From assembly GCA_023898525.1 (NCBI GenBank), contig CP060227.1, positions 493,634 through 557,633 on the forward strand: a stretch of 64,000 nucleotides of DNA. The letters are read 5' to 3'. This DNA comes from Candidatus Nomurabacteria bacterium (lineage in GTDB: Bacteria > Patescibacteriota > Minisyncoccia > Phycocordibacterales > UBA918). The notes under the pieces are model-generated. The model searched no databases. It was not told the DNA's origin and saw only the letters and a program-made list of their open reading frames with translations. The position numbers and the translations under genes are program-made. How positions within the stretch are numbered: the stretch's first letter is position 1; the number at the start of each line of letters is the position of its first letter. Of the stretch, positions 1 to 64,000 are shown piece after piece.

Positions 1-612
1 ATCACTGCTCCAAAAGTACCTAGAAAAGTAATAAACACTCGAGGCTTCAAACCGTGAGTGAAAAAGAGAGTGAAGCTCAATATAAAACCGGCAATGACTA
101 AGCTAGATAGAGCTGGCGAATAACCTGCCAAAAGAGCTGGTATTAAAACAAAAATTATCGCTATAATACTTATAGCCAGACTAAAGAGCGCCCTTACCCC
201 CTGTTTACCTGACAACCAAATGATTAGGGCGATAAAAATAAAAACTAGTACAACAAGCGGACCTTTTCTTTCTACGTCTTTGAAAGTAAAGTACTCCGAA
301 CCGTCTATGGAAACCAGCCGGTTAACATATATACTGTCTCCTTCTCGCAAAATCGCTAAATCGTTCTCGAGTCGCACTACTTCACCAACCCTCTCCCCTT
401 CTTTGAGCTGAATTCGGAGCTCCTGCACCGTTGTCGACGCTCCAGTACCCATGATATCTCTTTCATACTCAGCGGTTACCTCAAGTACTTCAGCTTTTAC
501 CGTCTCCTGAAATTCCTGATGAACTTCCTGAGCTTGTGCCACCGGCAGTATAAGTAAAAAAATAGCGCCTAAAATAACAAATTTTCTTATGCTTGCTAAG
601 AGGAATTCCATA
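1..612 (-). CDS. YibE/F-family-like polytopic membrane protein, 3' end cut by window edge
   Basis: The reverse complement has ATG at 612-610. The translation begins MEFLLASIRKFVILGAIFLL (signal/TM), continues with a ~100-aa soluble segment, then several TM helices running off position 1. The family call rests on architecture only. Confidence 0.4.
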
Positions 613-838
613 AGTGACTCAAAACAAAAAACGCGCCACATAAAACCCAATACCTGCACCCAAGACGAAAGTAAAAAATAGTGTAACCATCAAAGCTTCT
701 CTATCCATTCCTATAACTCTAACACACCCAATACCCGGAACAAGTCATGCTGTTGACACAACAGTATAATGTGTTATTCTTTAACAGACCTGAGTTTATC
801 GAGGTCATATTTCAACTTTCAACAAAGAAGGAAACGTA

Positions 839-970
839 ATGAAAAAGCAGACAGGTCTTACCATCATTCAAACAATGATAATTGTGGCCATTTTTGGAAT
901 TTTCGGAGCAGTCGGGCTAGGCGCTTGGGAGCAAAGTCAAAAAGAAAATTCTGAGATGACAAAAGGAAGA
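839..970 (+). CDS. 43-aa prepilin-like hydrophobic peptide (MKKQTGLTIIQTMIIVAIFGIFGAVGLGAW...)
   Basis: An AAGGAAAC RBS lies 6 nt before ATG 839. The N-terminus resembles the type IV prepilin leader/G-hydrophobic segment, but has Q where the canonical E5 would be. It is below the 60-aa cutoff of the ORF track. Confidence 0.3.
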
Positions 971-989
971 TAATCCACTCCCACCGACA

Positions 990-1032
990 ATGAACAACCA
1001 CTCGTAACACAAGTTAGTTACCGAGTGGTTTA
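990..1032 (+). terminator. Rho-independent terminator (AACCACTCG...CGAGTGGTT + T run)
   Basis: A 9-bp stem is followed by TATTTTTT directly after the small ORF stop. Confidence 0.5.
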
Positions 1033-1089
1033 TTTTTTGAAAACACTCGACTTTTTGGTTAAAAATAGGTATAAATGTATGCACTTCTT

Positions 1090-1114
1090 GGGGCGCGGGC
1101 TGCGCCCGCGCCCC
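1090..1114. other. Perfect all-GC hairpin GGGGCGCGGGC-TGC-GCCCGCGCCCC 12 nt upstream of tRNA-His
   Basis: An 11-bp G/C-only stem in a ~40% GC context. No T run follows it. Confidence 0.5.
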
Positions 1115-1126
1115 AAGACAAACAAT

Positions 1127-1201
1127 GGCGACTATCGTATAACGGCTATTACTCCGGTTTGTGGTACCGGTTATCCGGGTTCGATTCCCGGTAGTCGCCC
1201 A
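1127..1201 (+). tRNA. tRNA-His (anticodon GTG) with encoded G-1
   Basis: Manual fold: G-1 then acceptor GCGACTA/TAGTCGC, anticodon stem CCGGT/ACCGG with loop TTGTGGT, T arm CCGGG-TTCGATT-CCCGG, C73 then CA. Confidence 0.75.
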
Positions 1202-1346
1202 TTTTAAGAAACTAGATATAGCAACATATTTTTAAGATATTTTTTAGTGCCTATTGAGTTTAATGGAACAAAAACTCCAAGTAACTTCCCTCTTACAAAC
1301 AATGTTATCAATATCAGACACCGTTCAATTACAGAGGAGTGTTACA

Positions 1347-1991
1347 ATGCACGTCAATATCAAAATTAAGACACTTCCTAAACAATTCATTTTTTGCCGT
1401 CACGCTGAATCAATCGGTAACGCCAGAGGTTTGGACGACAACTCCACAAAAGACACAGCGAATCATCAATTTGGTCTGTCTCCAAAAGGACAGCGTCAAG
1501 TTGAACAGGTTAGAGACTTTTTGAGGCACAGATTTTCAAACGGTTTTTCTGAGTACTACGTTTCTTCATTCTTACGTACCCAGATAACATTTCAAGGTGT
1601 TTGGGGAAAAGACATATCACCTTACGAAGACCCAAGATTGGATGAATGGTGGAAAGGCATCTTCCATAGTCTTACCAAAGAAGAAATTGCAGAACATTAC
1701 CCTGTTGAATCAGCCACTCTAAAAAGAGAAGGTTGGTACCATTACAGACCGCCACAAGGTGAATCTGGTAAGGATGTGGAAATGAGGATTTTGTCATACT
1801 TAAACTCACTCAATCCAACAGAAAGTGTTTTTATCAGCGGACACGGACGTTGGTTTTGCTTTTTCAAAAGATTACTTCTGAAACTTCCGAGAGAGAGAAT
1901 GAATCTTGAAGCACCGAAAAACGGCTCAGTGATTTCATTGACTAAAAATGGCAGTAAATACGAGTCTAATGTTCTATTTACACCTAAGTAA
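1347..1991 (+). CDS. Histidine phosphatase superfamily (phosphoglycerate mutase-like) protein
   Basis: The RHAES catalytic motif sits near the start (FIFCRHAESIGNARG). The AGAGGAG RBS lies 8 nt before ATG 1347; the ORF track start at 1254 is probably too far upstream. Confidence 0.6.
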   Translation: MHVNIKIKTLPKQFIFCRHAESIGNARGLDDNSTKDTANHQFGLSPKGQRQVEQVRDFLRHRFSNGFSEYYVSSFLRTQITFQGVWGKDISPYEDPRLDEWWKGIFHSLTKEEIAEHYPVESATLKREGWYHYRPPQGESGKDVEMRILSYLNSLNPTESVFISGHGRWFCFFKRLLLKLPRERMNLEAPKNGSVISLTKNGSKYESNVLFTPK

Positions 1992-2004
1992 GAGAAATTG
2001 TTTT

Positions 2005-2035
2005 ATCGCCTGAGAAATCAGGCGATTCTTTTTAT
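2005..2035 (+). terminator. Rho-independent terminator (ATCGCCTGA-GAAA-TCAGGCGAT + TTCTTTTTATTT)
   Basis: A 9-bp stem and T-rich tail lie 14 nt after the stop at 1991. Confidence 0.6.
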
Positions 2036-2086
2036 TTAAATACTACTCCACCCTCTCCCTAACCACCCCTTTTTTCCAACCAACAC

Positions 2087-2485
2087 CTACATCATATTAG
2101 AATATTTTGGAAAATTGTCTTTAATTATTCTTTCCCATTTGTCTGTTTCATTTCCTTTACCGGTTAGAAAACTCTTGTGGTATACGAGTAAAAAGATAAC
2201 TTCAGCCTTATCTGGGTCAACAAAAGCGATAGCACGACAACAAGAGCTTTTGTACGAAACATTGGTGCCGGCTATTTTGAAATAAAATTTACAAATCTTA
2301 TTCCCGTCCTTCTCATGGATAGTTTCAACCTGATCAGTCTGCATCATGACGTCAAAATTCTCTGCCATATCCAAAATAGCCATTTCCGTTATATCCCACT
2401 GTTTTTTAGAATATTTCTTATTAAACTTTTTTATATAATGACTAATCGCGTAGTCATCAAAATAAGAAGAATACCTAGTAGACAT
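2087..2485 (-). CDS. RelE/ParE-superfamily-like putative toxin (132 aa)
   Basis: The C-terminal pattern CRAIAFVDPDKAEVIFLLVYHKS resembles the RelE/ParE/HigB core (YRxIYxVdd..v.iL.IGHRkd). It overlaps the upstream antitoxin-like gene by 11 nt. The call is by pattern only. Confidence 0.4.
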   Translation of the reverse strand: MSTRYSSYFDDYAISHYIKKFNKKYSKKQWDITEMAILDMAENFDVMMQTDQVETIHEKDGNKICKFYFKIAGTNVSYKSSCCRAIAFVDPDKAEVIFLLVYHKSFLTGKGNETDKWERIIKDNFPKYSNMM

Positions 2486-3170
2486 CTTTCTGGTCTAACT
2501 GAGTAATCAAAGGATAAGACACTGTCTCCCCTTCAAAAGCAATCTTGTATGGTAATTGCTTGTGAGTGAAATCCACGATTTCTTGAGTATTCGCATCTTT
2601 CCATTTTTGCCAAACCTTGGCTACCAAGCTCAACTCTTTATCATTCAATTCATCCAAATCCGTACCAGCCGAACCTCTACCCTCAGTTATCACATACATG
2701 TCCCTGCCACTTTTTTGCTCATGGGTAACTTTAATCGAGCCATCCTCTTCCATTTCTTCAACCGCTTGAAAAAAATCACTAGGAACAGGACCAAACTCCA
2801 TTTTCTTATACTCCATTCCACTCATGCTTTCTAAGTGATTATAAAACCAAGCAAAATCAGTCAAATATAGAAGCTTTGCCAACTTTGTCTTCTTTAGCTC
2901 CACCTTACTTTTATTTGCTTCTCGGAGAAAAGCCAGAATCATTTGTTTGTACTTCTTATAGTTGGGTGCCTCCGCTCGTATAAGTTCATCCACTGTAATA
3001 CCAAAAACACGAACCAGTCGCTCAGCCTCAGACAAACTAAGCTCTTTAGTCCCCTTTTCTACCGCCACGTATGACGGACGTGAGATATTAATCTTCTCCG
3101 CCATAAGAGACTGCGAAATACCTCTCGACTCCCTAAGAGACTTTATAAAATCCCCATAAATATTGCTCAT
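2475..3170 (-). CDS. XRE-family HTH fused to a Panacea (DUF4065) domain; PanA-like antitoxin/regulator
   Basis: The N-terminus is SLRESRGISQSLMAEKINISRPSYVAVEKG (Cro/C1 HTH). The C-terminus is TKLAKLLYLTDFAWFYNHL...EFGPVPSDF, typical of DUF4065/Panacea. Confidence 0.6.
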   Translation of the reverse strand: MSNIYGDFIKSLRESRGISQSLMAEKINISRPSYVAVEKGTKELSLSEAERLVRVFGITVDELIRAEAPNYKKYKQMILAFLREANKSKVELKKTKLAKLLYLTDFAWFYNHLESMSGMEYKKMEFGPVPSDFFQAVEEMEEDGSIKVTHEQKSGRDMYVITEGRGSAGTDLDELNDKELSLVAKVWQKWKDANTQEIVDFTHKQLPYKIAFEGETVSYPLITQLDQKDVY

Positions 3171-3292
3171 ACAAAAAAATATTATCTTTCTTACTATTCA
3201 GTGTACTACACTATGCAAAATATTCAACATATGTTGTAAACATTCTCGACATTTTGAACGTGGTTAAATGTCTTTAAGAGCTCATTCGTTAA

Positions 3293-3357
3293 AAAATGGG
3301 GACTGAAAATGTGAAAATGGGGACTGTCCCCCATTTTCTTCTGTCCCCCATTTTCTT
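3293..3357. promoter_or_regulatory. Direct and inverted repeats AAAATGGGGACTG x2, GTCCCCCATTTTCTT x2, forming the palindrome AAAATGGGGA-CTG-TCCCCCATTTT
   Basis: It lies between the end of the metal permease gene and the start of the HTH-Panacea gene (both minus). It could serve as terminator of the ABC operon and/or operator of the HTH gene. Confidence 0.4.
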
Positions 3358-3371
3358 AACATATTAATCTG

Positions 3372-4223
3372 TTACACACCCTTAGAAGTCAAGCGGTTTC
3401 CCATCTTTGTTTTACCAATATGATAAAACAATACACCCAGAAAGATTAGACCCTGCATAAAGACAATCGCTCCACCGGTTGAAATGTCAAAATAATAACT
3501 AGCATATGCTCCCACCACCGAACTAAGCACACTGACCAAGACCGCGATTTGCACCATTGAATTAAATTTTCGAGTGAGCAAAAAAGCCGTTGAACCCGGT
3601 GTAATCAACATCGCAATCACCAGAATAATACCGACCGTCTGCAGCGAACCAGTAATAGTAACCGCCAACAACACCAAAAAAGCATAATTAACAAAACGCA
3701 TTGGCAATCCAACCGACTGAGCGTGTGTCGGATCAAAACAAAAAACCAGAAACGTGCGCCTAAAAGCCAATACCACAGCAGTCACAATTGCCAAGACACC
3801 GATCGTGTACCAAGCAGCTTGATCAGAAATACCAAGCACATACCCAAACAAGACGTGAGTTAAATCAACACTACTGGTCACCTTTGAAATCATAATTAGA
3901 CCAAGCGCAAATAAAGTGGTGAACACAATCCCCATCACCGCATCTTCTTTGATCTTCGTATTGGTCTTAATAAAGCCAATCAAAACCACCGCTAAAAGCG
4001 CAAAGACAAAAGCTCCAATACTAAACGGTATACCGATAAGATAAGCGATTACTACTCCCGGCAAAACCGCATGAGAAATCGCGTCACCCAAAAGGGACCA
4101 GCCTTTTAAGATCAAAAAACAAGACAAAACCGCACAAGTGGCGCCCACTACCATTGAAACCAAAACGGCTTTTACCATAAAAGCATACTGGAGTGGTTCG
4201 ATTATAAATTGAATTAGTTCCAT
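3372..4223 (-). CDS. Metal (Zn/Mn) ABC transporter permease, ABC-3 family
   Basis: An 8-9 TM protein with the ABC-3 signature region; third gene of a binding-protein/ATPase/permease operon. Confidence 0.8.
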   Translation of the reverse strand: MELIQFIIEPLQYAFMVKAVLVSMVVGATCAVLSCFLILKGWSLLGDAISHAVLPGVVIAYLIGIPFSIGAFVFALLAVVLIGFIKTNTKIKEDAVMGIVFTTLFALGLIMISKVTSSVDLTHVLFGYVLGISDQAAWYTIGVLAIVTAVVLAFRRTFLVFCFDPTHAQSVGLPMRFVNYAFLVLLAVTITGSLQTVGIILVIAMLITPGSTAFLLTRKFNSMVQIAVLVSVLSSVVGAYASYYFDISTGGAIVFMQGLIFLGVLFYHIGKTKMGNRLTSKGV

Positions 4224-4226
4224 AAG

Positions 4227-4991
4227 CTATTTTTCAAATTTAATGTGATGGATAAGACCGTCGAAGGTTTTGGTAATTAAATCTTTGGTGAAGACTTCTT
4301 TGGTTGGACCATAAGCCAACACAGTGTGCTTTATCAGCGCCACCCGATCACAGTTATCAGACAAGGACGTTAGCTCATGAGCGGCTAAGATAACAGTCTT
4401 CCCTTCTTCCTTAAGAGAGACCAGAAGCTCGGTCAAAGAGCGCTCGCTCACCGCATCAAGACCGGCAAACGGCTCGTCAAGTAAGAGAATATCAGCACCC
4501 TGAGCTAAAGCTCTGGCAACAAACGCTCGCTTCTTTTGCCCGCCGGAAAGCTCACCAATCTGTCGGTTGCGAAAATCTTGCATGTTTACCTTTCGCAAGG
4601 CTTCATCCACATGTTTTTTATCTACATCAGTCGGAGTCTTAAAAATGTTCTGCAGACCAATCCTCCCCATCATTACCACGTCATAAACTGAAACCGGGAA
4701 ATCCCAATCAACCAATTCTGCCTGCGGCACATAAGCAACATGACCGTGTTTTTGAGCTGTTTTTGGAGCATCACCACAAACCCTGACACTACCGGAGTCA
4801 GGAGTAACCAACCCCATAATCACCTTAAATAAAGTTGACTTCCCGGCGCCATTCATACCGATGACACCGGTAAAAGTACCATAAGGAATACTAATAGAAG
4901 CACTACTTAAAGCTTGATTGTCTCCATAGCGGACACTAACATCGCTAAGATCAATGGCGTTGTCTTTGTCGTTCATAAATTTATTTATCAC
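4227..4991 (-). CDS. Metal ABC transporter ATP-binding protein
   Basis: Walker A GMNGAGKST, signature LSGGQKKR, Walker B LLLDEP. Confidence 0.85.
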   Translation of the reverse strand: MINKFMNDKDNAIDLSDVSVRYGDNQALSSASISIPYGTFTGVIGMNGAGKSTLFKVIMGLVTPDSGSVRVCGDAPKTAQKHGHVAYVPQAELVDWDFPVSVYDVVMMGRIGLQNIFKTPTDVDKKHVDEALRKVNMQDFRNRQIGELSGGQKKRAFVARALAQGADILLLDEPFAGLDAVSERSLTELLVSLKEEGKTVILAAHELTSLSDNCDRVALIKHTVLAYGPTKEVFTKDLITKTFDGLIHHIKFEK

Positions 4992-5907
4992 TCAAGCCAC
5001 TAACAATTGTGTCGACCGTACTTTGCAAAAGAGTTAAGTAGGTAGGAGCCGGTCCATAAGCGGTAGATAGGGAGTCTACATACAACACCCCACCCATTCT
5101 GGCCCCGGTCGCTTGGACTACTTCTTCTTGGATTTTTGGTGAAACGGTACTTTCACAAAAAACAGCCGGTACGTGATTGGCTTTTACTTTATCAATGACA
5201 GCGGCCACTTGTTGTGGTGAACCAGCGGTATCACTATTGATTGGCCAGATGTAAATCTCTTGCAGGCCGTAGTCGTTGGTAAGGTAAGTAAAAGCACCTT
5301 CACAGGTCACTAGATAGCGGTTATTTTCAGGTAAGACCGACAATGAATCATTTAGAGTTTTATCAAGCGCCTCAAGCTTAGCCGAGTAAGCCGCTGCATT
5401 AGCGTTAAAATAATCCTCGTCGGCTGGCGAAAATTCTACTAAGGTTTTTCTAATATTTTCCACATATTTCAAACCCTGTTTTGGTGACATCCAAGCATGC
5501 GGGTTAGGCTTACCTTCGTATGCACCCTCAACAATCGACAGCGGTTCGACTCCCTCACTCACTATCACACTCGGTACATCGGGCATATTGGCCTTAAGTT
5601 TATTAGTCCACAACTCTAAGTTCATACCATTTTCCAGTAAAATATCCGCCCGTGAAGCTCTAACCAAATCACTTGGAGTTGGTTCATAACTATGAATATT
5701 TACACCAGGCTCAATCAGCGAAAGTGACTCTACCCGATCACCACCGATCTCATTAACCATGTCGGCGATAATGGTAAACGTGCTTAAAACTACAATCTTG
5801 TCTCCTTCTTGCTTAGGACTATTTTCTGCATTTTTTCCAACGATAAAAAGCACTCCGATTACAATAGCAATTATTGCCCCTGTTAAAAAAGCTTTGTTGT
5901 TAAACAT
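4981..5907 (-). CDS. Metal ABC transporter substrate-binding protein (ZnuA/TroA cluster-9 family)
   Basis: An N-terminal TM/signal followed by the ZnuA-like fold; it overlaps the ATPase gene by 11 nt. Confidence 0.75.
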   Translation of the reverse strand: MFNNKAFLTGAIIAIVIGVLFIVGKNAENSPKQEGDKIVVLSTFTIIADMVNEIGGDRVESLSLIEPGVNIHSYEPTPSDLVRASRADILLENGMNLELWTNKLKANMPDVPSVIVSEGVEPLSIVEGAYEGKPNPHAWMSPKQGLKYVENIRKTLVEFSPADEDYFNANAAAYSAKLEALDKTLNDSLSVLPENNRYLVTCEGAFTYLTNDYGLQEIYIWPINSDTAGSPQQVAAVIDKVKANHVPAVFCESTVSPKIQEEVVQATGARMGGVLYVDSLSTAYGPAPTYLTLLQSTVDTIVSGLSDK

Positions 5908-5942
5908 AATAAATATTAGAAATAAATTTGCTTATAATTTTT

Positions 5943-6371
5943 TTAAGACTCCCAATTTTTGATCTGTGGTATTTCTGATCCGTGCGGATCATTGGTTGGA
6001 TGGTTTAGTAACTTTGCAATTCTCTGAATTACATCATCACTGCAGGCGTGTTCCAATTTTTCAGCCTCTTCATGAATACGGTCACTGGGAACACCAAGAA
6101 TCTGTACCAAAAATACTTCAATGATGCGATGCTTGTAGGTTAGCTTGCGACCAATATCCAACCCTTTCGGTGTCAGTTTCACGGCTCCGTACGGCTTGGC
6201 GTCTACTAAACTATCTTTAACTAAACTCTTAAGCCTTTCTGAAACAGTTGACTTACTTAAGCCTAAACGCTCGGCAATCTGAGTAACCCCAATCTCCGTT
6301 TTCGATTCCTGCAGTATGTAGATAGCTCTAACATAATCTTCCCTGGCAGCATTGATTGGTTTAGGAGTCAT
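5943..6371 (-). CDS. DtxR/MntR-family metal-dependent transcriptional repressor
   Basis: The wHTH segment is TQIAERLGLSKSTVSERLKSL and the size is ~140 aa. It is the first gene of the metal-transport operon. Confidence 0.75.
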   Translation of the reverse strand: MTPKPINAAREDYVRAIYILQESKTEIGVTQIAERLGLSKSTVSERLKSLVKDSLVDAKPYGAVKLTPKGLDIGRKLTYKHRIIEVFLVQILGVPSDRIHEEAEKLEHACSDDVIQRIAKLLNHPTNDPHGSEIPQIKNWES

Positions 6372-6425
6372 GATTGTTCGTACCTACGAACAATACACCA
6401 GGTTGCTTTTTTTGGCAAGCTGGGA

Positions 6426-6482
6426 AGTGAATAAAAGTGAAAGCCCGCCGGCTACGCCGGCGGGCTTTCACTTTTATTCACC
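6426..6482. terminator. Bidirectional intrinsic terminator: near-perfect 27-bp-arm palindrome AGTGAATAAAAGTGAAAGCCCGCCGGC-TACG-GCCGGCGGGCTTTCACTTTTATTCAC
   Basis: A GC-rich core is flanked by T-rich arms directly downstream of the hsp20 stop. Confidence 0.65.
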
Positions 6483-6486
6483 TCCC

Positions 6487-6906
6487 CTACTTCACCTGCA
6501 CCTTAACTTTCTTGTCAGGAGTCTTTTCTCGCTTTGGCATAATCACCTTTAAAACTCCATCCTTGTATTCCGCCCCAACCTTCTCCTGTTCGACAGAATC
6601 AGGCAGTTGGACTACTCGCTCAAACGACCCGCGCCTAATTTCTTTGGCGTAGTGATTTTTTTCTTTCTTTTCCTGCATCTCTTCGCGACGACCGGCAATC
6701 CGCAAGTAATTATCCTCGACTTCAACATCTATATCTTCTGCTTTTAGTCCGGGTACATTCATTTCCGCCACAATATCATTTCCGTCTTCATAGACATCAA
6801 CCGCCATATCAAACCCCACCTGATTACCCCGCGCCGAAGTCAAAGGGTGCACATCTCTAAGTAAACGATCAAACTCATCAAATGGTTCCCATTTAATTAA
6901 TGACAT
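6487..6906 (-). CDS. Hsp20/alpha-crystallin family small heat-shock protein
   Basis: The alpha-crystallin domain pattern is AVDVYEDGNDIVAEMNVPGL...GAEYKDGVLKVIMPK. Confidence 0.85.
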   Translation of the reverse strand: MSLIKWEPFDEFDRLLRDVHPLTSARGNQVGFDMAVDVYEDGNDIVAEMNVPGLKAEDIDVEVEDNYLRIAGRREEMQEKKEKNHYAKEIRRGSFERVVQLPDSVEQEKVGAEYKDGVLKVIMPKREKTPDKKVKVQVK

Positions 6907-6978
6907 AAGATTTTAGATTAAAAACTGCTAACCGGTGACAATCTTGTCACACAAATATTTTACGCCTATCAAAATTTT

Positions 6979-7917
6979 CTACAATACCCCCAGATCTTTG
7001 AGGTTTTCTCTGATTTTCGCGCGAATTTGTACAAATTCCGGAACATCATAGTAGAAAAGAATTTTTTGATTTCGAATGGTCGTATTAGCCGGCTTCCCTT
7101 CCCTGACAAAATAAACAAAAGTTTCGGCCATATCTTCTTCCGGAGCATTTACAGAATATTCGCTTACAAACCGATTTTCGTTATCATCAAAATAATCTTT
7201 GTTTAAATAGTAAATTTCACTGGCCTTTGCCTCTTTAATTAGATCAACATGCGCGTAGTCCTGACGAGTCCAAAAGTTTGCTTTGAATTGATCAGTTAAT
7301 CTTGAATAATCGTATAATAGTAGGTGAGAATATTCGTGAATGAATAAATTGGAATATGATTTGGTTGACTGCTTACTTGAATCGTAACCATCGATGTTCA
7401 CTCCCATTATCCAATCGCGCGGACCATTTTTTGTAGTTGCCATTAGCTCGACATACCCCCCAAGGTCGCCGTGACTTCGGTCAAAGATTCGCCACTCACG
7501 AATCTTCCTATCAACAATTTCAGGTCCTACTACATCTACCAAAAGTTCAAAAAGTCGCTTATCAATTGATCGACTTGATCTGGTGCCATCAGCATAGAGA
7601 AGTCTCCCATCTTCTACAAAATAAATAGCCTCGTAAGGAAAATCATAAAATTTTGATTTGTATGGTTGACGATTGGTGACAACTTCTATTTCTCTATTAG
7701 AAACAACTTCTGTCTCCTGAACCTCTAGAGATTCTAGAGCTTCTAGCTTTTTTTGCAAACTCAAAACAACATTCAGCAGCTGCTCTATCTGAAGAAGTAG
7801 CTGTAGCTGTCTTTCTTGTTCAACCAAAGTAGTATTAGCCACCGCAGTTGCCGGTACACCCGCCGCTAAAAGAAGCGGTATCATTAGCAGTCCAGCAATA
7901 AATTTCTTAAGAATCAT
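6979..7917 (-). CDS. Secreted HExxH zinc-metallopeptidase-like protein
   Basis: An N-terminal signal peptide and a coiled-coil QLLLQIEQLL segment, then the FIHEYSHLL (HExxH) motif and a downstream EDMAETF candidate third ligand. Confidence 0.45.
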   Translation of the reverse strand: MILKKFIAGLLMIPLLLAAGVPATAVANTTLVEQERQLQLLLQIEQLLNVVLSLQKKLEALESLEVQETEVVSNREIEVVTNRQPYKSKFYDFPYEAIYFVEDGRLLYADGTRSSRSIDKRLFELLVDVVGPEIVDRKIREWRIFDRSHGDLGGYVELMATTKNGPRDWIMGVNIDGYDSSKQSTKSYSNLFIHEYSHLLLYDYSRLTDQFKANFWTRQDYAHVDLIKEAKASEIYYLNKDYFDDNENRFVSEYSVNAPEEDMAETFVYFVREGKPANTTIRNQKILFYYDVPEFVQIRAKIRENLKDLGVL

Positions 7918-7919
7918 CG

Positions 7920-8914
7920 CTACCTATTATACCTTGAACTAACTTCCATTCTCAATTTTTTTGTATTACCATGTGAAAGTAATCCAAGATAAGCTTGCAC
8001 AACCTCTTCTTTACCGTCTTTTATCGTTAGCTCACGAAACATTTTTCGTTTTGTCGACGTCCGTAACACACGGTGTCTGGGAAAGTGTACCCAACCCAAG
8101 AAATCAACTCCACTTGCCAGAGTCTCAATTGATATTTTATTTGGATGTAACTGTAGCGCCAATTTCTCTTCGAGAAATTGGCGCAGTCCCAAAAAAGCTC
8201 CACCAAATACTCCTTATCCCGTGACAACACCACAAAATCATCAGCATACCGAATATAATATTTGGCTTTGAGTTCGTGTTTCATAAACTGATCAAACTCA
8301 TTCATGTATACATTCACCAAAAGTTGGCTGGTCAAGTTGCCGAGTGGCAAACCTTTATTTGGCTGAATTTGAAAACTATTAATCACTTGCCCCAGCAACC
8401 AAAGAACGTCTTCATCTCTAATGTGCTTTTGTAAGATATCCAGTAGAATTTTATGATCAATGCTAGCAAAGAACTTTTTGATATCACACTTGAGTACCCA
8501 ACAGGTTTTGGTGTGATTTTTTGAAACTATGACGGAGAAGTTTTTGAAGCGCTGAATAGCTTCATGTGTTCCTTTACCAACTCGACAAGAATACGAATCA
8601 TAGATGAATTTTTTATCAAAGTAGGGATAGAGCTTTCGGTAGATAGCGTGGTGGAGCAAACGGTCACGGACACTCGCTTTGTGAATGTTGCGAGGTTTAG
8701 GGTCAGAGATATTGAATGCTTCATAAGTTCCGTGTTTGTATGTTTTGTTTTTTAAATCTCGGTGTAGATCAAAAATGCTATCCATCAAAGTGTACTGAAA
8801 AACTTGCACATCTTTACGCTTACGCTTTCTGTGCAAAAACTCTTCCCACGCGCCAAGAAGATTATCGAGAGAAATGATATTATGGTAGGTAATGTCAGGC
8901 GCAAACAAAAACAT
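7920..8914 (-). pseudogene. DGR reverse transcriptase, split by a frameshift at a T6 run (plus-strand A6 at 8191-8196)
   Basis: The motifs are FASIDH, LPLGNLTSQLL (DGR-specific GxxxSQ) and IRYADDFVVL (YxDD). The N-terminus has HGTYEAFNISDPKPRNIHKASVRDRLLHHAI. The C-terminal thumb (LHPNKISIETLASGVDFLGWVHFPRH) continues in the -1/+2 frame (track ORF 7920..8192). One extra T would fuse the two ORFs into a ~331-aa RT. Confidence 0.8.
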
Positions 8915-9302
8915 ACCTCAGTCTACCCCCCCCCGCGCGCGACAAATTCAACAACCTAGGTTGATTCCGGTCGTCTTGAAGTTGAAAGATACGTATCGTG
9001 TATGGCAGGAGTACCTTATATCTTTTCCTAAGCAAAACCGCTACACGCTCGGTAACAAGATTGACGACGTATTTTTACTCGCCATTGAGTACTGCTTCTT
9101 AGCTAGTTACGCCAGCAAAGACACAAAGCTGATTCACCTTGAACGCTGTATATCACGGGTCGATTTATTGAAATTGTTGCTTCAACTTGCCTGGGAAATA
9201 CGCGCTCTTGATACCAAGAAATACACGGTACTTGGTGAGCGGCTACAAGAAGTCGGTAGAATGCTTGGTGGCTGGAAGAAAGGCATTGAAAGTAAACGAT
9301 GA
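8892..9302 (+). CDS. avd: DGR accessory variability determinant (Avd), four-helix-bundle / 23S-rRNA-IVS protein family
   Basis: The C-terminus LQEVGRMLGGWKKG closely matches Bordetella phage bAvd IAEVGRILGSWIAR. The central GNKIDDVFLLAIEY..LL helices fit the family. It is divergent from the RT. The ATG at 8892 overlaps the RT start, and an alternative TTG start at 8961 is possible. Confidence 0.7.
   Translation: MSGANKNIPQSTPPRARQIQQPRLIPVVLKLKDTYRVWQEYLISFPKQNRYTLGNKIDDVFLLAIEYCFLASYASKDTKLIHLERCISRVDLLKLLLQLAWEIRALDTKKYTVLGERLQEVGRMLGGWKKGIESKR
8926..8934. repeat. Poly-C(9) tract followed by GCGCGCG in the divergent avd/RT 5' region
   Basis: The only long C/G homopolymer in the window. 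It sits 12 nt from the RT start codon, inside or just upstream of the avd 5' end. Confidence 0.6.
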
Positions 9303-9429
9303 AATGAAATTTATTCGTCCAGCAATTTCTTCTAGAAATGGAAGAAATTGGGACGTAAATTCGCAATATTCGCTTGCGCTCGTTTGCTCATTTAAAAAAC
9401 TCCCCACGTTAAGTGAGGAGAAAATGGTG

Positions 9430-9547
9430 TGTTGCTGTACCACCAACCGATGACGATTGTCGGCATTCCAGACGTTGTCGTTGTCGAAGCGGTTGACGTT
9501 AGCCTTGAGCTTGCCATCATCCACATTGACGTTGGCAACGAACAGAA
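9430..9547 (-). repeat. DGR template repeat (TR), 118 nt
   Basis: It is 102/118 identical to the VR. All 16 mismatches are plus-strand T in the TR (adenine in minus sense) against A/C/G in the VR. Minus-sense translation shows the typical AAC(Asn)-rich template VANVNVDDGKLKANVNRFDNDNVWNADNRHRLVVQQH. Confidence 0.9.
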
Positions 9548-9792
9548 ACGATATGTGAAATGCGCCATCTATACCACCAACCATTGATCATAAGTGAACA
9601 AGGTTTTGTATTTTACGCGGGACCTCAAAGTCCACCAGCGCACTTCACCAACAAACTATTTTTTAAAAGAAACTAACATGTCCACACTTTACGCAACCGT
9701 GATCACGCAAACTCCAAGATATGCTGTCTCACTCACAGACTTCCACAGCCGTAGCCGTAAAATAATATCTGTGGCTTCATAAGTATACAAAA

Positions 9793-9823
9793 GTCCCCTG
9801 AACACGCGAAGTGCCCAAGGGAC
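9793..9823 (-). other. GC-rich imperfect hairpin ~30 nt 3' of the target stop (candidate DGR target-recognition hairpin)
   Basis: GTCCCCTG...CAAGGGAC with one mismatch. Its position relative to the VR end is analogous to the BPP-1 hairpin/cruciform. Confidence 0.3.
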
Positions 9824-9850
9824 AAAGGGTCAAAGACCAAAGTGCAGAGG

Positions 9851-10438
9851 TCAAACAGTCTGTTGCTGAACCACCAACCGACGACGATCGTCGGCATTCC
9901 AGACGTTGCCGTCGTCGAAGCGGAAGACGCGAGCCTTGAGCAGGCCAACATCCACAAGGACGCGGGCAACGAACAGAACTCCGTTCACCTCAAACAAGAA
10001 GAACGTACCGTAGCCACCTTGCCGGAGTGAGTCGCGATGATTGCGACAGAACTCTACAATCTGCCCTTGCGACAGCGCAAGCTGGCGTGGATCGCCGAGC
10101 GACTCGAACAGCGTTTCGTATGTGCCGTTGCGAGTCATCTCGTGGACATCGACCGTGACCTCGTTCGTGTCTTCGCCGGAAACATCAGTACTCCAGTTCT
10201 TGAAGTCACTGTCGAGGTAGCCAGTGAAGACATCCTCAGCTTCTGCGAGCGTGACACTGCCCTGAGTAGGGGCGAGGGTGACGGTTTTGAGGCGACGAAG
10301 GTATTCACGCTTCTCTTCCAGAATCTGCTGCAAAACATCGGCAACAGATTCGGCGTCGCGCACTCCGTCAACCACCATCATGTTGATTTTTGTCTGCAAT
10401 TTAAACAGACGCTCAATCGTTTTGGTGTCATTACTCAT
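9851..10438 (-). CDS. DGR target protein (195 aa) with C-terminal variable region
   Basis: The ORF ends with the VR. It has no signal peptide and is unusually small for a DGR target. Its fold is not assignable from sequence here. Confidence 0.75.
   Translation of the reverse strand: MSNDTKTIERLFKLQTKINMMVVDGVRDAESVADVLQQILEEKREYLRRLKTVTLAPTQGSVTLAEAEDVFTGYLDSDFKNWSTDVSGEDTNEVTVDVHEMTRNGTYETLFESLGDPRQLALSQGQIVEFCRNHRDSLRQGGYGTFFLFEVNGVLFVARVLVDVGLLKARVFRFDDGNVWNADDRRRLVVQQQTV
9861..9978 (-). repeat. DGR variable repeat (VR) at the 3' end of the target gene
   Basis: See the TR entry. It encodes the C-terminal VARVLVDVGLLKARVFRFDDGNVWNADDRRRLVVQQQ of the target. Confidence 0.9.
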
Positions 10439-10622
10439 GACATTCTCCTTTCAATAAACCATTACTCATGGTCTGCCAGAGGGCCTAACTACCTTATGTA
10501 GGTTTACCATAGCTTGAAATCAACAAACTTTTGCTGACTTGAAGCTACGGTAAAAAATAAAGAACAATTTGTTAATTATAACATGGTTAACGTTTTTAGT
10601 CAAAATTACGTCCCTGAATTCT

Positions 10623-11642
10623 CACCCTAATTGCACAATCCTTTGCACCCTAATTGCACAGGTCAAGATGACATACATACTGCTTTTGTATGTCACACAA
10701 ACAAATAGGACCGGAAGACTGGCCGGTTATTTCACGTATGCTCAAAGCGGGATACTCAGGAGTGGAGATTGCGCACATTATCAACAAAGATCCAAGTGCG
10801 GTTAATAGACATATTAAAGCGTATGGTGGTCGGGATAGATACGATGCTCGCGAGGTTCGCAGAAAGAAAAAACAGGCACGTATCATTGCTATGGAAGGTA
10901 CTAGAATACTCAAAGGAGTATTATTACGAGAAGTGAAACGATTATTAAAACAACACTACTCACCGGAACAGATAGTCGGAGTACGTGATGACATCTCTGC
11001 GAGCACTATCTACCGATACATTAACGAACGAGCTCCACACCTTAAACAATTTCTTCGTTCTCAGAAAGGCAAGTATCGGCGCAAACGAGGCACCAAAATA
11101 CGTGAAAAAGTTCGTGAAAGAGCCAAGAAACGTCGTATTGATGAACGACCGCCCATTATTGAACGTCGCTCCCGTTTGGGAGATTGGGAGGGAGATACTA
11201 TGCTGGGAAGAGACAAACGAGTACGTATTGTCACCTTCGTTGATCGCAGAAGCGGGTATCTAATTGCGTATCTTCTGCCAAAATTAAATGCTACTTTACT
11301 CACTAAACTGGCGGTGGAAAAATTCAGGCGTATACCCAAAAACAAACGAAAGACCGCTACCTTTGATAACGGTACCGAGTTCAGTGACTGGGAACGGTTT
11401 GAGAAACAAACGAGTATGACTGTGTACTTTGCTTATCCATACCACTCTTGGGAGCGTGGTACCAATGAAAATACTAACGGGCTACTTCGACAATATTTTC
11501 CGAAAGACTTGGATTTCAACACCATTACTCCACAAGAACTTTCTGAAGCGGTTCGTCGTATAAATCATCGTCCTAGAAAGAGACATAATTTCAAGTCTCC
11601 ACATCAGATATTTTGGAAGTGATGGTCTGTGCAATTAGGGTG
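10623..11642 (+). mobile_element. IS30-family insertion sequence (~1 kb) with a duplicated left inverted repeat
   Basis: The left ends are CACCCTAATTGCACA at 10623-10637 and again at 10646-10661. The right end TGTGCAATTAGGGTG at 11627-11642 is their reverse complement. It encloses the transposase gene. No clean target-site duplication was found. Confidence 0.75.
10690..11622 (+). CDS. IS30-family DDE transposase (310 aa)
   Basis: An N-terminal HTH and the DWEGDTMLG...FDNGTEF...YFAYPYHSWERGTNENTNGLLRQYFPK...INHRPRK catalytic core, typical of IS30. Confidence 0.85.
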   Translation: MSHKQIGPEDWPVISRMLKAGYSGVEIAHIINKDPSAVNRHIKAYGGRDRYDAREVRRKKKQARIIAMEGTRILKGVLLREVKRLLKQHYSPEQIVGVRDDISASTIYRYINERAPHLKQFLRSQKGKYRRKRGTKIREKVRERAKKRRIDERPPIIERRSRLGDWEGDTMLGRDKRVRIVTFVDRRSGYLIAYLLPKLNATLLTKLAVEKFRRIPKNKRKTATFDNGTEFSDWERFEKQTSMTVYFAYPYHSWERGTNENTNGLLRQYFPKDLDFNTITPQELSEAVRRINHRPRKRHNFKSPHQIFWK

Positions 11643-11700
11643 GTGATTCAAGGTTCCGCTAGATTCTAGTCTGAAAAGCAACAACATCTAATTCCAGCAC

Positions 11701-11780
11701 GCTAGTGCTACTAAGCACTAGCTCTGGACACATAAAAAAAGAAGTATAGAAAAATTCTATACTTCTTTTTTTATGTGTCC
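11701..11780. repeat. Two palindromes 3' of tRNA-Leu: GCTAGTGCT-ACTA-AGCACTAGC (11701-11722) and a 26-bp-arm perfect palindrome GGACACATAAAAAAAGAAGTATAGAA-AAA-TTCTATACTTCTTTTTTTATGTGTCC (11726-11780)
   Basis: The right arm of the long palindrome overlaps the tRNA-Leu 3' acceptor strand. So a downstream inverted copy of the tRNA 3' end encloses an A/T-rich hairpin. Confidence 0.7.
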
Positions 11781-11859
11781 AGGACTGGAGTTGAACCAGC
11801 ACGGGGAAACCCCCACTACCCCCTCAAGGTAGCGCGTCTACCAATTTCGCCACCTGGAC
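11776..11859 (-). tRNA. tRNA-Leu (anticodon GAG), class II with long variable arm
   Basis: Reverse complement: GTCCAGG acceptor, anticodon stem CTACC/GGTAG with loop TTGAGGG, variable arm TGGGGGTTTCCCCGT, T loop TTCAACT, discriminator A. No CCA is encoded. Confidence 0.75.
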
Positions 11860-11885
11860 ATATTTTTAACGACCACCGGGAGTAT

Positions 11886-11910
11886 AAAAATAGAAATACT
11901 CTTGTGGTGG
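11886..11910 (-). repeat. tRNA-associated conserved motif, copy 1 (minus sense CCACCACAAGAGTATTTCTATTTTT)
   Basis: Near-identical motifs occur at 44765-44786 and 15136-15160, each next to a tRNA gene. Confidence 0.6.
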
Positions 11911-11980
11911 ACAATTGTCTTTATTTAACAAAGCCCCTGCATTATGCCTGAAAAGATAGTTCACTTCAAGCGAAGTGAGA

Positions 11981-12033
11981 CCACAATTACTGAAAAAACC
12001 AGACCGTACGGTCTGGTTTTTTCAGCAATTGTG
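11981..12033. terminator. Bidirectional terminator: near-perfect 26-bp-arm palindrome centred on AACCAGACCGTACGGTCTGGTT, flanked by A6/T6 runs
   Basis: It lies immediately downstream of the rplS stop (12042), with a single mismatch between the arms. Confidence 0.65.
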
Positions 12034-12041
12034 GTTTGAGC

Positions 12042-12680
12042 CTAACCTTTCTTTTCTTCCGCTGCCGCTTCGGCTTTTTCTGACTCATCAGCTGGAGTCT
12101 CTTCCGTTACTTCTGGAGTAGCTTCCTCGACTTTCTCCTCTACCGCTTCAGTTTCAGTTGGCTTAGCTTCCTCTTCAGCAGCTTTTGCTTCTTCCGCTGC
12201 TTTAGCCTCTGCCGCCTCCCTTTCTTCCTTTTCCTTTAGCTCAGCTTCTTCTAGTGCCTTGGCCTCTGCTGCTGCGCGAACCGCTGCTTCGGCCTCTGAT
12301 TCTGTCATTACCCCCATCATAGTAGTACGACGCATCTGACGACGAATCTCACGGGCCACCTTCTCACGAATATAATAAAGTTTTGAACGGCGAACCTTAG
12401 CTCGCTTTACAATCTCCAACTTATCAATAAGTGGAGAGTATAATGGGAAGATTTTCTCTACACCAACTCCACTAGCCACCTTACGCACGGTGAAAGTTGC
12501 TCCCGGCTCACTGCCGTGTTTGCGGGCTAGTACCAGACCCTCAAAAATCTGAATACGAGTTTTACCCTTTTCTTGAATCTTTTGGTGAACACGCACAGTA
12601 TCCCCGGCTCGGATACCAAGTTGGCTGCGTTCATCTATATTTACCGGTGAAATATTAACTCCTTTTACTGCTGTTTTCAT
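12042..12680 (-). CDS. rplS: 50S ribosomal protein L19 with ~90-aa Ala/Glu/Lys-rich C-terminal extension
   Basis: The L19 core is [54 protein letters not shown]. The tail is [34 protein letters not shown]. Confidence 0.85.
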
Positions 12681-12739
12681 ATAATAAATTAATTAGGTCT
12701 TTAGACCTTTAAGCGTGCCATAATCTACCACATACAATC

Positions 12740-13519
12740 CTACTCTGCAATATGTTCCGCCGCTATTTCAAATTCAGGCGGAATTGGTGCAATAAAGCGT
12801 TGTCTCTCTTCGTTTGGTAATACAATATCCAATATATGTGCATGCAACGCCAAACGATCCAGCTCTAAGTTATTTGATACCGTGATTTTCTTATCAGCAT
12901 ATAGCTTATCCCCGACAATTGGCCGGTCAATCGCCTTCAAGTGCACTCGCAGCTGGTGGGTGCGTCCGGTTTGCGGCATTAGTTTTAAATACGAAAAAGC
13001 CTCATCCTTGTATTCACCGACCCCAATTCGCTCAAAGTGAGTAATTGCCTCACGCAACACACCTTTAGCTCCGCGCTCGGCCGAACGCTTCTTAAAATCC
13101 TTGGCACTGCGCCCAATCGGTCGATTAATAGTTCCCCACTTATCATGAATCCGTCCGTAAACAAAGGCTCGGTACTCTTTCTTGGCCAATCGATCGTGAA
13201 ATTGGGCTTTTAGAAAAGCATGCGCTTTTTGCGTCTTCGCCAAAATCATTACCCCCGACGTCTCTCGGTCTAGGCGATGCACTATCCCCGAACGCTCAAG
13301 CTTGCTGCCGTCTGGTTTTAAGGTTTCCTCCCCCACCCCTTTGGCGCCAGGCACCTGGGACAAAAACCAATCTACCACCGTACCCTCTGGACCTGATTGC
13401 CAATCCTCGTGCACCAAAAGACCGTAGGGTTTATTAATCACCAACACTTCGTCATCTTCATAGATAATCTCCGGCACCAACTTAGTCTTAGCGACCGATT
13501 CTTCTTTCTCGCTTGGCAT
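12740..13519 (-). CDS. RluA-family pseudouridine synthase
   Basis: The catalytic HRLDRETSGVMILAKT motif. The likely start is the Met at 13519 (MPSEKEE), since the track ORF extends upstream into uppS. Confidence 0.7.
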   Translation of the reverse strand: MPSEKEESVAKTKLVPEIIYEDDEVLVINKPYGLLVHEDWQSGPEGTVVDWFLSQVPGAKGVGEETLKPDGSKLERSGIVHRLDRETSGVMILAKTQKAHAFLKAQFHDRLAKKEYRAFVYGRIHDKWGTINRPIGRSAKDFKKRSAERGAKGVLREAITHFERIGVGEYKDEAFSYLKLMPQTGRTHQLRVHLKAIDRPIVGDKLYADKKITVSNNLELDRLALHAHILDIVLPNEERQRFIAPIPPEFEIAAEHIAE

Positions 13520-14174
13520 ATTCTTCCAGAATACTGGTAAATTCGGTTTTTGTAAAAGCAGGCCAGTAAGTATCAATAAAGAAAAATTCACTGTAGACAG
13601 TCTGCCATGGCAAAAAGTTAGACAACCGCTTCTCCCCACTCGTGCGAATAATAATATCAGGGTCAGGCATACCGGCAGTCCAAAGCAACTGACTAAACTG
13701 TTCTTCATTTACTTCTTGACCAACCTTGACCGCTCGATTGACGGCTTCTATAATCTCCGCTCGACCACCATAAGAAAAAGCTACCCAGACAGTAGTACTG
13801 TATTTATCAGCTGTCTCTCTTTCAACCTCAGCAATACTAGCCTGAATATCTTCCGGCAAATCATCTCGCCTGCCAACCACTCTAACATTAAACTTTCTCT
13901 CATCTGCCTCTTTACGGATCTGTGCCAAAAGCTCACGAAACAGCATCAACAAATATTCAACTTCTTCCGGGCTTCGTTTCCAGTTTTCGGTTGAAAAGGC
14001 ATAAAAAACTGCGTGCGGTATTTTCATTTCTTTCAACCAATCAGTTACTTCCAAAAACTTCTCTCGACCGGCCAAGTGACCATTAAGCGTGCTTAGCCCT
14101 CGCTCCTTAGCAAACCGCCGATTGCCATCCATAATAAAACCGACACATTCAATCCTCTCCTTACTTTTCTCCAT
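13488..14174 (-). CDS. uppS: Undecaprenyl (isoprenyl) diphosphate synthase
   Basis: IMDGNRRFAKERGL and IIRTSGEKRLSNFLPWQTVYSEFFF motifs. The start is taken at MEKSKER. Confidence 0.85.
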   Translation of the reverse strand: MEKSKERIECVGFIMDGNRRFAKERGLSTLNGHLAGREKFLEVTDWLKEMKIPHAVFYAFSTENWKRSPEEVEYLLMLFRELLAQIRKEADERKFNVRVVGRRDDLPEDIQASIAEVERETADKYSTTVWVAFSYGGRAEIIEAVNRAVKVGQEVNEEQFSQLLWTAGMPDPDIIIRTSGEKRLSNFLPWQTVYSEFFFIDTYWPAFTKTEFTSILEEYAKRERRIGR

Positions 14175-14511
14175 ATGTTCGCAAAAGAATTTTAGAAAAT
14201 GGCAACAAAGCAACCCCTACACTTCCCCATAAAATGGGGAGCCATAGTGGTAACGACAACCAGTGTTGAGTCTGATAAACCCAAGCCCCCTGCGTAACAA
14301 CTATCGCCTCTGCAGAAAAACCACACACAGCAATTACTACAAACATGATTAAAGCAGATCGTGCAAAAGAAAATTGCCACCACAAATACAATACCGATAT
14401 TAATAATCCCGAAGTCACAAACAAAGTATTAGAAAAATGAAAAGTTACCAAGTAAATTTGAATAAACGCAACTATAATTGAAGCTGTTATAGCCTTTTTT
14501 TGTTCGAACAT
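14161..14511 (-). CDS. Small polytopic membrane protein, unknown function
   Basis: Four predicted TM helices and no recognisable motif. Confidence 0.4.
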   Translation of the reverse strand: MFEQKKAITASIIVAFIQIYLVTFHFSNTLFVTSGLLISVLYLWWQFSFARSALIMFVVIAVCGFSAEAIVVTQGAWVYQTQHWLSLPLWLPILWGSVGVALLPFSKILLRTYGEK

Positions 14512-14521
14512 AATTTATATT

Positions 14522-14794
14522 TTAATTTAACACCGAAAAGTCGTCATAAGTTACACGAGCCGTCCCCCACTCAATCGCTACCCCTTCCACCTTGGCCAAC
14601 AAAGACCCCTCATGAAGGTACTCCACCAACTCTTTCAAACTATCTGGCTCACCCTGCGCCACCACCATCACCGAACCATCAAACTGGTTTTTAACATACC
14701 CCACCAAACCCAACTCACCGGCGGCGTTTTGCACATAATCACGATACCGCACCCCCTGCACCTTACCAGTCACTGTACATCTGATTTCATTCAT
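14522..14794 (-). CDS. Acylphosphatase
   Basis: The VTGKVQGVRYR signature at the N-terminus; 90 aa. Confidence 0.8.
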   Translation of the reverse strand: MNEIRCTVTGKVQGVRYRDYVQNAAGELGLVGYVKNQFDGSVMVVAQGEPDSLKELVEYLHEGSLLAKVEGVAIEWGTARVTYDDFSVLN

Positions 14795-14910
14795 AATATA
14801 AGTATTGAGTATACAATCTTTGCTGCAGATATTGAAATTATTTCAAAAAAATGTAGTATATAGCCTACTGACATCATCATCAGTAAAGACCTCAAAACAG
14901 AAGTATATAT

Positions 14911-14983
14911 GCGCGATTAGCTCAGTTGGTAGAGCAGCTCGTTTACACCGAGAAGGTCGGGAGTTCAAGTCTCTCATCGCGCA
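14911..14983 (+). tRNA. tRNA-Val (anticodon TAC)
   Basis: GCGCGAT acceptor, D arm GCTC-AGTTGGTA-GAGC, anticodon loop TTTACAC, T arm GGGAG-TTCAAGT-CTCTC, discriminator A. Confidence 0.75.
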
Positions 14984-14984
14984 C

Positions 14985-15026
14985 AATATTAAATACCACC
15001 AGCTTCTGCTGGTGGTATTTAATATT
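14985..15026 (+). terminator. Palindromic terminator AATATTAAATACCACCAGC-TTCT-GCTGGTGGTATTTAATATT directly after tRNA-Val
   Basis: A perfect 19-bp-arm palindrome. Confidence 0.6.
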
Positions 15027-15135
15027 TGTCGCCAGAGACTTGAAGGCCGGAATGTAGCGAAGCGGAATGAGGCGGGGTCGCGAGCCCAAAAAATAATAAG
15101 TTAACGAGACATTGTTTTCTTATGAGGGACGAATT

Positions 15136-15206
15136 AGAAAAAAAGAAGTACCCTTGTGGCGAGTATATTTTTTGAGGACTTGTGACCAAGTCTCTCTTCG
15201 CGCACA
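15136..15206 (+). repeat. tRNA-associated motif copy 3 (AGAAAAAAAGAAGTACCCTTGTGG) plus a degenerate copy of the tRNA-Val 3' end (CCAAGTCTCTCTTCGCGCACA)
   Basis: Compare the tRNA-Val 3' end TTCAAGTCTCTCATCGCGCACA. In addition, 15027-15050 carries a partial inverse copy (CAGAGACTTGAA). Confidence 0.5.
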
Positions 15207-15444
15207 CACGATATTAGAAAACTATTCTATATATACCTGATTGATCATAACCACCTCGTCACCAATAATTAATAACTCGAACGGATAGTGGTCACTTGGT
15301 AATGAATAGTAATAAAATGGATCAATCTTTCCAGAGTACACATCGTAGAAAGTCTCGCGGTCAACAAATTTTTCTGGATTTTGAACACTTTCAGTCTGAT
15401 AGCTAATTAGGTGTATGATTGCATTGTCGGCAATTTTAAACTTT

Positions 15445-15843
15445 TTACCACTCCAGTCTGAGTTCCTGCAACTGAAGTATCGGTATCATTTCACCTGCTA
15501 CAAGAACATTTTTCTGTTTGTATTCCTCTCCTAAAAATAATTCATATCCATTTTCACCAAACTGGACGCTTGACACTGAAGCAATAAACACATTTCCGAA
15601 GGCAAAATCATTTTCACCCTCCACTGTTTCAACCTTTACTTCTTTATCCACTTCAATAACTTTAATCTTTTCTATATTAACTACTTTTTCAGGAGCGTAA
15701 GTGTAACCAATCCAACCACCAACAAATGGCATTGCCACAAACAAAGTCAATGCAAAATATTTTGAGAATTCTGTTACCCGAAACACCGGGTGTTTTTCTT
15801 TCGACATTTCTATGGCCTCAAAATTATTTTCTTCTTGGTTCAT
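15445..15843 (-). CDS. Hypothetical membrane-anchored protein
   Basis: A single N-terminal TM (FALTLFVAMPFVGGWIGY) and no motif. Confidence 0.35.
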   Translation of the reverse strand: MNQEENNFEAIEMSKEKHPVFRVTEFSKYFALTLFVAMPFVGGWIGYTYAPEKVVNIEKIKVIEVDKEVKVETVEGENDFAFGNVFIASVSSVQFGENGYELFLGEEYKQKNVLVAGEMIPILQLQELRLEW

Positions 15844-15990
15844 AGTAAAATTGTAACATTCGTTTCTAGGAAGATTCAGGCTAAAGAAACATTTTAGGTG
15901 CTAAAAATGCTAAAGTACGGCTCTATTAAAAGCTGAACTGTTAATTATCTAAAATGACTTTTAAAAAAACGTACCAAATGCCCAAGCTGT

Positions 15991-16248
15991 GTGTCTTTAA
16001 ATACCCGAAGGGATGGTATGCAAAGTGGTAGACAACGATACCGTTGTGGTGACTGCGGTTATAGATTTCAATATAAAAAACGAACCCAAAAACTAGGTAA
16101 CAAGCTCTGGCACGAATACACCAGAGATAAACAAACCTTGCTAGAGTTAAGTAATAAGTATCAAAAGAGTCATGTCACCATCAGAAAGTATCTTTACTCC
16201 GAAGATTCTAACATCGTCTCGTATCGCGCGCCAAACAAAGATAAATGA
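15991..16248 (+). CDS. IS1595/IS1-like transposase N-terminal zinc-ribbon/HTH fragment (likely IS remnant)
   Basis: The in-frame upstream KCPSC plus QRYRCGDCGYRFQ form a C4 zinc ribbon as in Zn_Tnp_IS1595. No ATG precedes the first CxxC, and no DDE domain follows. Confidence 0.45.
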   Translation: MSLNTRRDGMQSGRQRYRCGDCGYRFQYKKRTQKLGNKLWHEYTRDKQTLLELSNKYQKSHVTIRKYLYSEDSNIVSYRAPNKDK

Positions 16249-16467
16249 ACTACCTTGGCCTAAAGGCATGTGGTAGTTCATTTCTATTTTTCGCAAACTT
16301 TACTTTACGTAATTTTCTTTACTAGAAAAGTGCAAGGTACCAGGCAAAATTCGATCAACGATCCATTCAACCAGTTAGTAACCTAATAAACGCATTGTTT
16401 AAAGTGTTATTCTTAAAGCATTATAAATTTGTATTTTTTATATACATAAATATAGGTTCATATATAT

Positions 16468-18385
16468 ATGGTAAATAGTATTTGGTCAAAAGGTCACTCT
16501 CTAAAGCTTATTAAGTTTTTATTATTTTACACAATCATATTTGGCACGATTTTAGCCTATCTATTCACTTCCCCCAACAAAGCGTTGGCGGCCGTAGATG
16601 ACCCCGCTTCTTATACGATAATTTCGTACGATTATATACTTGCCCTTGGTATTATTGTTGCCAATAGCGTCCCAGATATTTACCACAATGATACAGTCAC
16701 TATCCACTACGGAACGGATAGCAACATGAGCATCGTCCCTCCACCTGAGGTTAGTAATATTTTGGCTAAGATATACCATATAACCGATAGTGGACAACGT
16801 GAAGATCAATATACTTTTTTTTGGTGAAAAGCACATCTTTTCATACGTGCCACCTCCTTATATATGGAAAAAGTCTGGTAGGTATGAAGTAGATATTTAT
16901 GAAATGGTAGATAACGCCCCTTTGATTAAATCATACCTAACCACCATGCAATTTAATGTAGTCATAGATGGTGGACCAGCTCCAACCTGCACCTTGACTG
17001 CCACCCCAAGCACGATAGACCCAAACCAAGGTGAGACGGCCTTACTAGAATGGAGTAGTAACTACGCTTCAACTACAGTAATTGATCAAGACATTGGATC
17101 AGTTGCTACTTCCGGCTCCTTAGTTGTCTCTCCAAATGCCACCACCACCTACACCGCCAACTTTACCGGACAAAACGGAACCAGTTCCTGCAGAGTAACA
17201 GTAAATGTACCAAATCCGGTAATCATCCCGCTTCATGAGCAAGCTGCCGCGCTAGCGCGGCAGCTGGTAAACCACACCGAAGCCTACCTCTGGGGTGGTA
17301 AGGGTTGGGATTATGATCTAGGAGAATTCACTACTCCCGAACGCATCCTATCCGGCTACACTTACTTCAATCCCGACACCGGGAATAAAGATACTGGTAT
17401 AGGGGTAGATTGTTCCGGACTAATAACTTGGGCCTTTAATCGTAGCTATAATGCCATAGCTGGATTTAATAGTAATTTTATAAAGTATGTAAACGCTGAC
17501 GGTCTGTACCGAGACTACCAGTCAAGTCCAATAAACGAAGCCGAGCTGCGGCCCGGCGATACTCTTATTTTTGACTGGGAAGGAGATGGGTACATGGATC
17601 ACGTAGCCATGTATGTAGGTGATAGTGGTGGGTATGATGTGGTTAATGCGGGAAACCCAGCTGTTGGAATAATAGGCCGCACAAACAACATTTACAAACT
17701 TACAGCTGGTTTTGAAGGTTATAGACGAATCCACCAAGCTGATGCTGAGCTTACTATCAAAACCGGCTCACCGGTTGACCTGGAAATCACCGACCCGGAT
17801 GGCAATACCCTATCCGCCGCCAGCACCATCCCTTCCGACGAAGAATACATCAGAGAAATTCCCGGTGAGATGTATTATCTAGAACTGGAGCAAGGTCACG
17901 ATGGTCACCCCGAAGACATAGTACTCTCACCGATCGCTAAAGATGGGGCTTATACTATCAAAGTTATTCCCGAAGCCGGAGCCGCCTCGGCAGCCACTTA
18001 CTCTTTGACTGTGGAATTAAATGGTGTAGAGACAATAGTGGCCAACAATGAGACACTTGATACTATACCGACTGAAGGCTTTACTCTAAAGTTAGCCACT
18101 GGAAAAATTCTCGGCCTTGATTCGACCGTTAAGGTTTTACTTAGTGACCTATACCAATCAGTTAGTGATCTGAACCTAAACTCAACACAACGCCAGAAAA
18201 ACCTCCTCTCAACGATTGACTCCGCCATAAACTGGTTTGACAAAAACCGACCCGATCAAATAATCCGCAAACTCACGAAGTTGCAAAATGATGTTGATAG
18301 ACACATCGCCAATGAACTGACAGCTGAAGAATTGGCAAATATCACTAAGCAAATCGATGACCTTCTGTTATTATTACAAGCATGA
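16468..18385 (+). CDS. Secreted NlpC/P60-domain cell-wall hydrolase with C-terminal beta-rich domain; split by a frameshift in a T8 run (16815-16822)
   Basis: The signal/TM is in the 16468..16827 piece. The catalytic GVDCSGLITWAF (Cys) and DHVAMYVGD (His) are in the 16790..18385 piece. Deleting one T fuses the frames. Confidence 0.7.
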
Positions 18386-18966
18386 GATACTTTTTGGTTA
18401 TTATTGTACTTCTGACCGCTGGAGCTGGTTATTACTGGTGGACATCAGCTACTACCACTACCAATGAAGATGAAACCGACATAGTGTCAGCTACTACCAC
18501 TACCCAAACCCAAAATCCCAACCCAAAAACAGTAACAAAACTGGACCACCAGATCTACACCAATGATACGTGGGGAATTACATTTAATTACCCAAATGAC
18601 TGGGAAATTAGAGAACCTGCTTTTTTCAGCAAAGTTAGTAAGCTTAATTTAAGTGTAGATCCAGAAATCGGTAGAAAATATCCCGAGACCATACTAATCA
18701 ATATCACACCTAAAGAATGGATAGAAAACGCCATAGATAAAATGAAAAAAGATGGTATTGTTTTTACAGACGATAAAGTTGCTGATCTTGACGCGCTTCG
18801 ATTTGAATCTGCCTACGAAGGCATGCCACAGATTGATTATCTAATCTTAATAAACAATACCTACTGGATTGACATCTCCGGTAAAAAGGGGTACGAGACC
18901 GAACTTAACCAAGTTCTAGACTCACTAACAATAACCCCTGTCGAAATACCTTCGACCGTAGAATAA
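18382..18966 (+). CDS. Hypothetical secreted protein with Thr-rich low-complexity linker
   Basis: An N-terminal TM and a TTTNEDETDIVSATTTTQTQNPNPK linker. The ATGA start overlaps the preceding gene. Confidence 0.4.
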   Translation: MRYFLVIIVLLTAGAGYYWWTSATTTTNEDETDIVSATTTTQTQNPNPKTVTKLDHQIYTNDTWGITFNYPNDWEIREPAFFSKVSKLNLSVDPEIGRKYPETILINITPKEWIENAIDKMKKDGIVFTDDKVADLDALRFESAYEGMPQIDYLILINNTYWIDISGKKGYETELNQVLDSLTITPVEIPSTVE

Positions 18967-19047
18967 ACCTCGTCTTCACACCACCTCTTTACTTTTTGCT
19001 TTTTTGCGGTACCCTACTCCTCATATCGTTTTTTGAGAGGTGCAGCA

Positions 19048-19326
19048 ATGTCACAAACAGAAAGCAGTATAGTAATAAAAATAGGTACAAACGTCGTAAA
19101 AATTAACCAAGTTGGTGGAGGGAGTTGTCTTAAAATTTTATTTTATGCTGTCATAAAAACAGAGTGGCATAGTTATTACCTACACGACACAGGCGAACTT
19201 TTACCTAGAGCAGCGACTGGTGACCGCCACAATCCGATATTAAGCGGTTTTTACACAAACAAAGACGCCATAGCTAGGATGCTAAAAGAACCTAAACTAA
19301 GAAAAAAGATTAGGGGCTTGTGCTAA
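19048..19326 (+). CDS. Hypothetical small protein
   Basis: A GAGAGGTG RBS before ATG 19048; no motif. Confidence 0.3.
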   Translation: MSQTESSIVIKIGTNVVKINQVGGGSCLKILFYAVIKTEWHSYYLHDTGELLPRAATGDRHNPILSGFYTNKDAIARMLKEPKLRKKIRGLC

Positions 19327-19460
19327 AAAAGCCGCTTTAATTCTCAACCTGAAAAGTCGTCTTATAGACGGCTTTTGCTTTGTTTACACCAAAAATATTT
19401 TTAAATATTTAGTATTCCCTCTTTGGATATTTTCTGCTATCCTGTGAAGCACCATCCATT

Positions 19461-19535
19461 GCCCCCATAGTTCAATGGATAGAACAGGAGACTTCTAAGC
19501 TCTTGATGTGGGTTCGATTCCTGCTGGGGGCACCC
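19461..19535 (+). tRNA. tRNA-Arg (anticodon TCT)
   Basis: GCCCCCA/TGGGGGC acceptor. The anticodon loop CTTCTAA is identical to the bacterial tRNA-Arg(UCU) loop. The T loop is TTCGATT. Confidence 0.7.
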
Positions 19536-19598
19536 AATAGTGAGACCTACTGAGAGGGGTTAATACCCCACTAACCTCAGTAAGTCTAGCGAAACAAT

Positions 19599-19626
19599 AA
19601 ACCACCCAATCGGGTGGTTTATTGTT
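19599..19626. terminator. Bidirectional terminator AAACCACCC-AATC-GGGTGGTTT + ATTGTTTAT between convergent genes
   Basis: A 9-bp stem and a T-rich tail. Confidence 0.6.
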
Positions 19627-20180
19627 TATGCAATCGAATCAAAATGTTCTCGAACTGTTTTGCCTTGATATGTCCAATAAATCGTCCCTTGTACTGCTTT
19701 CCAATCCTTCCCAAACTGTTTCTTAAGCACATCTTTTGCGGCTGTCGAAAGTGAGGTTTCCTTACCTTTGAATTTTATCTTCCCGTTAGGCAACACTGTA
19801 GCAACTATGTTCTTATAGATTTCTCCATCAACAAAAAGAAGTTTGGCTCCGTCTGGAATGCTCGCTTGGGCAAACTTACTCTTTGACTCTTCTTCCTGTC
19901 GCACCTTGCCTTTATGCTCACGAATAAAATCACACACCCTCTCAGGGTGCTCCTCAATAAACTCTCGTCTTCGATTTAATCTTTTATCTGAAAAATGTTT
20001 TAGTACTTCTTGTTCTAGCAGTTCAGCATTCTCTATTGCAAAACTTTCATAAATTTGGAAACGAGTCGGTACTCCAGTTTTATTTAAATCGTTTAAGCGT
20101 CGTTCCAGGTTATCTGTAATACCTACCTTACAAAGGCTTGGCATGGAAATATTGGTAATGACATAAAGAATCGATTTCAT
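19626..20180 (-). CDS. T5orf172 / GIY-YIG-like domain protein (184 aa)
   Basis: The N-terminal ILYVITN..VGITDNLERRLNDLNKTGVP..F pattern matches T5orf172 (PF10544). Confidence 0.5.
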   Translation of the reverse strand: MKSILYVITNISMPSLCKVGITDNLERRLNDLNKTGVPTRFQIYESFAIENAELLEQEVLKHFSDKRLNRRREFIEEHPERVCDFIREHKGKVRQEEESKSKFAQASIPDGAKLLFVDGEIYKNIVATVLPNGKIKFKGKETSLSTAAKDVLKKQFGKDWKAVQGTIYWTYQGKTVREHFDSIA

Positions 20181-20252
20181 TAGTCGAAGTATAGCAGTTG
20201 GCTAAGATTGTGGAAATTTTACAAAATCACACATCTAATTGATGTGGTTTTA

Positions 20253-21404
20253 TTATTTTTGAGCTAAGTCGTTGAAAGTATCTGTAAGTTGCTGAATCAA
20301 GGTTGAATATATGAGACTAAAATCTGACCCTTCTGCAATACCGAGTCTTTCACAAACTGTTTTCAGTATTTCCTCATAATCATTCTTGCTCTGTGCATGG
20401 AGCAAACTCACCCTTAAGTCATATAGAACAAACAGAGAAGAAACGGTGCTATGAATATCTTTTTCTGGATACCTCAAACTAAAGCACATCTCCAGTTTCT
20501 TAAGGGTACCCAAATCAGCGGGGTCACCACCGAGTGTCACAATTGACCTCTTTAAATTTGTTGCGTGCAATGACTCTATGACTATCTTATTGAGCAAATC
20601 AATCACATCTTTCATTTCCTTTACACTATGAAAGACGGGAGTGTTCAATTCTTCAATAGAAACGAGGGTCTCTTCTTTTAAATTTTCGAACTCAAGACCA
20701 AATTCTTTAGTAGCAGCTTCTAAAAATTCAGCTCTGGCATTAAGTAGTGCATCTTCTGGAGAATGTTCAGTAAACTTCACTTCAATTTGGCCGTCATAAA
20801 ATTCACTACCTATATCATGATCTGATTCAACATTTTCTGACCTTAAATAATACTGTTCATTTCTAGGTAATGAAGCAACATCTCCCAACCACATAATTAA
20901 CTTCCCATTTCGGTTAATACCAAAAGAGATGTAAAACTCATCGCTGCCATATATCGTCCCATATGTTTTTGATGCTAGTCGTACTCTATAGTTTGGGTTA
21001 TTTTGAAATTTGATAAGAGCTTCTTTATTGAAAAATACAGGTGTTAAAAATCCAACATCATGTGGTCTTTCAAGACCAGGCAAAAGAAAATAATCATCAG
21101 GATCGTACAGAAAATCTATGTCAGTAAATTTAAATTCTTCCTGAATCTTATTTCTTGCCTGAGTAAACTCAGCAAGACCTGCCTTTGTAGCTCTTTGGTG
21201 CAAGTGAATCACACACGCACTACCATGTTCAGGTAGGCACCTAAAACCGCAGCTGGGACAAACCAGATACGGGAAGTTTTCGAGGTGAAAGTGTACACCT
21301 GTAACTGTTTCATCAAAGACGTCGTAGTCTAAAATCATCCAGTCACCACATTTATCGCAATATATGTCTCTTCTTTCTTCAAGAAAAAATTCATTTATCT
21401 CCAT
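20253..21404 (-). CDS. Hypothetical 383-aa protein with N-terminal C4 zinc ribbon (CDKCG...CPSCG); unknown function
   Basis: No recognisable catalytic motif. It lies 13 nt downstream of hsdR in the same orientation. Confidence 0.4.
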   Translation of the reverse strand: MEINEFFLEERRDIYCDKCGDWMILDYDVFDETVTGVHFHLENFPYLVCPSCGFRCLPEHGSACVIHLHQRATKAGLAEFTQARNKIQEEFKFTDIDFLYDPDDYFLLPGLERPHDVGFLTPVFFNKEALIKFQNNPNYRVRLASKTYGTIYGSDEFYISFGINRNGKLIMWLGDVASLPRNEQYYLRSENVESDHDIGSEFYDGQIEVKFTEHSPEDALLNARAEFLEAATKEFGLEFENLKEETLVSIEELNTPVFHSVKEMKDVIDLLNKIVIESLHATNLKRSIVTLGGDPADLGTLKKLEMCFSLRYPEKDIHSTVSSLFVLYDLRVSLLHAQSKNDYEEILKTVCERLGIAEGSDFSLIYSTLIQQLTDTFNDLAQK

Positions 21405-21416
21405 CTCAATAAAAGT

Positions 21417-24218
21417 CTACCACTCAAAGATATCTACAATATCTACAATCGCACCTTTAATGCGGTCAATGATTCCTTGTCGTTTAAGTACACTTGGTGT
21501 CTCTGGTAAAAGAGCAATAATGTCATCTCCTAAAGGAGTCCTCTGTGTATAGATATACTCGCCGATAAGATCTTGGAAGGATTCGAGGTTTATATGCTCA
21601 TCTTCTGCAACTTTCCGCAAAGCACTTGAGCGTTCACTGTCCCAGAACTTAGCAAATTCAGCTTCAACATCTTCTGAACGGCCAATCTGGGGAAGGTTCT
21701 CTTTTATAAACTTTTGTATAAGTTCTTTCTTCTTACGAAGTTGAATATCACGATCAAAGATCTTAAGGATTTCATCAGTCTTCTTAGCTCTAAGTGTGTC
21801 TGACGTAACATCCTTAAGCCCAGCGATTAGCTTGATAATGTAGTCAAAATTTACAATATCAGTCGCAACAAGCTCCAATTCAAAATCAATCTGATCTAGT
21901 ACGGACTCAAGTTGTTTGCTGTCCTTATTCTTTCGCTCCTCGTATACATCAAGATACTTACTTTGGTAATCGTAGAATTCTTGTTCAGTTATACCTAAGT
22001 CAGCGAAATCAAATTCAGCAAAGGTCTCAAGCGATGATTTAATACGAAGCAAATCACGGAAACTCTGAACAAATGACGCTTTTTCTTCCTCACTTTGAAT
22101 TTTATCCACGTCCTCAACATTTGGCACTTTCTCACGAAGCTCTTCCAGCTTCGCGCCAAACTCTTTCTTCTGTTCTTCGTATGGTTTCTTAAATACCACT
22201 TCTTTAGCGTTTTCATCACCAAAAAGTGCCAACGCTTTATCAGTATTCTTTTTCAGATTACGAAACGAGACAATATTACCGTGTGGCTTATCTGAGTTGA
22301 GGAGACGATTTGTACGTGAATAAGCTTGAACCAAACCATGATAGCGAAGATTCTTGTCGACATACAAAGTGTTAAGCCGAGGGCTATCAAAACCTGTCAA
22401 AAACATGTTTACAACCAAAACCAAATCTACCTCTTTATCTTTGATGCGTTGTTGAAGGTTTTTGTAGTAATCATAGAAGGTGTCAGTTGAATAATTAGTA
22501 CCAAACTCGCTGTTATATTCTTTTATACATCGCTCAAGGAAGTCTCGAGAATGTTCATTTATAGGAGCGTCGGTATCAGTAAACACATCTGCATCAAGCA
22601 TGTCTGAACTTTCATCTTCATTTGCCTGATAGGTAAAGATGGTGGCAATTTTGAAATCCTCGGGCTTCTTGGCTTTAAATAAATTGTAGTATTTCTTCAA
22701 CACTTCAATACTCGGAGTAGCAAAAATAGCATTAAACTTACCATTCTTAGTCTTTCGCTTCCAATCTTGCAAAATATACTCAGTGATTTTTTGGAGACGG
22801 TCATCTGACTCCAAAATCTCTTTAGTGTTAATGCCCTCAACTTCCATATCAGCAAAGATGTCCGCATCGAGTGTATCCTGTTCCTTTTGAGTATATTTAC
22901 CGACATATTCAACAGCAAAGCCGAGTACATTACCGTCAGAAATGGCGTTTGTAATGATGTACTTATGTAAACACTCTTCAAATACATCCACCGTGGTCAC
23001 ACCACCAACATTATTGTCCGCAAAGATTGGTGTACCCGTAAAGCCAAATAGTTGTGCCTTCTTGAAGAAATTCTTAATGCGAGCGTGAGTTTGTCCAAAC
23101 TGACTTCGGTGACATTCATCAAAAATAATAATCACCTTTTCATCAGCCAAGTCTGCAAACTGATTAAGATACCCCTCCCGACCAATAGCGATGTCTAGCT
23201 TTTGTATAGTGGTAACTATTAGTTTACGTGTGGGATCTTTAAGTTGGTCAACGAGAGTACGAGTACTACTTGTCCCATCTACTGACCCAGCGGAGAAGGA
23301 GTTGAATTCTTTTGTAGTCTGAATATCTAAGTCCTTACGATCAACCACGAAAAGTACTTTCTTAACTTCAGGGATATCTGAGAGTATCTGACTAGCTTTA
23401 AATGATGTTAACGTCTTACCTGAACCAGTTGTATGCCAGATATAGCCATTTTTAGATGATTCCTTTACTCGATTCACAATACGTCGTACTGCAAAGTATT
23501 GATATGGTCGAAGAATAAGCGGAATGTGAAGTGACTCAGCAAGCACGATGTATTCTGCGATCATCTGCGACACCGCGCACTTCTCAAGAAATACTGAAGC
23601 AAAGTCTTCCAAACGAGTAATCTTTTGATTATTTTCATCTGTCCAATAAAACGTCTGCTCGAAAGACTGCTTTGGATTGTTTGAGAAATACTTAGTGTTT
23701 ACTCCGTTTGAAATGACAAAAATTTGAATGTATTCAAAGAGGCTGCCAGCATATGAATGCTTGTGATATCGCTGGATCTGATTGAAGGCCTCTTTCAATT
23801 CCATCCCTCGACGCTTTAGTTCGACCTGCACCAGTGGCAAACCATTTACAAGCAGTGTCACATCGTAACGATTTTTATATGAACCGACTTGGGTGATCTG
23901 CTGAGCAACTTGGTACTCATTCTTGCACCACTGCGCCATGTTAAAGAAACGTACGTAGAATGTACTCTCATCATCACGCTTAAGCGCAAAACGGTCACGC
24001 AGTGTTTTTGCTTTTTCAAAGCGATCTCCCTTATTGAGATGATTGAGAATTTGTGAGAACTCATTATCAGAGAAAGTAACACCGTTAAACTTACCTAACT
24101 GAGAACGCAAATTAGTAACCATTGCATCACTATCAACCAGAACGACAGACTCAAAACCCAACCCTTGAAGTTGTTTCAGGAGTGTTTTTTCTAGTTCTTG
24201 TTCGGATTGATGAGTCAT
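21417..24218 (-). CDS. hsdR: Type I restriction enzyme R subunit
   Basis: Walker A WHTTGSGKTLT, DEAH-box IIFDECHRSQ; 933 aa. Confidence 0.9.
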   Translation of the reverse strand: MTHQSEQELEKTLLKQLQGLGFESVVLVDSDAMVTNLRSQLGKFNGVTFSDNEFSQILNHLNKGDRFEKAKTLRDRFALKRDDESTFYVRFFNMAQWCKNEYQVAQQITQVGSYKNRYDVTLLVNGLPLVQVELKRRGMELKEAFNQIQRYHKHSYAGSLFEYIQIFVISNGVNTKYFSNNPKQSFEQTFYWTDENNQKITRLEDFASVFLEKCAVSQMIAEYIVLAESLHIPLILRPYQYFAVRRIVNRVKESSKNGYIWHTTGSGKTLTSFKASQILSDIPEVKKVLFVVDRKDLDIQTTKEFNSFSAGSVDGTSSTRTLVDQLKDPTRKLIVTTIQKLDIAIGREGYLNQFADLADEKVIIIFDECHRSQFGQTHARIKNFFKKAQLFGFTGTPIFADNNVGGVTTVDVFEECLHKYIITNAISDGNVLGFAVEYVGKYTQKEQDTLDADIFADMEVEGINTKEILESDDRLQKITEYILQDWKRKTKNGKFNAIFATPSIEVLKKYYNLFKAKKPEDFKIATIFTYQANEDESSDMLDADVFTDTDAPINEHSRDFLERCIKEYNSEFGTNYSTDTFYDYYKNLQQRIKDKEVDLVLVVNMFLTGFDSPRLNTLYVDKNLRYHGLVQAYSRTNRLLNSDKPHGNIVSFRNLKKNTDKALALFGDENAKEVVFKKPYEEQKKEFGAKLEELREKVPNVEDVDKIQSEEEKASFVQSFRDLLRIKSSLETFAEFDFADLGITEQEFYDYQSKYLDVYEERKNKDSKQLESVLDQIDFELELVATDIVNFDYIIKLIAGLKDVTSDTLRAKKTDEILKIFDRDIQLRKKKELIQKFIKENLPQIGRSEDVEAEFAKFWDSERSSALRKVAEDEHINLESFQDLIGEYIYTQRTPLGDDIIALLPETPSVLKRQGIIDRIKGAIVDIVDIFEW

Positions 24219-24247
24219 AGACCTCTATATAACCTAATAATTAGAAA

Positions 24248-25390
24248 TTACACAAACATTTTCTGGAGAAGGCCTCTTTTCCAAGTCTCTGCTTTCTCGA
24301 TCTGCTTTGACTTAAATTCAATTAGTTCGTCAACAGATTTTAGGAAATTGCTAATTTCAAGCTGCTCATCCTTTGAAGTTGGCACTGTAACTTTAATTTC
24401 TTTAAGGTGCTTAAACTTTAGATTCCAAGTATCTGAAGTAAGACCCTGCGAATAACGGTAGAAATCAAACACCACTCTCGGTATCTTGAATAAATAGCCA
24501 AAAAAATTAGGATCGCCAGTCTTAGGAGCGACAACTGTATATGCTGGACTCACAATTCCTTCAAAGGCAGACACACCGGATGCCCCTTGCCACATCCTCA
24601 TTGTGTTATATGCAATATCATTTTTGCGGACTACTTTGTAATTTGATTTGTTACCACTAGAATTATTTTTCTTAACTGAATCATCGTATTTAGTTACGCC
24701 GTTTTTCATTGTGATCGAAAGCAAATCATAATTTTTATTACCCGCTCTTTCAGTTCTTTCTTCTATGATTTTACCAAGTCTTACTGTTTGCCAATCAGGA
24801 AAATTCTTTCCATTTTTATCTTTAAAACGTACTTCCTGTGTGAAGATTTTTAGCATAACTCCCTGCTTAAATTCTTCAAGTTTCTCCCTCTGGTATTTCA
24901 TTTTTTCAATAAGTGAATCGGCATTATTAAGAAAAACTTGAATCTTTTTTTGTTCACCTACAGAGGGTAGGAAGACCTTTATTTTTCCAATGGTACTTCT
25001 TGATAAACTTGGTACGCCAGATGCCTCGTTGTACTTCTTCCAATAGATATTCTGAAAAAGTCTATAAACGAATTTGGGGGTGACTTCTTTGAAGTCACTA
25101 GTATAAAAGAGAGTATCAACAGTCCAAAAACGACCGCTAAAATAAACTGGCTTATCAATAGTACCCTTGCGACCAATGAACACTGACTCACCATCATGAA
25201 GAGCTTCATCAACATAAGTCATAACCCCACCGGTACCAAAAACTGGCACATTACCTGCTTTGAGATGTTTATAATCTCTACCACTACATACTGTGAGTAT
25301 TTGAGCAATTCGTTTTTCTTGCCATGAGTCAGAAAATTGTGAAAATCGCAGTTCGGGCACTTTTTTCTGTTTTGTAGAAGATTCAGACAT
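24248..25390 (-). CDS. hsdS: Type I R-M specificity subunit (two target-recognition domains)
   Basis: 380 aa. Its TRD1 is homologous to the N-terminus of the second hsdS at 52674..53843. Confidence 0.8.
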   Translation of the reverse strand: MSESSTKQKKVPELRFSQFSDSWQEKRIAQILTVCSGRDYKHLKAGNVPVFGTGGVMTYVDEALHDGESVFIGRKGTIDKPVYFSGRFWTVDTLFYTSDFKEVTPKFVYRLFQNIYWKKYNEASGVPSLSRSTIGKIKVFLPSVGEQKKIQVFLNNADSLIEKMKYQREKLEEFKQGVMLKIFTQEVRFKDKNGKNFPDWQTVRLGKIIEERTERAGNKNYDLLSITMKNGVTKYDDSVKKNNSSGNKSNYKVVRKNDIAYNTMRMWQGASGVSAFEGIVSPAYTVVAPKTGDPNFFGYLFKIPRVVFDFYRYSQGLTSDTWNLKFKHLKEIKVTVPTSKDEQLEISNFLKSVDELIEFKSKQIEKAETWKRGLLQKMFV

Positions 25391-25392
25391 GA

Positions 25393-26961
25393 TTAAAACG
25401 GTATTTTTATTCCAAGTTCTTTACACGTTTCACTTATGACTTTCTCTAACTTAGTTTCGTTTATTTTCAAGTTCTTAAGCTCTGTTGCGACGGCATCCAC
25501 ATTAATTGAAACCTCCTCTTCGAATGTGTCTACATAGCGAGGAATGTTTAAGTTGAAGTCATTTTCTCTAATTTCTTCTAATGAGGCATTGTGTGAGTAT
25601 TTATCAATCTCCTTTCGGTGACGGTAGGTATCAAAAATTTTTTCAATATGTTCATCATCCAAGAAGTTTTGATTTTTACCCTTACGAGAATCTCTTGAAG
25701 CTTCAATAAAGAGAATCGTATCGTCTTCTTTTCTACACTTCTTAAATATGAGAATCGTTGCTGGAATGCCAGTACCATAGAAAAGATTTGCTGGTAGTCC
25801 GATAACAGCATCGAGATAATTGAGTTTTTCAATAATGTACTTACGAATATGACCTTCGGCTCCCGAGCGAAATAGTGCACCGTGTGGCAAAACAACAGTC
25901 ATCGTACCGTTATCAGATAGATGATGGAGCATGTGAGTAACAAACGCGTAGTCCGCAGCTCCTTTTGGGGCAAGTCTTCCGTATTGAGAAAATCGATCGT
26001 CTGCAGCAAGGGTCGGGTCAGTATCACCCTTCCACTTTGCCCCAAAAGGAGGATTGGCCACTACTGCTTCGGCCCTAAGATCTGGAAGTTTATCGTCCGT
26101 GAGAGTATTGCCGTTCTCAATATCAAATTTTGAATAGTGTACTCCATGCAAGATCATGTTCATGCGAGCAAGGTTATACGTAGTTGTGTTGTACTCCTGT
26201 CCATAGTAATGAGCAATTTCAGCATATTCTCCAAGGCGCAGAAGAAGTGAGCCAGAACCACACGTAGGGTCATAAACTGAGCGAAGTTTTTTCTTACCAT
26301 CAGTCACAATCATTGCCATGAGTCGTGAAACTTGAGCAGGAGTATAGAACTCACCCGCTTTCTTCCCAGCCCCCGCCGCAAACTGAGAAATGAGATACTC
26401 ATACGCATCACCCAGCACGTCGCTCTTTGCGTCTTCCAATCTAAAATCAATCTTTGAGAGATGTGAGAGAATCGCAACTACTCTCTCGTTTTTGATCTTT
26501 TCTGATGACCCGAGTCTTACTGAGGCAAGGTCTACATCTGCAAACAGACCTTTGAAGTCATCTTCGCTATCAGTACCAGAAGAAGTCTGCTCAATTGAGT
26601 TAAGTACTCCCTTAAGGTCTTCGAGTATGAACTTGTCGTCACCTCGTTCACCGTTGCCTTTCTTAACAACTTCCGCAAAAAGTTGATTTGGCAACAGGAA
26701 GAACCCAAGTTTTTCGAGTGAGTGTGTTTTGACCGCTTCAATGTACTCTTTATCTTTCTTTATATCTAAACCAGCAAAAGTGCGCTTGTCAGCTTTCAAA
26801 AGTTCCTCGTTAGCATATTTCTCAAGCTTTTCAGAAAGATATTTATAGAAAATGAAGCCAAGAATGTAATTCCTGTACTCATCAGCATTCATGCTACTTC
26901 TTAGCGTATCTGCCACCGCCCACAGTTGTTTCTCTAGAAGTCTTTTTTGTTCGTCTGACAT
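25393..26961 (-). CDS. hsdM: Type I R-M N6-adenine DNA methyltransferase subunit
   Basis: The NPPFG motif (VVANPPFGAKWKG) and an AdoMet motif in its N-terminal half. Confidence 0.9.
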   Translation of the reverse strand: MSDEQKRLLEKQLWAVADTLRSSMNADEYRNYILGFIFYKYLSEKLEKYANEELLKADKRTFAGLDIKKDKEYIEAVKTHSLEKLGFFLLPNQLFAEVVKKGNGERGDDKFILEDLKGVLNSIEQTSSGTDSEDDFKGLFADVDLASVRLGSSEKIKNERVVAILSHLSKIDFRLEDAKSDVLGDAYEYLISQFAAGAGKKAGEFYTPAQVSRLMAMIVTDGKKKLRSVYDPTCGSGSLLLRLGEYAEIAHYYGQEYNTTTYNLARMNMILHGVHYSKFDIENGNTLTDDKLPDLRAEAVVANPPFGAKWKGDTDPTLAADDRFSQYGRLAPKGAADYAFVTHMLHHLSDNGTMTVVLPHGALFRSGAEGHIRKYIIEKLNYLDAVIGLPANLFYGTGIPATILIFKKCRKEDDTILFIEASRDSRKGKNQNFLDDEHIEKIFDTYRHRKEIDKYSHNASLEEIRENDFNLNIPRYVDTFEEEVSINVDAVATELKNLKINETKLEKVISETCKELGIKIPF

Positions 26962-26968
26962 AAGCGGT

Positions 26969-27181
26969 TTATTTTAAAAGCTGATTAATACTTACTCCTA
27001 AAGCGTTGGCAATTTTTTCTACTGTATGAACCCTAGGGTCCGGTGTTATACCACGTTCGATCTTCGAAATCGTGTGGTAATCAAGACCAGTATCTCTCAC
27101 TAAATCGCTCTTTGAGCGACCTGATTTTTTCAATAACTCTTTAATATTTGCTCCAATTTTTGAATCAAGCTTCTCGTTCAT
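26969..27181 (-). CDS. Small XRE-family HTH protein
   Basis: LKKSGRSKSDLVRDTGLDYHTISKIERG. The start is taken at MNEKLDSK. Confidence 0.55.
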   Translation of the reverse strand: MNEKLDSKIGANIKELLKKSGRSKSDLVRDTGLDYHTISKIERGITPDPRVHTVEKIANALGVSINQLLK

Positions 27182-27257
27182 GTAAAAGTTTTGCTTAGCA
27201 TAATTATACCAATAGTGAGAGTAGTAAATTCGCATTGATGTGAACAAGAAAGTCATA

Positions 27258-28655
27258 TTATTTGCCTAAACTTATAGTTTTGTTTGCCAGCAGAAGTCTG
27301 GTTTTCAGACAGGATAATAGCTCTCGTTTTTCATGAGCTTGCCCTTCCCTCAGAATGTACTTAGCGTAGTTTCGTACCTCAATATCTTTCACTTTCACCT
27401 TCGTCTCTTTCTCACCAAGTAATCCAGCTTGAAACTTTTTATGTCGTTCAATCTCATCTTTAATTTTTTTGCGCATTCCGATTTCATCAAACGCTATCTT
27501 GTCCATCAGTCCAGCTAGTTGCTCGATCAAATCTTCTTCGTTTATGTACCCACATGTACAGTTTTTATCGTTATGCTTCGTGCACCCGTAATACACGTAC
27601 CGGTGTACGTTTCCGTTCTTTTGAGTTTTGTATTTCTCATCAGCAGTGATACCTGAGCCACATAGACCGCAACTCAGTAACTTGGTGAAGGCAAACTCTT
27701 TTGTCTGCCATCCGTCTGACCTGCTGTTTTGTACTTTGATCTTTTCCTGCACCTGATCGAAGAGCGCTTTGCTAATGATTGGTTCATGTATGCCCTTATA
27801 CCACTCACCACTGCCTTTCGGATATTCGAACGTTCCATAGTAGAAATGGTTTCGGAGAATCATATATAGATTGCCGAGGTATATCGGTTTGCCTGTTCTT
27901 GTCGTGAACTTCACTTCGTCACGAAGCCAGAAGTAAAGTTGTCTACCTGTTAGGTTCTCGTACGCGATCTTCTCAAACATCTTCTTTACAATCGGTGCTC
28001 TCTTGGGGTCTATGTCCTTGTGACACTTTTTGTCAGTGCGATTACTATTCAAATATCCCGTCGGTGCAATACATGGATAAAGACCCATCTCACACCGTGC
28101 TCGCATACCTCGCTTTACGTTCTGAACTTTGTTGTCATTTTCTAGTTTGGCTTGTGATCCAAGAATCATCAGTAGAAACTTTTCATTTGGGTTGTTGGTG
28201 AACTTCTGGCCGTACGTTCGTATCTCGTGCAGTGTTCCCGAGTCCATGAGATCCACTATTCGTCCGAGATCTCCTGCATTCCTTGAAATTCGATCAGGTG
28301 CCCATGTCAGTATGGCGTTGAACTTACCGCTATGGATATCTGCTACAAGCTCGTTGAACACTGGTCTCGTGCCAGCTTCTTTAGCGGAATGTGACTCCTT
28401 CCTGATTTCAGCCACCTCCAGATTATCTCGCTCCGCCATCTGCAGCATTTCTTTGATCTGAGAGTCGATAGAAAGCACTTGCATCTCCTCAGACTCCGTC
28501 GACTTACGTGCGTACAAGCAGTATTTTAGTGTTACTGGCGCTACTATTTTGCTCGACACGAACCCCTCTGGTGCTTCTGTTCTGCTCATTACCAACACTA
28601 ATGACGCAACCCCTCTAGGAAGTCTAGAGGGGTTGGTAGTTGGTAAGTTGATCAC
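27258..28655 (-). CDS. Large serine recombinase, paralog 1
   Basis: The catalytic-domain YARKSTESEE (nucleophile Ser), LSIDSQ, ILTWAPDRISRNAGDLG, and a C-terminal recombinase domain with a Cys-rich zinc ribbon. Confidence 0.85.
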   Translation of the reverse strand: MINLPTTNPSRLPRGVASLVLVMSRTEAPEGFVSSKIVAPVTLKYCLYARKSTESEEMQVLSIDSQIKEMLQMAERDNLEVAEIRKESHSAKEAGTRPVFNELVADIHSGKFNAILTWAPDRISRNAGDLGRIVDLMDSGTLHEIRTYGQKFTNNPNEKFLLMILGSQAKLENDNKVQNVKRGMRARCEMGLYPCIAPTGYLNSNRTDKKCHKDIDPKRAPIVKKMFEKIAYENLTGRQLYFWLRDEVKFTTRTGKPIYLGNLYMILRNHFYYGTFEYPKGSGEWYKGIHEPIISKALFDQVQEKIKVQNSRSDGWQTKEFAFTKLLSCGLCGSGITADEKYKTQKNGNVHRYVYYGCTKHNDKNCTCGYINEEDLIEQLAGLMDKIAFDEIGMRKKIKDEIERHKKFQAGLLGEKETKVKVKDIEVRNYAKYILREGQAHEKRELLSCLKTRLLLANKTISLGK

Positions 28656-29200
28656 TGAAAATCCTTCGCGACACCAGTCACATTCATACGGTAGTTCAAC
28701 ATTTCCTTGCTAATACCGTATTTTCTAGTCGCCTGAACATCCGTGAGTTTTTGTTTCTTTATATAAATACAAGCTTCTCGTGGAAGAAGTAGACAACCAG
28801 ACAACCACCCCGCTTCATCTTCTTCATCCTGATTGTACGAAGCATACAGCAACCCATCGATAACATAATTCTTTCCGCCCTCATGCCCCAAAATCAAATG
28901 AGACAGTTCATGAGCCAAGTTACTAGCCTGTCTTGCTTTCGAATGTGTCGGATTTAAAACGATCACCGCAAGATCATTCGACCTTATCGTCATAGCAGAC
29001 CAGCTGTCGGGATCATCTTCTGTCAAAGTCTTGCAACATTCTTTACTCACACCATTAATGTCTTCTGGCAACCAAATCCTAATGCCATGCAGCTCTGCCA
29101 GTACCCACATGTCTAGCGGGGAATAGGCCTGATGTCCTTGTCTCTTCCTTATGTTAAGCGCGGTTTTCTCCGCCCATGCTTTGAAACCACGTTTATACAT
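28652..29200 (-). CDS. ImmA/IrrE-family HExxH metallopeptidase
   Basis: HELSHLILGHEG. It lies directly downstream of an XRE HTH gene, matching the ImmR/ImmA or CapH/CapP pairing. Confidence 0.75.
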   Translation of the reverse strand: MYKRGFKAWAEKTALNIRKRQGHQAYSPLDMWVLAELHGIRIWLPEDINGVSKECCKTLTEDDPDSWSAMTIRSNDLAVIVLNPTHSKARQASNLAHELSHLILGHEGGKNYVIDGLLYASYNQDEEDEAGWLSGCLLLPREACIYIKKQKLTDVQATRKYGISKEMLNYRMNVTGVAKDFQ

Positions 29201-29209
29201 ACCGGGACC

Positions 29210-29584
29210 TTATTCACTCCCAATAGGCTGGAGTTTCGCCATCTCTTTTTGGGCAGCAATAATTACTTCTGCTAGAGCTTTAGCAGTAGTAGGTTTAACT
29301 TCTTTGTTTTTTCTAAAGTGGATTGCTGCCATTGGCGCTTCGTGCTTGGTCGCCTCACGAGTTTCGCCCTGCAGAAAAGCTCCTGCGTCAATCTCAAGCC
29401 ACGCACAGACTTTTTGGAAAGTATCTATGTCGGCCATATATCCTCGTTCGATACGTGACAAGGTCGCCGGACTAATCCCAATGTCCTTGGCCACAACACG
29501 AACACCCCGCCCGGCTCTCTTGGCGAAAACTTTTTCGCCAAGTTTTTCAAACCTGCGGGAGGTGTCTTTATTTGATTGTTTCAT
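29210..29584 (-). CDS. XRE-family HTH repressor-like protein
   Basis: AKDIGISPATLSRIERG. Confidence 0.75.
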   Translation of the reverse strand: MKQSNKDTSRRFEKLGEKVFAKRAGRGVRVVAKDIGISPATLSRIERGYMADIDTFQKVCAWLEIDAGAFLQGETREATKHEAPMAAIHFRKNKEVKPTTAKALAEVIIAAQKEMAKLQPIGSE

Positions 29585-29600
29585 ACATAATACAAAAATG

Positions 29601-29630
29601 TTTGACAGATAAGACGCTCATGCCTTATAC
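29601..29630 (+). promoter_or_regulatory. Sigma-70-like promoter TTGACA-17-TTATACT reading rightwards into the Ubl operon
   Basis: -35 TTGACA at 29601-29606 and -10 TTATAC(T) at 29624-29630. It lies in the divergent intergenic region next to the XRE gene start. Confidence 0.5.
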
Positions 29631-29720
29631 TGTGTCTTACATGTGAAACAGTACCGCGATTCCCTCTTGGGGTCAAGCGCACTGGCCACATGATTTAACC
29701 AATAAGCTTCTATTTATTAT

Positions 29721-29981
29721 ATGGAAACTTCAACAAAAGAGCACGCACAGCGTGGTCATAAAACAAAGCTCGTAACCGTCACCGTGGATGGTGTAGAGCA
29801 CAAAATTAAACGAGGAAAGTACACGGGTAAGGAGCTCAAGCAAGCATTTGGTATCGAGCCGAACCGTGAGCTGCTTGAAATCAAAGGTAAGAAGTTGGTA
29901 CCGATTGGTGATTGCGACGAGACCAATGTCTCAGGACATGAGGTGTTCGTGACACACGTATGTACCGGAACATCATCGTAA
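29721..29981 (+). CDS. Ubiquitin-like (beta-grasp, ThiS/MoaD-like) protein, 86 aa
   Basis: VTVTVDGVEHKIKRGKYTGKELKQAFGIEPNRELLEIKGKKLVPIGDCDETNVSGHEVFV resembles ThiS/MoaD. There is no C-terminal GG. It is the first gene of the Ubl-E2-JAB-E1 operon. Confidence 0.5.
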   Translation: METSTKEHAQRGHKTKLVTVTVDGVEHKIKRGKYTGKELKQAFGIEPNRELLEIKGKKLVPIGDCDETNVSGHEVFVTHVCTGTSS

Positions 29982-30319
29982 GCCGTATGGAGTTTGATCA
30001 AGAACAACTAAACGAGTTGGGTCACCAGTGTGAGCGAGTCGAAGTACTCGCTGACGGTCCTCATCATTTTATACTGCTCACCAATTTGGAATTGATTTCC
30101 GATGGGAAGGTAGTGGTGATGGATGCGTTACTGTGCCCATTCGCTCACACTGGTTATGCAACTCGTCTGTTCTTGGCAGAACCTTTGAGTCACAAACAGA
30201 AGAACTGGACAATCCATCAGCTTCTAGGGAGAAATTGGCATACATGGTCATGGAAAGGTGTCGAGGCCAACCAACGTTTGTCACAGATATTAGCGAGCCA
30301 TTTAACCGCTCTCATATGA
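29960..30319 (+). CDS. E2-like (UBC-fold) candidate, 119 aa
   Basis: The candidate catalytic Cys is in MDALLCPFAHTGY, and GPHHF sits in the position of an HPN-like motif. Its stop overlaps the JAB start (ATGA). The assignment is by operon position and size. Confidence 0.35.
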   Translation: MYRNIIVSRMEFDQEQLNELGHQCERVEVLADGPHHFILLTNLELISDGKVVVMDALLCPFAHTGYATRLFLAEPLSHKQKNWTIHQLLGRNWHTWSWKGVEANQRLSQILASHLTALI

Positions 30320-30843
30320 AGGTCGTCTACAAAATAAATGCTGATCTAATAGCAACAATTAAGGAAGACCTATCGCGGTTTCACCCGTATGCGTTTGAGC
30401 GTATAGGGTTCATCTCTAATTCTTGTGCGTACACGAGTGATGACACGCTCACCATTTATGCGCTAGGTTATACGCCGATACCCGATGATTGCTACATCCC
30501 TGACTACACGGTAGGAGTGAGGTTCGGTAAAGATGCAATTCAAAAGGCACTTGAACTCGCCTTCAATGAAGGAGGTCAGAACGTATCAGTCTTTCATGTC
30601 CACGAACACATGGGGTCAAATGTGCCTTGGTTCAGCCAGACTGATCTATTGAGTGCTGACGAATTTGTCCCAGACATATTCAACACCGCACCCGCAATGC
30701 CTCATGGCATTCTGGTACTCAACGAACGACATGCTTCAGGAAAAGTTTGGACTACCAAAGCAGAATCGCAGCCAATAGAAACCGTTATTAGTGTTGGTTC
30801 GCCAACAAAATACTCTAATTACCATGAACGAACGTTATTCTAG
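30316..30843 (+). CDS. JAB/MPN (JAMM) family metallopeptidase, deubiquitinase-like
   Basis: HVHEHMGSNVPWFSQTD approximates the JAMM HxHx7-8SxxD motif. Confidence 0.55.
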   Translation: MKVVYKINADLIATIKEDLSRFHPYAFERIGFISNSCAYTSDDTLTIYALGYTPIPDDCYIPDYTVGVRFGKDAIQKALELAFNEGGQNVSVFHVHEHMGSNVPWFSQTDLLSADEFVPDIFNTAPAMPHGILVLNERHASGKVWTTKAESQPIETVISVGSPTKYSNYHERTLF

Positions 30844-31651
30844 ACAAAGCTTCTTAGGTGAGGACAGCGACTCACTTTTCGCCCGCTTGAACGTCGCTAT
30901 TGTTGGTCTTGGCGGCGGCGGTTCACATGTGGCACAACAACTAGTTCATTTGGGTGTGAAAAATTTCATCCTAGTTGATCACGATTCGATTGAGGAAAGC
31001 AATCTGAATCGGTTAGTTGGCGGTACAGCGGAAGATGTACGAGCAGAGAGAAATAAGGTGGATATTCTTGCTCGAGTGATACGTAGCGTCAATGAAGATG
31101 CCGATGTCTCAGTTCAATCGCAAAAATGGCAAAACGCTGCTAACCTATTGCGCGAGTGTGACTGCATATTCGGTTGCGTTGATTCGCTAGACGAGAGGCG
31201 ACAGCTCGAAAATTTTGCTCGTCGCTTTATGATCCCTTACATTGACATCGGTATTGATGTAAGTAATACAGATGGACGTACTTACATAACTGGTCAGGTT
31301 GCAAAATCGATCCCATCGAAACCTTGTCTTTGGTGCCTCAACATATTGAACGAACAAAATGTAAACAAAGAAGTGCAAGAGTACGGTGCTGCTGGGGGAC
31401 AACCTCAAGTGGTGTGGGCGAACGGTATTGTTGCGTCGGCTGCAGTGGGAATGTTTGTCGAACTGTTTACACCTTGGAACCCTGATCAAAACCAAGTGCT
31501 TTGCCTAGACTACGATGGTAATAAACACACATTGGAAGTGAGTAACCGCATGCTCTTTCCAAGTGTGCAAGAGGGTATTTGCGAGCACTACCCAAAGGAA
31601 TTAGTGGGTGACCCTTTCTTTAAAATTAATAAGATTGTGAACCATGGATGA
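30824..31651 (+). CDS. ThiF/MoeB/HesA-family E1-like activating enzyme
   Basis: RYSRQ motif, Rossmann VAIVGLGGGGSH, catalytic-cysteine region CDCIFGCVD, CxxC zinc site KPCLWC. Confidence 0.8.
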   Translation: MNERYSRQSFLGEDSDSLFARLNVAIVGLGGGGSHVAQQLVHLGVKNFILVDHDSIEESNLNRLVGGTAEDVRAERNKVDILARVIRSVNEDADVSVQSQKWQNAANLLRECDCIFGCVDSLDERRQLENFARRFMIPYIDIGIDVSNTDGRTYITGQVAKSIPSKPCLWCLNILNEQNVNKEVQEYGAAGGQPQVVWANGIVASAAVGMFVELFTPWNPDQNQVLCLDYDGNKHTLEVSNRMLFPSVQEGICEHYPKELVGDPFFKINKIVNHG

Positions 31652-31904
31652 TTTAGCATTTAAGTACCCGAGAAGAATTCTGCAAGCACTACTGGTTGGT
31701 GCGATGGTGATTGCTATTGGCTGGGGTGTTATTACTTGGAACTCGCAAAATGCGATCAATCTCTGGACTAAGGAAGTAACGTTTATTACTCAACCGATCT
31801 TTAACTACTTCACAAACAAGATGGAACGTAGGGTGGAACGAGCTATGGAGCCGGTGACGGAGCAGCTCGAAGCGTCTGGTAACTCCGCTTCGCAAGACCA
31901 GTAA
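31644..31904 (+). CDS. Small two-TM membrane protein (MDDLAFKYP...) ending the Ubl operon; paralog of 48499..48729
   Basis: It overlaps the E1 stop (ATGGATGA). It is ~45% identical over 70 aa to the small ORF at 48499..48729. Confidence 0.5.
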   Translation: MDDLAFKYPRRILQALLVGAMVIAIGWGVITWNSQNAINLWTKEVTFITQPIFNYFTNKMERRVERAMEPVTEQLEASGNSASQDQ

Positions 31905-31924
31905 ACTAAGCTAAAGTGCTGACT

Positions 31925-32140
31925 AATAGCCCTATTTGAGCTATTATGTCCGTTACAACCAAATACGGTAGACCTAACCCATTGGCAACCCCAATGGTAT
32001 GGTCGAAAATCCCAAAGCACATAAAGAACCCGTCATCAGGGCTCGTGCTTTGGGTTATAGGGGGAAACTCCTATAGGAGCTTCGGCTCTCCTGGTGGCGG
32101 GCTTTTTGTACCTCACCAATTTATAAACCCAAAGCACAAT
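31925..32140 (+). ncRNA. Conserved ~200-nt noncoding element, copy A (candidate structured RNA / regulatory leader)
   Basis: It shares TATTTGAGCTATTATGTYCGTTACAA and ACCTAACCC with 60600-60790. It has co-varying stems CCCAAAGCAC/GTGCTTTGGG (copy A) against CCGTCCAAAGT/ACTTTGGACGG (copy B), and ends ...GGGCTTTTTG. Confidence 0.45.
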
Positions 32141-32144
32141 TTAT

Positions 32145-32492
32145 ATGGAATCATTTAAACTATCGTCTTCAGAAAACGAAGACAAGAACGAGGAAGGAAG
32201 TTCATCTGTAGCGAAGGTACTTCTCAGCCTCATTATTATGGGAGCAGGAGGTTGGTTCTTCTTCGGCGGAGGACTCGAACAACAAGCAGCTAATGACCTC
32301 GACAAAATCGAAGACCAGGTCGCTGCTGATTCAGTCCGACAATACAACCTCGCTAAGCAAGGTGGTGACGCAATTGAAATCTGCGTACAAGCAGGAATGG
32401 TCACAGCTGCGTATCTCCAAGCCGAAGACCAACCAAACTACCTAAAGTGGAAAGACATCGAGAAAGCAGACTGTGCTAGAGCAGGGATGTAA
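32145..32492 (+). CDS. Small membrane-anchored protein with acidic N-terminus
   Basis: One TM (VAKVLLSLIIMGAGGWFFFGGG); no motif. Confidence 0.35.
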   Translation: MESFKLSSSENEDKNEEGSSSVAKVLLSLIIMGAGGWFFFGGGLEQQAANDLDKIEDQVAADSVRQYNLAKQGGDAIEICVQAGMVTAAYLQAEDQPNYLKWKDIEKADCARAGM

Positions 32493-32497
32493 AAAAT

Positions 32498-32527
32498 AAA
32501 CCACTGACGGGCAGTGGTTTATTTTTA
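32498..32527. terminator. Bidirectional terminator AAACCACTG-ACGG-GCAGTGGTTT flanked by A6/T5
   Basis: It lies between convergent genes. Confidence 0.65.
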
Positions 32528-32965
32528 TCTTTCCCAATCATCAGGATGACCCCCATTTTCAATGAACTCTCGATATCGTTCAAGACGAGCAATAGTTGGA
32601 ATGGAAGCAATAGTGATTGGTGGTGTCATCTCTTCCAAGCGGTACGGCGAAGTAGTCTTCTTCGGATGATAGTCATCGTGACAGTTACTCAACTGAAACT
32701 TAATCGCTGGAAAGTAGCCTTCACTGATACTACGCATAAGCTGGTTGTGCGCCAAGTCATTTACATAACTCTTGCCGTCACTGATTGCCTTATCCGCCTG
32801 TACCGCAAAATCTTCATCCTCCTTCACCCAGCGATAGTACGTCTCACGGCTCAAGCCAGCCTTCTTGCAAGCAAAGCTCACGTTACCCGATTCACACAGA
32901 GACTGGAGTACTTTCTCTTGCTGTTTCAGAATCCGCTCCTGTATCCGCTTCTCGCGCTTGTCCAT
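32525..32965 (-). CDS. Phage terminase small subunit-like HTH protein (degenerate copy)
   Basis: FACKKAGLSRETYYRWVKEDEDF resembles the TerS HTH, and the gene at 62675..63070 is homologous in layout. Confidence 0.45.
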   Translation of the reverse strand: MDKREKRIQERILKQQEKVLQSLCESGNVSFACKKAGLSRETYYRWVKEDEDFAVQADKAISDGKSYVNDLAHNQLMRSISEGYFPAIKFQLSNCHDDYHPKKTTSPYRLEEMTPPITIASIPTIARLERYREFIENGGHPDDWER

Positions 32966-33707
32966 TACCAGTAAGTTTTAGCCAGCGAACAACGATAGTC
33001 TCGCAGTATTCTGGGTCCATCTCGACCGTAATACACTTACGCTTCGTATGCTCGCAGGCAATCAAGGTTGAGCCACTGCCACCAAACGGGTCATAGACGG
33101 TGTCACCAACCTTCGTGCTGTTAAGAATCAGTCTGCGGAGTAATCCGACTGGTTTCATCGTCGGGTGGAGCTTGCTTTGCGACGGTTTCGGGTAGAACGC
33201 AACTGACTTGTCTTTGCCACGCTTGAAGTCGTGCGTACCTTTCCAACCGTAGAGAATGAGTTCGTGTTGCGGTAGGTAGTCGAGTCGTCCCACGATTGCT
33301 CGATCCTTCACCCAGACGATAAGTTGGGCAATTTTCATGCCTGCCTCAAGACAGGCCTGACGGAGAGCGAAGATCATCTTGTCGGAGTTGAAGATGTAGA
33401 TGCTGTTTTTCTTGGACAGCTTTGAGAGTGCTGGAGAAAGCCAGCTCTTAGTGAATTCAACGTACTGTTGGTCGGACATAAATCCGTCATTGGAGATGTC
33501 TTTATCCTTGGCAATCTTGCCAATGCCACGCTTGCTTTCAGCGTAATCGACACCGTACGGCGGGTCAGTTAGAAGGAGGTCGATGTTCCCGTAGACAGAG
33601 AGGTCTACCTTGGAGGAATCACCGCAGATGAGAACGTGCTCACCAAGACAGATGATGTCCCCTGTCTTAATTGATCTTGGTAGCTTTGGTACCGGTGAAT
33701 TTTTCAT
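32892..33707 (-). CDS. DNA methyltransferase (N6-adenine/N4-cytosine, DPPY family)
   Basis: DIICLGEHVLICGDS and LLLTDPPYGVDYA. Confidence 0.8.
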   Translation of the reverse strand: MKNSPVPKLPRSIKTGDIICLGEHVLICGDSSKVDLSVYGNIDLLLTDPPYGVDYAESKRGIGKIAKDKDISNDGFMSDQQYVEFTKSWLSPALSKLSKKNSIYIFNSDKMIFALRQACLEAGMKIAQLIVWVKDRAIVGRLDYLPQHELILYGWKGTHDFKRGKDKSVAFYPKPSQSKLHPTMKPVGLLRRLILNSTKVGDTVYDPFGGSGSTLIACEHTKRKCITVEMDPEYCETIVVRWLKLTGNGQAREADTGADSETARESTPVSV

Positions 33708-34941
33708 AGCGGTTGATGATTACCTGAACAAAGACGGGGTTGAGCTCGACCAGAAACGCATTGCGCTTCATTTGCTCACACGCAAGGAGGGTTGAACCTG
33801 AGCCACCACAGAGATCGAGCACGTTATCGCCGATCTTGGTGCAACGGTTGAGTGGTCGCTCATGCAAAGACAGAGGTTTCTGCGTTGGGTGATCGTAGGA
33901 TTGTCCTGCGTCACGCTTAGCGAGCCAGATATCAATCATGTCAGTGACATCATCGATGGTAGCGTTACCGATGCCGATATCTTTATTCAGAATCTCGGCG
34001 AGTTTGGTGTGCTTTTTAGAGAGGTATGGCTTACCAACCGTGCCGTAAAGGGCTGGTTCGTAGATTTTCGAGAACGCTACTTGTGGCGTTGGGTTGATAC
34101 CGTTCTTGATCCAGAGGGCGGTGCGTTTGTATGCGATACCTACCTCAACGAAGAGGTTTTGAAGCATGCCGACATACGCTGAATCGCAGTACCAGATGTG
34201 GTGCGAGTCCTTAGCTGAAACGTCCACCGCATTTTGCATCAGTGTGCGTACGAAGGTGCGGTACTCAGCGTCTGTCTTCTTATCATCAACGACACCACCG
34301 TAGCTTTTCTTGCCCCCGATGCCTTTGTCGTACGAGAGTCCGATGTTGTATGGAATATCTACATACGACATGTCGATTGTGGTCTCACCAACAAGCTTCT
34401 TCACTGTCTCGGGGTTCGTGCTGTCACCACAGATAAGATAGTGGGTACCGAGCTTGAAGAAGTCACCAGACTTAATGTCAGTCGTCTCGGCTTTCTTGAG
34501 CTCTTTCTCAGGATTAAACTCATCGTCATCAATCTCCAGCACATCGTCCCAGATGTCAGAGAGGTCTCCGTCATCGAAGCCGATGTCCAAGAGGAACTCA
34601 GTGTCAAAATCCTTCAACAGTTCGTAGTCCCACGAGCCTGTGTTCTTATTGGAGCGTAGGAGATACTCTTCAAATTCCTTCTTGGTAAGGGTGCGGTTTG
34701 GTACTCGCACGTCAATTTCTTCTTGCCCGCGACCGAGTAGTTGCATCACCTTCAATCTGGCGTGTCCTGCCACGATAGTGTTATCAGTGTTGATCGCAGG
34801 AATCTCCGCTAGAGAGAACTTGGTAATGCTCGCTTCAAGGTCTTTACGCTGTTTGTCCGACAAGGTGCGAGGGTTCTTGTCGTACGGCACGAGATCATCG
34901 ACTTTGCGTGTCTCTGTGTGCCAAGTAATTTTATTACTCAT
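33667..34941 (-). CDS. ParB-like nuclease domain fused to a DNA methyltransferase
   Basis: N-terminal ParB/Srx fold (DLVPYDKNPRTLSD), then HYLICGDS and DIPYNIG methyltransferase motifs. Confidence 0.8.
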   Translation of the reverse strand: MSNKITWHTETRKVDDLVPYDKNPRTLSDKQRKDLEASITKFSLAEIPAINTDNTIVAGHARLKVMQLLGRGQEEIDVRVPNRTLTKKEFEEYLLRSNKNTGSWDYELLKDFDTEFLLDIGFDDGDLSDIWDDVLEIDDDEFNPEKELKKAETTDIKSGDFFKLGTHYLICGDSTNPETVKKLVGETTIDMSYVDIPYNIGLSYDKGIGGKKSYGGVVDDKKTDAEYRTFVRTLMQNAVDVSAKDSHHIWYCDSAYVGMLQNLFVEVGIAYKRTALWIKNGINPTPQVAFSKIYEPALYGTVGKPYLSKKHTKLAEILNKDIGIGNATIDDVTDMIDIWLAKRDAGQSYDHPTQKPLSLHERPLNRCTKIGDNVLDLCGGSGSTLLACEQMKRNAFLVELNPVFVQVIINRYEKFTGTKATKIN

Positions 34942-35009
34942 AGTAGATTGCGAGGGTGTTTTATATTAATGGTCCCTCTACCATCTACTGCTGAGATTTC
35001 AGCGACTAG

Positions 35010-35726
35010 TTAGTCATTGCGATATATTTCGTCTTCAAAGTCCATTGCACCAGAATGTCGCAGTTCACCACTGCCTCGTAACTCCTTTTCAGGAAGAAGC
35101 GTGAACTTGGGCTGGTAGCCAGTCTCGTTGGTATATCGTTCAAATGGTTCTTCGTTGATACCAAACGCCTGACGTAGACCCATTGATAAGTCACTCTTTC
35201 GTTTTTCTACTGCGTTTGGTGAAGTAACACCGCAAACATTCATCAAATGCTGTTTCGTGGCAGGTATGTTTGGCTCACGTCCAAGCAAGGCAGACATCAT
35301 CCGAAGCAAAGCCCAACGGCGATCTGGTTTTTTCCATTCAGTGTTAGCCTGAGCGAAGCCGAGATCCTCATGTGAATATTTTCCGATGATTGTGTCTCCG
35401 TATTTCACCTCTACATCTTCGTTGTTTTTGAAGCTGATACTGAGTTCCTGCCACTTAGCGTTTTCTGGTAATTTAACCTTCGCCTCAGTGAACAAGACCT
35501 CTTTCTTGGTTTTAGCCTTCATTGAACTTGCTGACACGGGAGCTGATTCCGTTGATATCTCAGTCTCTGTCTCAGCGCCGTATACTTCCTGATAAATAAC
35601 TTGAAGCTCAGCAATGAAGCGGAGTGTTGGTTTTATTGGTTCTATTGCTTGTCGCACCTGATCCTCAAGAGCCTTGCGTTGCAGGAGAGCCTGACGGAGC
35701 GAAGTAAGTGTGTTTTTTGTGTACAT
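35010..35726 (-). CDS. Hypothetical protein (238 aa)
   Basis: No motif recognised. Confidence 0.35.
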   Translation of the reverse strand: MYTKNTLTSLRQALLQRKALEDQVRQAIEPIKPTLRFIAELQVIYQEVYGAETETEISTESAPVSASSMKAKTKKEVLFTEAKVKLPENAKWQELSISFKNNEDVEVKYGDTIIGKYSHEDLGFAQANTEWKKPDRRWALLRMMSALLGREPNIPATKQHLMNVCGVTSPNAVEKRKSDLSMGLRQAFGINEEPFERYTNETGYQPKFTLLPEKELRGSGELRHSGAMDFEDEIYRND

Positions 35727-35883
35727 ATACTCTAATTATACAACCGACTTTTACAGCGATAATATCCTTGTTTTAAGCCATATCCGTATTTTCAAACCGT
35801 TCTGAAAATGCTCTTAAAATAGCTGTTTGGGTGTCAGATTTGTAACATGTGGCTTTACTGAGCCATCGGCATATAATCACTTT

Positions 35884-37233
35884 ATGAATTATCAAATCGC
35901 CGCTCCGTCTGAGAAGCCCATCGTGCTCAAATACTGTATCTACGCTCGCAAATCCATGGAGCAAGAGGAACGCCAAGCGTTGTCTATCGACTCTCAGCTC
36001 AAGGAGATGAAGGAAATCGTTGACCGAGAGAAGCTCGATGTCGTAGCAATAAAAACCGAGTCGCACTCAGCCAAGCACTCAGGACAACGTGAGGTCTTCA
36101 TGGAAATGGTCACAGAACTCAAAGCTGGCAAGTACAACGCCATCCTTACCTGGAACCCAGACCGCCTCAGTCGTAATGCTGGTGACCTCGGCTTGCTGGT
36201 AGACATGATGGACAATGGCAAGTTGTTGGAGATTCGTACCTTCAATCAAGTCTTCTCCAACTCACCAAACGAAAAGTTCCTCCTCATGATTCTCTGCTCA
36301 CAAGCCAAGCTGGAGAACGATCAGAAAGGTATCAACGTGAAGAGGGGTCTGCGAGCTGCAGCTGCTAAAGGTCTCTGGCCCTGTGCCTATCCGCCACTCG
36401 GATACAGCAAGTCACGCATGAAGGGTGAAGAAGGAGTTGTGCATTTAAATAAGAAAGACGCTCCATTCATCAAGGAAGCGTTTCGGAAAGTAGCGTACGA
36501 GGGCTATTCAACCTACGCCATTGAACGCTGGCTCAAGGAAACTGGCATGACCACTTCCTCTGGCAAACCCCTGAATTACAGCCTCGTTCAAGCCATGCTC
36601 CACAACTCTTTCTACTACGGCTATTTTGAATTTCCGAAGAAGAGTGGACAGATATACAAAGGTGCACATAAGCCCGCCATTACCAAGAAGCTTTTCAATG
36701 ATGCACAGGAAGCAATTGCTCAGAAGGAGCGGAAGAAACGCTACCGTAAATCTAAGACTGCGCCGTTTGGTTTTCTTCACTTGATACGCTGTGGTACTTG
36801 TAGCTCGGGTATCACTGCCGAAGAGAAGTACAAAACTCTTAAAAGCACTGGTGAAGAAGCTGTCTACCGTTACTACGTCTGTTGCCGAAATCGTAACCGT
36901 GACTGTCGTGAGAAATATATTAGCGAGACTCAATTACTGGAAGAACTGTATAAAATTCTTGATGTCGTCGAGCTTGATGAAATTGGTATGCGAGAAATGC
37001 TCGAGTCTGAGATTGAGAAGTGGTACAAGGTGCGGGCATTTGTTCAAGGCAAACCCGTTGAAGAACGCACTGATGAGCAGAAGGAATACGACCTCCGTAA
37101 ATACGCCAAGATTATCTTTGAAGAGGGTCGTAACGATGAACAGCGTGAGATCTTGAAGTATGTAAAAGGCAGGCTGATTTTGAGGAACAAGCGAATATAT
37201 CTCGATACCGTTCCAGAAGAGGCAAAATCCTAA
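35884..37233 (+). CDS. Large serine recombinase, paralog 2
   Basis: YARKSMEQEE, LSIDSQ, ILTWNPDRLSRNAGDLG; ~60-70% identical to the other three copies. Confidence 0.85.
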   Translation: MNYQIAAPSEKPIVLKYCIYARKSMEQEERQALSIDSQLKEMKEIVDREKLDVVAIKTESHSAKHSGQREVFMEMVTELKAGKYNAILTWNPDRLSRNAGDLGLLVDMMDNGKLLEIRTFNQVFSNSPNEKFLLMILCSQAKLENDQKGINVKRGLRAAAAKGLWPCAYPPLGYSKSRMKGEEGVVHLNKKDAPFIKEAFRKVAYEGYSTYAIERWLKETGMTTSSGKPLNYSLVQAMLHNSFYYGYFEFPKKSGQIYKGAHKPAITKKLFNDAQEAIAQKERKKRYRKSKTAPFGFLHLIRCGTCSSGITAEEKYKTLKSTGEEAVYRYYVCCRNRNRDCREKYISETQLLEELYKILDVVELDEIGMREMLESEIEKWYKVRAFVQGKPVEERTDEQKEYDLRKYAKIIFEEGRNDEQREILKYVKGRLILRNKRIYLDTVPEEAKS

Positions 37234-37341
37234 TAAATAAGTCCCTACTGATAGGGGTCAGAAAATAGCGACATCAGTCGCTCGGAAACCCTTGTGGGGC
37301 TTGCTGGGTGAAAATCCGCAACGCCAAGGGGGCACACAGGC

Positions 37342-37384
37342 AAAACAAACAAACGACTCTTTTAAAAGAGTCGTTTGTTTGTTT
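37342..37384. terminator. Perfect palindromic terminator AAACAAACAAACGACTCTTTT-AA-AAGAGTCGTTTGTTTGTTT
   Basis: It lies 110 nt after the recombinase stop. Confidence 0.6.
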
Positions 37385-37477
37385 TAGAAACTGAACTGCT
37401 TCAGTTTCGTGCCTGTGTGCCGGGCGGAGACATGTTTTCTTCTCCTTCCCAGAGAAGAAAACAGTCGAGCCGGGGTC

Positions 37478-37660
37478 GAGAGTACTTAGCAAAATAAGAG
37501 CGTCAGCGAATTATTATGCTTAGTAACTCGTGACCACAGAAAAAATAACAATGGGTGCACAGAATCTGTAAGATTCGCGAACACTTAGCAAAATCTGCAC
37601 GGAGTGCAAGATTATACTTAGTGATTCGTGTCCCCCAGAGAAAGCAAACGGTTTTGCCTT
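37478..37660. repeat. Two ~85-nt tandem units (ACTTAGCAAAAT...ATTATRCTTAGTRAYTCGTG) in a 530-nt ORF-poor intergenic region
   Basis: The ACTTAGCAAA motif also occurs at 60566-60577, upstream of recombinase paralog 4. Confidence 0.5.
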
Positions 37661-37770
37661 CGTCATGAATCGAAGGGATATTGGATGTGTGACAACACGA
37701 CAATATCCCAGGCTCGAAGAGGATTCCTGCTGGGGACACCGAAAGAATCAGGAATCCCATTCACCCCCAA

Positions 37771-38244
37771 CTACGAACCAGTATCTTCAACTACATCTGC
37801 CCTAGTCCCTTGATTACTTGGTGTCTCTTGGGTTTGAATATCCGAGTCTGAGACCGACGTGTCGTTAGTTACTTCACCAGTAGCTTCACCCTCTTTATCA
37901 AACAATGGCAGTTCATTATGACCATACTTATTAATCATATCTAAGCGTACCGTGTCGTATATCTCTTGCCGTTGGTTAAAGTTATTTATTGCCGCTTCGA
38001 CAAATTCACTTTTATAATTAATCGGCGCACCGCCAGAACCATCAGTATCTTCTACAGACACATTACTGTACTGCATATAGGTGCTAACACTCCACCAGAC
38101 CCCAGAAATCACGACTAATGTAGAAATCACAAGTCCAATCAACCACTCTCTTTCCGGGTGCATGATTTGATTGTCGGAGAATTCTTTTTTATGTGGATGG
38201 ATGACATGGTCTACCATCTTTAATATCTCTTTTTTCTCGATCAT
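37771..38244 (-). CDS. Hypothetical membrane protein, last gene of the pilMNO-like operon
   Basis: One TM; position analogous to pilP. Confidence 0.3.
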   Translation of the reverse strand: MIEKKEILKMVDHVIHPHKKEFSDNQIMHPEREWLIGLVISTLVVISGVWWSVSTYMQYSNVSVEDTDGSGGAPINYKSEFVEAAINNFNQRQEIYDTVRLDMINKYGHNELPLFDKEGEATGEVTNDTSVSDSDIQTQETPSNQGTRADVVEDTGS

Positions 38245-38765
38245 GGTGTCTGCATTGTTATTAATATAGTCGCCTCACCTTCCCAAGTATCTCCAGCTAT
38301 TGATTTTAATGACAAAGATTCGAGATACGAATGGTAATGTATATTTTCCAGTATTCTTACAAAGTCTTTCACCGCATCTTTTTCACCCACGTAAACAAAA
38401 ACAACCTTGAAAAACTTCAAACCTTTTTCCTTATCAGCAATAGTATCATCAATGGATTCTGTCCTTAAGGTTAGACCTAGCGTCGGAGCCAGTGCTTCCA
38501 TTTCATCTAGAAAGGTAATTGAATCATTGGCATCTCGGAGAAACTTTGTTGACAACTCAGTCCGCTGTGCTTCTGTCTCCTGCATTGTTCGTGTAATATT
38601 TAAATGAGTATAGTCTTTCTTATTATTACTTTTTAAAAGAGCCACGTTATTATCTAAACGAACTCCTTGAGCATTAATCTCAAAAAACAAAAAGCCACAA
38701 ATAGCTGACGTTAGAACAAACGATATCAATGAAATAATAAATGTGCTTTTGGTGTTATTACTCAT
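38241..38765 (-). CDS. pilO: PilO-like type IV pilus assembly protein
   Basis: A single N-terminal TM plus a periplasmic domain; operon position after pilN. Confidence 0.5.
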   Translation of the reverse strand: MSNNTKSTFIISLISFVLTSAICGFLFFEINAQGVRLDNNVALLKSNNKKDYTHLNITRTMQETEAQRTELSTKFLRDANDSITFLDEMEALAPTLGLTLRTESIDDTIADKEKGLKFFKVVFVYVGEKDAVKDFVRILENIHYHSYLESLSLKSIAGDTWEGEATILITMQTP

Positions 38766-38768
38766 AGG

Positions 38769-39311
38769 CTATTTATTATCAGTATTAAGATTAACTGATA
38801 AGGTAAAACCAATATCCTTATCTTTCGCTAAATCAGAAATCGGTAACTTTACATCCTTCACTTCAGGCAGAGCTGAAAGGTTGTCACGAAACTCGACCAA
38901 AGCTTCTCTGGTATCAGCTATCCCTTTTACCTCTACAGACTCTACAGCCATGCCCGCACGAAGAAACTCATAATCGTTGATAATAATCATTGAGCCTTGT
39001 AGGTCATCAATGGCTGCCATCAAAGAAGAAAATTGTTCTAACTGCTGTAGCTCGACCAACAAGGCCGATTGTCTCTTGGCCATTGTTAAAGCCGAAGCCG
39101 AAAGATCATAATCAGCCACCTTGGCGGCCACCTCCTTAGCGGATGAGGCATAAGTACCAACCTGAGAAGTAACCAAAACATAGACCGGTAGTAGTGAAAT
39201 CGCTACCAAAAGACCCGCCACACTCACCGCAAATAACCAAACCGAAATAACCCTAACCCAGTATTCCTTGGTTATTTGTTTTTTAGCGGTTGGTGGTATT
39301 AGATTAATCAT
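38769..39311 (-). CDS. pilN: PilN-like type IV pilus assembly protein
   Basis: N-terminal MINLIPP motif, a TM, a coiled coil. Confidence 0.6.
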   Translation of the reverse strand: MINLIPPTAKKQITKEYWVRVISVWLFAVSVAGLLVAISLLPVYVLVTSQVGTYASSAKEVAAKVADYDLSASALTMAKRQSALLVELQQLEQFSSLMAAIDDLQGSMIIINDYEFLRAGMAVESVEVKGIADTREALVEFRDNLSALPEVKDVKLPISDLAKDKDIGFTLSVNLNTDNK

Positions 39312-39316
39312 AAATA

Positions 39317-40411
39317 CTAAACAGAGCTCTTTATAGCCAAACCAATAGCAGTGGCATAACCATATGAATAACGTTTTTCAATTGGCGGTATCATCACTGA
39401 AGTATCAAAAGCATTTTGCCAAACATTACCTCGCACACACTTAGCCCCCAACATCTCAGTTAGGTACTCCGGTAGCCCACGCAAATTACCACTCCCTCCA
39501 CAAATAATTACCTTTTTAATTCGTCGCTCATCTCTATTACTACCACGCTGGTGCCAATACTGCATACGAAGCGCTATCTCGTCTTTTATGACAGAAATGG
39601 TAGAAATTAATGCATCATAGACTTTTGTATCGTCGGTTTCAGTAATCAAGCCAATGGTATTTTTAATTTTCGTCAATTCATCCTCCGGTACGTCTCCCAG
39701 GGTTTTCCTAAGCATTTGTGACAATTGCTTGCCACCCAAATCAATCGTGGATGTATACAGTAGAGACTGCCCACCCACAATTCCGACTCCGGTTCTGGTC
39801 TTACCAAAGTCCAAAAGCATAACAACATCATCGTTATCATTAGAAACCACCGCCCGCGCCATAGCTTGCGCCTCAACCTCAAAAGAAAGCGGGGTTAGCC
39901 CTGCCTCCCTACAAACATCATAATATTTTAAAATAGTCTCACGTTGATAGGCGGCCACTACAACCTTGACCATGTTTTGATTGGTGTACGATGGGATTAT
40001 TTCATAATCAAAAATAGCGTCTCTAGCAGGTATCGGTACATTCTCTTCCAATCTAAACTCTAAAACATTACGAATTTCTTTCGGTGGAACATTACGCTTG
40101 ATCTCTGTTTCAAAAATATACGCTCTTTCCTCTGGTAGTGATACCCTAATGTAGTCAGCCTTAGTGGTAGCTTTGAATTCTTTCAGCGCATTAACCATAC
40201 CTTTTGGATCTAGGATCTCGCCTCTTTCCAAAACATCTTTCGGGATTTTAATGTCACCCCACTCCTTTAGGACCCGCAACCGGTCGGACCGCAGTGACGG
40301 ATGAAAAGACACATACTTCATAGAAGTGTCGGAAATATCTACCCCAACACTAGGCATCACCATGAAGCTCGGCGGTGGGACTATTTTCGTCAGTGAACTC
40401 AAGACATTCAT
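39317..40411 (-). CDS. pilM: PilM type IV pilus assembly ATPase-like (actin fold)
   Basis: ~360 aa, with actin/FtsA-like phosphate motifs (VGVDISDTSMKY, DLGGKQL). Confidence 0.7.
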   Translation of the reverse strand: MNVLSSLTKIVPPPSFMVMPSVGVDISDTSMKYVSFHPSLRSDRLRVLKEWGDIKIPKDVLERGEILDPKGMVNALKEFKATTKADYIRVSLPEERAYIFETEIKRNVPPKEIRNVLEFRLEENVPIPARDAIFDYEIIPSYTNQNMVKVVVAAYQRETILKYYDVCREAGLTPLSFEVEAQAMARAVVSNDNDDVVMLLDFGKTRTGVGIVGGQSLLYTSTIDLGGKQLSQMLRKTLGDVPEDELTKIKNTIGLITETDDTKVYDALISTISVIKDEIALRMQYWHQRGSNRDERRIKKVIICGGSGNLRGLPEYLTEMLGAKCVRGNVWQNAFDTSVMIPPIEKRYSYGYATAIGLAIKSSV

Positions 40412-40456
40412 ATTATCTATTATACGCTGTCTCTACCACCAAAAACGTCACCTTCT

Positions 40457-41065
40457 TCACATAGTGAGTAAAAAATAAATAATGATGGAAACAAAAGTGA
40501 TAATGGTAATTGGTTTGATATTTTTGCGAGCCATCCGAACCGCATCTTCACCGTAATGATATGTCAAATAACCTGCAATACTGTAGCGAACAGAACGTCC
40601 CACAAACACTCCTGATAAAAATAAGAGTAGGTTACCTTTAATAGCTCCAGCCGCCAAAGCAGTCAAAGTAAAAGGAACAGGCGTAATAGCTCCCACCAAC
40701 CCAAGAATAAAGGTACTGTTCTTAAATTCCTCACTTATTACATAAAATTCAGCTACTGATTTGTCGGACAAAAAGCCAAGTATGATATCAATAAAGAAAT
40801 TGGCTGTTATGTAGGCGACTAGGCCACCGATAATAGAGGCGGCTAGAGTTACTACAACAGCTGTCACCACCTTAGAGCGATGGAGTAATATATATGCGAT
40901 CAGAAAAGGATCGGTTATTAAGGGAATCAAAAGCATTGACTCCACAAAAGATATGATAGCCAAAACCCACAGACCATAGCGTGAACTAAGTAGTCCTTTT
41001 GATTTTTGTGTCACCTCTCTTAGGTCCTTATCTTTAGTAGTTTTAATTTCTACGTTCTCTGGCAT
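40457..41065 (-). CDS. DedA/YqaA-family membrane protein
   Basis: The FVESMLLIPLITDPFL motif in TM1-2. Confidence 0.55.
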   Translation of the reverse strand: MPENVEIKTTKDKDLREVTQKSKGLLSSRYGLWVLAIISFVESMLLIPLITDPFLIAYILLHRSKVVTAVVVTLAASIIGGLVAYITANFFIDIILGFLSDKSVAEFYVISEEFKNSTFILGLVGAITPVPFTLTALAAGAIKGNLLLFLSGVFVGRSVRYSIAGYLTYHYGEDAVRMARKNIKPITIITFVSIIIYFLLTM

Positions 41066-41070
41066 GAAAG

Positions 41071-41409
41071 TTATCTTACTTCAGCACCCGCCTCAACCGG
41101 CGCCTGCGGTACCAATAAAGTAAATGTTTCTGCAGTACCGGTAGCCAAAATCATACCATGACTCATCAGGCCTTTTATTTCGCGCGGTTTAAGGTTGGTA
41201 ACAAAAGGACACTGCACACCAACCAATTGCTCAGGTTCTTCGAAATAACTCCTTATACCAGATATAATTTGCCTAGGCTCCGTTTCACCAAAATCTACCA
41301 TTAGTTTGAGTAGTCGATCAGCTTCCGGAACAATCTCTACCGACTTAATAGTGCCAATCTTTATCTCCAGCTTGGCAAAATCTTCAAATTCAATTTGCTC
41401 CATAATCAA
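41071..41409 (-). CDS. tRNA-binding domain protein (CsaA/Trbp111-like, OB fold)
   Basis: KLMVDFGETEPRQIISGIRSYF...NLKPREIKGLMSHGMIL. Confidence 0.7.
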   Translation of the reverse strand: MIMEQIEFEDFAKLEIKIGTIKSVEIVPEADRLLKLMVDFGETEPRQIISGIRSYFEEPEQLVGVQCPFVTNLKPREIKGLMSHGMILATGTAETFTLLVPQAPVEAGAEVR

Positions 41410-41787
41410 TTATCGGTGACTTAAATAATTATCTAATATCAAGGTGGCGGCGGCTGCATCAGTCATATCATTGCGCCCTTGAATCCTTAGCGCCGCCTGT
41501 GTGGTGTACTGCTCAGGTTCAAGGTGGATTGGTAACCCAGTTTCAAGAGTAAGGCTGGTGATAAATTCCTCAACTGCTTCGTGTACAGCATTAGGTTTTC
41601 CTTCTTTATCCAACGAATAGCCAATCACAATCTCTGCTACCTGTTTCTCTTCAATAAGAGCCACTACTTTTGTTAGTAATTCTTGATCATTCCCATAAAC
41701 CGCATGCGGGAATGCCATCTTGCCTGATTCGTCGGTAATTGATACTCCGACTCGCTTTTGACCAAAATCTATACCTAAAAGTCTCAT
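41410..41787 (-). CDS. ruvX: Holliday-junction resolvase-like YqgF/RuvX
   Basis: RLLGIDFGQKRVGVS at the N-terminus. Confidence 0.8.
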   Translation of the reverse strand: MRLLGIDFGQKRVGVSITDESGKMAFPHAVYGNDQELLTKVVALIEEKQVAEIVIGYSLDKEGKPNAVHEAVEEFITSLTLETGLPIHLEPEQYTTQAALRIQGRNDMTDAAAATLILDNYLSHR

Positions 41788-41821
41788 GTTTTTTAGCATA
41801 ACACAAATTTTAAAAAGTTAG

Positions 41822-41858
41822 AAAAGTCCCGCGCGAGCTTCGCTCGCGCGGGACTTTT
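41822..41858. terminator. GC-rich palindromic terminator AAAAGTCCCGCGCGAGC-TTCG-GCTCGCGCGGGACTTTT
   Basis: It lies immediately 3' of the minus-strand glucose-6-phosphate isomerase gene (its stop is at 41878). Confidence 0.65.
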
Positions 41859-41877
41859 CAACTAGCCAACTGACACT

Positions 41878-43191
41878 CTAGGAATCCTCCAATATCCTCT
41901 TAGTCTCAACCTTATACGACTCAACATTAGGCTGATCAAAGGCATTAACATTGAACAATTGACCTAGGTACATCACTTCCAGCATCTTAAACTGCATAAA
42001 AGCACCGATCTCATACTCGTTTATCCCTTCTAGTTTTATTTCCATAAACGGTAGATCATTTTGGGTGTAAGCAATTTTTACCCCCTCTAGAATTGCTTCC
42101 ACGATTTCATCAGTAGTCTTACCGTTTATCATGGTAGCAATTTCACCAAACATACGATCGGCTGGTACAGATAATTGTTTGTCGGTATTTTGATTGTAGA
42201 CAAACGTAGTTACCTTGTCTTTGGGACCACCTAGATACAACTGTCCAACTGAATGCAGATCAGTCGAACCGATTGAGACCGTAGGAGTCAATCCAGTATT
42301 TACCTTTTCTCCGGCCAAGTTAAATTCTTTACCGATACTTTCTCCCAAGAGCTGGCGATACCATTTACCCAACGACTCAAGCTCACTGTTGAAGAGAAAA
42401 GTATCATGAATAGACTTACCGTCATCGTGCGCCAAAGATAAGAAAGCAGCACTTAAAAGAGCTGGGTTTTCAACCATTTCTGAACTAATACATTTAGCTC
42501 GCATGTCAGCCGCCCCCCGCCTTAAGGCTCTTATGTCTAAACCAGCTGCCAAAAGCGGAAAAAGCCCAACCGCTGATAGAACAGAGTACCGCCCACCAAC
42601 CATCTTAGGTATCGCCAGTTTGGCAAGACCAGCTTTTCCCGCCCCTTGCCACAACAAAGAACCCTCGTCGGTAATTACTACCGTTCGCTCCTCAGCATCA
42701 GTGAATTTTTTATTTAGAGCGCTTAGGATTATTTCTGTATTGGCCATTGTCTCAGTAGTACCGCCAGACTTACTAATACTAACAACCAAAAATTCTTCCA
42801 CTTCTTTAATAGTCGGAATTAATTCCTCAACGTAAAAACGAAGCATAGTGGAATTATTGGTATCAACAAAAATCATCTTGGGATGATTTGCTGACAACAC
42901 ATCACCATAACCGACTAAAGCATCGTAAACAGCCTTAGTACCCAAGTTAGATCCGCCAATCCCAGTCACAAAAATATATCGAAGTTTAGGCGAAACTTTT
43001 TGTGCCACCAACTCTTCTACCACAGACAGTAGCTCATCATCAACCGGTAGGTTGATTGAAGCCTCAGCTGCTTCGTAGTTATTATCAGCTGCCACTTGCC
43101 CCAACCCCTGAACGTAGTTTGTTAATTGTCTGGCCCGGTCTTCTACTACCGAAGATGAGTACGTGGTTGAATTCTTTAACTCGAGTTTCAT
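41878..43191 (-). CDS. pgi: Glucose-6-phosphate isomerase (short bacterial/archaeal type)
   Basis: FVTGIGGSNLG and SKSGGTTE motifs. Confidence 0.8.
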   Translation of the reverse strand: MKLELKNSTTYSSSVVEDRARQLTNYVQGLGQVAADNNYEAAEASINLPVDDELLSVVEELVAQKVSPKLRYIFVTGIGGSNLGTKAVYDALVGYGDVLSANHPKMIFVDTNNSTMLRFYVEELIPTIKEVEEFLVVSISKSGGTTETMANTEIILSALNKKFTDAEERTVVITDEGSLLWQGAGKAGLAKLAIPKMVGGRYSVLSAVGLFPLLAAGLDIRALRRGAADMRAKCISSEMVENPALLSAAFLSLAHDDGKSIHDTFLFNSELESLGKWYRQLLGESIGKEFNLAGEKVNTGLTPTVSIGSTDLHSVGQLYLGGPKDKVTTFVYNQNTDKQLSVPADRMFGEIATMINGKTTDEIVEAILEGVKIAYTQNDLPFMEIKLEGINEYEIGAFMQFKMLEVMYLGQLFNVNAFDQPNVESYKVETKRILEDS

Positions 43192-43247
43192 AGCTGCTTA
43201 TATTTTATAAAATTTCAAAATTAATAATCTATTCTCAGTATTATAGC

Positions 43248-44507
43248 CTATAAACGACCCCTAGCTTTTTCAGCTTCAATAATCCGATTGATCGCCAACT
43301 TATAACTATGCGTACGAAGAGAATAAAGATCGTCCTCACTAGCCCGCAAAACACAAGCAAAAGCCTCAACAATTCTCGACTCCAACTCTGAGTGTACACG
43401 TTCAATCAACCAATAATCGTTACTGCTGTTTTGAGCCCATTCAAAATAACTCACCATCACCCCGCCGGCGTTAGCTATAATATCGGGAATTACAACTATA
43501 CGCTTTTGCTCCTGCAAGATTTTATCGGCTTCCGTTGTAATCGGATCATTGGCCATTTCCAAAATGGTTTTGGCCTTGATTTTTTCTACGTTATCTTTAG
43601 TAATCTGATGTGAAATTGCCGCCGGTACTAAAACATCAACATCAAGCTCCAAAAGCTCAGCATTGGTTATTTCCTTGGCAGATATATCTGTCGGTAATTT
43701 TCTGTGCTGACTGTCACCTAATATTGCCTTGATATCCAAACCAGCTGGATCATATATAGCCCGCCTGGTATCGCTGACCGCCACTACTTTGGCTCCCCAA
43801 CCATGCAGTATTTCTGCTAAATATGAACCGACATTACCAAAGCCCTGAATCGCGACTGTCGTTCCTTGAATCTTTTGGCCAATATGCTCCAGATAAGTAC
43901 GGAGCACAAAGGCTCCACCAAGCGAAGTGGCTTCAGTGCGGCCTTTTGAACCACCGAGTGACAAGGGCTTACCGGTAATAATTCCCGGCACAAATCGACC
44001 GCTAATCTTTGCGTACTCATCCACCATATAACCCATTATTTCAGCATTGGTATTCACGTCCGGCGCGGGCACATCCACTCGATCACCAATGAAGGGGTGG
44101 ATTTCACGAATAAAAGAACGTGACAATCTCTCAAGCTCACCCTTTGACAACACCTTCGGATCAACCTCAACTCCACCCTTAGCTCCGCCAAACGGAATAT
44201 TAACGAGTGCACATTTAAGCGCCATTAAAAACGCTAGATTTTTTACTTCCTCAAGTTCGACTTCCGGATGAAAACGAAGACCTCCCTTACCTGGTCCACG
44301 CGCATCGCTGTACAAGACCCGATAAGCATTGAAGGTTTTAGTTTCACCGGAATCCATCTTGACCGGCACCGTGAAGGTTACAATCCGCTTGGGTCGATCA
44401 AGTAAACAAATCTCTGACTCAGAGTATTCATCTTCAGACAAGATGCTCACGAGCCTGTGCCGACAATCTATACAAATATTCTTGTCTTCCCCTATTTGAT
44501 TAACCAT
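43248..44507 (-). CDS. gdhA: NAD(P)-dependent glutamate dehydrogenase
   Basis: The NIPFGGAKGG active-site motif and GFGNVG Rossmann motif. The start is taken at MVNQIGED. Confidence 0.85.
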   Translation of the reverse strand: MVNQIGEDKNICIDCRHRLVSILSEDEYSESEICLLDRPKRIVTFTVPVKMDSGETKTFNAYRVLYSDARGPGKGGLRFHPEVELEEVKNLAFLMALKCALVNIPFGGAKGGVEVDPKVLSKGELERLSRSFIREIHPFIGDRVDVPAPDVNTNAEIMGYMVDEYAKISGRFVPGIITGKPLSLGGSKGRTEATSLGGAFVLRTYLEHIGQKIQGTTVAIQGFGNVGSYLAEILHGWGAKVVAVSDTRRAIYDPAGLDIKAILGDSQHRKLPTDISAKEITNAELLELDVDVLVPAAISHQITKDNVEKIKAKTILEMANDPITTEADKILQEQKRIVVIPDIIANAGGVMVSYFEWAQNSSNDYWLIERVHSELESRIVEAFACVLRASEDDLYSLRTHSYKLAINRIIEAEKARGRL

Positions 44508-44764
44508 ATTATTAGTGTAATTAAAAATTTTAAATATATACCACACTCAACAAACACTTCTTCTAATCCACCAAATTTAGCCTATGTTTAAATATTTTAG
44601 TATATACGCAAATATTGTATCAATCATACATAATAATTTCAAATTCCCCTATCCACTTTCTTTTTTAAATTCCAATTATCAGCCACTTAACAGCAACAGC
44701 CGAAACGTATTCACGTTTCGGCTGACCGATTTGTGGACTTATTTTTAAGAAGCGTAGCGACTAT

Positions 44765-44807
44765 GAAAATAGAAATGCCCTTGTGGTGCTCCCGCCAGGA
44801 ATCGAAC
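44765..44807 (-). repeat. tRNA-associated motif copy 2 (minus sense CCACAAGGGCATTTCTATTTTC) fused to a 22-nt exact copy of the tRNA-Arg 3' end ending ...GGGAGCACCA
   Basis: 44786-44807 equals 44974-44995. Confidence 0.65.
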
Positions 44808-44925
44808 ATTACATGTTCAGTACCCGTTGTGGATATTTTAGTCGCTTCTCTCCTAAAATATCTCACAACAGCTTCGATTCGTGCTACGGCTTTTTATTCC
44901 GCTATCGCTTCATAAAAACCCTGCA

Positions 44926-44987
44926 CCTGGCGGGAGCACAAGAAAAACCGGCTAAACGCCGGCCTTTCTTACTGTGCTCCCGCCAGG
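44926..44987 (-). terminator. Extended hairpin CCTGGCGGGAGCAC...GTGCTCCCGCCAGG enclosing intrinsic terminator GGCCGGCGTTTAGCCGG+TTTTTTCTT, 3' of tRNA-Arg
   Basis: The right arm of the hairpin is the tRNA acceptor/T-stem 3' strand itself. Confidence 0.6.
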
Positions 44988-45046
44988 AATCGAACCTGGA
45001 GCACTGGTACCGCAAACCAATATTTTATCCATTAAACTACGGGAGC
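44975..45046 (-). tRNA. tRNA-Arg, anticodon read as GCG by manual folding
   Basis: Reverse complement: GCTCCCG acceptor, D arm GTTT-AATGGATA-AAAT, anticodon stem TTGGT/ACCAG with loop TTGCGGT, T arm CCAGG-TTCGATT-CCTGG, discriminator A; 72 nt. Confidence 0.6.
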
Positions 45047-45116
45047 TTCATTTTGAAGAATGTTTTTATTGACAAGCAACAAAACTGTTTTACTTCTTCA
45101 ACACGAAGAGTATACC

Positions 45117-45587
45117 CTAAAATCCAAATCTTTCCAGTATTTTTACAAATAAAGGCTCCTCAAGTAATTCTTCCTTTAGTCGACCTCTTAAAATAGATTC
45201 AATGTCATCAATATATTCTTCAGGGATTGGTATAACTAGAAGTGGCATAAAATGATGGTCTGTTAAAACCAGTAGTTGCGGACCGTTAGGGTCTTCTTCA
45301 TCAATATGAAAAGATTTGAGTGAAGAATAAGGATAGAGCTCATCATTTACCCTAATTCCTCGCACTGTTACCGCGAAAGGAATGATCGATGGCTTGCGCG
45401 CTGCCAACACCAAAAGCGCCACACCAGACACAGCCATCAGCAAAGCAAATAGGGTATTACTAAAAACCAAAGCAGAAATAACAACCGCCACAATTACAAT
45501 AATCAGTGAAAAATACCAATCACTCCCCTTTTCTACATGATGGTGTTCTGGGGCTTCCCAAGTGATAGCGCGAGCTGATGGTTCCAT
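45117..45587 (-). CDS. Hypothetical membrane protein with two TM helices followed by a soluble PH-like domain
   Basis: No catalytic motif. Confidence 0.35.
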   Translation of the reverse strand: MEPSARAITWEAPEHHHVEKGSDWYFSLIIVIVAVVISALVFSNTLFALLMAVSGVALLVLAARKPSIIPFAVTVRGIRVNDELYPYSSLKSFHIDEEDPNGPQLLVLTDHHFMPLLVIPIPEEYIDDIESILRGRLKEELLEEPLFVKILERFGF

Positions 45588-45827
45588 TGCAAAAATTATA
45601 GCACAAGGCAGTGTACATTTTGCAGGTTATTTGGTAGTATCTGTTGCTAACGGGCGTAAATAACCCCGTAGGAAGTAACTACAATCGAATATAAATGGAG
45701 GGATGGCTATTAAATCTAAACTGCTTTAGATTTAATCCGATCGTTCGCTAGAACGAATTACCGATGCTTTAGCGAGGTGATAGGGAGTGGTCAATGAATA
45801 ACAAATTGTAGAGGTAAAATTTAATAC

Positions 45828-45916
45828 GGAGAGATGGCTGAGTGGTTGAAGGCAGCGGTCTTGAAAACCGCCATACGTTTACGCGTATCGAGGGTTCGAA
45901 TCCCTCTCTCTCCGCC
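45828..45916 (+). tRNA. tRNA-Ser (anticodon TGA), class II
   Basis: GGAGAGA acceptor, anticodon stem GCGGT/ACCGC with loop CTTGAAA, long variable arm, T arm GAGGG-TTCGAAT-CCCTC, discriminator G, then CC. Confidence 0.75.
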
Positions 45917-45923
45917 GTTTAGA

Positions 45924-45950
45924 GCTAGCACGAGACACCTTATTTTAAGC
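45924..45950 (+). repeat. Direct repeat 1 of 2 (GCTAGCACGA-N6-TTATTTTAAGC) flanking the beta-lactamase gene; partner at 47083-47110
   Basis: The partner copy forms a 12-bp-stem terminator hairpin (GGCTAGCACGA...TCGTGCTAGCC + GTTTTT at 47082-47130). Confidence 0.55.
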
Positions 45951-46066
45951 CGTATTTCCGACTTTAAATTTGACAGTGTTTGAGGTGTTCAAAACTGTCT
46001 GTATTTCAGACATTCATAATTTTGAAAATAGCAACTCGTGTGTTTTTTGTTATAATTACTATTATT

Positions 46067-47020
46067 ATGAATACAAAACATGTCAGTATTGTAGTTTTAG
46101 TAGTGATTGCGTTAGGTTTATTTTATTATTTCTCACAAACCAACAACTCATCAAATTCTGAAACAACAACATCTGTAGAAAAACGAGACCAAGAAGACCT
46201 AATTAAAGGCATAACAAACATAGAAGATGTGTTGGGTGAGAATGCTCGAGTAGGCTTGTCGGTCGTAAATAGTGATGCGGATATAATTTTGCAGCATCGA
46301 GGTGATGAAAGGTTCCCTATGACGAGCACCTTTAAAACACTTGCGTGTGGTGTCGTGCTACAGAAGGTAGATGCTGGCGAAGAGTCACTCGATAGAGAGA
46401 TGTTAATAGGTGAAGAAGATATGGTTCCGTATGCCCCTGTCACGGAAAATCATGTTGGTGGTTTATTGACGCTGGGTGAGCTTTGTGAAGCAGCAATTAC
46501 AACAAGTGACAATGTGGCGGGTAACAAAATTTTGGAAACATTGGGTGGTCCTGAAGGATTTACGGCACTTTTGCGTAGTGTTGGAGATATTCAGACCCGT
46601 TTGGATCGTTGGGAAGTTGAGCTTAATGAGGCGGCTCCCGATGACCCTAGAGATACAACTACTCCAAACCAGATGAGTGAAACTCTACATACGTTTCTAA
46701 CAGGAAACACACTGTCTGATGAGTCGAAAAAACAATTGTCTGACTGGCTCTATGCACAGGCGGTAGCAGATTCATTGTTTCGTTCACGACTACCCTCAGG
46801 ATGGCAGATCGCAGATAAGTCCGGTGGCGGTGGATTTGGATCACGATCAATTGCTGCTATGCTCAAATTACCAGAAGGAGAAGCTTTCTTTGTTTCACTG
46901 TACATAACTAACACCGAGAAAGAAATGGCTGATCTTAATGTGGTGGTGGCTGATATTGGTGAAATGTTATTTGAATTCTTTTCAGGTAGTGAAGACTTAA
47001 CTGAGGCAGATGCGAAATAA
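46067..47020 (+). CDS. Class A (Ambler) serine beta-lactamase with N-terminal membrane anchor
   Basis: All four class A boxes are present: STFK, SDN, the omega-loop RWEVELNEAAPDDPRDTTTP, and KSG. The track ORF starts at 45980, but MNTKHVSIVVLVV at 46067 looks like the real start. Confidence 0.85.
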   Translation: MNTKHVSIVVLVVIALGLFYYFSQTNNSSNSETTTSVEKRDQEDLIKGITNIEDVLGENARVGLSVVNSDADIILQHRGDERFPMTSTFKTLACGVVLQKVDAGEESLDREMLIGEEDMVPYAPVTENHVGGLLTLGELCEAAITTSDNVAGNKILETLGGPEGFTALLRSVGDIQTRLDRWEVELNEAAPDDPRDTTTPNQMSETLHTFLTGNTLSDESKKQLSDWLYAQAVADSLFRSRLPSGWQIADKSGGGGFGSRSIAAMLKLPEGEAFFVSLYITNTEKEMADLNVVVADIGEMLFEFFSGSEDLTEADAK

Positions 47021-47143
47021 TCTGTCCAAAAGGTATACAGCTCGTGTAACGAGAGAAATTCCCTTACTCTCCGCCAGACTCGGCTAGCACGACTCGCTTT
47101 AATTTTAAGCGTCTCGTGCTAGCCGTTTTTCGTTATATGGTTT

Positions 47144-48502
47144 ATGTATATGACAAACATAAATCATGGGTCAATGGAAGTGGCGACCTTAGATAAACAA
47201 CTTCCGCAAATTAAATATTGTCTTTATGCTCGAAAGTCTATGGAAGACGAAGATAGACAGGCACTGTCTATAGACTCTCAGTTAAAAGAAATGAGAAAGA
47301 TTGCTGAGCGTGAAAATCTATTCATTTCAGCCGTTCGTACAGAAGCTCATTCAGCAAAGCTGTCAGGTCAAAGACCAGTCTTCAACAAAATCATTGAGGA
47401 AATAAGAAACGAGAGATTTAATGCAATCCTAACGTGGAATGCGGACAGGTTAAGCAGGAATGCTGGCGACTTGGGAGTTCTAGTTGATTTAATGGACCAA
47501 AATCAACTAACTGAGATACGGACATATAATCAAACATTTAGTAACTCACCAAATGAGAAGTTTCTTCTTATGATTTTGTGTTCACAAGCCAAACTTGAGA
47601 ATGACAACAAAAGTATAAATGTAAAACGAGGACTACGAATGAAGGTAGAAATGGGGTTATGGCCATGTATCGCACCCACAGGGTACTTAAATGATATGGT
47701 CCGTGGGCACGAAGGAAGAGTTATCGTTGATCCAGCACGGGCACACATCATTAGAAAAATGTTTGAACTAGTAGCTGAAGGCTGGACACAAAGACAGTTA
47801 CGGTTTTGGTTAAAAGATGAACTAGATTTCACCACCAGAACTGGCAAACATCTAAGTATGGGTAGTATTCAAAAGATTTTGAGTACGCCTTTTTATTATG
47901 GCGAGTTTGAATACCCTAAAGGTAGCGGTAAGTGGTACAAAGGTATTCACAAACCAATTATCACAAAAGAGTTATTCGATATAGTTAAAGCTCAAAATCA
48001 AGCCCGCAGAAAACAGAATTACATTTTCAGGAAAAATATTGCTTTCACCAAACTGATGAAGTGTGGTTTATGCGGTGGCAACGTAACTGCTGAGGAGAAA
48101 TTCAAAGCACTTAAAGACGGAACTATCGCAAGATACGTTTATTATGGCTGCACTCGATCGAAAGATGTGAACTGCAAAATTAAATACATCCGAGAAGAAA
48201 AGTTAATCGAAAAATTACGTGAGCTAATCGACAAAATATCTTTGGATGATTTAGGTCTTAGGGGTCAGTTTGAACAAGAGGTTGAGCGCATACATAAATT
48301 CAACTGTGATGTTATGGGAAAACCACCAGTTTACTCTGATGAGGAGCAGAGAGAAGTAGACATTAAGAAATACGTGAAGTATTTGCTCGCCTACGGAGAT
48401 ATAGATGAAAAAAGACATATTTTAATTAGTCTTAAAAACAAACTGATCTTGAAAGATGGCGAGGTGTATTTAGAAACTATTGATGATACTGAGGAAATTT
48501 AA
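47144..48502 (+). CDS. Large serine recombinase, paralog 3
   Basis: YARKSMEDED, LSIDSQ, ILTWNADRLSRNAGDLG. Confidence 0.85.
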   Translation: MYMTNINHGSMEVATLDKQLPQIKYCLYARKSMEDEDRQALSIDSQLKEMRKIAERENLFISAVRTEAHSAKLSGQRPVFNKIIEEIRNERFNAILTWNADRLSRNAGDLGVLVDLMDQNQLTEIRTYNQTFSNSPNEKFLLMILCSQAKLENDNKSINVKRGLRMKVEMGLWPCIAPTGYLNDMVRGHEGRVIVDPARAHIIRKMFELVAEGWTQRQLRFWLKDELDFTTRTGKHLSMGSIQKILSTPFYYGEFEYPKGSGKWYKGIHKPIITKELFDIVKAQNQARRKQNYIFRKNIAFTKLMKCGLCGGNVTAEEKFKALKDGTIARYVYYGCTRSKDVNCKIKYIREEKLIEKLRELIDKISLDDLGLRGQFEQEVERIHKFNCDVMGKPPVYSDEEQREVDIKKYVKYLLAYGDIDEKRHILISLKNKLILKDGEVYLETIDDTEEI

Positions 48503-48729
48503 TCGCCAACATTGAAGGCGACTTCAAGTACGATAGTGACCAATCGCTCCATACGCTCAGTATAGAAGTTGAAAATTGGTTCGGTGATAAAAGTTATTGC
48601 CCAAGTCCAAAAATTCAAAAAATTATCAAAATTCCATGTCACCAGACCATAGAGTATAGAAACACTAAAAAAGCCAATCACAAGCCATTTTAGGACTTTC
48701 TGGGGCCACCTGAATGATAAATCGTCCAT
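48499..48729 (-). CDS. Small two-TM membrane protein (MDDLSFRWP...), paralog of 31644..31904
   Basis: Last gene of the type I R-M operon. Confidence 0.5.
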   Translation of the reverse strand: MDDLSFRWPQKVLKWLVIGFFSVSILYGLVTWNFDNFLNFWTWAITFITEPIFNFYTERMERLVTIVLEVAFNVGD

Positions 48730-48766
48730 TTAGGCATTTTATGCTTCTGGGTACGATTAGCAACTG

Positions 48767-49510
48767 TTAGAGAATATGCACTCCGAAAGCTTCGAGTTTA
48801 TCTTTCTTTTTCTCCCACTTGGGATATTTCTCGTCTAAAAATGCGAAGAACTTCTTATCGTGATTTTTGTATCGCATATGACAAAGTTCATGAACAATAA
48901 CGTAGTCAATACAGTCTTTTGATACGTGTATTAGTTTGGGATTAAGAATGATTTTGTCTTTGTTCACAAAACTACCCCAACGACGCTTCATGTCCCGAGT
49001 AGTCAAGGCTGGAGTATGTTTGTAATCAAAACGCTCAAGCATCTCGTTAAATCTTTCTTCGAAAACACTTTGTCGTTTTTGATCAAACCAAAGCTTAACA
49101 AGTTTTTGAGTATGGACACCGTCACTTAATGCCTTAGTGGTGGAAACCATTAGTACTCCTCGCAGAAGAGAAACAGAATCTATCTCTCCCTTTCGAACAA
49201 TTAACTTATGCTGTCTGCCAAGGTAGTGGAAACTTTCGCCAGAAACATACTCTTTGGTATACGTTTTACGTTGGTACTTACCAAAGAAGTTCAGTTGTTT
49301 CTGTAGCCAAAACCATTTCTTTTTCAAGAATTGCTCAATTCTTTCATCATCAGCTTCATGTGGACACTTAACACAAATCCGCATATCCGGAGTAACGGTT
49401 AGGCTGAGGGTTTTTCTATCTTGTTTAATGAGGTCGTAGCAGTAGACGAATGAGCCAAAAATAAATTCTTTTTGCTGTTTAGGAGAAGATTTCATGGTTA
49501 TTCTCAGCAA
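48767..49510 (-). CDS. YgjP/DUF45 (M48-like, HExxH) metal-dependent hydrolase commonly linked to type I R-M operons
   Basis: VHELCHM motif. It overlaps the hsdR stop by 32 nt. Confidence 0.65.
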   Translation of the reverse strand: MLRITMKSSPKQQKEFIFGSFVYCYDLIKQDRKTLSLTVTPDMRICVKCPHEADDERIEQFLKKKWFWLQKQLNFFGKYQRKTYTKEYVSGESFHYLGRQHKLIVRKGEIDSVSLLRGVLMVSTTKALSDGVHTQKLVKLWFDQKRQSVFEERFNEMLERFDYKHTPALTTRDMKRRWGSFVNKDKIILNPKLIHVSKDCIDYVIVHELCHMRYKNHDKKFFAFLDEKYPKWEKKKDKLEAFGVHIL

Positions 49511-52500
49511 GCATAAGTGTATTGTTTATGATGGTTCGAATATCATCATTGGTAAGATCAATCTGCTTTTCAGTCTTTACTGTGTCGTAGAGGTAATCAT
49601 CAACCTTATTCATGATTTTTCTTTTCACATCTAAGTTTTTGTACCAATCAACAATAGCTTCTGCTTTAACGATATTGAAAATATCGAGGACTATTGTAAC
49701 GAATTCTTCTTCTGAAAGTTTAAAGTTGCCAAATGATTCTCTTAAGTTTCGATAAAACACATCTGAACCACTAACAGACTCAATCGCGGTTGGTAGACTG
49801 TCATCCTTTTTATTAACAACATCATCGCTAATTAGCTTCAATTGCTTAAGAGCAGCGATGTCAGCCATTTTGCCCTCATGCATTTTCTTTAAGATGTCTG
49901 ATATTTTCTTTGAGAATCGCTCGTAGAATTCAGGATCAGAATCCATCTTTTCAGTAATGTTCTTTTGAGTCTGTGCCGCAATCGCTTCTGCCTTAGATTT
50001 ATCTGATCCTAGTGTTTCGATTGCTTCCTCAAACTTTTCGCGATCAGTAATATTGATTTGTTTAGTTAAAAGCTCGACACTTTGGGCATCTACGTACTTA
50101 TCAAGAATCCCAACCAGTGATTGTTTGTATTCCGCCAAATCAACTCGGTCTGCATACTTCAAACTAGCAGTCTTTCGAAGCTCCATAAACTTCTTAAGTT
50201 CACGAGTGTACATATCGAGATTATCAAACTCATGAACAAAGTCTTGAAGCACAAAACACTCATTTAGATTTTTGATGAAAGCATTGAGAGTTTTGTAGAA
50301 AGTCTCTCGGGTCGGGGCATCATCCAGTAACTGTAAAAACTCTTCATCGTCAGATGAGCCTTTAATAGTTTTAAAGATGTCTTGAAGAAGACTGTAACTT
50401 TCTTCCAACTCCTCAACCTTCTTACTCACATCAACCATGGTGCCTTTCACGTCTTCTTCATCGTAGTTACCAAACAGCTTCATCGCTGTATCAATGTTCT
50501 TGGCATTTTCAGAGTAGTCGATGATATACCCTGCTGTCTTAGGCAACTTCTTATTTTCATGCAATCGGTTTACACGAGCAATTGCTTGTAAAAGGTTATG
50601 GTCACGCAAGTCTTTTGCTAAGTAGAGCACTGTATTTCGAGGGGCATCAAAGCCGGTCAAAAGCTTATCTACAACGATGATGATTTCGATTCCATCATCA
50701 TTGTATTTAAAGCTATCAATCACATCTTTTTCATACTTCGCTACACTACTGTGATTCTTTCGTACACTATCAAGGTACTTTACCACCTCAGCCTTATGGG
50801 TGTTTGCTTCGTCACCATCATCATGCTCGTCTGAAATAACTACTGCAGTACGAATTTTCGCCCTGTCTTGGAAGAACTTCTGAAACAAAACAGCCGAATA
50901 CTTTGAAGGAGCAACCAACTGTGCTTTAAGACCAGTATCTTGGAAATGTTCCGTGAAGTGCTTTTCAATGTCATACCCAATTTCAACAATACGCTGAGGA
51001 TTGTCTTTAATAACTTTAGTACTTATGTATTTCTGAATCTCTCTTTTTTGCTTTTCGTTTAAGTCTTCAGTAATTCGATCTACCTGTCTATCAATTTGCT
51101 CAGCATTCTGTTCCATTGGCACATAACGCCCCTCATAGATAAGCGGAAGAATGATGTTATCAGCCAGAGCATCATCAATCGTGTATTTGTCGATATATCC
51201 ACCAAACTTTTTCCAACTAGCCTTCTCTGACTTCATGAGTGGGGTACCAGTAAAGCCGATGTAACACGCATTTGGAATAATGCGATTCATCTCAAGATTG
51301 GCGATACCGCTTTGACTACGGTGTGCTTCGTCAATCAAGACGAAAATATTTTGATCGTCATCAATAAAGCCAGCCTTTTTCTTAGCTGCTGAATCAAACT
51401 TATCGATCACCGTTGTAATTACACCGAGGTTTTTATCCTTGATGAGATCAAGCAGGTTTTGTCCGCTGGTAGCCTGAATAACCTCTTTCTTGAGATTACA
51501 GTTTTTAAAGGTATCTCGAATTTGTTTATCCAAGTCTTTTCGGTCAGTCACAATTAGAACCCGAGGGTTGCTAATCTCAGGATTTTCAATCAGCGCCTTC
51601 ACGAACATGACCATTGTCAGTGACTTTCCTGACCCTTGTGTATGCCACACCAAACCACCTTTTCGACGAGTAATACCTGTATCAGTAGTCTCAGTTTCTT
51701 TAATGTGGTTCAACATTTTGCTGATAGCAAAATACTGCTGGTAGCGAGAAAGTTTTTTAACACCTGCATCAAAAAGAATGTAGTTCTTTGTGAGATCAAG
51801 TAAACGCGCAGGTTCAAAAAGCGACAAAATACCTCGATCTTGCTCAGTCGGTAACCGATTCAGTTTTTGCTTATGGCCAGTAGTGTATCCATTCAAATCA
51901 GTCAGTACTTGTTTGTATATTTCTGCATCTACTGGTGTTGCAATCAGCTTTTTAATCTTTGCGTCTAGTTCTTTTGGTGTTGTACCTTTTTCTTTCCAGA
52001 CAGCATAAAACTTATTTGGTGTACCAGTCGTACCGTATTGCAATTCTTTGCCATTTGTCCCTACAAGCAACTGGGTAAAGGTATACAGTTTTGGGCAAAA
52101 CTCAGGTCCCTGATTACGATTCATCTGATTAATCGCTTCAACTACGGGAACACTAGACTTTTTATTCTCAATAACTGCAAATGGGATACCATTTACGAAA
52201 CAAACGATATCAGGGCGAATGTTTTGCTTACCACTGGCCACATATTCAGCTGTGATATGGAAGGAGTTGTTTTCAGGATGTTCAAAATCAATAAAACGAA
52301 AGTTCTTTGAGACCGTCTTACCACCCGCACTCACCTTAATAGTCTTACCGCCCGAAGTTGGCATGATGATGTTGTAGATTTTTTGTGAAGTATCAATCAG
52401 GCCCTCGTACTGGATATGTTCAAGCTCTTCAATCGTGTCTCGAACGTCTTTCTCACTAAACTTGTATGATTTACCATCAACCTCATATCCGTTGATATCC

Positions 52501-52667
52501 ATCAATTTACGTTCAGCAATATCTGCCAGTATGAAATTGCTGGTGTCGCCACCACGTTCCTTGAGCACATCCTCAGCAGAAATGTATTGGTAGCCCATAG
52601 CAATCAGTAACTCAAGGGTGGTGAGTTGAGACTGTCGGGCTTCGTCAAAGTGTACTTTTTCTAACAT
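49479..52667 (-). CDS. hsdR: Type I restriction enzyme R subunit (second system)
   Basis: WHTQGSGKSLT, VLIDEAHRSQ; 1062 aa. Confidence 0.9.
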   Translation of the reverse strand: MLEKVHFDEARQSQLTTLELLIAMGYQYISAEDVLKERGGDTSNFILADIAERKLMDINGYEVDGKSYKFSEKDVRDTIEELEHIQYEGLIDTSQKIYNIIMPTSGGKTIKVSAGGKTVSKNFRFIDFEHPENNSFHITAEYVASGKQNIRPDIVCFVNGIPFAVIENKKSSVPVVEAINQMNRNQGPEFCPKLYTFTQLLVGTNGKELQYGTTGTPNKFYAVWKEKGTTPKELDAKIKKLIATPVDAEIYKQVLTDLNGYTTGHKQKLNRLPTEQDRGILSLFEPARLLDLTKNYILFDAGVKKLSRYQQYFAISKMLNHIKETETTDTGITRRKGGLVWHTQGSGKSLTMVMFVKALIENPEISNPRVLIVTDRKDLDKQIRDTFKNCNLKKEVIQATSGQNLLDLIKDKNLGVITTVIDKFDSAAKKKAGFIDDDQNIFVLIDEAHRSQSGIANLEMNRIIPNACYIGFTGTPLMKSEKASWKKFGGYIDKYTIDDALADNIILPLIYEGRYVPMEQNAEQIDRQVDRITEDLNEKQKREIQKYISTKVIKDNPQRIVEIGYDIEKHFTEHFQDTGLKAQLVAPSKYSAVLFQKFFQDRAKIRTAVVISDEHDDGDEANTHKAEVVKYLDSVRKNHSSVAKYEKDVIDSFKYNDDGIEIIIVVDKLLTGFDAPRNTVLYLAKDLRDHNLLQAIARVNRLHENKKLPKTAGYIIDYSENAKNIDTAMKLFGNYDEEDVKGTMVDVSKKVEELEESYSLLQDIFKTIKGSSDDEEFLQLLDDAPTRETFYKTLNAFIKNLNECFVLQDFVHEFDNLDMYTRELKKFMELRKTASLKYADRVDLAEYKQSLVGILDKYVDAQSVELLTKQINITDREKFEEAIETLGSDKSKAEAIAAQTQKNITEKMDSDPEFYERFSKKISDILKKMHEGKMADIAALKQLKLISDDVVNKKDDSLPTAIESVSGSDVFYRNLRESFGNFKLSEEEFVTIVLDIFNIVKAEAIVDWYKNLDVKRKIMNKVDDYLYDTVKTEKQIDLTNDDIRTIINNTLMLAENNHEIFS

Positions 52668-52673
52668 AGTAAT

Positions 52674-53843
52674 TTATTTAGTGGCTGATAATGATTTAAC
52701 TGTTCTAATATTCCCGTGAACCAGGTTTTCTAGTAAGTATTTTCTCTGTTCTCTTACAAGTTTTAATTTGTCTTTTAAGTTCTCTAGTTCAAGTTCGCAA
52801 GTTTCAAATATCTCAGCAATTTTGATTTGATCGTCAGTATTCTCTGGAAGACTTACCTTTGTCTGCAAGAATTGGTTTTTTGACAAATTATATCTACTGA
52901 CTCCCTGAGCTATTCTAAACATATGTTTCCTAAATGACTTACCCCTAAACAAAAAACGAGCAAAACGTGGCTCTAAAATATTTTGTTTTGGTCTAAACCC
53001 AAAACAAAAGCTGTTTAGCAAGACTTTATTTTTACTTTCATCTAAGAAAACTGAGGACATACCTACATCCTGTGGTGTTTCTGATGATGTGGTGAATATC
53101 AAATCACCATACTCTAAGTAATTCTGCTTCTCTCCTTTTTGGATAGAAACTAAACCATATTGATCAGGATGAATCTTTGAGTTTGAAAAAACATTCATGT
53201 ATGTGACATATGGTGTGCCAAAACCGAAGTCGTCTTTTGATTTTCCTGTAAGTCCAGTAAAGGTTACTCCTAATTGGGAGATGGTATAAGTTTTCCATTC
53301 GCTTTTTGAACCTGGTACTTTAATTCGTTCATTCAATACTTCTTCTAGTAGACCTTTCTTTGTTTGTTCCTTTTTACGAATAGTTCTTTGTAGTTCATTA
53401 ATATAGCAATCCCATGTAGTAAGGATTGAAACAATTTTCTCTTGTTCTGCAGTTGGAGGGAAATCAAAAGGTATTTTTTCAATAGTCGTTTTAGATAAAC
53501 TTGGTACGCCAGAAGCTTCGTTGTATTTAAGCCAATTAATTTTCTGAAAAACGTAGTTGATGTATTTAGCAGTAGTGTCCTTGAAGTTGTAGGTATAGAA
53601 AAGCGTATCTACTGTCCAAAATTTTCCATTGTAGTAAAACGGTTTGTTAATAGTTCCTTTTCTGCCAATAAAAACTGTCTCGCCTTCGTGCAACGGGGTA
53701 TCTACGTGACGCATTAAACCACCTGTTCCAAACACTGGAATATCTCCGTCTTTGAGATGCTTATGGTCTTTGCCACTTCCTATTTTCAGCACGTCGCCAA
53801 GCTTTTTTCGAGACCATCCTTTAACTAAAGTTTCTTTTTTCAT
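52674..53843 (-). CDS. hsdS: Type I R-M specificity subunit, full length (second system)
   Basis: Two TRDs. Its N-terminus is homologous to the hsdS at 24248..25390. Confidence 0.8.
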   Translation of the reverse strand: MKKETLVKGWSRKKLGDVLKIGSGKDHKHLKDGDIPVFGTGGLMRHVDTPLHEGETVFIGRKGTINKPFYYNGKFWTVDTLFYTYNFKDTTAKYINYVFQKINWLKYNEASGVPSLSKTTIEKIPFDFPPTAEQEKIVSILTTWDCYINELQRTIRKKEQTKKGLLEEVLNERIKVPGSKSEWKTYTISQLGVTFTGLTGKSKDDFGFGTPYVTYMNVFSNSKIHPDQYGLVSIQKGEKQNYLEYGDLIFTTSSETPQDVGMSSVFLDESKNKVLLNSFCFGFRPKQNILEPRFARFLFRGKSFRKHMFRIAQGVSRYNLSKNQFLQTKVSLPENTDDQIKIAEIFETCELELENLKDKLKLVREQRKYLLENLVHGNIRTVKSLSATK

Positions 53844-53844
53844 A

Positions 53845-54282
53845 TTACTTTTGAATTTTCTCTAAGTCAGCTGGCATATACCGCACCACGTTACCTTGCT
53901 TATCGACTGAAAAGACATGAAGCAAGAGCTTCTTGGCAATTTGATATGGAATACGTTTGATAGCCTTGTCGGCTGATTTTTTAGGCAGAGCAATACCGTA
54001 GTAGTAGCGTGTAGAACCAGAAGTGTTCATGCGAGTAATGATCTGGCCAAGTGAGTAAATAAAAGCCACCTCTTCACTTGAAGAATTATTTGAACCCTTA
54101 CACTCAATAAGGTAATAGCGTGAGTATCGTGTGTGGACCGCTTTAATATCGACTCCTTTCTCTCGTAGGGTAGCCACCTTAACTAACCGCCAATGATGTT
54201 TCGACAGCCATTCAATCACTCTTGTTTGCACAAAGTCTTCGGTGATGTCTCGTGAGGTATCTTTTTTCTTAGCATTACTCAT
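53845..54282 (-). CDS. Small PD-(D/E)xK nuclease-fold protein (Mrr/NERD-like)
   Basis: GVDIKAV...YYLIECKG fits D...ExK. Confidence 0.45.
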   Translation of the reverse strand: MSNAKKKDTSRDITEDFVQTRVIEWLSKHHWRLVKVATLREKGVDIKAVHTRYSRYYLIECKGSNNSSSEEVAFIYSLGQIITRMNTSGSTRYYYGIALPKKSADKAIKRIPYQIAKKLLLHVFSVDKQGNVVRYMPADLEKIQK

Positions 54283-54284
54283 AT

Positions 54285-55178
54285 TTAATTGTCGATAGCT
54301 ATTACTTGGGAAGGCACATTGTCACCGTTTTCCTTAGGTGCCATGATGACCTGCTTGTAGTGATTGCAGGCAGCGTTCAAATATTCCTGTAACTCGTCTA
54401 GATTAACAAGTCCGTTTTTTATATCGTCTGGATGTATGGCTATGATGAGTCTTTCACAAACATTAATTTGCTTATTAGCTTCAATGTAACTATCAATAAT
54501 CTCCTTGGCTGTCGTCATCTTAGTCAGCGACGCATTACGCCCATGGCCAGAATTTACTAGAGGAATTGTCACATATTTATTTCTACCCGATTCATTGCCA
54601 ATAAAATCCCAAACTGAAGCAAGCGAAGTAATCAGGTCATCAATACTTGCCTTAACACGATTGTTTTCTAGTTTGTGTGAGTTTGCTAGTAAATAAAATC
54701 TCTTATTGTTATTTTCCACCTCAACTGTCGTACCAATTGGATTTTCAGTATTTTGAGAAACTTTATCTTTTATATCAGCCTCTAAATGCTCGTGCCTCCC
54801 ACCGTAGTAGTCACAAATTAACTTGTTTTGTAGACTATTTGCCTTTGCAACGTTCCCGCCTAAAGTCAGGTCAAAGTGATCATTTATTGGTACTATCAAA
54901 GCACCTTTATTTTTAAATGCGTCTCCAACTTTAACTTCAATAAAATTATCTTTTTTGCGAATCCTGCTTGAAAAAGAAGTTTTCGGTTTATTCTTTAAAA
55001 TTGCAATAATAAAAATTAGCACCATTATTGGTAATGCAAACCACGGTTCTTTGAAAAGATGATCAACAACCCCGCTGGTCATGTAGCTACTCATCTCAAC
55101 GGCCAACCAAAATAAACCTAAGCCAGTTACTGTGTCAGCTACAATCAGTTTCCATTTTTTGATCCAGCGTAAAATCAT
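54285..55178 (-). CDS. thsA: Thoeris type II ThsA-like effector: N-terminal TM helices + C-terminal Macro domain
   Basis: ALIVPINDHFDLTLGGNVAKA aligns with the macro motif AIVNAAN-x6-GGGV, and SGHGRNAS with the second macro glycine-rich loop. Two N-terminal TM helices. Confidence 0.55.
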   Translation of the reverse strand: MILRWIKKWKLIVADTVTGLGLFWLAVEMSSYMTSGVVDHLFKEPWFALPIMVLIFIIAILKNKPKTSFSSRIRKKDNFIEVKVGDAFKNKGALIVPINDHFDLTLGGNVAKANSLQNKLICDYYGGRHEHLEADIKDKVSQNTENPIGTTVEVENNNKRFYLLANSHKLENNRVKASIDDLITSLASVWDFIGNESGRNKYVTIPLVNSGHGRNASLTKMTTAKEIIDSYIEANKQINVCERLIIAIHPDDIKNGLVNLDELQEYLNAACNHYKQVIMAPKENGDNVPSQVIAIDN

Positions 55179-55678
55179 AGTCCCAGATTTGTATATATCG
55201 AATTACCGTAATGGTATGCACCTGTCTTACCTTGTGCTCGATATGACTTGTGATCTTCTGGCCATTCGCGAATGGCTTTTGCCACAATTGATTTATTGAA
55301 ACTTACGTGCACCGCAAGTTCCCCAGTCAAAATGGCAGGACACAAATCATCCTTATCTCTTTTACCGTTTAGATTGACAACTACTATAGGAATGTCTTTT
55401 TTGATTGCTTGTTCGATTTCCCAGCGAACAAATTTGTATAGATATTTTGTGTTGTTACCCACCAAAAGTAGAAAGACACGGGTATTGGAAAGACGTTCCC
55501 GCAACTTTGCCTTAATTGTCTCCTCAGAAGAATAGGGCATTAGGTTGTTTAGATCATGTGCGTCATAAAAACCAAATGCACTGCCGTCTGTCTTTCGCCA
55601 AGCCTGCATTAGTCGGTAGTAACGAATATCGTTATCAGCATCAAACGCAACGTATGCTTTGTTAGTATAGGTGCTCAT
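55175..55678 (-). CDS. thsB: Thoeris ThsB-like TIR-like domain protein (DUF1863 type)
   Basis: KAYVAFDADND...RVFLLLVGNNTKYLYKFVRWEIEQAIKKDIPIVVVNLNG matches the MTH538 TIR-like pattern. It overlaps thsA by 4 nt. Confidence 0.6.
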   Translation of the reverse strand: MSTYTNKAYVAFDADNDIRYYRLMQAWRKTDGSAFGFYDAHDLNNLMPYSSEETIKAKLRERLSNTRVFLLLVGNNTKYLYKFVRWEIEQAIKKDIPIVVVNLNGKRDKDDLCPAILTGELAVHVSFNKSIVAKAIREWPEDHKSYRAQGKTGAYHYGNSIYTNLGL

Positions 55679-55679
55679 A

Positions 55680-57017
55680 TTATTTGCTATTTTTAGTTGC
55701 TATATCTTTAACATCTTTCACGCTCTCAATAACTTCATTTTTCATCTTTTTATAGAACCCTTCCACATGAAAGCGTTCTGAAACACGGTCAATTATTGTT
55801 TCGCCCCGACCAAGATGCTCTGCGGGATTATGTTCAATAGCTTCGAGAAGTATTTGAGCCAATTTGTCCTTATTTGCAGTGTCTAACTGATATGATTTGT
55901 CTCCCGTATTAAACAATAGATACATCTCTACGACTCTAAGTTTGTGATTATATTCTTCAAATAAGCGTTTACGTTGAGAGATATTTCTTTGCCCGTACCA
56001 TGCGATCCAGATTAAAGGAATTGAAATAATGGTCTTTACGTAGATCAGCTCAAGTGCAGAGGGAGTGACACCTTCAGCAGTGAGACTATTGAGAACTATT
56101 TCTGCAGTCTTCTCATTCACAAAAATGAGAGACACACCTACAAGAGGTAATATGAACATCGCATAGTTCATAACTGAGCCAACGTGACGACCTAAAATAT
56201 TATGAAAAAATATAAGGACATTTTCGATGTGTGCACCTTTAATGAATTCTTTTCGCTTGAACTTTGAATATTCAGATTTAGATTCTGTGTAAGCGTTTAG
56301 TAAAGTTCTGGTGGTTGCATCAGATAGAAGAGAGTTTACATCTTCACGCTTAGTATCAATGTCAGTCCTCAGATCTTTAAGATACTTTCTTGTTTCTTCT
56401 ATTTCTGGAGTTACTTCGGTGTCAATTTTTTTCTTAAAAAGCTCCGCTTTCTTAATGTTAGCTTCAAGATTTTGAATTTCACTATTCTCACCCTCAGGAG
56501 CATCAAACAACTCTTCGTATTTTTCGGTGATTTCTGTGTATATTCTTTTTGTCTCTTCTTCAATGCCGTCAGTCTCTGTGAGTTTTGTATAGAAATCACG
56601 AATTTCCTTTGCTTTACCTGAGGTTCCATCACCGCCTAGCAAATCAACATAAAAATCTGTGATTTTTTGTTGAGAATCCTTTATATCAGTTTGTATTGAA
56701 TCTGGGTTTGAAATCAGTTCAGCGTGATAGGCCTTAATAGCATCAACTTGTGTTTGTAGTGCATTAACAACAGAAGTATCTGCGATAGATCCGTTGGGAA
56801 AGATTTTTGTGTACGCATTATTAATATCCTGAATTTTTTGTTCTATGGCAGGCAAAACTGCTTCAGACCCATTATCTCCTTCAAAAAACTTTTTGTAGAG
56901 TTCATTGATTGATCCTATTTCTTCAAGCGATGCCTTGATCAGATCCCACAGTTCTTCCTTAGTTGGAGATTTTGCGCTTGGGTCTATTTGCGAAAGTAGT
57001 TCGTTAAGCTTGCTCAT
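55680..57017 (-). CDS. Hypothetical 445-aa protein: long N-terminal coiled coil plus 3-4 C-terminal TM helices, embedded between hsdM and Thoeris
   Basis: No catalytic motif. TM segments include YAMFILPLVGVSLIFV and IISIPLIWIAWYG. Confidence 0.4.
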   Translation of the reverse strand: MSKLNELLSQIDPSAKSPTKEELWDLIKASLEEIGSINELYKKFFEGDNGSEAVLPAIEQKIQDINNAYTKIFPNGSIADTSVVNALQTQVDAIKAYHAELISNPDSIQTDIKDSQQKITDFYVDLLGGDGTSGKAKEIRDFYTKLTETDGIEEETKRIYTEITEKYEELFDAPEGENSEIQNLEANIKKAELFKKKIDTEVTPEIEETRKYLKDLRTDIDTKREDVNSLLSDATTRTLLNAYTESKSEYSKFKRKEFIKGAHIENVLIFFHNILGRHVGSVMNYAMFILPLVGVSLIFVNEKTAEIVLNSLTAEGVTPSALELIYVKTIISIPLIWIAWYGQRNISQRKRLFEEYNHKLRVVEMYLLFNTGDKSYQLDTANKDKLAQILLEAIEHNPAEHLGRGETIIDRVSERFHVEGFYKKMKNEVIESVKDVKDIATKNSK

Positions 57018-57020
57018 AAA

Positions 57021-58529
57021 TTATTTGATACCTAATTCTTTTAAATAAACTTCCATCTGTTTTTCCAGCTTCTTTAGCTCAGGTTCAAGCTTTGCCAGCT
57101 CTTTCAAGTTCGCTTCAATGTCTACAGGCTCCTCTTCCTCAAAGGTATCTACATACCGTGTGATGTTCAGGTTAAAATCATTCTCCTCAACCTCAGCCAA
57201 GTCAACCTTGCGAGCAAACTTTTCTACATCTTTCCGCTTCACGAATGTATCGTAAATTTTATTGATGTGGTCTTCGGTAAATATGTTTTGAGCTTTGCCA
57301 GCTTTAAACTCTTTCGATGCTTCAATAAAGAAGATGTCTTTCTTCATTTCGTTAGCGCCACCTTTCTCACGTGAGCGGTCGATTACTAAGACTGCAACTG
57401 GAATACCCGTGGTTTGGAATAGTCCAGCAGGTAAACCAATTACCGCATCAATGATGTTTTCTTTAATTAGTTGCTCACGAATTTTTCCCTCTGCACCGCT
57501 TCGGAAGAGAACACCATGAGGAACAATCACTGCTACACGACCAGTCTTAGGTTTAGCGGTTTCGATCATGTGGGTAATGAATGCAAAATCCCCCTTGTCT
57601 TTAGGTGGTACTCCTCGCCAGAAGCGATTGTACGCATCAGACTCTGCATGCTCTGCACCCCACTTCTTCAGGGAGAATGGTGGGTTTGCTACAACTACAT
57701 CGAAGTGCATGAGTTGGTCATTTTCAACTAAGAGCGGGTTATTTAGTGTGTCGCCCCATTCAATACGGGCTGAGTCTTTACCATGCAAAAACATGTTCAT
57801 ACGAGCAAGCTGATAGGTAGCACCAGTAGATTCTTGCCCATAGAGCGCATAGTTCTTTGAACCTTTCTTTTCTACTTCTTCACCAGCTAAAAGCAGAAGG
57901 CCGCCCGAACCACAAGCAGGGTCGGCTATACGGTCACCTTCTTTAGGTTGCGCTAGCATGGCTACTAACTGAGCTACGGACCTCGTCGTGAAAAATTCAC
58001 CCGCCTTTTTTCCAGCAGCTGCACCGAAGCGCTCAATCATGTACATGTATGAGTTTCCAATGATGTCATCTCCAACATCAGACAGGTCGATTTTTGCGAA
58101 ATCTTGAATCAAGTTGCGAAGCATCTTATTTCGCTGTGGTAGTTTGCCAAGCAGTGCTTCTGAATTGAAATCAACACTAAACACACCTTCGAGCTTATCG
58201 CTGTTAGCGTCTTCAATACGATGGAGGGCTTTGTTTATCTCATCGCCGATATTATCTTCTTCAATTTTGCTGTAGATGTAGTCAAAAGATGATTTGGGAG
58301 GTAGGTAGAAACGGTCGAGTTTCATTTTCTCCTCAATACGCTTTTCGTCATCGCCAAATCGCTCTTTGTACTCTTGGTACTTCTTTTTGTTTTGATCACT
58401 CAAATACTTAAAAAACAACATCGGCAACGCATAGTCCTTATACGTTTCAGCCGCCAATTGACTGCGGGAAGAATCAGCCGCTGACCAGAGTACTTTATTG
58501 AGTTCTTCTTGTGTGAATTTTTTAGTCAT
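57021..58529 (-). CDS. hsdM: Type I R-M N6-adenine methyltransferase subunit (second system)
   Basis: VVANPPFSLKKWG. Confidence 0.9.
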   Translation of the reverse strand: MTKKFTQEELNKVLWSAADSSRSQLAAETYKDYALPMLFFKYLSDQNKKKYQEYKERFGDDEKRIEEKMKLDRFYLPPKSSFDYIYSKIEEDNIGDEINKALHRIEDANSDKLEGVFSVDFNSEALLGKLPQRNKMLRNLIQDFAKIDLSDVGDDIIGNSYMYMIERFGAAAGKKAGEFFTTRSVAQLVAMLAQPKEGDRIADPACGSGGLLLLAGEEVEKKGSKNYALYGQESTGATYQLARMNMFLHGKDSARIEWGDTLNNPLLVENDQLMHFDVVVANPPFSLKKWGAEHAESDAYNRFWRGVPPKDKGDFAFITHMIETAKPKTGRVAVIVPHGVLFRSGAEGKIREQLIKENIIDAVIGLPAGLFQTTGIPVAVLVIDRSREKGGANEMKKDIFFIEASKEFKAGKAQNIFTEDHINKIYDTFVKRKDVEKFARKVDLAEVEENDFNLNITRYVDTFEEEEPVDIEANLKELAKLEPELKKLEKQMEVYLKELGIK

Positions 58530-59106
58530 GTTGTTTTGTAAGGTTAGTAAATGTTGCTTCGACGATTTGTTGTTTTAAATACTGGCGACGATCGACAATT
58601 GATTGTTGGGCTTGAATGTTTTCATGCAGTGCTACGATTGCTTTTTGCTTCTCTAGCTCTGGCACTGGAATTTTTATGTGTATGAGTTCCCGCCGGGGTA
58701 AGGCCCCAATGTATGAACCAGTGACGATATTAGCCAGTGAGTCTTGTCCCTCTTTTGAATTGAGGTAGTGAGATAGAAACTCTGGAAGCACCTTGCTCGT
58801 ACTTATTCGAATAATGTGTACAGATGCCGATGCAATAACATTCTGAGCATCAGACATGAAGACAGCTGCACGAAAGGCACCAGCCTTCATACCTCGTGCC
58901 ACAATTAGAACATCATTTTTTTGGAGGTACCTGTCGTCAGGAGGGAGGTCAAGCGATATCTTGGTCAATGAACTCACATCCGAGACTGGGACACCTTGTA
59001 CCAAGTCACGAGCCTGAAATACCAGTGTATTGCCGTTGCGCGTTTCTTCAATAGCTCCGCGAAAAGCGTAGCCTGGAGTTACTTGGGCAATATCTGACAA
59101 TTTCAT
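58522..59106 (-). CDS. hsdS: Half-size type I R-M specificity subunit (single TRD)
   Basis: 194 aa. Its C-terminal conserved helix (ELEKQKAIV) is typical of HsdS. Confidence 0.65.
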   Translation of the reverse strand: MKLSDIAQVTPGYAFRGAIEETRNGNTLVFQARDLVQGVPVSDVSSLTKISLDLPPDDRYLQKNDVLIVARGMKAGAFRAAVFMSDAQNVIASASVHIIRISTSKVLPEFLSHYLNSKEGQDSLANIVTGSYIGALPRRELIHIKIPVPELEKQKAIVALHENIQAQQSIVDRRQYLKQQIVEATFTNLTKQHD

Positions 59107-59153
59107 ATGCAGTAGTATATGTTACTGCGTAATATTTGTAAAGTACCCTACCT

Positions 59154-60488
59154 CTAGTTAGGCTGACTTTGTAATTTAACAACCTTGTTATTCATGGTTA
59201 TTTTCGAGTTAAAGCATGAAAGTATCTCTCGCTTTTCCTCGATAGTACCGTCTTTGAGTAAGAACTTTATGTAGCTTTTCGCATCTATCTCACTTGCATC
59301 AGTACTTGTCTTCTCACCCAAAAGGGTCTGATTGAATTTCTTGTACCGAGCAACCTCAGCTTTAATTCGCTTGATCACTTCGCCCTCGCTGAACGAAGCG
59401 ACATCGACAAGCTTTTGAAGTTGTTTGATGAGATCAGTCTCATTTAAGTAACCACACTTACAGTGCTTGTCCCGTGCTTTGGTGCAGGTGTAATAGACAT
59501 GAGCGTTAATCTTGCCGTTCTTAAGCTTTTTGTATTTCTCATCAGCACTAATACCAGATCCGCACAAACCACAAATCATCAGCTTGGTGAAAGCGAACTC
59601 TTTTTCTTGGCGAGTCTTTAATTCGTTTCCTTTCAGTTGTTCTTGGACTAGGTCAAATAATTCTTTCGTGATGAGTGGTTCATGTCGCCCTTGATACCAG
59701 TTGCCACTGTTGCGAGGATATTCAAAGACACCGTAGTAAAAGTGATTCTCAAGAATTCGGTAAATATTGCCGAGACTTAAATGCTTTTTACTAGGTAGAG
59801 CACGGAAGTTTAATTCAAACCGAAGCCAGTTATAGACCTTGCGACCAGACCACTTTTCATACGCGACCTTCTCAAATACCTTTTTAATCACAGGTGCACG
59901 TTCTGGGTCGATAAGTGTCTCGCATTTACGATCCATTCGTTTTTCTTTCACGTACCCTGTCGGTGCTGGAGCTGGCCACAACCCCATCTCCACCCGAGCC
60001 TTAAGGCCACGCTTCACATTAATACTCTTGTTATCGTTCTCCAGCTTGGCTTGGGAACACAGAATCATGAGGAGAAACTTTTCACTTGGATTATTGGTGA
60101 ATGTCTGTCCATGTGTGCGTATCTCAACGAGTAGTTTTTGGTCCATGAGGTCAACCAACTCACCGAGGTCACCAGCATTACGACTGAGTCGGTCAGGGTG
60201 CCACACAATAATCCCATTAAATTTCTCTCTTCGTATATCTTCTAGTATTTCTCTGTATACAGGTCGCTGGCCAGATGCTTTGGCGGAATGAGCTTCACGG
60301 CGAACTTCTACTATATCGAGACCTTCTTTCTCAGCCATCTGCATCATTTCGTTCACTTGTGATTCAATAGAAAGTGCTTGGCGCTCATCTTGCTCGGTAC
60401 TTTTGCGAGCGTATAAAACATAACGCACCGCTATAGGTGGCGGTGCGATTGAGTGGCTCATTCGAGCGGATATCTGTTGTGTTTCCAT
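59154..60488 (-). CDS. Large serine recombinase, paralog 4
   Basis: YARKSTEQDE, LSIESQ, IIVWHPDRLSRNAGDLG. Confidence 0.85.
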   Translation of the reverse strand: METQQISARMSHSIAPPPIAVRYVLYARKSTEQDERQALSIESQVNEMMQMAEKEGLDIVEVRREAHSAKASGQRPVYREILEDIRREKFNGIIVWHPDRLSRNAGDLGELVDLMDQKLLVEIRTHGQTFTNNPSEKFLLMILCSQAKLENDNKSINVKRGLKARVEMGLWPAPAPTGYVKEKRMDRKCETLIDPERAPVIKKVFEKVAYEKWSGRKVYNWLRFELNFRALPSKKHLSLGNIYRILENHFYYGVFEYPRNSGNWYQGRHEPLITKELFDLVQEQLKGNELKTRQEKEFAFTKLMICGLCGSGISADEKYKKLKNGKINAHVYYTCTKARDKHCKCGYLNETDLIKQLQKLVDVASFSEGEVIKRIKAEVARYKKFNQTLLGEKTSTDASEIDAKSYIKFLLKDGTIEEKREILSCFNSKITMNNKVVKLQSQPN

Positions 60489-60599
60489 ATTTAATTAATG
60501 ACAGATCCGCACGAGATGCATAGCTATGCAGACTAAAAGAAGCGTCACATACTCGTTGCACACACTTAGCAAACAGTCTGATCAGCGATACTATAGGTG

Positions 60600-60790
60600 C
60601 GTAGTAGCTATATTTGAGCTATTATGTTCGTTACAAACCCGACCTAACCCGCAGGCATTCGCAGGCGGTATGGTCATCAAATACCGTCCAAAGTAAAAAA
60701 CTCCTAATCAGAGCTACTTTGGACGGTCATATCGGGAAACTGGTATGGGCATTGCCTTACGGGGCGTGTCGGCCTGGTTAGGAGCTTTTT
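60600..60790 (+). ncRNA. Conserved ~200-nt noncoding element, copy B
   Basis: See copy A at 31925-32140. Confidence 0.45.
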
Positions 60791-61253
60791 GCTTTCTGAT
60801 CTTTACAAACAAAACCGTCCAAACAATATGAATACAAATCAAACTGACTCTGTTAAAAAACAGGGTCTAACAAAGAAGGTCTTTTTAGTAATCGGGGGTG
60901 TCTTTATCTTCTTCATTTTCATCAGTTCGATCTTTACCGAAGTCGAGCCTGATGTGCCAAAGCAACCGGCTAACATGGAAGCTATTAGAGCTGAGCTTAA
61001 TGCATATGCAACAGAATATCTTTTTGAAGAGAGTGAACCTGATCGCTGGGTGGATGTAGTCGCTAATGAGGGTGAGAACGGGATTCTTATTCGAGTATCT
61101 ACTAATCCAGAAGTACCGACAAACGAAGTGGCAGCACAAACATACTGCGACAAGATTGGTGAAATCCTAAGCGCACACGCACCTGACCATAAAGATGATG
61201 CCGATGTGTTTATCTATCAGTATGGCGAGATTGTAAAAGCGTGTACATATTAA
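60789..61253 (+). CDS. Hypothetical membrane-anchored protein (154 aa)
   Basis: One TM (VFLVIGGVFIFFIFISSIF); no motif. Confidence 0.35.
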   Translation: MLSDLYKQNRPNNMNTNQTDSVKKQGLTKKVFLVIGGVFIFFIFISSIFTEVEPDVPKQPANMEAIRAELNAYATEYLFEESEPDRWVDVVANEGENGILIRVSTNPEVPTNEVAAQTYCDKIGEILSAHAPDHKDDADVFIYQYGEIVKACTY

Positions 61254-61254
61254 A

Positions 61255-62694
61255 TTAGCCAAACAAGATTGAGTTTTTCTTCCGTGGTTTCCAGTTCACC
61301 ATCGTTTCAATGGTAACCAATGAAAAAGCATCAGCTAAATCATCGTGTTTTTCTGATCCAAAATTAATAAGCTCTTGAATTAGCTTTTCTGCCTTACCAA
61401 AGGGAAAGCGTATTCTTCCTGCACTCAGCGCAGGAGCGGTCAGGCTGATTCGCTCTTGTTTTGTGCCTATTGGTGTCACTCCGATAACATCAACGTCATC
61501 TTCTTTTGATTGTTGCACGACAGCATCCTGATAGCCGACATTCTCAATATAGAACTTAACGGGTAGTCCATATTTTGTTCGTAACTTATATTCGAGTGCT
61601 TTGATTTCTCTACAGGTCTCTGGGAAACGCATGCGGGCGTGTACTATCTCAGGTAGAACATAAAGGCATTTTTCATCATTCTTAGTGCAGGCCAATACAG
61701 GAATCATAGCCGTGTAGTCAGCTGATGTTTTCTGCGAGATCGCAAGGTCGGCGCCGACGAAAATAGCATGTTGATCGACATCTCTCGGTATCTCATGATA
61801 ATGGGATATCCAAAGCGGGTCGATTATCTGATCGCCCGAAGGAATAATCTTCAATAAATATTCACGCTCCCACGCTTGTTGGTTAATTGTTTTTCTGCGA
61901 AGTTTTTCAATAGATTCAGGAGTGGGGTACTTCTCAGGCCATATACAATTACCGAATGTGTCGAGAAAGGGATATGATTTGAAATATCCATCAATCTCGC
62001 CTGATTCAATCCCTTCCCGCAAACGAACCATGAGTGAATCATCATGTACTAAGTTACCAACGAGCACTACTTTCGTATCATCATCACCAGCGGGAATGAT
62101 TTCGCTGGTAAACCAATTGAATGTTTTGTCTCGACTGTCTTGCGTCTTTGTTGATGCCAAGTCTTCGATGTCGTCACAAATAATCAAGTCGGGGCGATAA
62201 CTCTTATGTCGCAATCCGCGCATACTTTGATCAACAGATAGAACAGTGATACGAGCATCGTATTTAGGAATTACAATTGAAGACATTCGCCACTCGTCAT
62301 CTGGTTCCTCGAAAGGTCCAAGATCCTGTTTGAGTAGCTCGTTCCGCTCAAGTTCAGTTTTAATGTGTTGCAAAAGTTGCTTCGCTTGTTGTTGAGTGCG
62401 AGAAACAATCAGCACGTACTTCTTTTTCTGAACACCAAGAATAGCCCATAGAGGGTACGAGAGCGAAAAGATCGTAGATTTAGCAGAGCCTCGAAACGCT
62501 ACCACTACCGTGAGGGGGAGGTCAGTTCGTTCAGTCAACTCAAACATCTCTGAATGAAATGACCCGCTTACATGCTTTACATAGTCATGTAGATACACGG
62601 GCATAAATAAACGGTGGCTTTGCTTGGTCACTTCACGCCGTACCTGCGGATCATTGATTATTCTTTGCAGCAACTCAGGTTTCAGATTGTCCAT
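61255..62694 (-). CDS. Phage terminase large subunit
   Basis: Walker A region VAFRGSAKST, Walker B LIICDDIED, C-terminal nuclease-like domain; 479 aa. Confidence 0.7.
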   Translation of the reverse strand: MDNLKPELLQRIINDPQVRREVTKQSHRLFMPVYLHDYVKHVSGSFHSEMFELTERTDLPLTVVVAFRGSAKSTIFSLSYPLWAILGVQKKKYVLIVSRTQQQAKQLLQHIKTELERNELLKQDLGPFEEPDDEWRMSSIVIPKYDARITVLSVDQSMRGLRHKSYRPDLIICDDIEDLASTKTQDSRDKTFNWFTSEIIPAGDDDTKVVLVGNLVHDDSLMVRLREGIESGEIDGYFKSYPFLDTFGNCIWPEKYPTPESIEKLRRKTINQQAWEREYLLKIIPSGDQIIDPLWISHYHEIPRDVDQHAIFVGADLAISQKTSADYTAMIPVLACTKNDEKCLYVLPEIVHARMRFPETCREIKALEYKLRTKYGLPVKFYIENVGYQDAVVQQSKEDDVDVIGVTPIGTKQERISLTAPALSAGRIRFPFGKAEKLIQELINFGSEKHDDLADAFSLVTIETMVNWKPRKKNSILFG

Positions 62695-63070
62695 AATTTT
62701 GCTTTCCGTTAACCATTTTTAACGCCTGTTCAATAGTGCTCTTTTGTTCTTCAGAGAGTTCTTTATCTGCCACCTCAGTGTTTTTTACTGACTTAGTTGA
62801 AAAACGTTGGTGATTATTTGTTAGCCAAAGACGAATCGCTGAAATCTTCTTTTCTTTAATGAGTTGCAACAACTGGTTTTCACTTAAGTCATTTATATGT
62901 TCAATACCGTCTATTGAAGCGGCATCGAACTTTTCCTTAAACTCAGGGTCATCTTTTAACCACTTATAGATAGTGTTTCGTGAGATACCTACTTTCTCAC
63001 AAGCGACAGTAACGATTGGTATCTTACGCATCTCTTCTAGGAATAGATCACTGTGACTGTCTTTTTTCAT
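62675..63070 (-). CDS. Phage terminase small subunit-like HTH protein
   Basis: VACEKVGISRNTIYKWLKDDPEF; immediately upstream of terL. Confidence 0.55.
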   Translation of the reverse strand: MKKDSHSDLFLEEMRKIPIVTVACEKVGISRNTIYKWLKDDPEFKEKFDAASIDGIEHINDLSENQLLQLIKEKKISAIRLWLTNNHQRFSTKSVKNTEVADKELSEEQKSTIEQALKMVNGKQNYGQSET

Positions 63071-64000
63071 ACCCTTTCAACCCTCGCCTTAATGCCAGTA
63101 AGTTTTTCAAAGCGGTTGATGATAAGGTCGCAAAAGACGGGTTCAAGCTCACAACCGAAAACCCGCCTATCTAGTTGTTCGGCCGCAATGAGTGTACTGC
63201 CAGAACCAAGAAACGAATCTAAGATGATATCGTTGGGTTTTGTGCAACGTAGTATTGCTTTTTGATGTAGTTCGGGCGGCTTACTGGTGGCATGATTATA
63301 TTGCTGAGCAGGCAAACGTCTTACTGCCCAAATATCTGTAAACTGTTCCAGCAAATCATTGCCTGTGGTCGCTTCTTTGTTCATCACCTCATTCAGATCT
63401 GTTCGCATTTCAGCAAGGTACGGCTTACCTCGTGTTCCATATGTGCAAGGCTCATATACTTTATTGAAGGCTACTTGTGGCACAGGGTTTTGTACATTCT
63501 TGAGCCACAAGCAGACTCGTTTATTACTCACACCGAGCTTGCGATACACACTCTGAATTAGTCCGATATAGATTTGGTCTGACCACATAAACACATGTGC
63601 ATCATTTGCAGTGACAGATAAAGCCGCTTCAAGACTACTGGTAATGAAGTTTTCATATTCTTCATAAGTGCGTTTGTCGTGAACTTTTGCACCGTAGTTG
63701 CTCTTTCCACCAAGTCCAGAGCTATAGTTGTATCCCACATTGTAGGGCGGATCTGACGCTATCATGCTAGCTCTCTCATCGCCGTATAGTTTTTGTAAGG
63801 TGCCAAGTTGAGTGCAGTCACCACAAATTATTTTGTGTTTGCCTAAATGAATGATGTCACCTAGTTGGGTAGTTGGCGTTTTAATTTTCTTCAGCTCTTT
63901 CTCAACATCAAACGTATCGTTAGTAATTTCTTTTTTATCGTCCCAAAAACTAGCCAGCTCAACGGTCTCAAAACCCGCTTCGGTGAGTAAGTCAATGTCG
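63067..64000 (-). CDS. DNA methyltransferase (DPPY family), 5' end beyond window
   Basis: ASDPPYNVGYNY, and upstream in frame HKIICGDC. It is homologous to 32892..33707 and 33667..34941. Confidence 0.8.
   Translation of the reverse strand, partial: DIDLLTEAGFETVELASFWDDKKEITNDTFDVEKELKKIKTPTTQLGDIIHLGKHKIICGDCTQLGTLQKLYGDERASMIASDPPYNVGYNYSSGLGGKSNYGAKVHDKRTYEEYENFITSSLEAALSVTANDAHVFMWSDQIYIGLIQSVYRKLGVSNKRVCLWLKNVQNPVPQVAFNKVYEPCTYGTRGKPYLAEMRTDLNEVMNKEATTGNDLLEQFTDIWAVRRLPAQQYNHATSKPPELHQKAILRCTKPNDIILDSFLGSGSTLIAAEQLDRRVFGCELEPVFCDLIINRFEKLTGIKARVERV

Follow-up and report, generated by a model that had tools for sequence, protein, structure and literature searches.

GOLLD and ROOL are prophage-associated structured RNAs of unknown function, and nut and put are RNAs of phages. 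LOOT resembles these in being phage- or prophage-borne, highly structured and promoter-proximal, but it is much smaller than GOLLD and ROOL, and it has no Rfam similarity to GOLLD, ROOL, nut or put. Bacteria of the CPR have not been cultured or are difficult to grow, and knowledge of their gene regulation and of their phages is scant.

The LOOT RNA motif (RF03000) is a catalogued, metagenome-based Rfam family of type "Gene; sRNA". It belongs to the metagenome-derived motif set of Weinberg et al. 2017, from the main text of which LOOT is absent. About 43 bp, six helices and 28 cross-covariations have been assigned to it (Rivas 2020), and no functional study of LOOT was found in the searchable literature. 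Compared with the Rfam entry, the present analysis adds a covarying 11-13-bp helix formed with P2b, a U tract, a promoter, a CPR host, a prophage context and a relationship to the downstream gene. The CPR prophage context, the promoter, the 3' helix, the leader position and a repeat in the start region of the downstream gene appear to go beyond both that entry and the literature examined; the authors of the 2017 motif may have noted part of this already, and priority is uncertain. An orphan RNA thereby gains a host clade, a mobile-element context (temperate phages and serine integrases), an extended structure with a well-supported additional helix, and a testable mechanism.

Two LOOT copies and their relatives

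The window, i.e. the whole 64-kb stretch of DNA analysed here, is from a genome of Candidatus Nomurabacteria (CPR/Patescibacteria). It contains two copies of the element on the plus strand, copy A at about 31924-32108 and copy B at about 60602-60791, which share a mean column identity of 76% in a MAFFT pairwise alignment. In the 64 kb there are exactly two occurrences of the 26-nt block TATTTGAGCTATTATGTYCGTTACAA, even with up to three mismatches allowed, against an expectation of zero from 100 shuffles. The two plus-strand copies with shared blocks that had been recognised in the first-pass annotation are thus real, and its suggestion of a structured RNA is borne out by the Rfam search that it had proposed. 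Using cmscan with Rfam 15, copy A was identified as LOOT at 31971-32089 (80.2 bits, E 1.7e-13) and copy B at 60641-60756 (71.2 bits, E 2.2e-11), both above the curated gathering score of 46.4 bits and both untruncated, covering positions 1-121 of the 121 in the model. The remaining Rfam 15 matches in the window were six tRNAs only, and a permissive Rfam scan (E up to 0.5) gave no third LOOT copy in the window, including the surroundings of the other two recombinases. Since the element is already catalogued, the two copies are new members of a known family and not a new family.

Relatives were collected by pattern search. A degenerate LOOT pattern gave 26 matches on IMG/VR viral contigs, 12 of which were convincing LOOT copies, and a tighter pattern gave at least 120 loci in a species-representative genome collection. 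All 120 genome loci listed look like LOOT, and each of 18 sampled relatives passed the Rfam threshold (18/18, 51.9-94.9 bits). The pattern demands CCTAAMCC, GGYATGG and GGAAAC, so the invariance of these blocks among the relatives is uninformative, and the relatives are a sample (the matches listed) biased toward one subclass. CPR/Patescibacteria account for 100 of the 120 genome matches listed; 12 are unclassified and 8 are from other taxa, mostly on short contigs. Further LOOT matches lie on IMG/VR viral contigs. In deposited phage genomes, blastn found no similarity to positions 30000-34000 of the window, nor to the LOOT RNA itself. Several LOOT copies per genome were seen in this window and in 4 genomes among the matches listed, in agreement with the description of the family.

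Table 1. Positions of features at the two LOOT loci of the window, and neighbours that recur in relatives.
Feature	Position	Strand	Details
Copy A promoter	31919..31947	+	-35-like CTGACT 31919-24, 17-nt spacer, -10 TATTAT 31942-47; consensus scan (predicted)
Copy A LOOT core	31971..32089	+	P1 with CCUAAC/UAUGG, P2a/P2b, P3 GAAA loop, P4 UUCG loop; cmscan
Copy A P2a stem	32011..32054	+	5' arm 32011-32020 CCCAAAGCAC, 3' arm 32045-32054 GUGCUUUGGG
Copy A 3' tail	32089..32108	+	UCCUGGUGGCGGG 32089-32101, then C, U5 32103-32107, G
Copy A P2a 5'-arm repeat	32126..32137	+	AACCCAAAGCAC, 7 nt before ATG 32145
Copy A downstream ORF	32145..32492	+	115 aa, hydrophobic N-terminal segment
Terminase-small-like protein	32525-32965	-	convergent on copy A ORF
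Two DNA methyltransferases	32892-34941	-	beyond copy A ORF
Serine recombinase	35827-37233	+	copy A neighbourhood
Large serine recombinase	59154..60488	-	divergent from copy B; Pfam Resolvase + Recombinase + Zn_ribbon_recom
Copy B promoter	60614..60636	+	TTGAGC-TATTAT, -10 at 60620-60625; predicted start ACAA 60633-36
Copy B LOOT core	60641..60756	+	Rfam model positions 1-121; cmscan
Copy B P2a stem	60683..60727	+	5' arm 60683-60695, 3' arm 60715-60727
Copy B 3' tail	60774..60791	+	CUGGUUAGGAG 60774-60784, then C, U5 60786-60790, G
Copy B P2a 5'-arm repeat	60814..60823	+	ACCGUCCAAA, 4 nt before ATG 60828
Copy B downstream ORF	60828..61253	+	141 aa from ATG, hydrophobic N-terminal segment
Terminase large subunit	61255-62694	-	convergent on copy B module
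Terminase-small-like protein	62675-63070	-	convergent on copy B module
DNA methyltransferase	63067-63765	-	convergent on copy B module
Large serine recombinase in relatives	upstream, divergent		40 of 134 listed loci
Terminase-small-like HTH protein in relatives	downstream, opposite strand		33 instances among matches listed
DNA methyltransferase in relatives	downstream, opposite strand		30 instances among matches listed
Terminase large subunit in relatives	downstream, opposite strand		19 instances among matches listed

The core fold and a long-range 3' helix

In copy A, P1 carries GACCUAACCC...GGUAUGGUC, and the same blocks are present in copy B, giving the conserved CCUAA/YAUGG internal loop. 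The blocks ACCTAACCC, GGTATGGTC and GGGAAACT, by which the copies had originally been recognised, correspond to this loop and to the GAAA loop, and CCUAA, YAUGG and GAAA are the most conserved nucleotides of the Rfam LOOT consensus. The distal P1 hairpin is variable and its stem covaries (helices 3-4 of the alignment). P3, capped by GAAA, is followed by P4 in both copies and is 99.3% paired in the alignment. The combination CCUAAM/YAUGG in P1 resembles an 11-nt GAAA-tetraloop receptor, and the GAAA of P3 its tetraloop, although we regard this as a lead only. The receptor as known from group I introns and RNase P is CCUAAG...UAUGG, and LOOT P1 has 5'-CCUAA(A/C) and (C/U)AUGG-3' on opposite strands, with P3 terminating in GAAA. 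LOOT departs from the classical receptor in having A/C opposite C/U where the latter has its closing G.U, and docking is only putative.

Within each copy P2a is an exact stem, and the two stems differ in sequence. In copy A, CCCAAAGCAC (32011-32020) and GTGCTTTGGG (32045-32054) form a perfect 10 bp, enclosing P2b and the 5' strand of the long-range helix at 32029-32041. In copy B, ACCGTCCAAAGTA (60683-60695) and TACTTTGGACGGT (60715-60727) form a perfect 13 bp around the 5' strand of the long-range helix, CUCCUAAUCAG at 60701-60711. The compensatory changes claimed in the first-pass annotation are therefore confirmed. The same holds across the family, where P2a varies in sequence and keeps its pairing: 9 of 10 pairs have double-sided changes in 126 sequences from the matches listed.

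The 121-position Rfam model stops at P4, and a further helix, typically of 11-13 bp, lies outside it. In copy A, CCCGUCAUCAGGG at 32029-32041 pairs with the tail UCCUGGUGGCGGG at 32089-32101; in copy B, CUCCUAAUCAG pairs with CUGGUUAGGAG at 60774-60784, and there the helix can be seen as an inverted repeat with 22-nt arms that are 86% complementary, including pairing of an A tract with the U tract. In every locus listed, the P2b hairpin region finds its complement in the tail between P4 and the U tract, with 108 distinct complementary sequence pairs among the 134 loci listed and a mean duplex energy of -19.0 kcal/mol for own partners versus -8.4 kcal/mol for swapped ones (p = 7e-65, loci listed). 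In a MAFFT alignment of 126 sequences, made from sequence only, seven core pairs are 98-100% paired and undergo GC/AU/CG exchanges (at one position GC 46, AU 45 and CG 26 in the 126 sequences). Overall pairing was 88%, and about 41-44% once the partner had been slid by one column. At one position of the long-range helix a U.G pair is conserved in 93 of the 126 sequences. On the opposite strand such pairs would read as A-C mismatches, and the constraint thus lies on the plus-strand transcript; this does not support a protein-binding DNA site, which had been offered as an alternative to a structured RNA.

Three consecutive Us, a fourth U and the following G are each at least 90% conserved (126 sequences, matches listed), and as these positions were not required by the search pattern, their conservation is unselected. 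The stem of 11-13 bp, followed by a conserved C and U5, is terminator-like, but it would be atypical for an intrinsic terminator in that it encloses about 55-60 nt. A consensus terminator scan (loop of 3-8 nt) called neither copy, since the stem is long-range. P2b is the weaker of the two helices, being 88.5% paired, and its CCC strand is common to P2b and the long-range helix, so that the two compete. RNAfold of copy A yields the long-range helix for 31960-32108 (-59.2 kcal/mol) and, without the tail (31960-32088), the Rfam fold (-50.8 kcal/mol, z -4.8). The long-range helix crosses P2a, and formation of both would make a pseudoknot; the 13-bp and 10-12-bp helices may be alternatives rather than coexist in this way.

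Pairing of the tail with sequence just past the U tract, at -14 kcal/mol, was found in 23% of listed loci versus 7.6% of controls. In one subfamily a conserved hairpin is built on the U tract, and its use of the U tract suggests that the read-through RNA is under selection. A closing helix between the 5' leader and the region after the U tract, seen by eye in a few loci, was rejected, as own and swapped energies did not differ (p = 0.28).

Promoter, cargo genes and prophage context

Upstream regions were aligned by anchoring on the best -10 hexamer. A match of at least 5/6 to TATAAT is present in 113 of the 134 listed loci, and the logo of 73 anchored relatives shows T-T-G-A at -35 spacing, ttg.G.TATaAT, and ttACAA 6-9 nt later. 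The block TTGAGC-TATTAT-GTYCGTT-ACAA shared by the two copies of the window fits this logo, which argues that the conserved 5' block is a promoter. In copy A the spacer ends in TTGAGC and the predicted start is ACAA at 31955-58; copy B has no good -35, and there the consensus promoter scan makes no call. We therefore read the 5' block as a predicted promoter plus start site, from which the RNA would begin at about 31955 in copy A and about 60633 in copy B.

Both copies lie directly upstream of a gene for a small protein with a hydrophobic N-terminal segment, in keeping with the membrane-anchored proteins first proposed. The start assigned to the copy A gene, 32145, stands; that assigned to the copy B gene, 60789, is a TTG inside the U tract, and the likely start is the ATG at 60828. 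Neither ORF has a Pfam or PHROG match, and homologues of the copy A ORF sit behind LOOT in two relatives (L047 and L011). In 99 of 124 listed loci, the first downstream ORF that reaches 70 aa runs in the direction of LOOT, and overall a co-directional downstream ORF is present in about 80-95%. Most of the 20 listed loci in which no ORF of 50 aa or more starts with an ATG within 150 nt are truncated or have shorter hydrophobic ORFs. The ATG of the cargo ORF lies a median of 44 nt past the helix in the listed loci, a gap that leaves little room for a separate cargo promoter. In the listed relatives LOOT thus consistently has a promoter on one side and a co-directional gene on the other, as expected of a cis-acting leader.

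The cargo itself is hypervariable, 114 downstream ORFs of the listed loci falling into 81 sequence clusters with a median length of 162 aa. A hydrophobic 19-mer is found within the first 90 residues of 88 of these 114 ORFs (77%), versus 28% of control ORFs. Recognisable domains are SNase, a tRNA_anti-like OB fold and DUF4352. This matches the variable cargo ("moron") loci of temperate phages.

The window contains four large serine recombinases, two type I restriction systems and phage genes, which supports the earlier placement of both copies in recombinase-bearing mobile regions; these are prophage-like. Upstream of copy A is an operon on the plus strand with a ThiF/E1-like gene among its members. 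Identity of the terminase to that of any deposited phage stays below 27%. When ORFs within 3.5 kb of LOOT in the listed loci were clustered, a recurrent order emerged: serine integrase, LOOT, a co-directional ORF about 44 nt on, and convergent terminase and methylase genes. LOOT could thus serve annotation as a widespread and easily recognised marker of a CPR prophage cargo locus.

A candidate leader mechanism and its rivals

The 5' arm of P2a is repeated in front of the downstream gene in both copies. In copy A the repeat at 32126-32137 is complementary in 12 of 12 positions to 32045-32056, and in copy B that at 60814-60823 is complementary in 10 of 10 to 60718-60727; the two repeats differ from each other and each matches its own LOOT. 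This third copy of a stem arm before each start codon, like the long-range 3' helix and the catalogued status of the family, had been missed in the first-pass annotation. An exact repeat of at least 10 nt was found in 19 of 134 listed loci versus 9 of 670 swapped controls. The repeated arm is always the 5' arm; it lies 19-40 nt past the helix, with its last nucleotide 3-11 nt ahead of the ATG, and its sequence varies between loci. With G.U allowed, a duplex of -14 kcal/mol or lower between the 3' arm and the downstream sequence is present in 14% of listed loci versus 1.5% of controls. When targets of the variable arms were sought elsewhere in the 8-kb loci on either strand, none rose above swapped controls except at +19 to +40 nt.

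The P2a 3' arm could therefore occlude the start region. Its duplex with the start region is nearly isoenergetic with P2a (-16.7 versus -19.1 kcal/mol). In minimum free energy folds of the read-through RNA, copy A (32000-32149) pairs the 3' arm with the start region, and copy B keeps P2a. In copy B the LOOT pairing of 13 bp is stronger than the start-region pairing of 10 bp. As SD-like motifs precede only 4 of the 37 long ORFs in the window, accessibility of the start region probably matters for initiation. The match between arm and start region is present in only about 15-25% of listed loci, and it cannot be a universal function of LOOT.

Family membership, the helices with their covariation, the conservation of the promoter, the gene context and the identity of arm and start region are direct observations, and on balance they lead us to favour LOOT as a cis-acting attenuator combined with a translational lock for a prophage cargo gene. 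Termination, read-through, the effect on translation and a trigger for switching are what we infer. Transcription would start from the TTGnGn-TATTAT promoter about 15 nt before P1, and the RNA would fold into P1, P2a/P2b, P3 and P4. Pairing of the 3' tail with the P2b hairpin region over its full length (11-13 bp) would then displace the short P2b stem, and the resulting long-range helix with C and U5 might act as an intrinsic terminator that releases a LOOT RNA of about 155 nt. Read-through transcripts would run about 35-45 nt on into the co-directional cargo ORF, usually encoding a membrane-anchored or secreted protein. In these transcripts the P2a 3' arm, if paired within LOOT, would leave the start region free, and if paired with the start region would block initiation. 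Given that the start-region match is limited to about 15-25% of loci, the role common to the family is more likely that of an attenuator or leader, to which the translational lock would be an addition.

This reading invites comparison with known leaders. Attenuators and riboswitch platforms depend on alternative helices (terminator versus antiterminator, anti-SD versus anti-anti-SD), and LOOT likewise has two mutually exclusive pairs, P2b versus the tail helix and, in both copies and about 20-40 listed relatives, P2a versus the duplex of 3' arm and start region. As in attenuators, the competing helices sit just before the U tract and the start codon. Unlike attenuators, the terminator-like stem of LOOT is long-range, crosses P2a and encloses two hairpins, and unlike anti-SD platforms, the occluded sequence is a locus-specific segment in an SD-poor genome. 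LOOT would offer a tractable in vitro model for termination and for SD-independent translational control. A more ambitious and more tentative proposal is that LOOT represents an unrecognised class of CPR/Patescibacteria (pro)phage riboregulators, in which a receptor-braced pseudoknot would form the terminator and P2a would be "programmed" to the start region of the cargo gene. If true, one conserved scaffold would gate both the transcription and the SD-independent translation of genes for lysogenic conversion or superinfection exclusion.

RNAs of type I toxin-antitoxin systems such as IstR-1/tisB resemble LOOT in their complementarity to the translation start region of an adjacent membrane-protein gene. 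Unlike IstR-1, however, LOOT carries its complementary segment on the transcript and strand of the gene itself, hidden within a stem, and unlike type I toxins, the LOOT-linked proteins are of 100-300 aa with extracytoplasmic domains and not short toxic peptides. A type I system, in which a short hydrophobic toxin (<60 aa) of a conserved family would be expected, was rejected on the basis of the median ORF length of 162 aa, the 81 unrelated clusters and the presence of extracytoplasmic domains in several of them.

A stand-alone, trans-acting sRNA that is terminated efficiently at the U tract, with its position before a cargo gene reflecting prophage organisation only, is a less likely but still plausible explanation, the one that fares best after the attenuator. 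The Rfam type, a strong promoter of its own, a terminator-like end, the several copies per genome (in the window and in 4 listed genomes) and the lack of an arm/start-region match at most listed loci would all suit such an RNA. It does not account for the ORF that, in about 80-95% of listed loci, follows in the same direction some 44 nt on, nor for a structured and conserved region between U tract and ATG. Moreover, matches to the variable arms exceed swapped controls solely at +19 to +40 nt in the 8-kb loci, and arms buried in a stem of 10-12 bp would be poor seeds for pairing in trans.

It seems improbable that LOOT is a riboswitch-like sensor, in which a metabolite, an ion or a phage or host protein would set termination by stabilising the P2b antiterminator or the receptor-braced fold. 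The architecture is compact, with a receptor-like motif and a GAAA loop, and it is promoter-proximal and ahead of a gene; P2b and the long-range helix exclude each other, and the 28 cross-covariations of LOOT (Rivas 2020) fit competing pairings. Against this, the tertiary-contact modules and the U tract explain the strongly conserved nucleotides, leaving no evident conserved unpaired pocket, and the 81 clusters among 114 listed ORFs have no metabolic theme.

Very unlikely readings are a nuclease-resistant 5' element that protects the cargo mRNA and a put/nut-like RNA that alters termination by RNA polymerase. LOOT is phage-borne, promoter-proximal and highly structured with a pseudoknot, and it is conserved mainly in shape and less in sequence, which would suit either, but both would leave the U tract directly behind the helix and the arm/start-region identity unexplained, and Rfam scans show no similarity to such families.

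A DNA site, whether attP-like as once suggested or another site bound by a recombinase or repressor, can in practice be dismissed: inverted repeats are present, and copy B as well as the LOOT of 40 of 134 listed loci adjoins a serine recombinase gene, but the frequent, conserved G.U pairs indicate a strand-specific constraint, the promoter and U tract that come with the element have a fixed orientation, and the nearest serine recombinase to copy A is 3.7 kb away. The crossover site cannot lie between integrase and LOOT, since the two are still adjacent in the integrated state, and an attP or serine-recombinase site was accordingly rejected. No copy of the element is found at the island ends; an 18-kb island in the window has tRNA-Arg(TCT) at one end and, at the other, 22 nt repeated from the 3' end of this tRNA, and it is this repeat that marks the ends.

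Sequence between the LOOT U tract and the start codon

In one subfamily of LOOT, the structured RNA family (Rfam RF03000) with copies A and B in the window, a hairpin of 9-14 bp is conserved between the tail, or 3' end, of the RNA and the ATG of the downstream ORF (loci L013, L046, L123, L128, L125 and L140, from other genomes or viral contigs). The U tract itself forms the 5' strand of this hairpin (CUUUUUGCGUCUUAU ... AUAAGACGCAAAAG), and therefore the RNA that reads through the U tract into the ORF is structured and under selection in this subfamily. At copy B, the promoter start-site region (60625-60638, TGTTCGTTACAAAC) is repeated with 86% identity at 60797-60810, a little 3' of the U tract and 5' of the start-region repeat, a copy of the LOOT P2a 5' arm just before the ATG. 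No -10 box is found ahead of this second occurrence.

Islands and defence genes around the two copies

A sequence 91% identical to the final 22 nt of tRNA-Arg(TCT) lies 18.2 kb downstream of them (19460-19537 and 37722-37743); the two are probably att sites, belonging to one integrated element or to two in tandem. LOOT copy A shares the island so bounded with a type I restriction system, two serine recombinases, an ImmA/HTH pair and a ThiF/E1-like gene. The ThiF-family gene, flanked by small ORFs that gave no matches, is possibly a gene for ubiquitin-like conjugation or for counter-defence carried by a phage. The 3' end of tRNA-Arg(GCG) has an exact 22-nt copy 188 nt from the gene (44786-44807 and 44974-44995), likely a scar left by an integration or excision event.

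Copy B belongs to a prophage beside a defence island. The prophage integrase directly adjoins the half-length HsdS; insertion of the prophage may have taken place within a specificity gene or beside one.

Coordinates of genes near LOOT copies and of the defence island (window positions unless stated)
Feature	Position	Strand	Content or match
ThiF-family protein, copy A element	30791-31651		PADLOC 'E1-E2' models, E 8e-15, adenylation domain only
Defence island	49479-59106		HsdR, full HsdS, ThsA/Macro-like protein, HsdM, half-length HsdS
Full HsdS	52674-53843		
ThsA/Macro-like protein	54285-55178		
Half-length HsdS	58522-59106		
Reverse transcriptase, locus L112	2454-3510 relative to LOOT	-	Pfam RVT_1, E 1e-24

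Related LOOT loci

Two LOOT copies per genome, as in the window, also occur on separate contigs in at least four other genomes (L053/L073, L094/L146, L128/L135 and L127/L131). A reverse transcriptase gene lies near LOOT in at least six loci (L112 and five others), and may represent a retron, group II intron or diversity-generating element in the same prophages. Among the matches listed, eight loci are named for taxa outside CPR (Bathyarchaeota, Pacearchaeota, Pseudomonadales, Lutibacter and others); most are on short contigs, which suggests mis-binning.

Translation starts and palindromes

Across the whole window, only 4 of the 37 long ORFs (≥200 aa) are preceded by an SD-like motif. In several of the 37, TATAAT is found about 10 nt 5' of the ATG, a spacing that points to mRNAs with no leader, or a very short one, in this Candidatus Nomurabacteria genome. 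Four long intergenic palindromes, perfect or near-perfect, with arms of 22-31 nt and loops of 0-3 nt (6422-6486, 11724-11782, 11980-12035 and 37342-37385), are probably bidirectional terminators; one of them adjoins tRNA-Leu.

Follow-up and report, generated by a model that had tools for sequence, protein, structure and literature searches.

The analysed stretch of DNA (here, the window) comprises 64,000 nt of the tiny genome of a Candidatus Nomurabacteria bacterium (Paceibacteria, CPR), positions 493,634-557,633 of the forward strand of contig CP060227.1 in assembly GCA_023898525.1. In this window, a class A beta-lactamase gene (bla) lies between an intact tRNA-Ser gene and a large serine recombinase gene (LSR1). 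The loci and contigs compared are denoted by L numbers, and the features, in window coordinates, are as follows.

45828-45916, + strand: intact tRNA-Ser, anticodon UGA (ARAGORN; Rfam RF00005, 59.7 bits)
45901-45953, + strand: left repeat (DR1), with the tRNA 3′ end, the spacer gtttaga, the terminator 5′ arm GCTAGCACGAGAC and then ACCTTATTTTAAGC, and no 3′ arm nearby
45910-47358, + strand: block shared at 100% identity with contig L001 (Logan SRR32022551; DNA alignment)
45917-45998, + strand: segment homologous to the native tRNA-Ser 3′ flank of other Paceibacteria (L037, L009; alignment)
46048-46056, + strand: candidate extended -10 promoter TGTTATAAT (TGnTATAAT box), read from the sequence, 10 nt ahead of the bla ATG
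46067-47020, + strand: bla, class A serine beta-lactamase of 317 aa (NCBIfam, Pfam, PDB sequence search, AlphaFold)
47060-47112, + strand: right repeat (DR2), with a partial tRNA-Ser 3′ end including CCA, TCCCTTACTCTCCGCCA, the spacer agactcg and a terminator 5′ arm
47083-47130, + strand: 41-nt hairpin plus T-run, intrinsic terminator of the tRNA-Ser/recombinase junction (folding, conservation)
47144-48502, + strand: LSR1 (Pfam PF00239, PF07508 and PF13408)
48767-60488, - strand: rest of the island, encoding a YgjP-like peptidase, HsdR, HsdS, ThsA(Macro), ThsB(TIR), HsdM, a half-HsdS and a second recombinase, LSR2 (Pfam, PADLOC)

The two neighbours named for bla in the initial annotation, tRNA-Ser and a large serine recombinase, were both found in place. 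The order tRNA-Arg(GCG), 156-aa DUF5673 gene, tRNA-Ser(UGA) is kept in most of 28 related species genomes. A sub-threshold Rfam match to sX4 (45812-45992) was set aside as merely the tRNA embedded there.

The direct repeats of 28 nt that had been described on either side of bla were found at 45924-45950 and 47083-47110, with the core GCTAGCACGA..TTTTAAGC, but the full repeat is in truth 53 nt long. A second block, TCCCTCTCTCTCCGCC on the left (45901-45916) and TCCCTTACTCTCCGCC on the right (47060-47075), stands at the same 1159-nt spacing and was counted just twice in the window, where 0.01 would be expected; therefore, the repeats are not a chance match. The full repeats take in the last 16 nt of the tRNA, are identical at 36 of 53 positions (68%) and have three exact blocks of 9-10 nt in common. 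In each repeat, a tRNA-Ser 3′ end is joined to the 5′ arm of the hairpin that serves the tRNA as terminator. The exact GCTAGCACGA has three occurrences, two direct ones at 45924 and 47083 and an inverted one at 47114. The right copy forms the left half of a 41-nt near-palindrome (47083-47123) that is followed by TTTTT and folds with a dG of -30.6 kcal/mol (z = -6.5). The left copy has no partner arm nearby, the perfect complement GTCTCGTGCTAGC lying 1.17 kb off at 47111-47123, and DR1 alone is unfolded (dG -11 kcal/mol, z = -0.01); its arm equals the 5′ arm of a short hairpin that is present in full behind tRNA-Ser in L003. In L031-L034, the homologous hairpins of 41 nt fold just as well, with 88% of cells paired and 4 of 15 pairs changed on both sides. 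By folding and conservation, the DR2 hairpin is a strong, ordinary, predicted terminator that is present also in bla-less relatives. The initial annotation had proposed the repeats as att sites, to be judged against relatives that lack bla, and the comparison turned out the other way, with the right repeat being part of an ordinary conserved terminator, the outcome that it had itself named as speaking against the idea.

The partial tRNA at the right (47060-47076) matches at 14 of 16 nt plus CCA, and its variant CCCTTACTCTCC is the exact tRNA-Ser 3′ end of L037, not that of the window's own tRNA. The repeats would mark an insertion boundary in the form of a partial-tRNA scar, and an att role for them is an unproven candidate. 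No third copy above noise was found at the far end of the island in searches with a 22-mer allowing 3 mismatches, with CTCTCCGCCA and by Smith-Waterman alignment against shuffles. The hairpin pattern and LSR1 relatives gave no match in viral contigs, and the tRNA was the sole match in a search of phage DNA. An integron cassette was also considered and rejected, as there is no IntI (the adjacent recombinase is of the serine type) and no attC core of the RYYYAAC/GTTRRRY type, the hairpin arms reading GCTAGC...

We then compared the locus with relatives lacking bla. In L031 and L032, tRNA-Ser is followed directly by a spacer, the 41-nt hairpin, TTTTTCGTTATATGGTTTATGT and the recombinase ATG. Window positions 47060-47250 are colinear with this junction at 84% identity, indicating that bla was inserted as a 1.16-kb segment in front of an island already resident there. 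The recombinases of L031 and L032 are 91% and 84% identical to LSR1, and the flanking 156-aa gene of L032 is 57% identical. On the left side, window positions 45828-46000 match the tRNA and flank of L037 at 137 of 173 positions and the flank aligns with that of L009 over about 85 nt; the homology stops near 45998, where bla-specific sequence starts. The idea that a simple crossover at ATTTTAAGC formed the sole insertion joint was rejected, since the left flank as it stands is colinear with a native one. No bla was found within 10 kb of the syntenic tRNA-Ser in any of the 28 related species genomes (0/28). Partial tRNA-Ser 3′ ends do occur downstream of tRNA-Ser in L006, L011, L013, L022, L028 and L047, marking a hotspot. 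Homologs of the genes downstream in L001 and of the PBP in L037 were absent from the window and the other loci. Taken together, these alignments show bla as an insertion of about 1.16 kb at the 3′ end of tRNA-Ser(UGA) that leaves the tRNA intact and is absent at the same site in relatives.

LSR1, with a probable start at 47150 (MTNINHG, kept in relatives), carries the resolvase (PF00239, 1.4e-18), Recombinase (PF07508, 2.4e-13) and Zn_ribbon_recom (PF13408, 6.7e-07) domains and a YARKS...SQ motif. Homologs 72-91% identical stand directly after tRNA-Ser genes in L031 and L032 (anticodon TGA) and L035 (GCT), at 75-91%, and in L047 and L048, at 72%. LSR1 is the first gene of an island that carries a type I R-M system and Thoeris, with LSR2 (59154-60488) convergent to it; L031-L034 have the same link of recombinase and type I R-M, with other defence genes embedded and without bla. 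A repeat search over 47.1-61.3 kb returned LSR1/LSR2 homology alone and no hsdS shuffling repeats. Between the two repeats there is only bla, the recombinase lying outside them, so that the module has no integrase of its own. LSR1 belongs to the neighbouring defence island.

A stretch of 1,449 nt (45910-47358) was 100% identical in the second Nomurabacteria contig, L001, while its flanks were 45-77% identical: the adjacent orthologous gene was 45% identical in protein and the rest of the recombinase 52-77% in DNA. An identical block within divergent flanks argues for recent lateral spread, and this alignment indicates that the bla block moved very recently between divergent Nomurabacteria lineages. 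L001 is a 5-kb short-read contig for which chimeric assembly is unlikely. The block ends within the tRNA terminus and inside the recombinase ORF, about 250 nt past the right repeat, and not at the repeats; therefore, a repeat-bounded cassette moved by the recombinase is unproven. Between its left edge and the tRNA end there are 7 nt, and immediately before that edge is a compensated difference in the acceptor stem (45832/45909); L001 keeps its own tRNA variant, a C at the position equal to 45909. As to the earlier claim that bla sits on an apparently mobile cassette, the insertion and the lateral mobility stood, and the reading of the repeats as the att sites of a discrete cassette did not.

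The locus as a whole is probably best explained by a class A bla that was inserted at tRNA-Ser ahead of the resident island and later exchanged by recombination in the flanks. The inserted DNA would have carried its own tRNA-Ser 3′ end and half a terminator, leaving the tRNA intact, and the former tRNA 3′ end, together with the complete terminator, would have been displaced to the far side of bla, giving rise to the "direct repeats". Spread most likely occurred by recombination in the conserved flanks, with the tRNA-Ser gene on the left and the recombinase gene on the right, and not by excision at the repeats. Against this explanation, the left edge of the L001 block, so close to the tRNA end, fits a site-specific joint more easily than homologous recombination, and the insertion history is not unique, as the DR2 remnant may be the vestige of a second, tandem tRNA-Ser like that in L047.

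An unlikely alternative is that the 1,159-bp bla segment is a discrete, recombinase-less cassette with the repeats as functional att sites, which LSR1, alone or with LSR2, would excise and integrate in trans, by analogy with ccr-less pseudo-SCC or cis-mobilizable elements. The imperfect repeats do extend into the target gene's 3′ end and have their three exact blocks in common, and in five or more independent contexts a recombinase of the LSR1 clade stands right behind a tRNA-Ser gene. Moreover, joining DR1 to DR2 in silico gave a hairpin site of 40 nt that is well formed and has 85% identity to the L032 locus, which lacks bla, the in silico circle junction was 79% identical to a native tRNA-Ser flank, and the left edge of the L001 block falls within the last 7 nt of the tRNA. 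However, the sole transfer tract observed runs well beyond DR2, the DR2 hairpin is structurally conserved in bla-less loci and is thereby explained as a terminator, and the real left flank (45828-46000) is colinear with a native flank, so that no crossover is needed there. Neither an empty site nor a circle was seen, and the far end of the island has no third repeat. Serine recombinases require just a 2-bp core, and long repeats are therefore not diagnostic of them.

It is distinctly unlikely that the right partial tRNA is instead the vestige of a second, tandem tRNA-Ser once located between tRNA-Ser(UGA) and the recombinase, the repeats being paralogous tRNA ends with similar terminators and the arrival of bla or the decay of the tRNA having come about through illegitimate recombination. 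Such an arrangement exists in L047 and L048 (tRNA-Ser(UGA), a small ORF, tRNA-Ser(GCT), recombinase), L035 has tRNA-Ser(GCT) followed by the recombinase, and the remnant CCCTTACTCTCC equals the 3′ end of another tRNA-Ser, that of L037. The closest bla-less relatives, L031 and L032, nevertheless have one tRNA-Ser(UGA) right before the hairpin, and just 16-22 nt of tRNA are left at the right side, stopping exactly at CCA, as is typical of an integration scar.

Comparison with known islands bears on the insertion at tRNA-Ser as the preferred reading. In the tycheposons of Prochlorococcus, successive integrations occur at one tRNA with partial tRNAs between them, and a minority of tRNA-proximal islands of this type use large serine recombinases (preprint 10.1101/2020.12.28.424599). 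The present locus resembles these and classical tRNA-linked islands in its insertion at a tRNA 3′ end with the tRNA intact, in the partial tRNA between modules, in the newer module pushing the older inward and in a cargo of defence and niche genes. It differs in that the bla module has no recombinase or replication genes of its own, in repeats with no more than 68% identity and in the absence of a partial tRNA at the far end within the window.

SCCmec/SCC islands use large serine recombinases, target the 3′ end of rlmH, have imperfect repeats that include the gene end and form tandem or composite arrays with recombinase-less modules; SCCmec confers beta-lactam resistance by PBP2a, and its cargo pairs resistance with type I R-M. 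The present locus is alike in each of these general respects: the large serine recombinases, the conserved-gene 3′ end, imperfect repeats, the composite array and putative beta-lactam resistance next to type I R-M. It is unlikely, though conceivable, that an SCC-like system operates in Paceibacteria, in which a clade of large serine recombinases, often in convergent pairs, would target the tRNA-Ser 3′ end or terminator, build composite type I R-M/defence islands and mobilise short recombinase-less cargo such as bla in trans, bounded by partial-tRNA/terminator repeats. If true, it would be a platform for the capture and exchange of resistance cassettes in CPR bacteria. The differences are, however, clear. 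CcrB gave the best score to LSR1 among NCBIfam models, yet at 123.9 against a cut-off of 900, with CcrA at 56.3 (700) and CcrC at 41.1 (900), all below cut-off, and LSR1 is not a Ccr ortholog; the target is tRNA-Ser and not rlmH, the resistance protein is a class A hydrolase and not PBP2a, and LSR1 and LSR2 form no operon, being convergent genes with 11 kb between them. The locus is a clear instance of a resistance island of known type, with no new mechanism of resistance or mobility.

The ORF at 46067-47020 encodes, as judged from its sequence, an intact and genuine class A serine beta-lactamase, with a predicted N-terminal membrane helix (aa 6-25), an S/T/N-rich linker and a TEM-like catalytic domain. 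The hydrophobic N-terminus and the four class A boxes given in the initial annotation were all confirmed: STFK at aa 87-90, aligned with S70/K73 of TEM-1 and thus retaining the active-site motif S70-x-x-K73, SDN at 147-149, RWEVELNEAAPDDPRDTTTP at 181-200 and KSG at 251-253, corresponding to the K234-T/S-G box of strand beta3. In the omega loop, R181, E183, N187 and D196 correspond to R164, E166, N170 and D179 of TEM-1, keeping the general base and the R164...D179 salt bridge. The full conserved set in the alignment to TEM-1 is S70, K73, S130-D-N, R164, E166, N170, D179, K234-S-G, R244, N276 and C77/C123. The protein passed the NCBIfam class A model (NF033103 bla_class_A, 281.8 bits, cut-off 200) and matched Pfam Beta-lactamase2 at 2.5e-36. 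A PDB sequence search returned an engineered TEM-1 variant (8gij) at 8.1e-83 and TEM-1 itself (1axb group) at 3.1e-69, with about 50% identity to TEM-1. The AlphaFold model (pLDDT 89.4) superposed on TEM-1 structures in Foldseek with an rmsd of 1.0-1.2 A and a TM score of 0.96 over 260 residues. The protein is 100% identical to an NCBI entry from a MAG, "class A beta-lactamase [Ca. Nomurabacteria bacterium]".

Compared with TEM, SHV and CARB (PSE, RTG) enzymes (Ambler class A, Bush group 2), the protein has the same motifs, catalytic residues, C77-C123 pair, R244 and fold. It differs in that no other sequence among 5.8 billion proteins exceeds 54% identity, in its non-cleavable-looking N-terminal membrane helix, S/T-rich linker and acidic C-terminal tail of 12 aa, and in its host, a CPR bacterium of 41% GC. 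PSE/CARB enzymes carry R234, where this protein has K234. Given that it stays below the cut-off of every named NCBIfam sub-family (CARB/PSE/RTG, the best, 307.7 against 430; TEM 238.5 against 625; SHV 242.5 against 640), and that CPR "class A-like" enzymes have been reported as weak and with side activities (PMC9145738), one might suppose that it shares the fold but is non-hydrolytic or has another specialisation (as sensor, PBP-like protein or weak enzyme of the LRA type) and confers no resistance. This is very improbable, because the protein clears the class A equivalog cut-off, retains every catalytic and omega-loop residue, among them E166 and N170, both of which are missing in sensors and PBPs, and is so close to TEM-1 in sequence and structure; the class A reading of the initial annotation was thus supported against the PBP-like or LRA-like homologs that it had named as a refuting outcome. 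From its residues and its model, the gene is apparently functional. The product would be a membrane-tethered or secreted enzyme of the TEM/SHV/CARB type, most likely hydrolysing penicillins outside the cytoplasmic membrane. In a cell without an outer membrane, it would protect the cell's own peptidoglycan synthesis and perhaps also that of the host bacterium.

Among the 5.8 billion proteins, bla formed one single cluster, with the next match at 54%. These nearest relatives are proteobacterial and come from metabolically rich genomes of 54-58% GC, and plasmid-borne matches were all below 60% identity. The gene has a GC of 42% and a GC3 of 32%, both matching the host, and host-like codon use, and recent import from Proteobacteria was rejected on its host-like GC. 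An artefact, with bla a contaminant or mis-assembled in a CPR contig or L001 a chimera, and hence neither a CPR beta-lactamase nor a transfer, is barely credible: MAGs and short-read contigs may be chimeric, and assembly graphs could cross at the conserved tRNA and recombinase 5′ end, but bla with its flanks was assembled independently three times (a 1.09-Mb NCBI contig, Logan SRR12358676 and Logan SRR32022551), its composition is that of the host, and L001's own tRNA variant 7 nt from a window-type flank requires real reads across the joint.

Beta-lactamase-like genes of CPR bacteria have been reported earlier in reduced genomes, by Maatouk et al. 2021 (PMC8651080) and 2022 (PMC9145738) and, for Saccharimonadia PATE_102, in PMC10031880. 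In this literature, one CPR population is reported to have risen from 0.006% to 4.4% under penicillin. The surveys used loose domain criteria, and their main text does not bring in Nomurabacteria, mobile context or lateral transfer (PMC8651080, PMC9145738). In comparison, the present gene is of a close TEM type, its insertion site is defined, and there is evidence that it was exchanged recently. It provides an apparently fully competent penicillinase in an ultra-small episymbiotic bacterium, at a precisely mapped site, and direct sequence evidence of recent exchange between lineages more than 50% different in a neighbouring core protein. For resistome studies, this is a concrete CPR enzyme instead of loose "beta-lactamase-like" matches, and for CPR genome dynamics, tRNA-Ser with its serine-recombinase-headed defence islands is a defined hotspot. 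An active enzyme, if it is one, could give CPR cells, and possibly also their hosts, protection against beta-lactams.

The position of bla between the tRNA and the tRNA's terminator suggests that its transcription would start at the tRNA promoter, with read-through into the gene, and/or at its own TGnTATAAT box. The box at 46048-46056 would give a near-leaderless mRNA, and the transcript would end at the native 41-nt hairpin. A sigma-70 consensus scan found no two-hexamer site on the + strand. The regions upstream of bla and of LSR3 share short exact words, each of them rare; the words lack colinearity, and globally the two regions align only weakly.

The initial annotation had described a class A beta-lactamase gene (bla), recognised by its STFK, SDN, RWEVELNEAAPDDPRDTTTP and KSG boxes, on a cassette bounded by direct repeats between tRNA-Ser and a serine recombinase. 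The gene with all of its boxes and both neighbours was borne out, and the locus is laid out as follows:

45117-45587, gene of a 156-aa DUF5673 membrane protein
45828-45916, tRNA-Ser(UGA), by ARAGORN and Rfam
45901-45953, left repeat (DR1)
46067-47020 (+), bla, 317 aa
47060-47112, right repeat (DR2)
47144-48502, large serine recombinase LSR1, 450 aa, with Resolvase, Recombinase and zinc ribbon
59154-60488, large serine recombinase LSR2, a paralog on the strand opposite to LSR1

The Bla protein scored 281.8 bits against the curated NCBIfam cut-off of 200 for class A beta-lactamases; its top NCBIfam score was for CARB/PSE/RTG (307.7), and it fell below the cut-offs of all named sub-families. TEM-1 variants were the best PDB sequence matches (E = 8e-83), and an identity of ~50% to TEM was also obtained by tblastn against annotated blaTEM genes. 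In an alignment with mature TEM-1, S70, K73, C77/C123, S130-D-N, R164, E166, N170, D179, K234-S-G, R244 and N276 were all kept. An AlphaFold model built from 29 homologs reached a pLDDT of 89.4 overall and >95 in the catalytic domain, and superposed on TEM-1 crystal structures at 1.0-1.2 Å over 260 residues. With a score above the class A cut-off, intact catalytic residues and a predicted TEM-1 fold, the protein does not resemble the non-hydrolytic homolog that had been considered earlier, hydrolysis itself being a prediction. By every sequence and fold criterion the product belongs to class A, as a new, deep branch within the TEM/SHV/CARB group, with predicted activity. A hydrophobic helix (residues 6-25) behind a K/H N-terminus is followed by an S/T/N-rich linker of low model confidence, and the N-terminal region lacks both a lipobox cysteine and an evident AxA site. 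This would fit a signal-anchor or Sec signal in a bacterium without a periplasm, a predicted topology.

The direct repeats, previously placed at 45924-45950 and 47083-47110, are present, but their extent had been drawn too short. The repetition at the 1159-nt spacing extends to the 3′-terminal 16 nt of the tRNA (TCCCTCTCTCTCCGCC at 45901 and TCCCTTACTCTCCGCC at 47060; 0.01 hits expected for this pattern and 2 found in the window), so that the full repeat is 53 nt long, with 36/53 positions identical. DR2 supplies the left half of a near-palindrome of 41 nt (47083-47123) that runs into TTTTT, while DR1 has no adjacent partner arm, its perfect 13-nt complement lying 1.17 kb away at 47111-47123. 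When folded as RNA, the 41-nt hairpins have energies of -30 to -35 kcal/mol (z = -5.5 to -7); in the five loci compared, 88% of cells were paired, with both sides changed in 4/15 pairs. DR1 alone gave no fold. Each repeat is thus a copy of a tRNA-Ser 3′ end plus the 5′ arm of its terminator, and the two enclose ~1.05 kb of foreign DNA with bla as its sole gene. A role of the repeats as att sites would be hypothetical, and one of them is an ordinary terminator.

Comparison loci were sought in three ways: through the flanking DUF5673 gene, through recombinase homologs, and by a metagenome scan with the left-repeat junction pattern. The DUF5673 gene led to 28 species-representative loci from Paceibacteria, Nomurabacteria and Kaiserbacteria, most of which keep the order tRNA-Arg, 156-aa gene, tRNA-Ser(UGA), and none of the 28 carries bla within 10 kb. 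Across Paceibacteria this conserved gene (orthologs in L003-L032) is flanked by tRNA-Arg(GCG) and tRNA-Ser(UGA), and its protein evolves fast (43-67% identity) in stable synteny. In L003 the tRNA is directly followed by a short hairpin, GCTAGCACGAGAC-gctt-GTCTCGCGCTAG, with the same 13-nt arm as DR1; L025 has a similar one. The closest LSR1 homologs (L031, 91%; L032, 84%; L033, 82%; L034, 81%) are all followed by a type I restriction-modification (R-M) operon. Both L032 and L031 have an intact tRNA-Ser(UGA), after which come CCA, a spacer of 6 nt, a hairpin of 41 nt (GCTAGC...GCTAGC), tgtttttcgttatatggtttatgt and the ATG of the recombinase gene. Window positions 47060-47250 show the same order of elements (84% identity, colinear), so DR2 represents a tRNA-Ser 3′ end with native terminator and recombinase gene, as in bla-less genomes. 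Compared with these, bla stands in place of the tRNA body at the right repeat.

The metagenome scan yielded L037, in which GCTAGCTCGAGACACCTTATTTTAAGTCGTATT...GATAGTGTCTGAGG...GTGTCTAGTGCTAGC and then a PBP2-like gene come after a tRNA-Ser. Window positions 45828-46000 are colinear with L037 (79% identity over 173 columns), as they are with L009, indicating that DR1 and the next 80 nt are a native-type tRNA-Ser flank too. Homology to the native flank stops near 45998, where bla-specific sequence begins. The tRNA remnant on the right in the window has exactly the variant seen at the tRNA 3′ end of L037, CCCTTACTCTCCGC. ARAGORN called this L037 tRNA (13917-14004, minus) as Ser with anticodon ACT, unusual for bacteria; its 3′ flank forms a long GCTAGC hairpin whose loop spans ~75 nt, and the PBP2-like transpeptidase is followed by a 2194-aa ORF.

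Two Logan contigs carry bla. L001 (SRR32022551, 5 kb) has tRNA-Arg, the 156-aa gene, tRNA-Ser, bla and a recombinase in the order of the window. Compared with the window, its 156-aa protein is only 45% identical, its intergenic DNA cannot be aligned and its downstream genes differ (MtN3-like, thioredoxin-like, antiporter-like); window positions 45910-47358 recur in it with zero differences. The left edge of identity lies just past 45909, a position at which, together with 45832, the acceptor stems of the two tRNAs differ in a compensated way. The right edge is abrupt and lies within the recombinase ORF, at 215 nt if the ATG equivalent to 47144 is taken as the start (~62 codons with the ATG of 47174 as the start), and beyond it DNA identity is 77% and then ~50%. 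This L001 gene (2129-3457) is chimeric, its first 215 nt being identical to LSR1 and the remainder LSR2-like (77% protein identity). L002 (SRR12358676), an independent assembly with the same arrangement, matches the window at 100% over 1,985 nt. The identical tract is strong sequence-level evidence that bla DNA was transferred very recently between divergent lineages. The interpretation given in the initial annotation is thus supported in part: the beta-lactamase and its mobility are upheld, whereas the att role of the repeats is hypothetical.

The identical tract has no boundary at DR2. The simplest account would be recombination in the conserved flanks, namely the tRNA to the left and, to the right, the hairpin and recombinase 5′ end; even in L032 or L034 this right flank keeps 80-85% identity to the window. 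Exchange between paired recombinase paralogs could be the source of the L001 chimera. The left joint, 7 nt from the tRNA end, would fit a site-specific event better, and for a cassette model the predicted junctions are GCTAGCACGAGACACCTTATTTTAAGCGTCTCGTGCTAGC (empty site) and GCTAGCACGACTCGCTTTAATTTTAAGCCGTATTTCCGAC (circle).

The protein is identical (100%) to an NCBI entry from a contig of 1,087,875 bp, 'MAG: class A beta-lactamase [Candidatus Nomurabacteria bacterium]', so the gene was already annotated. It is otherwise nearly orphan, forming one cluster among 5.8 billion proteins; other matches are at most ~55% identical, and the nearest natural sequences 54%. Named relatives come from Marinobacter, Halomonas, Thalassospira, Roseovarius and comparable genera. 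Among the unnamed homologs, the two nearest have molybdopterin oxidoreductases, PhaC and GntR regulators as neighbours in DNA of 54-58% GC, and their genomes are metabolically rich and not CPR. The GC content of bla in the window (42%, GC3 0.32; whole window 41.5%) resembles that of neighbouring genes and the codon-fraction correlation with core genes is 0.80, suggesting that the cross-phylum acquisition was not recent or that the donor lineage is unsampled.

The bla gene stands between an intact tRNA and the displaced tRNA terminator. Because no terminator separates tRNA and bla, it could be transcribed by read-through from the tRNA promoter, and/or from TGTTATAAT at 46048-46056, and the transcript would end at the hairpin 47083-47130. 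The protein would be exported, held by its N-terminal helix, and would hydrolyse penicillins at the cell surface. Given that CPR genomes hold many beta-lactamase-like genes (PMC8651080, PMC9145738) and that one population of Saccharimonadia bloomed when exposed to penicillin (PMC10031880), a selective benefit is plausible.

LSR1 heads an island of a YgjP-like peptidase, HsdR, HsdS, Thoeris, HsdM, half an HsdS and the convergent LSR2, with terminase genes past LSR2. Further features of the window are:

21417-24218, 933-aa ORF, probably HsdR by size and position
24248-25390, HsdS
25393-26961, HsdM
27258-28655, LSR4
28652-37233, probably a degraded prophage or mobile element (GC up to 0.50; M78/IrrE-like peptidase, ThiF, TerS-like HTH, two N6/N4 DNA methylases, LSR3)
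35827-37233, LSR3
54285-55678, ThsA (Macro domain) and ThsB (TIR) Thoeris pair
60789-63765, probable prophage continuing past the window end, beside LSR2 (terminase large subunit at 61255-62694, TerS-like HTH protein, DNA methylase)

Recombinase and type I R-M are linked in L031-L034 too, where other genes are embedded, and the link occurs twice within the 64 kb, the second operon lying directly beside LSR4 (21417-28655 together). The Thoeris pair sits inside the R-M operon between hsdS and hsdM, a position taken in relatives by SduA_C and T5orf172 (L032) or Hypoth_Ymh (L031). The recombinases are far more alike (84-91% identity) than the neighbouring core gene (57% in L032), so that lateral mobility extends to the recombinase-headed island itself. 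LSR1-clade recombinases directly follow tRNA-Ser(UGA) in the window, L001, L031 and L032, and tRNA-Ser(GCT) in L035, L047 and L048; partial tRNA-Ser 3′ ends lie downstream of tRNA-Ser in L047 and, as short direct or inverted copies, in L006, L011, L013, L022 and L028. These placements make tRNA-Ser an integration hotspot in the clade.

The bla element is a recombinase-less module in this tRNA-linked composite island. It is similar to the ccr-less modules of SCCmec-type composite islands, which share the combination of serine recombinases, repeats taking in the target-gene end, and a cargo of type I R-M and beta-lactam resistance. LSR1 scored 123.9 bits against the NCBIfam CcrB cut-off of 900 and is no Ccr ortholog. 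The recombinase might mobilise the module in trans. An integron cassette reading was rejected. The locus also follows the pattern of tycheposons, where successive integrations are separated by partial tRNAs (10.1101/2020.12.28.424599).

Convergent recombinase pairs are common in the LSR1 clade (L042, L045, L047, L048), as with LSR1 and LSR2. In L047 (3211-4000), tRNA-Ser(UGA) is followed by two ~115-nt tandem repeats, both of which terminate in a partial tRNA 3′ end, and then by an 81-aa ORF, tRNA-Ser(GCT) and the convergent pair. The four paralogs of the window, within 64 kb of a ~1.09-Mb genome, are 44-57% identical, and the family has >8000 relatives at E<=1e-30, the closest with source names being Paceibacteria/Pacebacteria MAGs. 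The regions upstream of LSR3 (35708-35779) and bla (45938-46050) share two exact 13-14-mers, GTGTGTTTTTTGT and CCTTRTTTTAAGCC, and several 8-mers in swapped order, each rare by shuffling, within a weak overall alignment.

What the first reader, a model, noticed from the sequence alone, without database searches (positions are those of the whole stretch)
48499..59106. Type I R-M operon with an embedded type II Thoeris-like pair and two unknown genes
The operon order on the minus strand is hsdS(half), hsdM, a 445-aa coiled-coil/TM unknown, a ThsB-like TIR (DUF1863 pattern), a TM+Macro protein, a 145-aa PD-(D/E)xK protein, hsdS(full), hsdR, a YgjP/DUF45 peptidase and the 2-TM mini-protein. The TM+Macro / TIR pair matches type II Thoeris, where His-ADPR signalling drives a Macro-domain membrane effector. 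Its insertion between hsdM and hsdS fits the known type I R-M defence hotspot. The 445-aa and 145-aa proteins are uncharacterised and may be additional effectors or sensors. Two hsdS genes, one half and one full, also suggest specificity shuffling.
Basis: partly seen in the sequence, partly recalled or inferred. Interest (0 to 1): 0.75.

Follow-up and report, generated by a model that had tools for sequence, protein, structure and literature searches.

The report
Thoeris II inside a type I restriction operon
A tiny-genome (CPR) bacterium carries a ten-gene type I restriction-modification operon whose middle slot holds a standard two-gene Thoeris II anti-phage system plus two uncharacterised genes that turn out to be linked to restriction systems and not to Thoeris; this is a good example of a known pattern and not a new kind of system.

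Summary
In detail: gene order, coordinates and every domain call hold (TIR ThsB, TM+Macro ThsA, PD-(D/E)xK 145-aa protein, HsdS/M/R, YgjP).

- **Thoeris pair:** ThsB–ThsA is a canonical type II Thoeris pair embedded between hsdM and hsdS. Embedding of defence genes in type I operons is already documented.
- **The two unknowns:** neither is a Thoeris accessory.
  - The 445-aa coiled-coil/2-TM protein lies between hsdM and hsdS in 10 other loci, including a different type I family. None of those loci has Thoeris.
  - The 145-aa nuclease-fold protein is part of the operon backbone. Elsewhere it follows DNA methyltransferases. None of 80 metagenome loci has ThsA or ThsB nearby.
- **Cassette exchange:** comparison with sister operons shows exact gene-boundary swaps. 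p445 is a precise indel, and Thoeris II is replaced by another TIR pair (PDC-M50-like).
- **Two hsdS genes:** half-hsdS plus full hsdS is a conserved architecture in 12 relatives, with no sign of shuffling.
- **Location:** the operon appears to be cargo at the tRNA-Ser-proximal end of a phage-like element that carries a serine recombinase.

Main novelty: the unannotated p445 family, which may be a type I R-M accessory.

The parts
59114..59142 (-). Promoter-like site (TTTACA-17-TATACT) in the 47-bp gap between the recombinase stop and the half-hsdS start. It overlaps the dyad GCAGTA-N8-TACTGC at 59109-59128.
   Evidence: Best match on the minus strand, 10 of 12. The -35 and the adjacent TTACGCAGTAA are conserved in L030. 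The dyad is unique in the window.
58522..59106 (-). Half-size hsdS (194 aa, one target-recognition domain), overlapping the hsdM start by 8 nt.
   Evidence: PF01420 E 3e-9; PADLOC PDLC03199 positions 1-187 of 208, E 9e-19. Conserved upstream of hsdM in 12 related loci.
57021..58529 (-). hsdM, N6-adenine DNA methyltransferase subunit (502 aa; ADPACGSGG and NPPF motifs present).
   Evidence: PF02384 E 1.5e-100, PF12161 E 2e-23; motifs read from the translation.
55680..57017 (-). p445: uncharacterised membrane-anchored protein. It has a ~270-aa helical/coiled-coil N-terminus, two TM helices (282-300, 321-339), and an invariant juxtamembrane motif QRNISQRKRLFEEYNHK. It is a recurrent occupant of the hsdM-hsdS junction.
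   Evidence: No Pfam, NCBIfam, PADLOC or PHROG family. Alignment A1. AF2 model all-helical, pLDDT 72. No fold match. Contexts. An exact gene-sized indel relative to L024.
55175..55678 (-). thsB: TIR-domain signal synthase of type II Thoeris (EcThsB2-like, subfamily 9), with invariant E87 and W27-x3-D31.
   Evidence: PF08937 E 9e-19; PADLOC ThsB E 1.5e-70; PDB 8V6T E 2.7e-27. Alignment A4.
54285..55178 (-). thsA: type II Thoeris effector with two N-terminal TM helices (11-29, 43-61) and a ThsA-type Macro domain (80-249). Its start overlaps the thsB stop by 4 nt.
   Evidence: PF20016 E 6.7e-31; PADLOC ThsA E 1e-37; PDB 8V6Q, 8R66, 9UUZ. Hydropathy.
53845..54282 (-). p145: small stand-alone PD-(D/E)xK nuclease-fold protein (E15, D45, E60-x-K62). 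It is a backbone gene directly upstream of the full hsdS.
52674..53843 (-). Full-length hsdS (389 aa, two target-recognition domains).
   Evidence: PF01420 E 1.2e-30, two stretches. The body is not homologous to the sister operons, as expected for swapped recognition domains.
49479..52667 (-). hsdR: restriction/translocase subunit (1062 aa) with an N-terminal PD-(D/E)xK nuclease and an SF2 motor (DEAH present).
   Evidence: PF04313 E 4e-33, PF18766 E 2e-78, PF22679 E 4e-23.
48767..49510 (-). YgjP-like (DUF45/WLM-type) zinc metallopeptidase and last conserved gene of the operon. The likely true start is the ATG at 49495.
   Evidence: PF01863 E 2.6e-50. Conserved after hsdR in L005, L006, L008, L011, L018, L019, L030 and L109. 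Junction sequence.
48499..48729 (-). 76-aa ORF, of doubtful status and not part of the conserved operon.
   Evidence: No family hits. Homology with L030 ends at the YgjP stop, 48767.
59154..60488 (-). Large serine recombinase directly upstream of the operon and co-directional with it. It belongs to a phage-like element (terL 61255-62694, terS-like 62675-63070, MTase 63067-63765).
   Evidence: PF00239, PF07508 and PF13408. The same terL / opposite-strand gene / recombinase / operon order occurs in L030. terS-terL-recombinase occurs in IMG/VR contig L028.
47144..48502 (+). Second large serine recombinase, 53% identical to the first and convergent with the operon. It lies within a 1.6-kb segment that is absent from L030.
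47056..47125 (+). tRNA-Ser 3'-end remnant followed by the GCTAGCACGA...TCGTGCTAGC palindrome. This is the probable boundary or attachment region of the integrative element.
   Evidence: Alignment with the L030 tRNA-Ser(gga) flank.

Best explanation
Window 48767-59142 (minus strand) is one tightly coupled operon from a Candidatus Nomurabacteria (Patescibacteria/CPR) genome. Its backbone is a complete type I restriction-modification system of a CPR-wide lineage: half hsdS, hsdM, p145, full hsdS, hsdR, YgjP peptidase.

The interval between the hsdM stop and the hsdS start is a modular cargo slot. Here it holds three separable modules:
1. p445, a membrane-anchored coiled-coil protein that habitually sits at the hsdM-hsdS junction.
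2. A canonical two-gene type II Thoeris system.
3. p145, a small PD-(D/E)xK nuclease-fold protein, which belongs to the backbone of this sub-lineage.

Mechanism, shown versus inferred:
- Shown by sequence: HsdM, HsdS and HsdR carry all the motifs needed to methylate self DNA and to cut unmethylated DNA.
- Inferred from characterised homologues: ThsB (TIR) senses infection and makes His-ADPR from NAD+. The ThsA Macro domain binds it and oligomerises, and the ThsA TM helices damage the membrane or arrest growth. This gives a second, abortive-type layer behind restriction.
- Inferred from context only: p445 acts with, or guards, the M/S core of the type I enzyme at the membrane. p145 is an accessory DNA nuclease of R-M systems.

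The operon appears to be cargo between a large serine recombinase and a tRNA-Ser-proximal end of a phage-like integrative element. Modules seem to be exchanged at exact gene boundaries, most plausibly by homologous recombination through the conserved hsd flanks.
For: Source organism.

Domain and fold evidence. Tight gene junctions and a single upstream promoter-like site.

Backbone conservation: the order (half hsdS)-hsdM-...-hsdS-hsdR-YgjP is seen in L001, L004, L005, L006, L008, L009, L010, L011, L018, L019, L024, L030 and L109.

Exact cassette boundaries by blastn:
- Against L030, homology covers 60636-57013, 54292-53844 and 52693-48767 at 74-77%. The window's 57012-54293 (p445, ThsB, ThsA) is replaced by a PDC-M50A-like membrane protein plus a different ThsB-like TIR.
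- Against L024, only p445 (57020-55686) is missing.
- Against L001, hsdM and p445 are shared, and ThsB, ThsA and p145 are missing.

Mosaic identities: hsdM 94%, ThsB 86%, ThsA 81% and p145 94% to L024; p445 82% to L001.

p445 lies between hsdM and hsdS in 11 of 14 loci whose protein is at least 39% identical to it (counting the window). In 10 of those 11 it is immediately upstream of hsdS, often overlapping it. One case, L111, is a different type I family with R-M-X-S order and an EcoEI-type HsdR.

p145 lies next to DNA methyltransferases of type I, type II-like and ResIII-type systems.

ThsB-ThsA occurs as a stand-alone pair in L025-L027. The two-gene unit is sufficient in E. coli. The His-ADPR and Macro-oligomerisation mechanism comes from bioRxiv 10.1101/2024.01.03.573942 and PMC11204291.

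Mobile context.
Against: - Nothing here is experimental. Activity of the R-M system, of Thoeris and of both unknowns is inferred.
- ThsB has W-x3-D where EcThsB2 has W-x3-E. The Asp is invariant in this clade, but the effect is unknown.
- Loci were found through homology and many are short metagenome contigs. Several sister operons are close relatives, so the counts are not independent events.
- p445 divergence does not track hsdM divergence (Spearman about 0). That fits a fast-evolving or repeatedly exchanged gene, and argues against a strictly co-inherited subunit.
- p445 homologues also occur alone among housekeeping genes (L007, L012, L013, L110), so it cannot be an obligate R-M subunit.
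- In every type I-embedded case, p145 is preceded by a TIR pair (window, L018, L019, L024, L030, L033). A functional link to TIR systems within this sub-lineage is therefore not excluded.
- The element's far end lies beyond the window, so its boundaries are not proven.
Confidence: 0.8

Rival explanations
1. One reading: the four genes between hsdM and hsdS (p445, ThsB, ThsA, p145) form one extended Thoeris-like system, in which p445 and p145 act as additional sensors or effectors of the TIR signal.
For: All four are translationally coupled in one operon. ThsB-ThsA-p145 are contiguous in L024 as well. Every type I-embedded p145 follows a TIR pair. p445 has a 2-TM effector-like C-terminus placed directly upstream of the TIR gene.
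Against: - p445 is found in 10 R-M loci and 9 other loci, none with ThsA or ThsB.
- L024 has ThsB-ThsA-p145 without p445.
- p145 has no ThsA/ThsB neighbour in 0 of 80 metagenome loci, where it follows methyltransferases.
- p145 is conserved at backbone-level identity while the TIR cassette in front of it is swapped.
- ThsB-ThsA stands alone in L025-L027, and E. coli thsA-thsB2 suffices for defence.
- p445 matches no SLATT or other Pfam model and is unrelated to the PDC-M50A membrane partner.
Confidence: 0.08
2. p445 is a PrrC-style guard of the type I enzyme. Its cytoplasmic coiled coil docks on the HsdM/HsdS core. When a phage anti-restriction protein disables that core, p445 is released and its 2-TM module permeabilises the membrane, causing abortive infection.
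For: - p445 has a fixed position between hsdM and hsdS, usually overlapping hsdS, in two unrelated type I families.
- Close homologues are mostly R-M-embedded, 11 of 14 (same calls).
- It evolves fast relative to hsdM: 40-49% identity where hsdM is 74-83%.
- It has 2-TM plus coiled-coil anatomy and an invariant juxtamembrane motif.
- There is precedent in PrrC, embedded in a type IC locus and triggered by inhibition of the enzyme (PMC12707154).
Against: There is no homology to any known effector or guard. More distant homologues sit alone among housekeeping genes. No interaction or toxicity data exist. p445 was not found on IMG/VR viral contigs, which neither supports nor excludes the model.
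Confidence: 0.3
3. p445 is a non-lethal structural accessory that tethers the type I R-M complex to the cytoplasmic membrane, for example near DNA entry sites. Alternatively it is an unrelated membrane protein that hitch-hikes in the slot.
For: The position and anatomy are the same as for the guard model. Stand-alone copies next to housekeeping genes (L007 FtsX, L012 TyrRS, L013 and L110) fit a non-defence membrane role.
Against: It shows presence/absence polymorphism as an exact cassette within otherwise near-identical operons. It diverges rapidly. Both are typical of accessory defence genes and not of structural partners.
Confidence: 0.2
4. The two hsdS genes are substrates for recombinase-driven specificity shuffling (phase variation), with the flanking serine recombinases acting as the shufflers.
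For: Two hsdS genes and two recombinases lie in the same 13 kb.
Against: The two HsdS proteins share no significant similarity. Both genes are on the same strand, and no inverted or direct repeats link them. The half-plus-full arrangement is fixed in 12 related loci, most without nearby recombinases. The recombinases are large serine integrase-type enzymes tied to a phage-like element and a tRNA-Ser site.
Confidence: 0.03

Closest known systems
Type II Thoeris (TIR ThsB plus TM-Macro ThsA; B. amyloliquefaciens Y2 and E. coli ATCC 25922 / EcThsA-EcThsB2 systems)
   Same: It is a two-gene thsB-thsA unit with overlapping genes. ThsB is full-length homologous to EcThsB2 (PDB 8V6T), including the C-terminal tail typical of subfamily 9. 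ThsA has two N-terminal TM helices and a ThsA-type Macro domain homologous to 8V6Q, 8R66 and 9UUZ.
   Different: It is embedded inside a type I R-M operon in a CPR bacterium. It has a single ThsB, where the E. coli system has two. The W-x3-E motif reads W-x3-D. Signal chemistry and phenotype are untested.
Defence genes embedded in type I R-M operons (PrrC in EcoprrI; TgvAB in V. cholerae VPI-2; 'guilt-by-embedding' of Payne et al. 2024, bioRxiv 10.1101/2024.01.29.577857; RhuM and Bro-N type restriction-linked ORFs)
   Same: Unrelated defence modules sit between hsd genes and are co-transcribed with them. The slot content varies between otherwise homologous operons. In the sister loci examined here it holds RhuM/PDC-S05, Bro-N/PDC-S13, SLFN_AlbA_2 or a PDC-M50-like TIR pair.
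   Different: Three separable modules are stacked in one slot. In the papers I read, Thoeris was not mentioned as type I-embedded cargo. The operon lineage has a conserved extra half hsdS. The host is a Patescibacterium and the operon rides on a phage-like element.
PrrC anticodon nuclease (guard of a type IC enzyme)
   Same: Like p445, it is a gene found almost only inside type I R-M loci and adjacent to the specificity and methylase genes.
   Different: There is no sequence or fold relationship. PrrC is a soluble ABC-ATPase-like anticodon nuclease, whereas p445 is a coiled-coil 2-TM membrane protein with no catalytic domain detected.
Small stand-alone PD-(D/E)xK proteins (XisH, HamA nuclease core, NucS/Hjc-like, Mrr catalytic domain)
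   Different: It matches no Pfam, NCBIfam or PADLOC model, so it belongs to none of these families by sequence. Its habitual partners are DNA methyltransferases of several R-M types.
Defence hotspots of temperate phages and satellites (P2/P4-type cargo regions next to the integrase)
   Same: The R-M/Thoeris operon lies between a serine integrase-type recombinase and a tRNA-proximal end, beside terminase genes. The same layout carries different cargo in L030.
   Different: The integrase is a large serine recombinase and not a tyrosine integrase. The host is CPR. The element is only partly inside the window, so its phage nature and boundaries are not established.

Membership tests
Type II Thoeris | ThsB protein with a TIR (ThsB_TIR/DUF1863) domain | tested here: met
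   PF08937, 68.2 bits (cut-off 21.2); PADLOC ThsB PDLC00429 positions 2-167 of 167, E 1.5e-70; PDB 8V6T (EcThsB2), E 2.7e-27 over residues 3-167.
Type II Thoeris | Catalytic glutamate and the W-x3-E motif of ThsB2-type TIRs | tested here: inconclusive
   E87 (RWEIEQ) is invariant and aligns with the HEID segment of 8V6T. The Trp shown to be essential in E. coli is present as W27, but the motif reads W-R-K-T-D. The Asp is invariant in this clade.
Type II Thoeris | ThsA effector with two N-terminal TM helices and a C-terminal ThsA-type Macro domain | tested here: met
   PF20016 positions 1-183 of 183 on residues 80-249, 107.9 bits (cut-off 25); PADLOC ThsA, E 1e-37; PDB 8V6Q, E 1.5e-7; hydropathy peaks at 11-29 and 43-61.
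Type II Thoeris | thsB and thsA adjacent and co-oriented as a self-sufficient two-gene unit | tested here: met
   There is a 4-nt overlap in the window. The same pair stands alone in L025, L026 and L027.
Type II Thoeris | His-ADPR production on infection, binding by the Macro domain, and anti-phage protection | not testable with these tools
   This needs LC-MS of infected lysates, ligand-binding assays and plaque assays.
Type I restriction-modification system | HsdM with N6_Mtase and HsdM_N domains and the AdoMet and NPPF motifs | tested here: met
   PF02384 E 1.5e-100 and PF12161 E 2e-23. ADPACGSGG and ANPPF are seen in the translation.
Type I restriction-modification system | HsdS with two target-recognition domains | tested here: met
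   The 389-aa HsdS has two PF01420 stretches. An additional 194-aa one-domain HsdS lies upstream of hsdM.
Type I restriction-modification system | HsdR with an N-terminal nuclease and an SF2 translocase | tested here: met
   PF04313, PF18766, PF04851 and PF22679. PD...ExK and DEAH motifs are seen in the translation.
Type I restriction-modification system | Sequence-specific methylation and restriction activity | not testable with these tools
   This needs methylome data (SMRT or nanopore) from the source sample, or expression in a surrogate host.
PD-(D/E)xK nuclease superfamily (p145) | Alpha-beta-beta-beta-alpha-beta core carrying a D...(D/E)xK signature | tested here: met
XisH family (PF08814), for p145 | Sequence match to the XisH profile | tested here: not met
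   The Pfam scan found no family at E up to 0.1. The resemblance is at fold level only, with 18% identity.
SLATT or other known 2-TM defence effectors, for p445 | Match to SLATT or any other Pfam/PADLOC effector profile | tested here: not met
   There was no hit beyond generic coiled-coil noise in Pfam, NCBIfam, PADLOC or PHROGs for p445 or for 17 homologues. hhalign against the PDC-M50A membrane protein gave probability 0.1%. Foldseek against the PDB gave a best E of 0.31.
Phase-variable (shufflon-type) type I R-M | Multiple hsdS copies sharing repeats, in inverted orientation, with a dedicated recombinase | tested here: not met
   The two hsdS genes are on the same strand, share no similarity (E 0.006 over 33 aa) and have no linking repeats. 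The arrangement is fixed across relatives.

The most novel reading that the evidence does not exclude
p445 defines a new, so far unannotated family. It has 768 representatives at 50% clustering and no Pfam, PADLOC, NCBIfam or PHROG model. The reading is that p445 is a dedicated membrane-anchored partner of type I restriction enzymes. It would be either a PrrC-like guard that converts inhibition of the HsdM/HsdS core into membrane-mediated abortive infection, or a tether that places restriction at the membrane of CPR bacteria. In parallel, p145 would be a new small accessory nuclease shared by type I, type II-like and ResIII-type R-M systems of Patescibacteria.
Probability: 0.3. Interest if true: 0.7.

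Novelty: new member of a known kind. Interest (0 to 1): 0.45.

Why it matters
The locus is a clean natural example of layered immunity, with restriction first and TIR-signalled membrane attack second, expressed from one operon in a Patescibacterium. Defence in that group is little studied.

The comparison with sister operons shows cassette exchange at exact gene boundaries. One TIR system replaces another and p445 comes and goes, so the hsdM-hsdS slot can be used as a discovery site for defence genes in CPR.

The more valuable lead is p445. It is a sizeable unannotated family whose close members sit between hsdM and hsdS in two distinct type I families. If it guards or localises the enzyme, it would add a new kind of partner to a 60-year-old enzyme class. 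p145 is a second R-M-linked family with no annotation.

The Thoeris pair and the embedding principle are already known.

Tried and rejected
- **p445 structure:** the AF2 model is all-helical with pTM 0.30. Foldseek against the PDB found nothing significant, best E 0.31. A profile search of PDB sequences returned only coiled-coil noise. The afdb50 library was unavailable.
- **p445 families:** Pfam scans of 17 distant or longer p445 relatives found no informative domain.
- **p445 and TIR effectors:** hhalign of p445 against the PDC-M50A membrane protein showed no relation.
- **p445 on phages:** an IMG/VR scan found no relatives.
- **Co-evolution test:** pairwise identities of p445 and hsdM gave Pearson 0.27 (p 0.16) and Spearman -0.02. 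This gives no support for strict co-inheritance and is uninformative on function.
- **p445 neighbours outside R-M:** they are housekeeping genes, an integrase, DUF4917 and DUF2130, with no consistent partner.
- **p145 profile against PDB sequences:** nothing.
- **XisH idea for p145** (an excision factor for the neighbouring serine recombinases): rejected as a membership claim because there is no sequence match. However, 10 of 80 p145 loci do have such a recombinase nearby.
- **hsdS shuffling:** rejected.
- **Dyad at 59109-59128 as a repeated att site:** it is unique in the window.
- **Literature:** searches for PDC-M50 and for Thoeris in Patescibacteria found nothing relevant.

Full report
**1. 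Observation**

The window comes from a 1.09-Mb contig of a Candidatus Nomurabacteria MAG, with locus tags H6779_02505 to H6779_02520.

HMM searches confirm each call:
- Half-size HsdS: PF01420, and a full-length match to a ~208-aa PADLOC Specificity_I model.
- HsdM: PF02384, E 1.5e-100.
- ThsB TIR: PF08937, E 9e-19; PADLOC ThsB, E 1.5e-70.
- ThsA Macro: PF20016, E 6.7e-31; PADLOC ThsA, E 1e-37.
- Full HsdS with two recognition domains.
- HsdR with nuclease, SWI2/SNF2 motor and domain 3.
- YgjP-like peptidase (all).

ThsB is full-length homologous to the crystal structure of E. coli ThsB2 (8V6T, E 2.7e-27). The ThsA Macro domain is homologous to 8V6Q, 8R66 and 9UUZ. ThsA has two N-terminal hydrophobic helices.

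The genes are separated by 8 nt or less, or overlap. The strongest promoter-like site on that strand lies just upstream of the half hsdS.

**2. The 145-aa protein (p145)**

It matches no curated family. Its relatives number at least 449 clusters, mostly labelled Patescibacteria where named. They keep E15, D45, E60-x-K62, Q80, R84 and R92 invariant.

Its context points to restriction-modification and not to Thoeris:
- In L018, L019 and L030 it sits directly upstream of the full hsdS in the same operon type.
- In L020, L031, L032 and L069 it lies between a Dam-like methylase and a ResIII-type restriction enzyme.
- In L021-L023 and many others it ends an HTH / N6_N4-methylase / DUF6996-7 / (DUF4145) cassette.
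- Of 80 metagenome loci, none has ThsA or ThsB within 6 kb. Of the 39 with at least 2.5 kb of upstream sequence, 27 have a methyltransferase homologue from my limited panel, and 8 more have only the C-protein-like HTH.
- Some relatives are fused to a HARE-HTH domain.

**3. The 445-aa protein (p445)**

It also has no family match. It has a ~270-residue helical/coiled-coil N-terminus, two TM helices, and an invariant juxtamembrane motif QRNISQRKRLFEEYNHK. Fold and profile searches gave nothing.

An exhaustive HMM search finds 768 cluster representatives. The distant ones share mainly the C-terminal membrane module.

Context is informative. Among 14 loci whose protein is at least 39% identical to it (including the window), 11 place it between hsdM and hsdS. 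In 10 of those 11 it is immediately upstream of hsdS, often overlapping its start. These loci are L001, L004, L005, L006, L008, L009, L010, L011 and L109 in the half-hsdS lineage, plus L111. L009 and L011 needed genetic code 25.

L111 is a different type I family, with HTH-hsdR-hsdM-X-hsdS order and an EcoEI-type HsdR, followed by Hachiman. None of these loci has a Thoeris pair.

More distant homologues stand alone among housekeeping or mobile-element genes. p445 divergence does not follow hsdM divergence.

**4. Modular slot**

DNA comparison with sister operons gives exact boundaries.
- L030 is collinear from upstream of the recombinase to the hsdM stop (60636-57013), across p145 (54292-53844), and from the end of hsdS to the YgjP stop (52693-48767), all at 74-77% identity. 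In L030 the window's p445-ThsB-ThsA block (57012-54293) is replaced by two genes. These are a small multi-TM protein matching PADLOC candidate PDC-M50A (E 3e-41) and a different ThsB-like TIR (E 2.7e-67).
- L024 differs only by the absence of p445 (57020-55686). Its hsdM is 94% identical to the window's, ThsB 86%, ThsA 81% and p145 94%.
- L001 shares hsdM and p445 (82%) but lacks ThsB, ThsA and p145.
- Other sister operons carry Bro-N/PDC-S13, RhuM/PDC-S05 or SLFN_AlbA_2 genes in the slot.

So the insert is a stack of separable modules and not a four-gene system. p145 belongs to the backbone of this sub-lineage. ThsB-ThsA also occurs as a stand-alone pair in other bacteria, and its relatives are spread over several phyla at about 50% identity.

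**5. Two hsdS genes**

The half and full HsdS share no similarity and are co-oriented without linking repeats. The pair is conserved in 12 related loci. This is a fixed architecture and not a shufflon.

From established knowledge, recalled and not tested here: half-size HsdS can dimerise to give a palindromic specificity. If so, the operon may encode two specificities.

**6. Mechanism**

- Shown by sequence: a complete type I enzyme and a complete type II Thoeris pair in one transcription unit.
- Inferred from characterised homologues: ThsB makes His-ADPR on infection. The Macro domain binds it and oligomerises. The TM helices damage the membrane or arrest growth (bioRxiv 10.1101/2024.01.03.573942; PMC11204291; bioRxiv 10.64898/2026.01.22.701046).
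- One caveat: the W-x3-E motif reads W-x3-D here, invariant in this clade.
- p445 and p145 have no demonstrated function. My best guess for p445 is a partner or guard of the HsdM/HsdS core acting at the membrane. For p145 it is an accessory R-M nuclease. Both are inference from context.

**7. Wider context**

- The operon starts 47 bp after a large serine recombinase (59154-60488). That gene follows terL, a terS-like gene and a methylase.
- The same terS-terL-recombinase order occurs on an IMG/VR contig.
- The same order (terL, small opposite-strand gene, recombinase, operon, YgjP) occurs in L030. There it ends at a GCTAGCACGA...TCGTGCTAGC palindrome next to tRNA-Ser.
- The window has the same palindrome preceded by a tRNA-Ser 3' remnant at 47056-47125. 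An extra recombinase and the 76-aa ORF are inserted before it. A beta-lactamase gene lies between it and an intact tRNA-Ser.
- The operon therefore looks like cargo at the tRNA-proximal end of a phage-like integrative element.

**8. Comparison and novelty**

Embedding of defence genes in type I operons is established. Examples are PrrC, TgvAB, and the survey by Payne et al., which found 17,432 nonredundant genes in 3,231 families embedded in BREX, DISARM and type I R-M systems. Type II Thoeris is well characterised.

The locus is thus a new member of a known kind. The less ordinary elements are:
- the p445 family and its fixed hsdM-hsdS position in two type I families;
- the R-M-linked p145 family;
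- the swap between two TIR systems at one site;
- the CPR and phage-like setting.

Interest 0.45.

Noticed in passing
window 20253-29200: A second, different type I R-M operon lies on the minus strand: hsdM 25393-26961, hsdS 24248-25390, and EcoR124-type hsdR 21417-24218, followed by a 383-aa protein with no Pfam or PADLOC hit (20253-21404). It also lies directly downstream of a large serine recombinase (27258-28655), which is preceded by an IrrE/M78 peptidase gene (28652-29200).
   Followed up: partly
window 27258-28655, 35827-37233, 47144-48502, 59154-60488: There are four paralogous large serine recombinases (50-54% identical) within 64 kb of a ~1.1-Mb CPR genome. Twice they are arranged as recombinase followed by a type I R-M operon. 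This suggests a family of integrative elements that deliver R-M cargo.
   Followed up: partly
window 45828-47125: A class A beta-lactamase gene (45980-47020) sits between an intact tRNA-Ser(tga) followed by GCTAGCACGAGAC (45924-45936) and a tRNA-Ser 3'-end remnant plus the full palindrome (47056-47125). It is a ~1.1-kb islet bounded by direct repeats of a tRNA end.
   Followed up: partly
window 44786-44807 and 44974-44995: A perfect 22-nt duplicate of the 3' end of tRNA-Arg(gcg) lies 188 bp from the gene, with inverted partial copies at 44926-44947. It may be an integration scar.
   Followed up: no
window 32892-34941 and L028 3516-4805: Two overlapping N6_N4 DNA methylase genes are present. 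The 424-aa one has a close homologue (E 3e-138) sitting next to terS-terL on the IMG/VR contig that also carries the recombinase homologue. Phage-derived genes are therefore scattered over more than 30 kb of the window.
   Followed up: no
L030 5879-6983; L018 5108-6199; L019; L033: Sister operons carry a PDC-M50-like pair in the slot: a ~132-aa multi-TM protein and a 229-aa ThsB-like TIR. This is an untested PADLOC candidate that looks like another TIR-plus-membrane-effector system. It was not detected by Pfam.
   Followed up: partly
L111 2970-13074: A p445 homologue lies between hsdM and hsdS in a different type I family (HTH-hsdR-hsdM-X-hsdS, EcoEI-type HsdR). A Hachiman system (HamA plus helicase) follows immediately.
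   Followed up: no
proteins P0124, P0134, P0152, P0157, P0161, P0173: These are 228-231-aa fusions of a HARE-HTH domain (PF05066) to the p145 nuclease domain. They suggest a DNA-binding version of the same enzyme.
   Followed up: no
L040, L072, L097, L098: In these loci p145 homologues sit immediately next to a convergent large serine recombinase. Overall, 10 of 80 p145 loci have one within 6 kb. Together with the fold-level similarity to XisH, a factor for a serine-recombinase excision system, this is unexplained.
   Followed up: partly
window 59109-59128: The dyad GCAGTA-N8-TACTGC overlaps the -10 region of the operon's promoter-like site. It is unique in the window, and its left arm is conserved in L030. 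It may be an operator or a recombinase site.
   Followed up: partly
window 49495-49510: The YgjP ORF as listed starts at a TTG (49510) inside hsdR. An ATG five codons downstream (49495) gives a more plausible start, with a 17-nt overlap with the hsdR end.
   Followed up: yes
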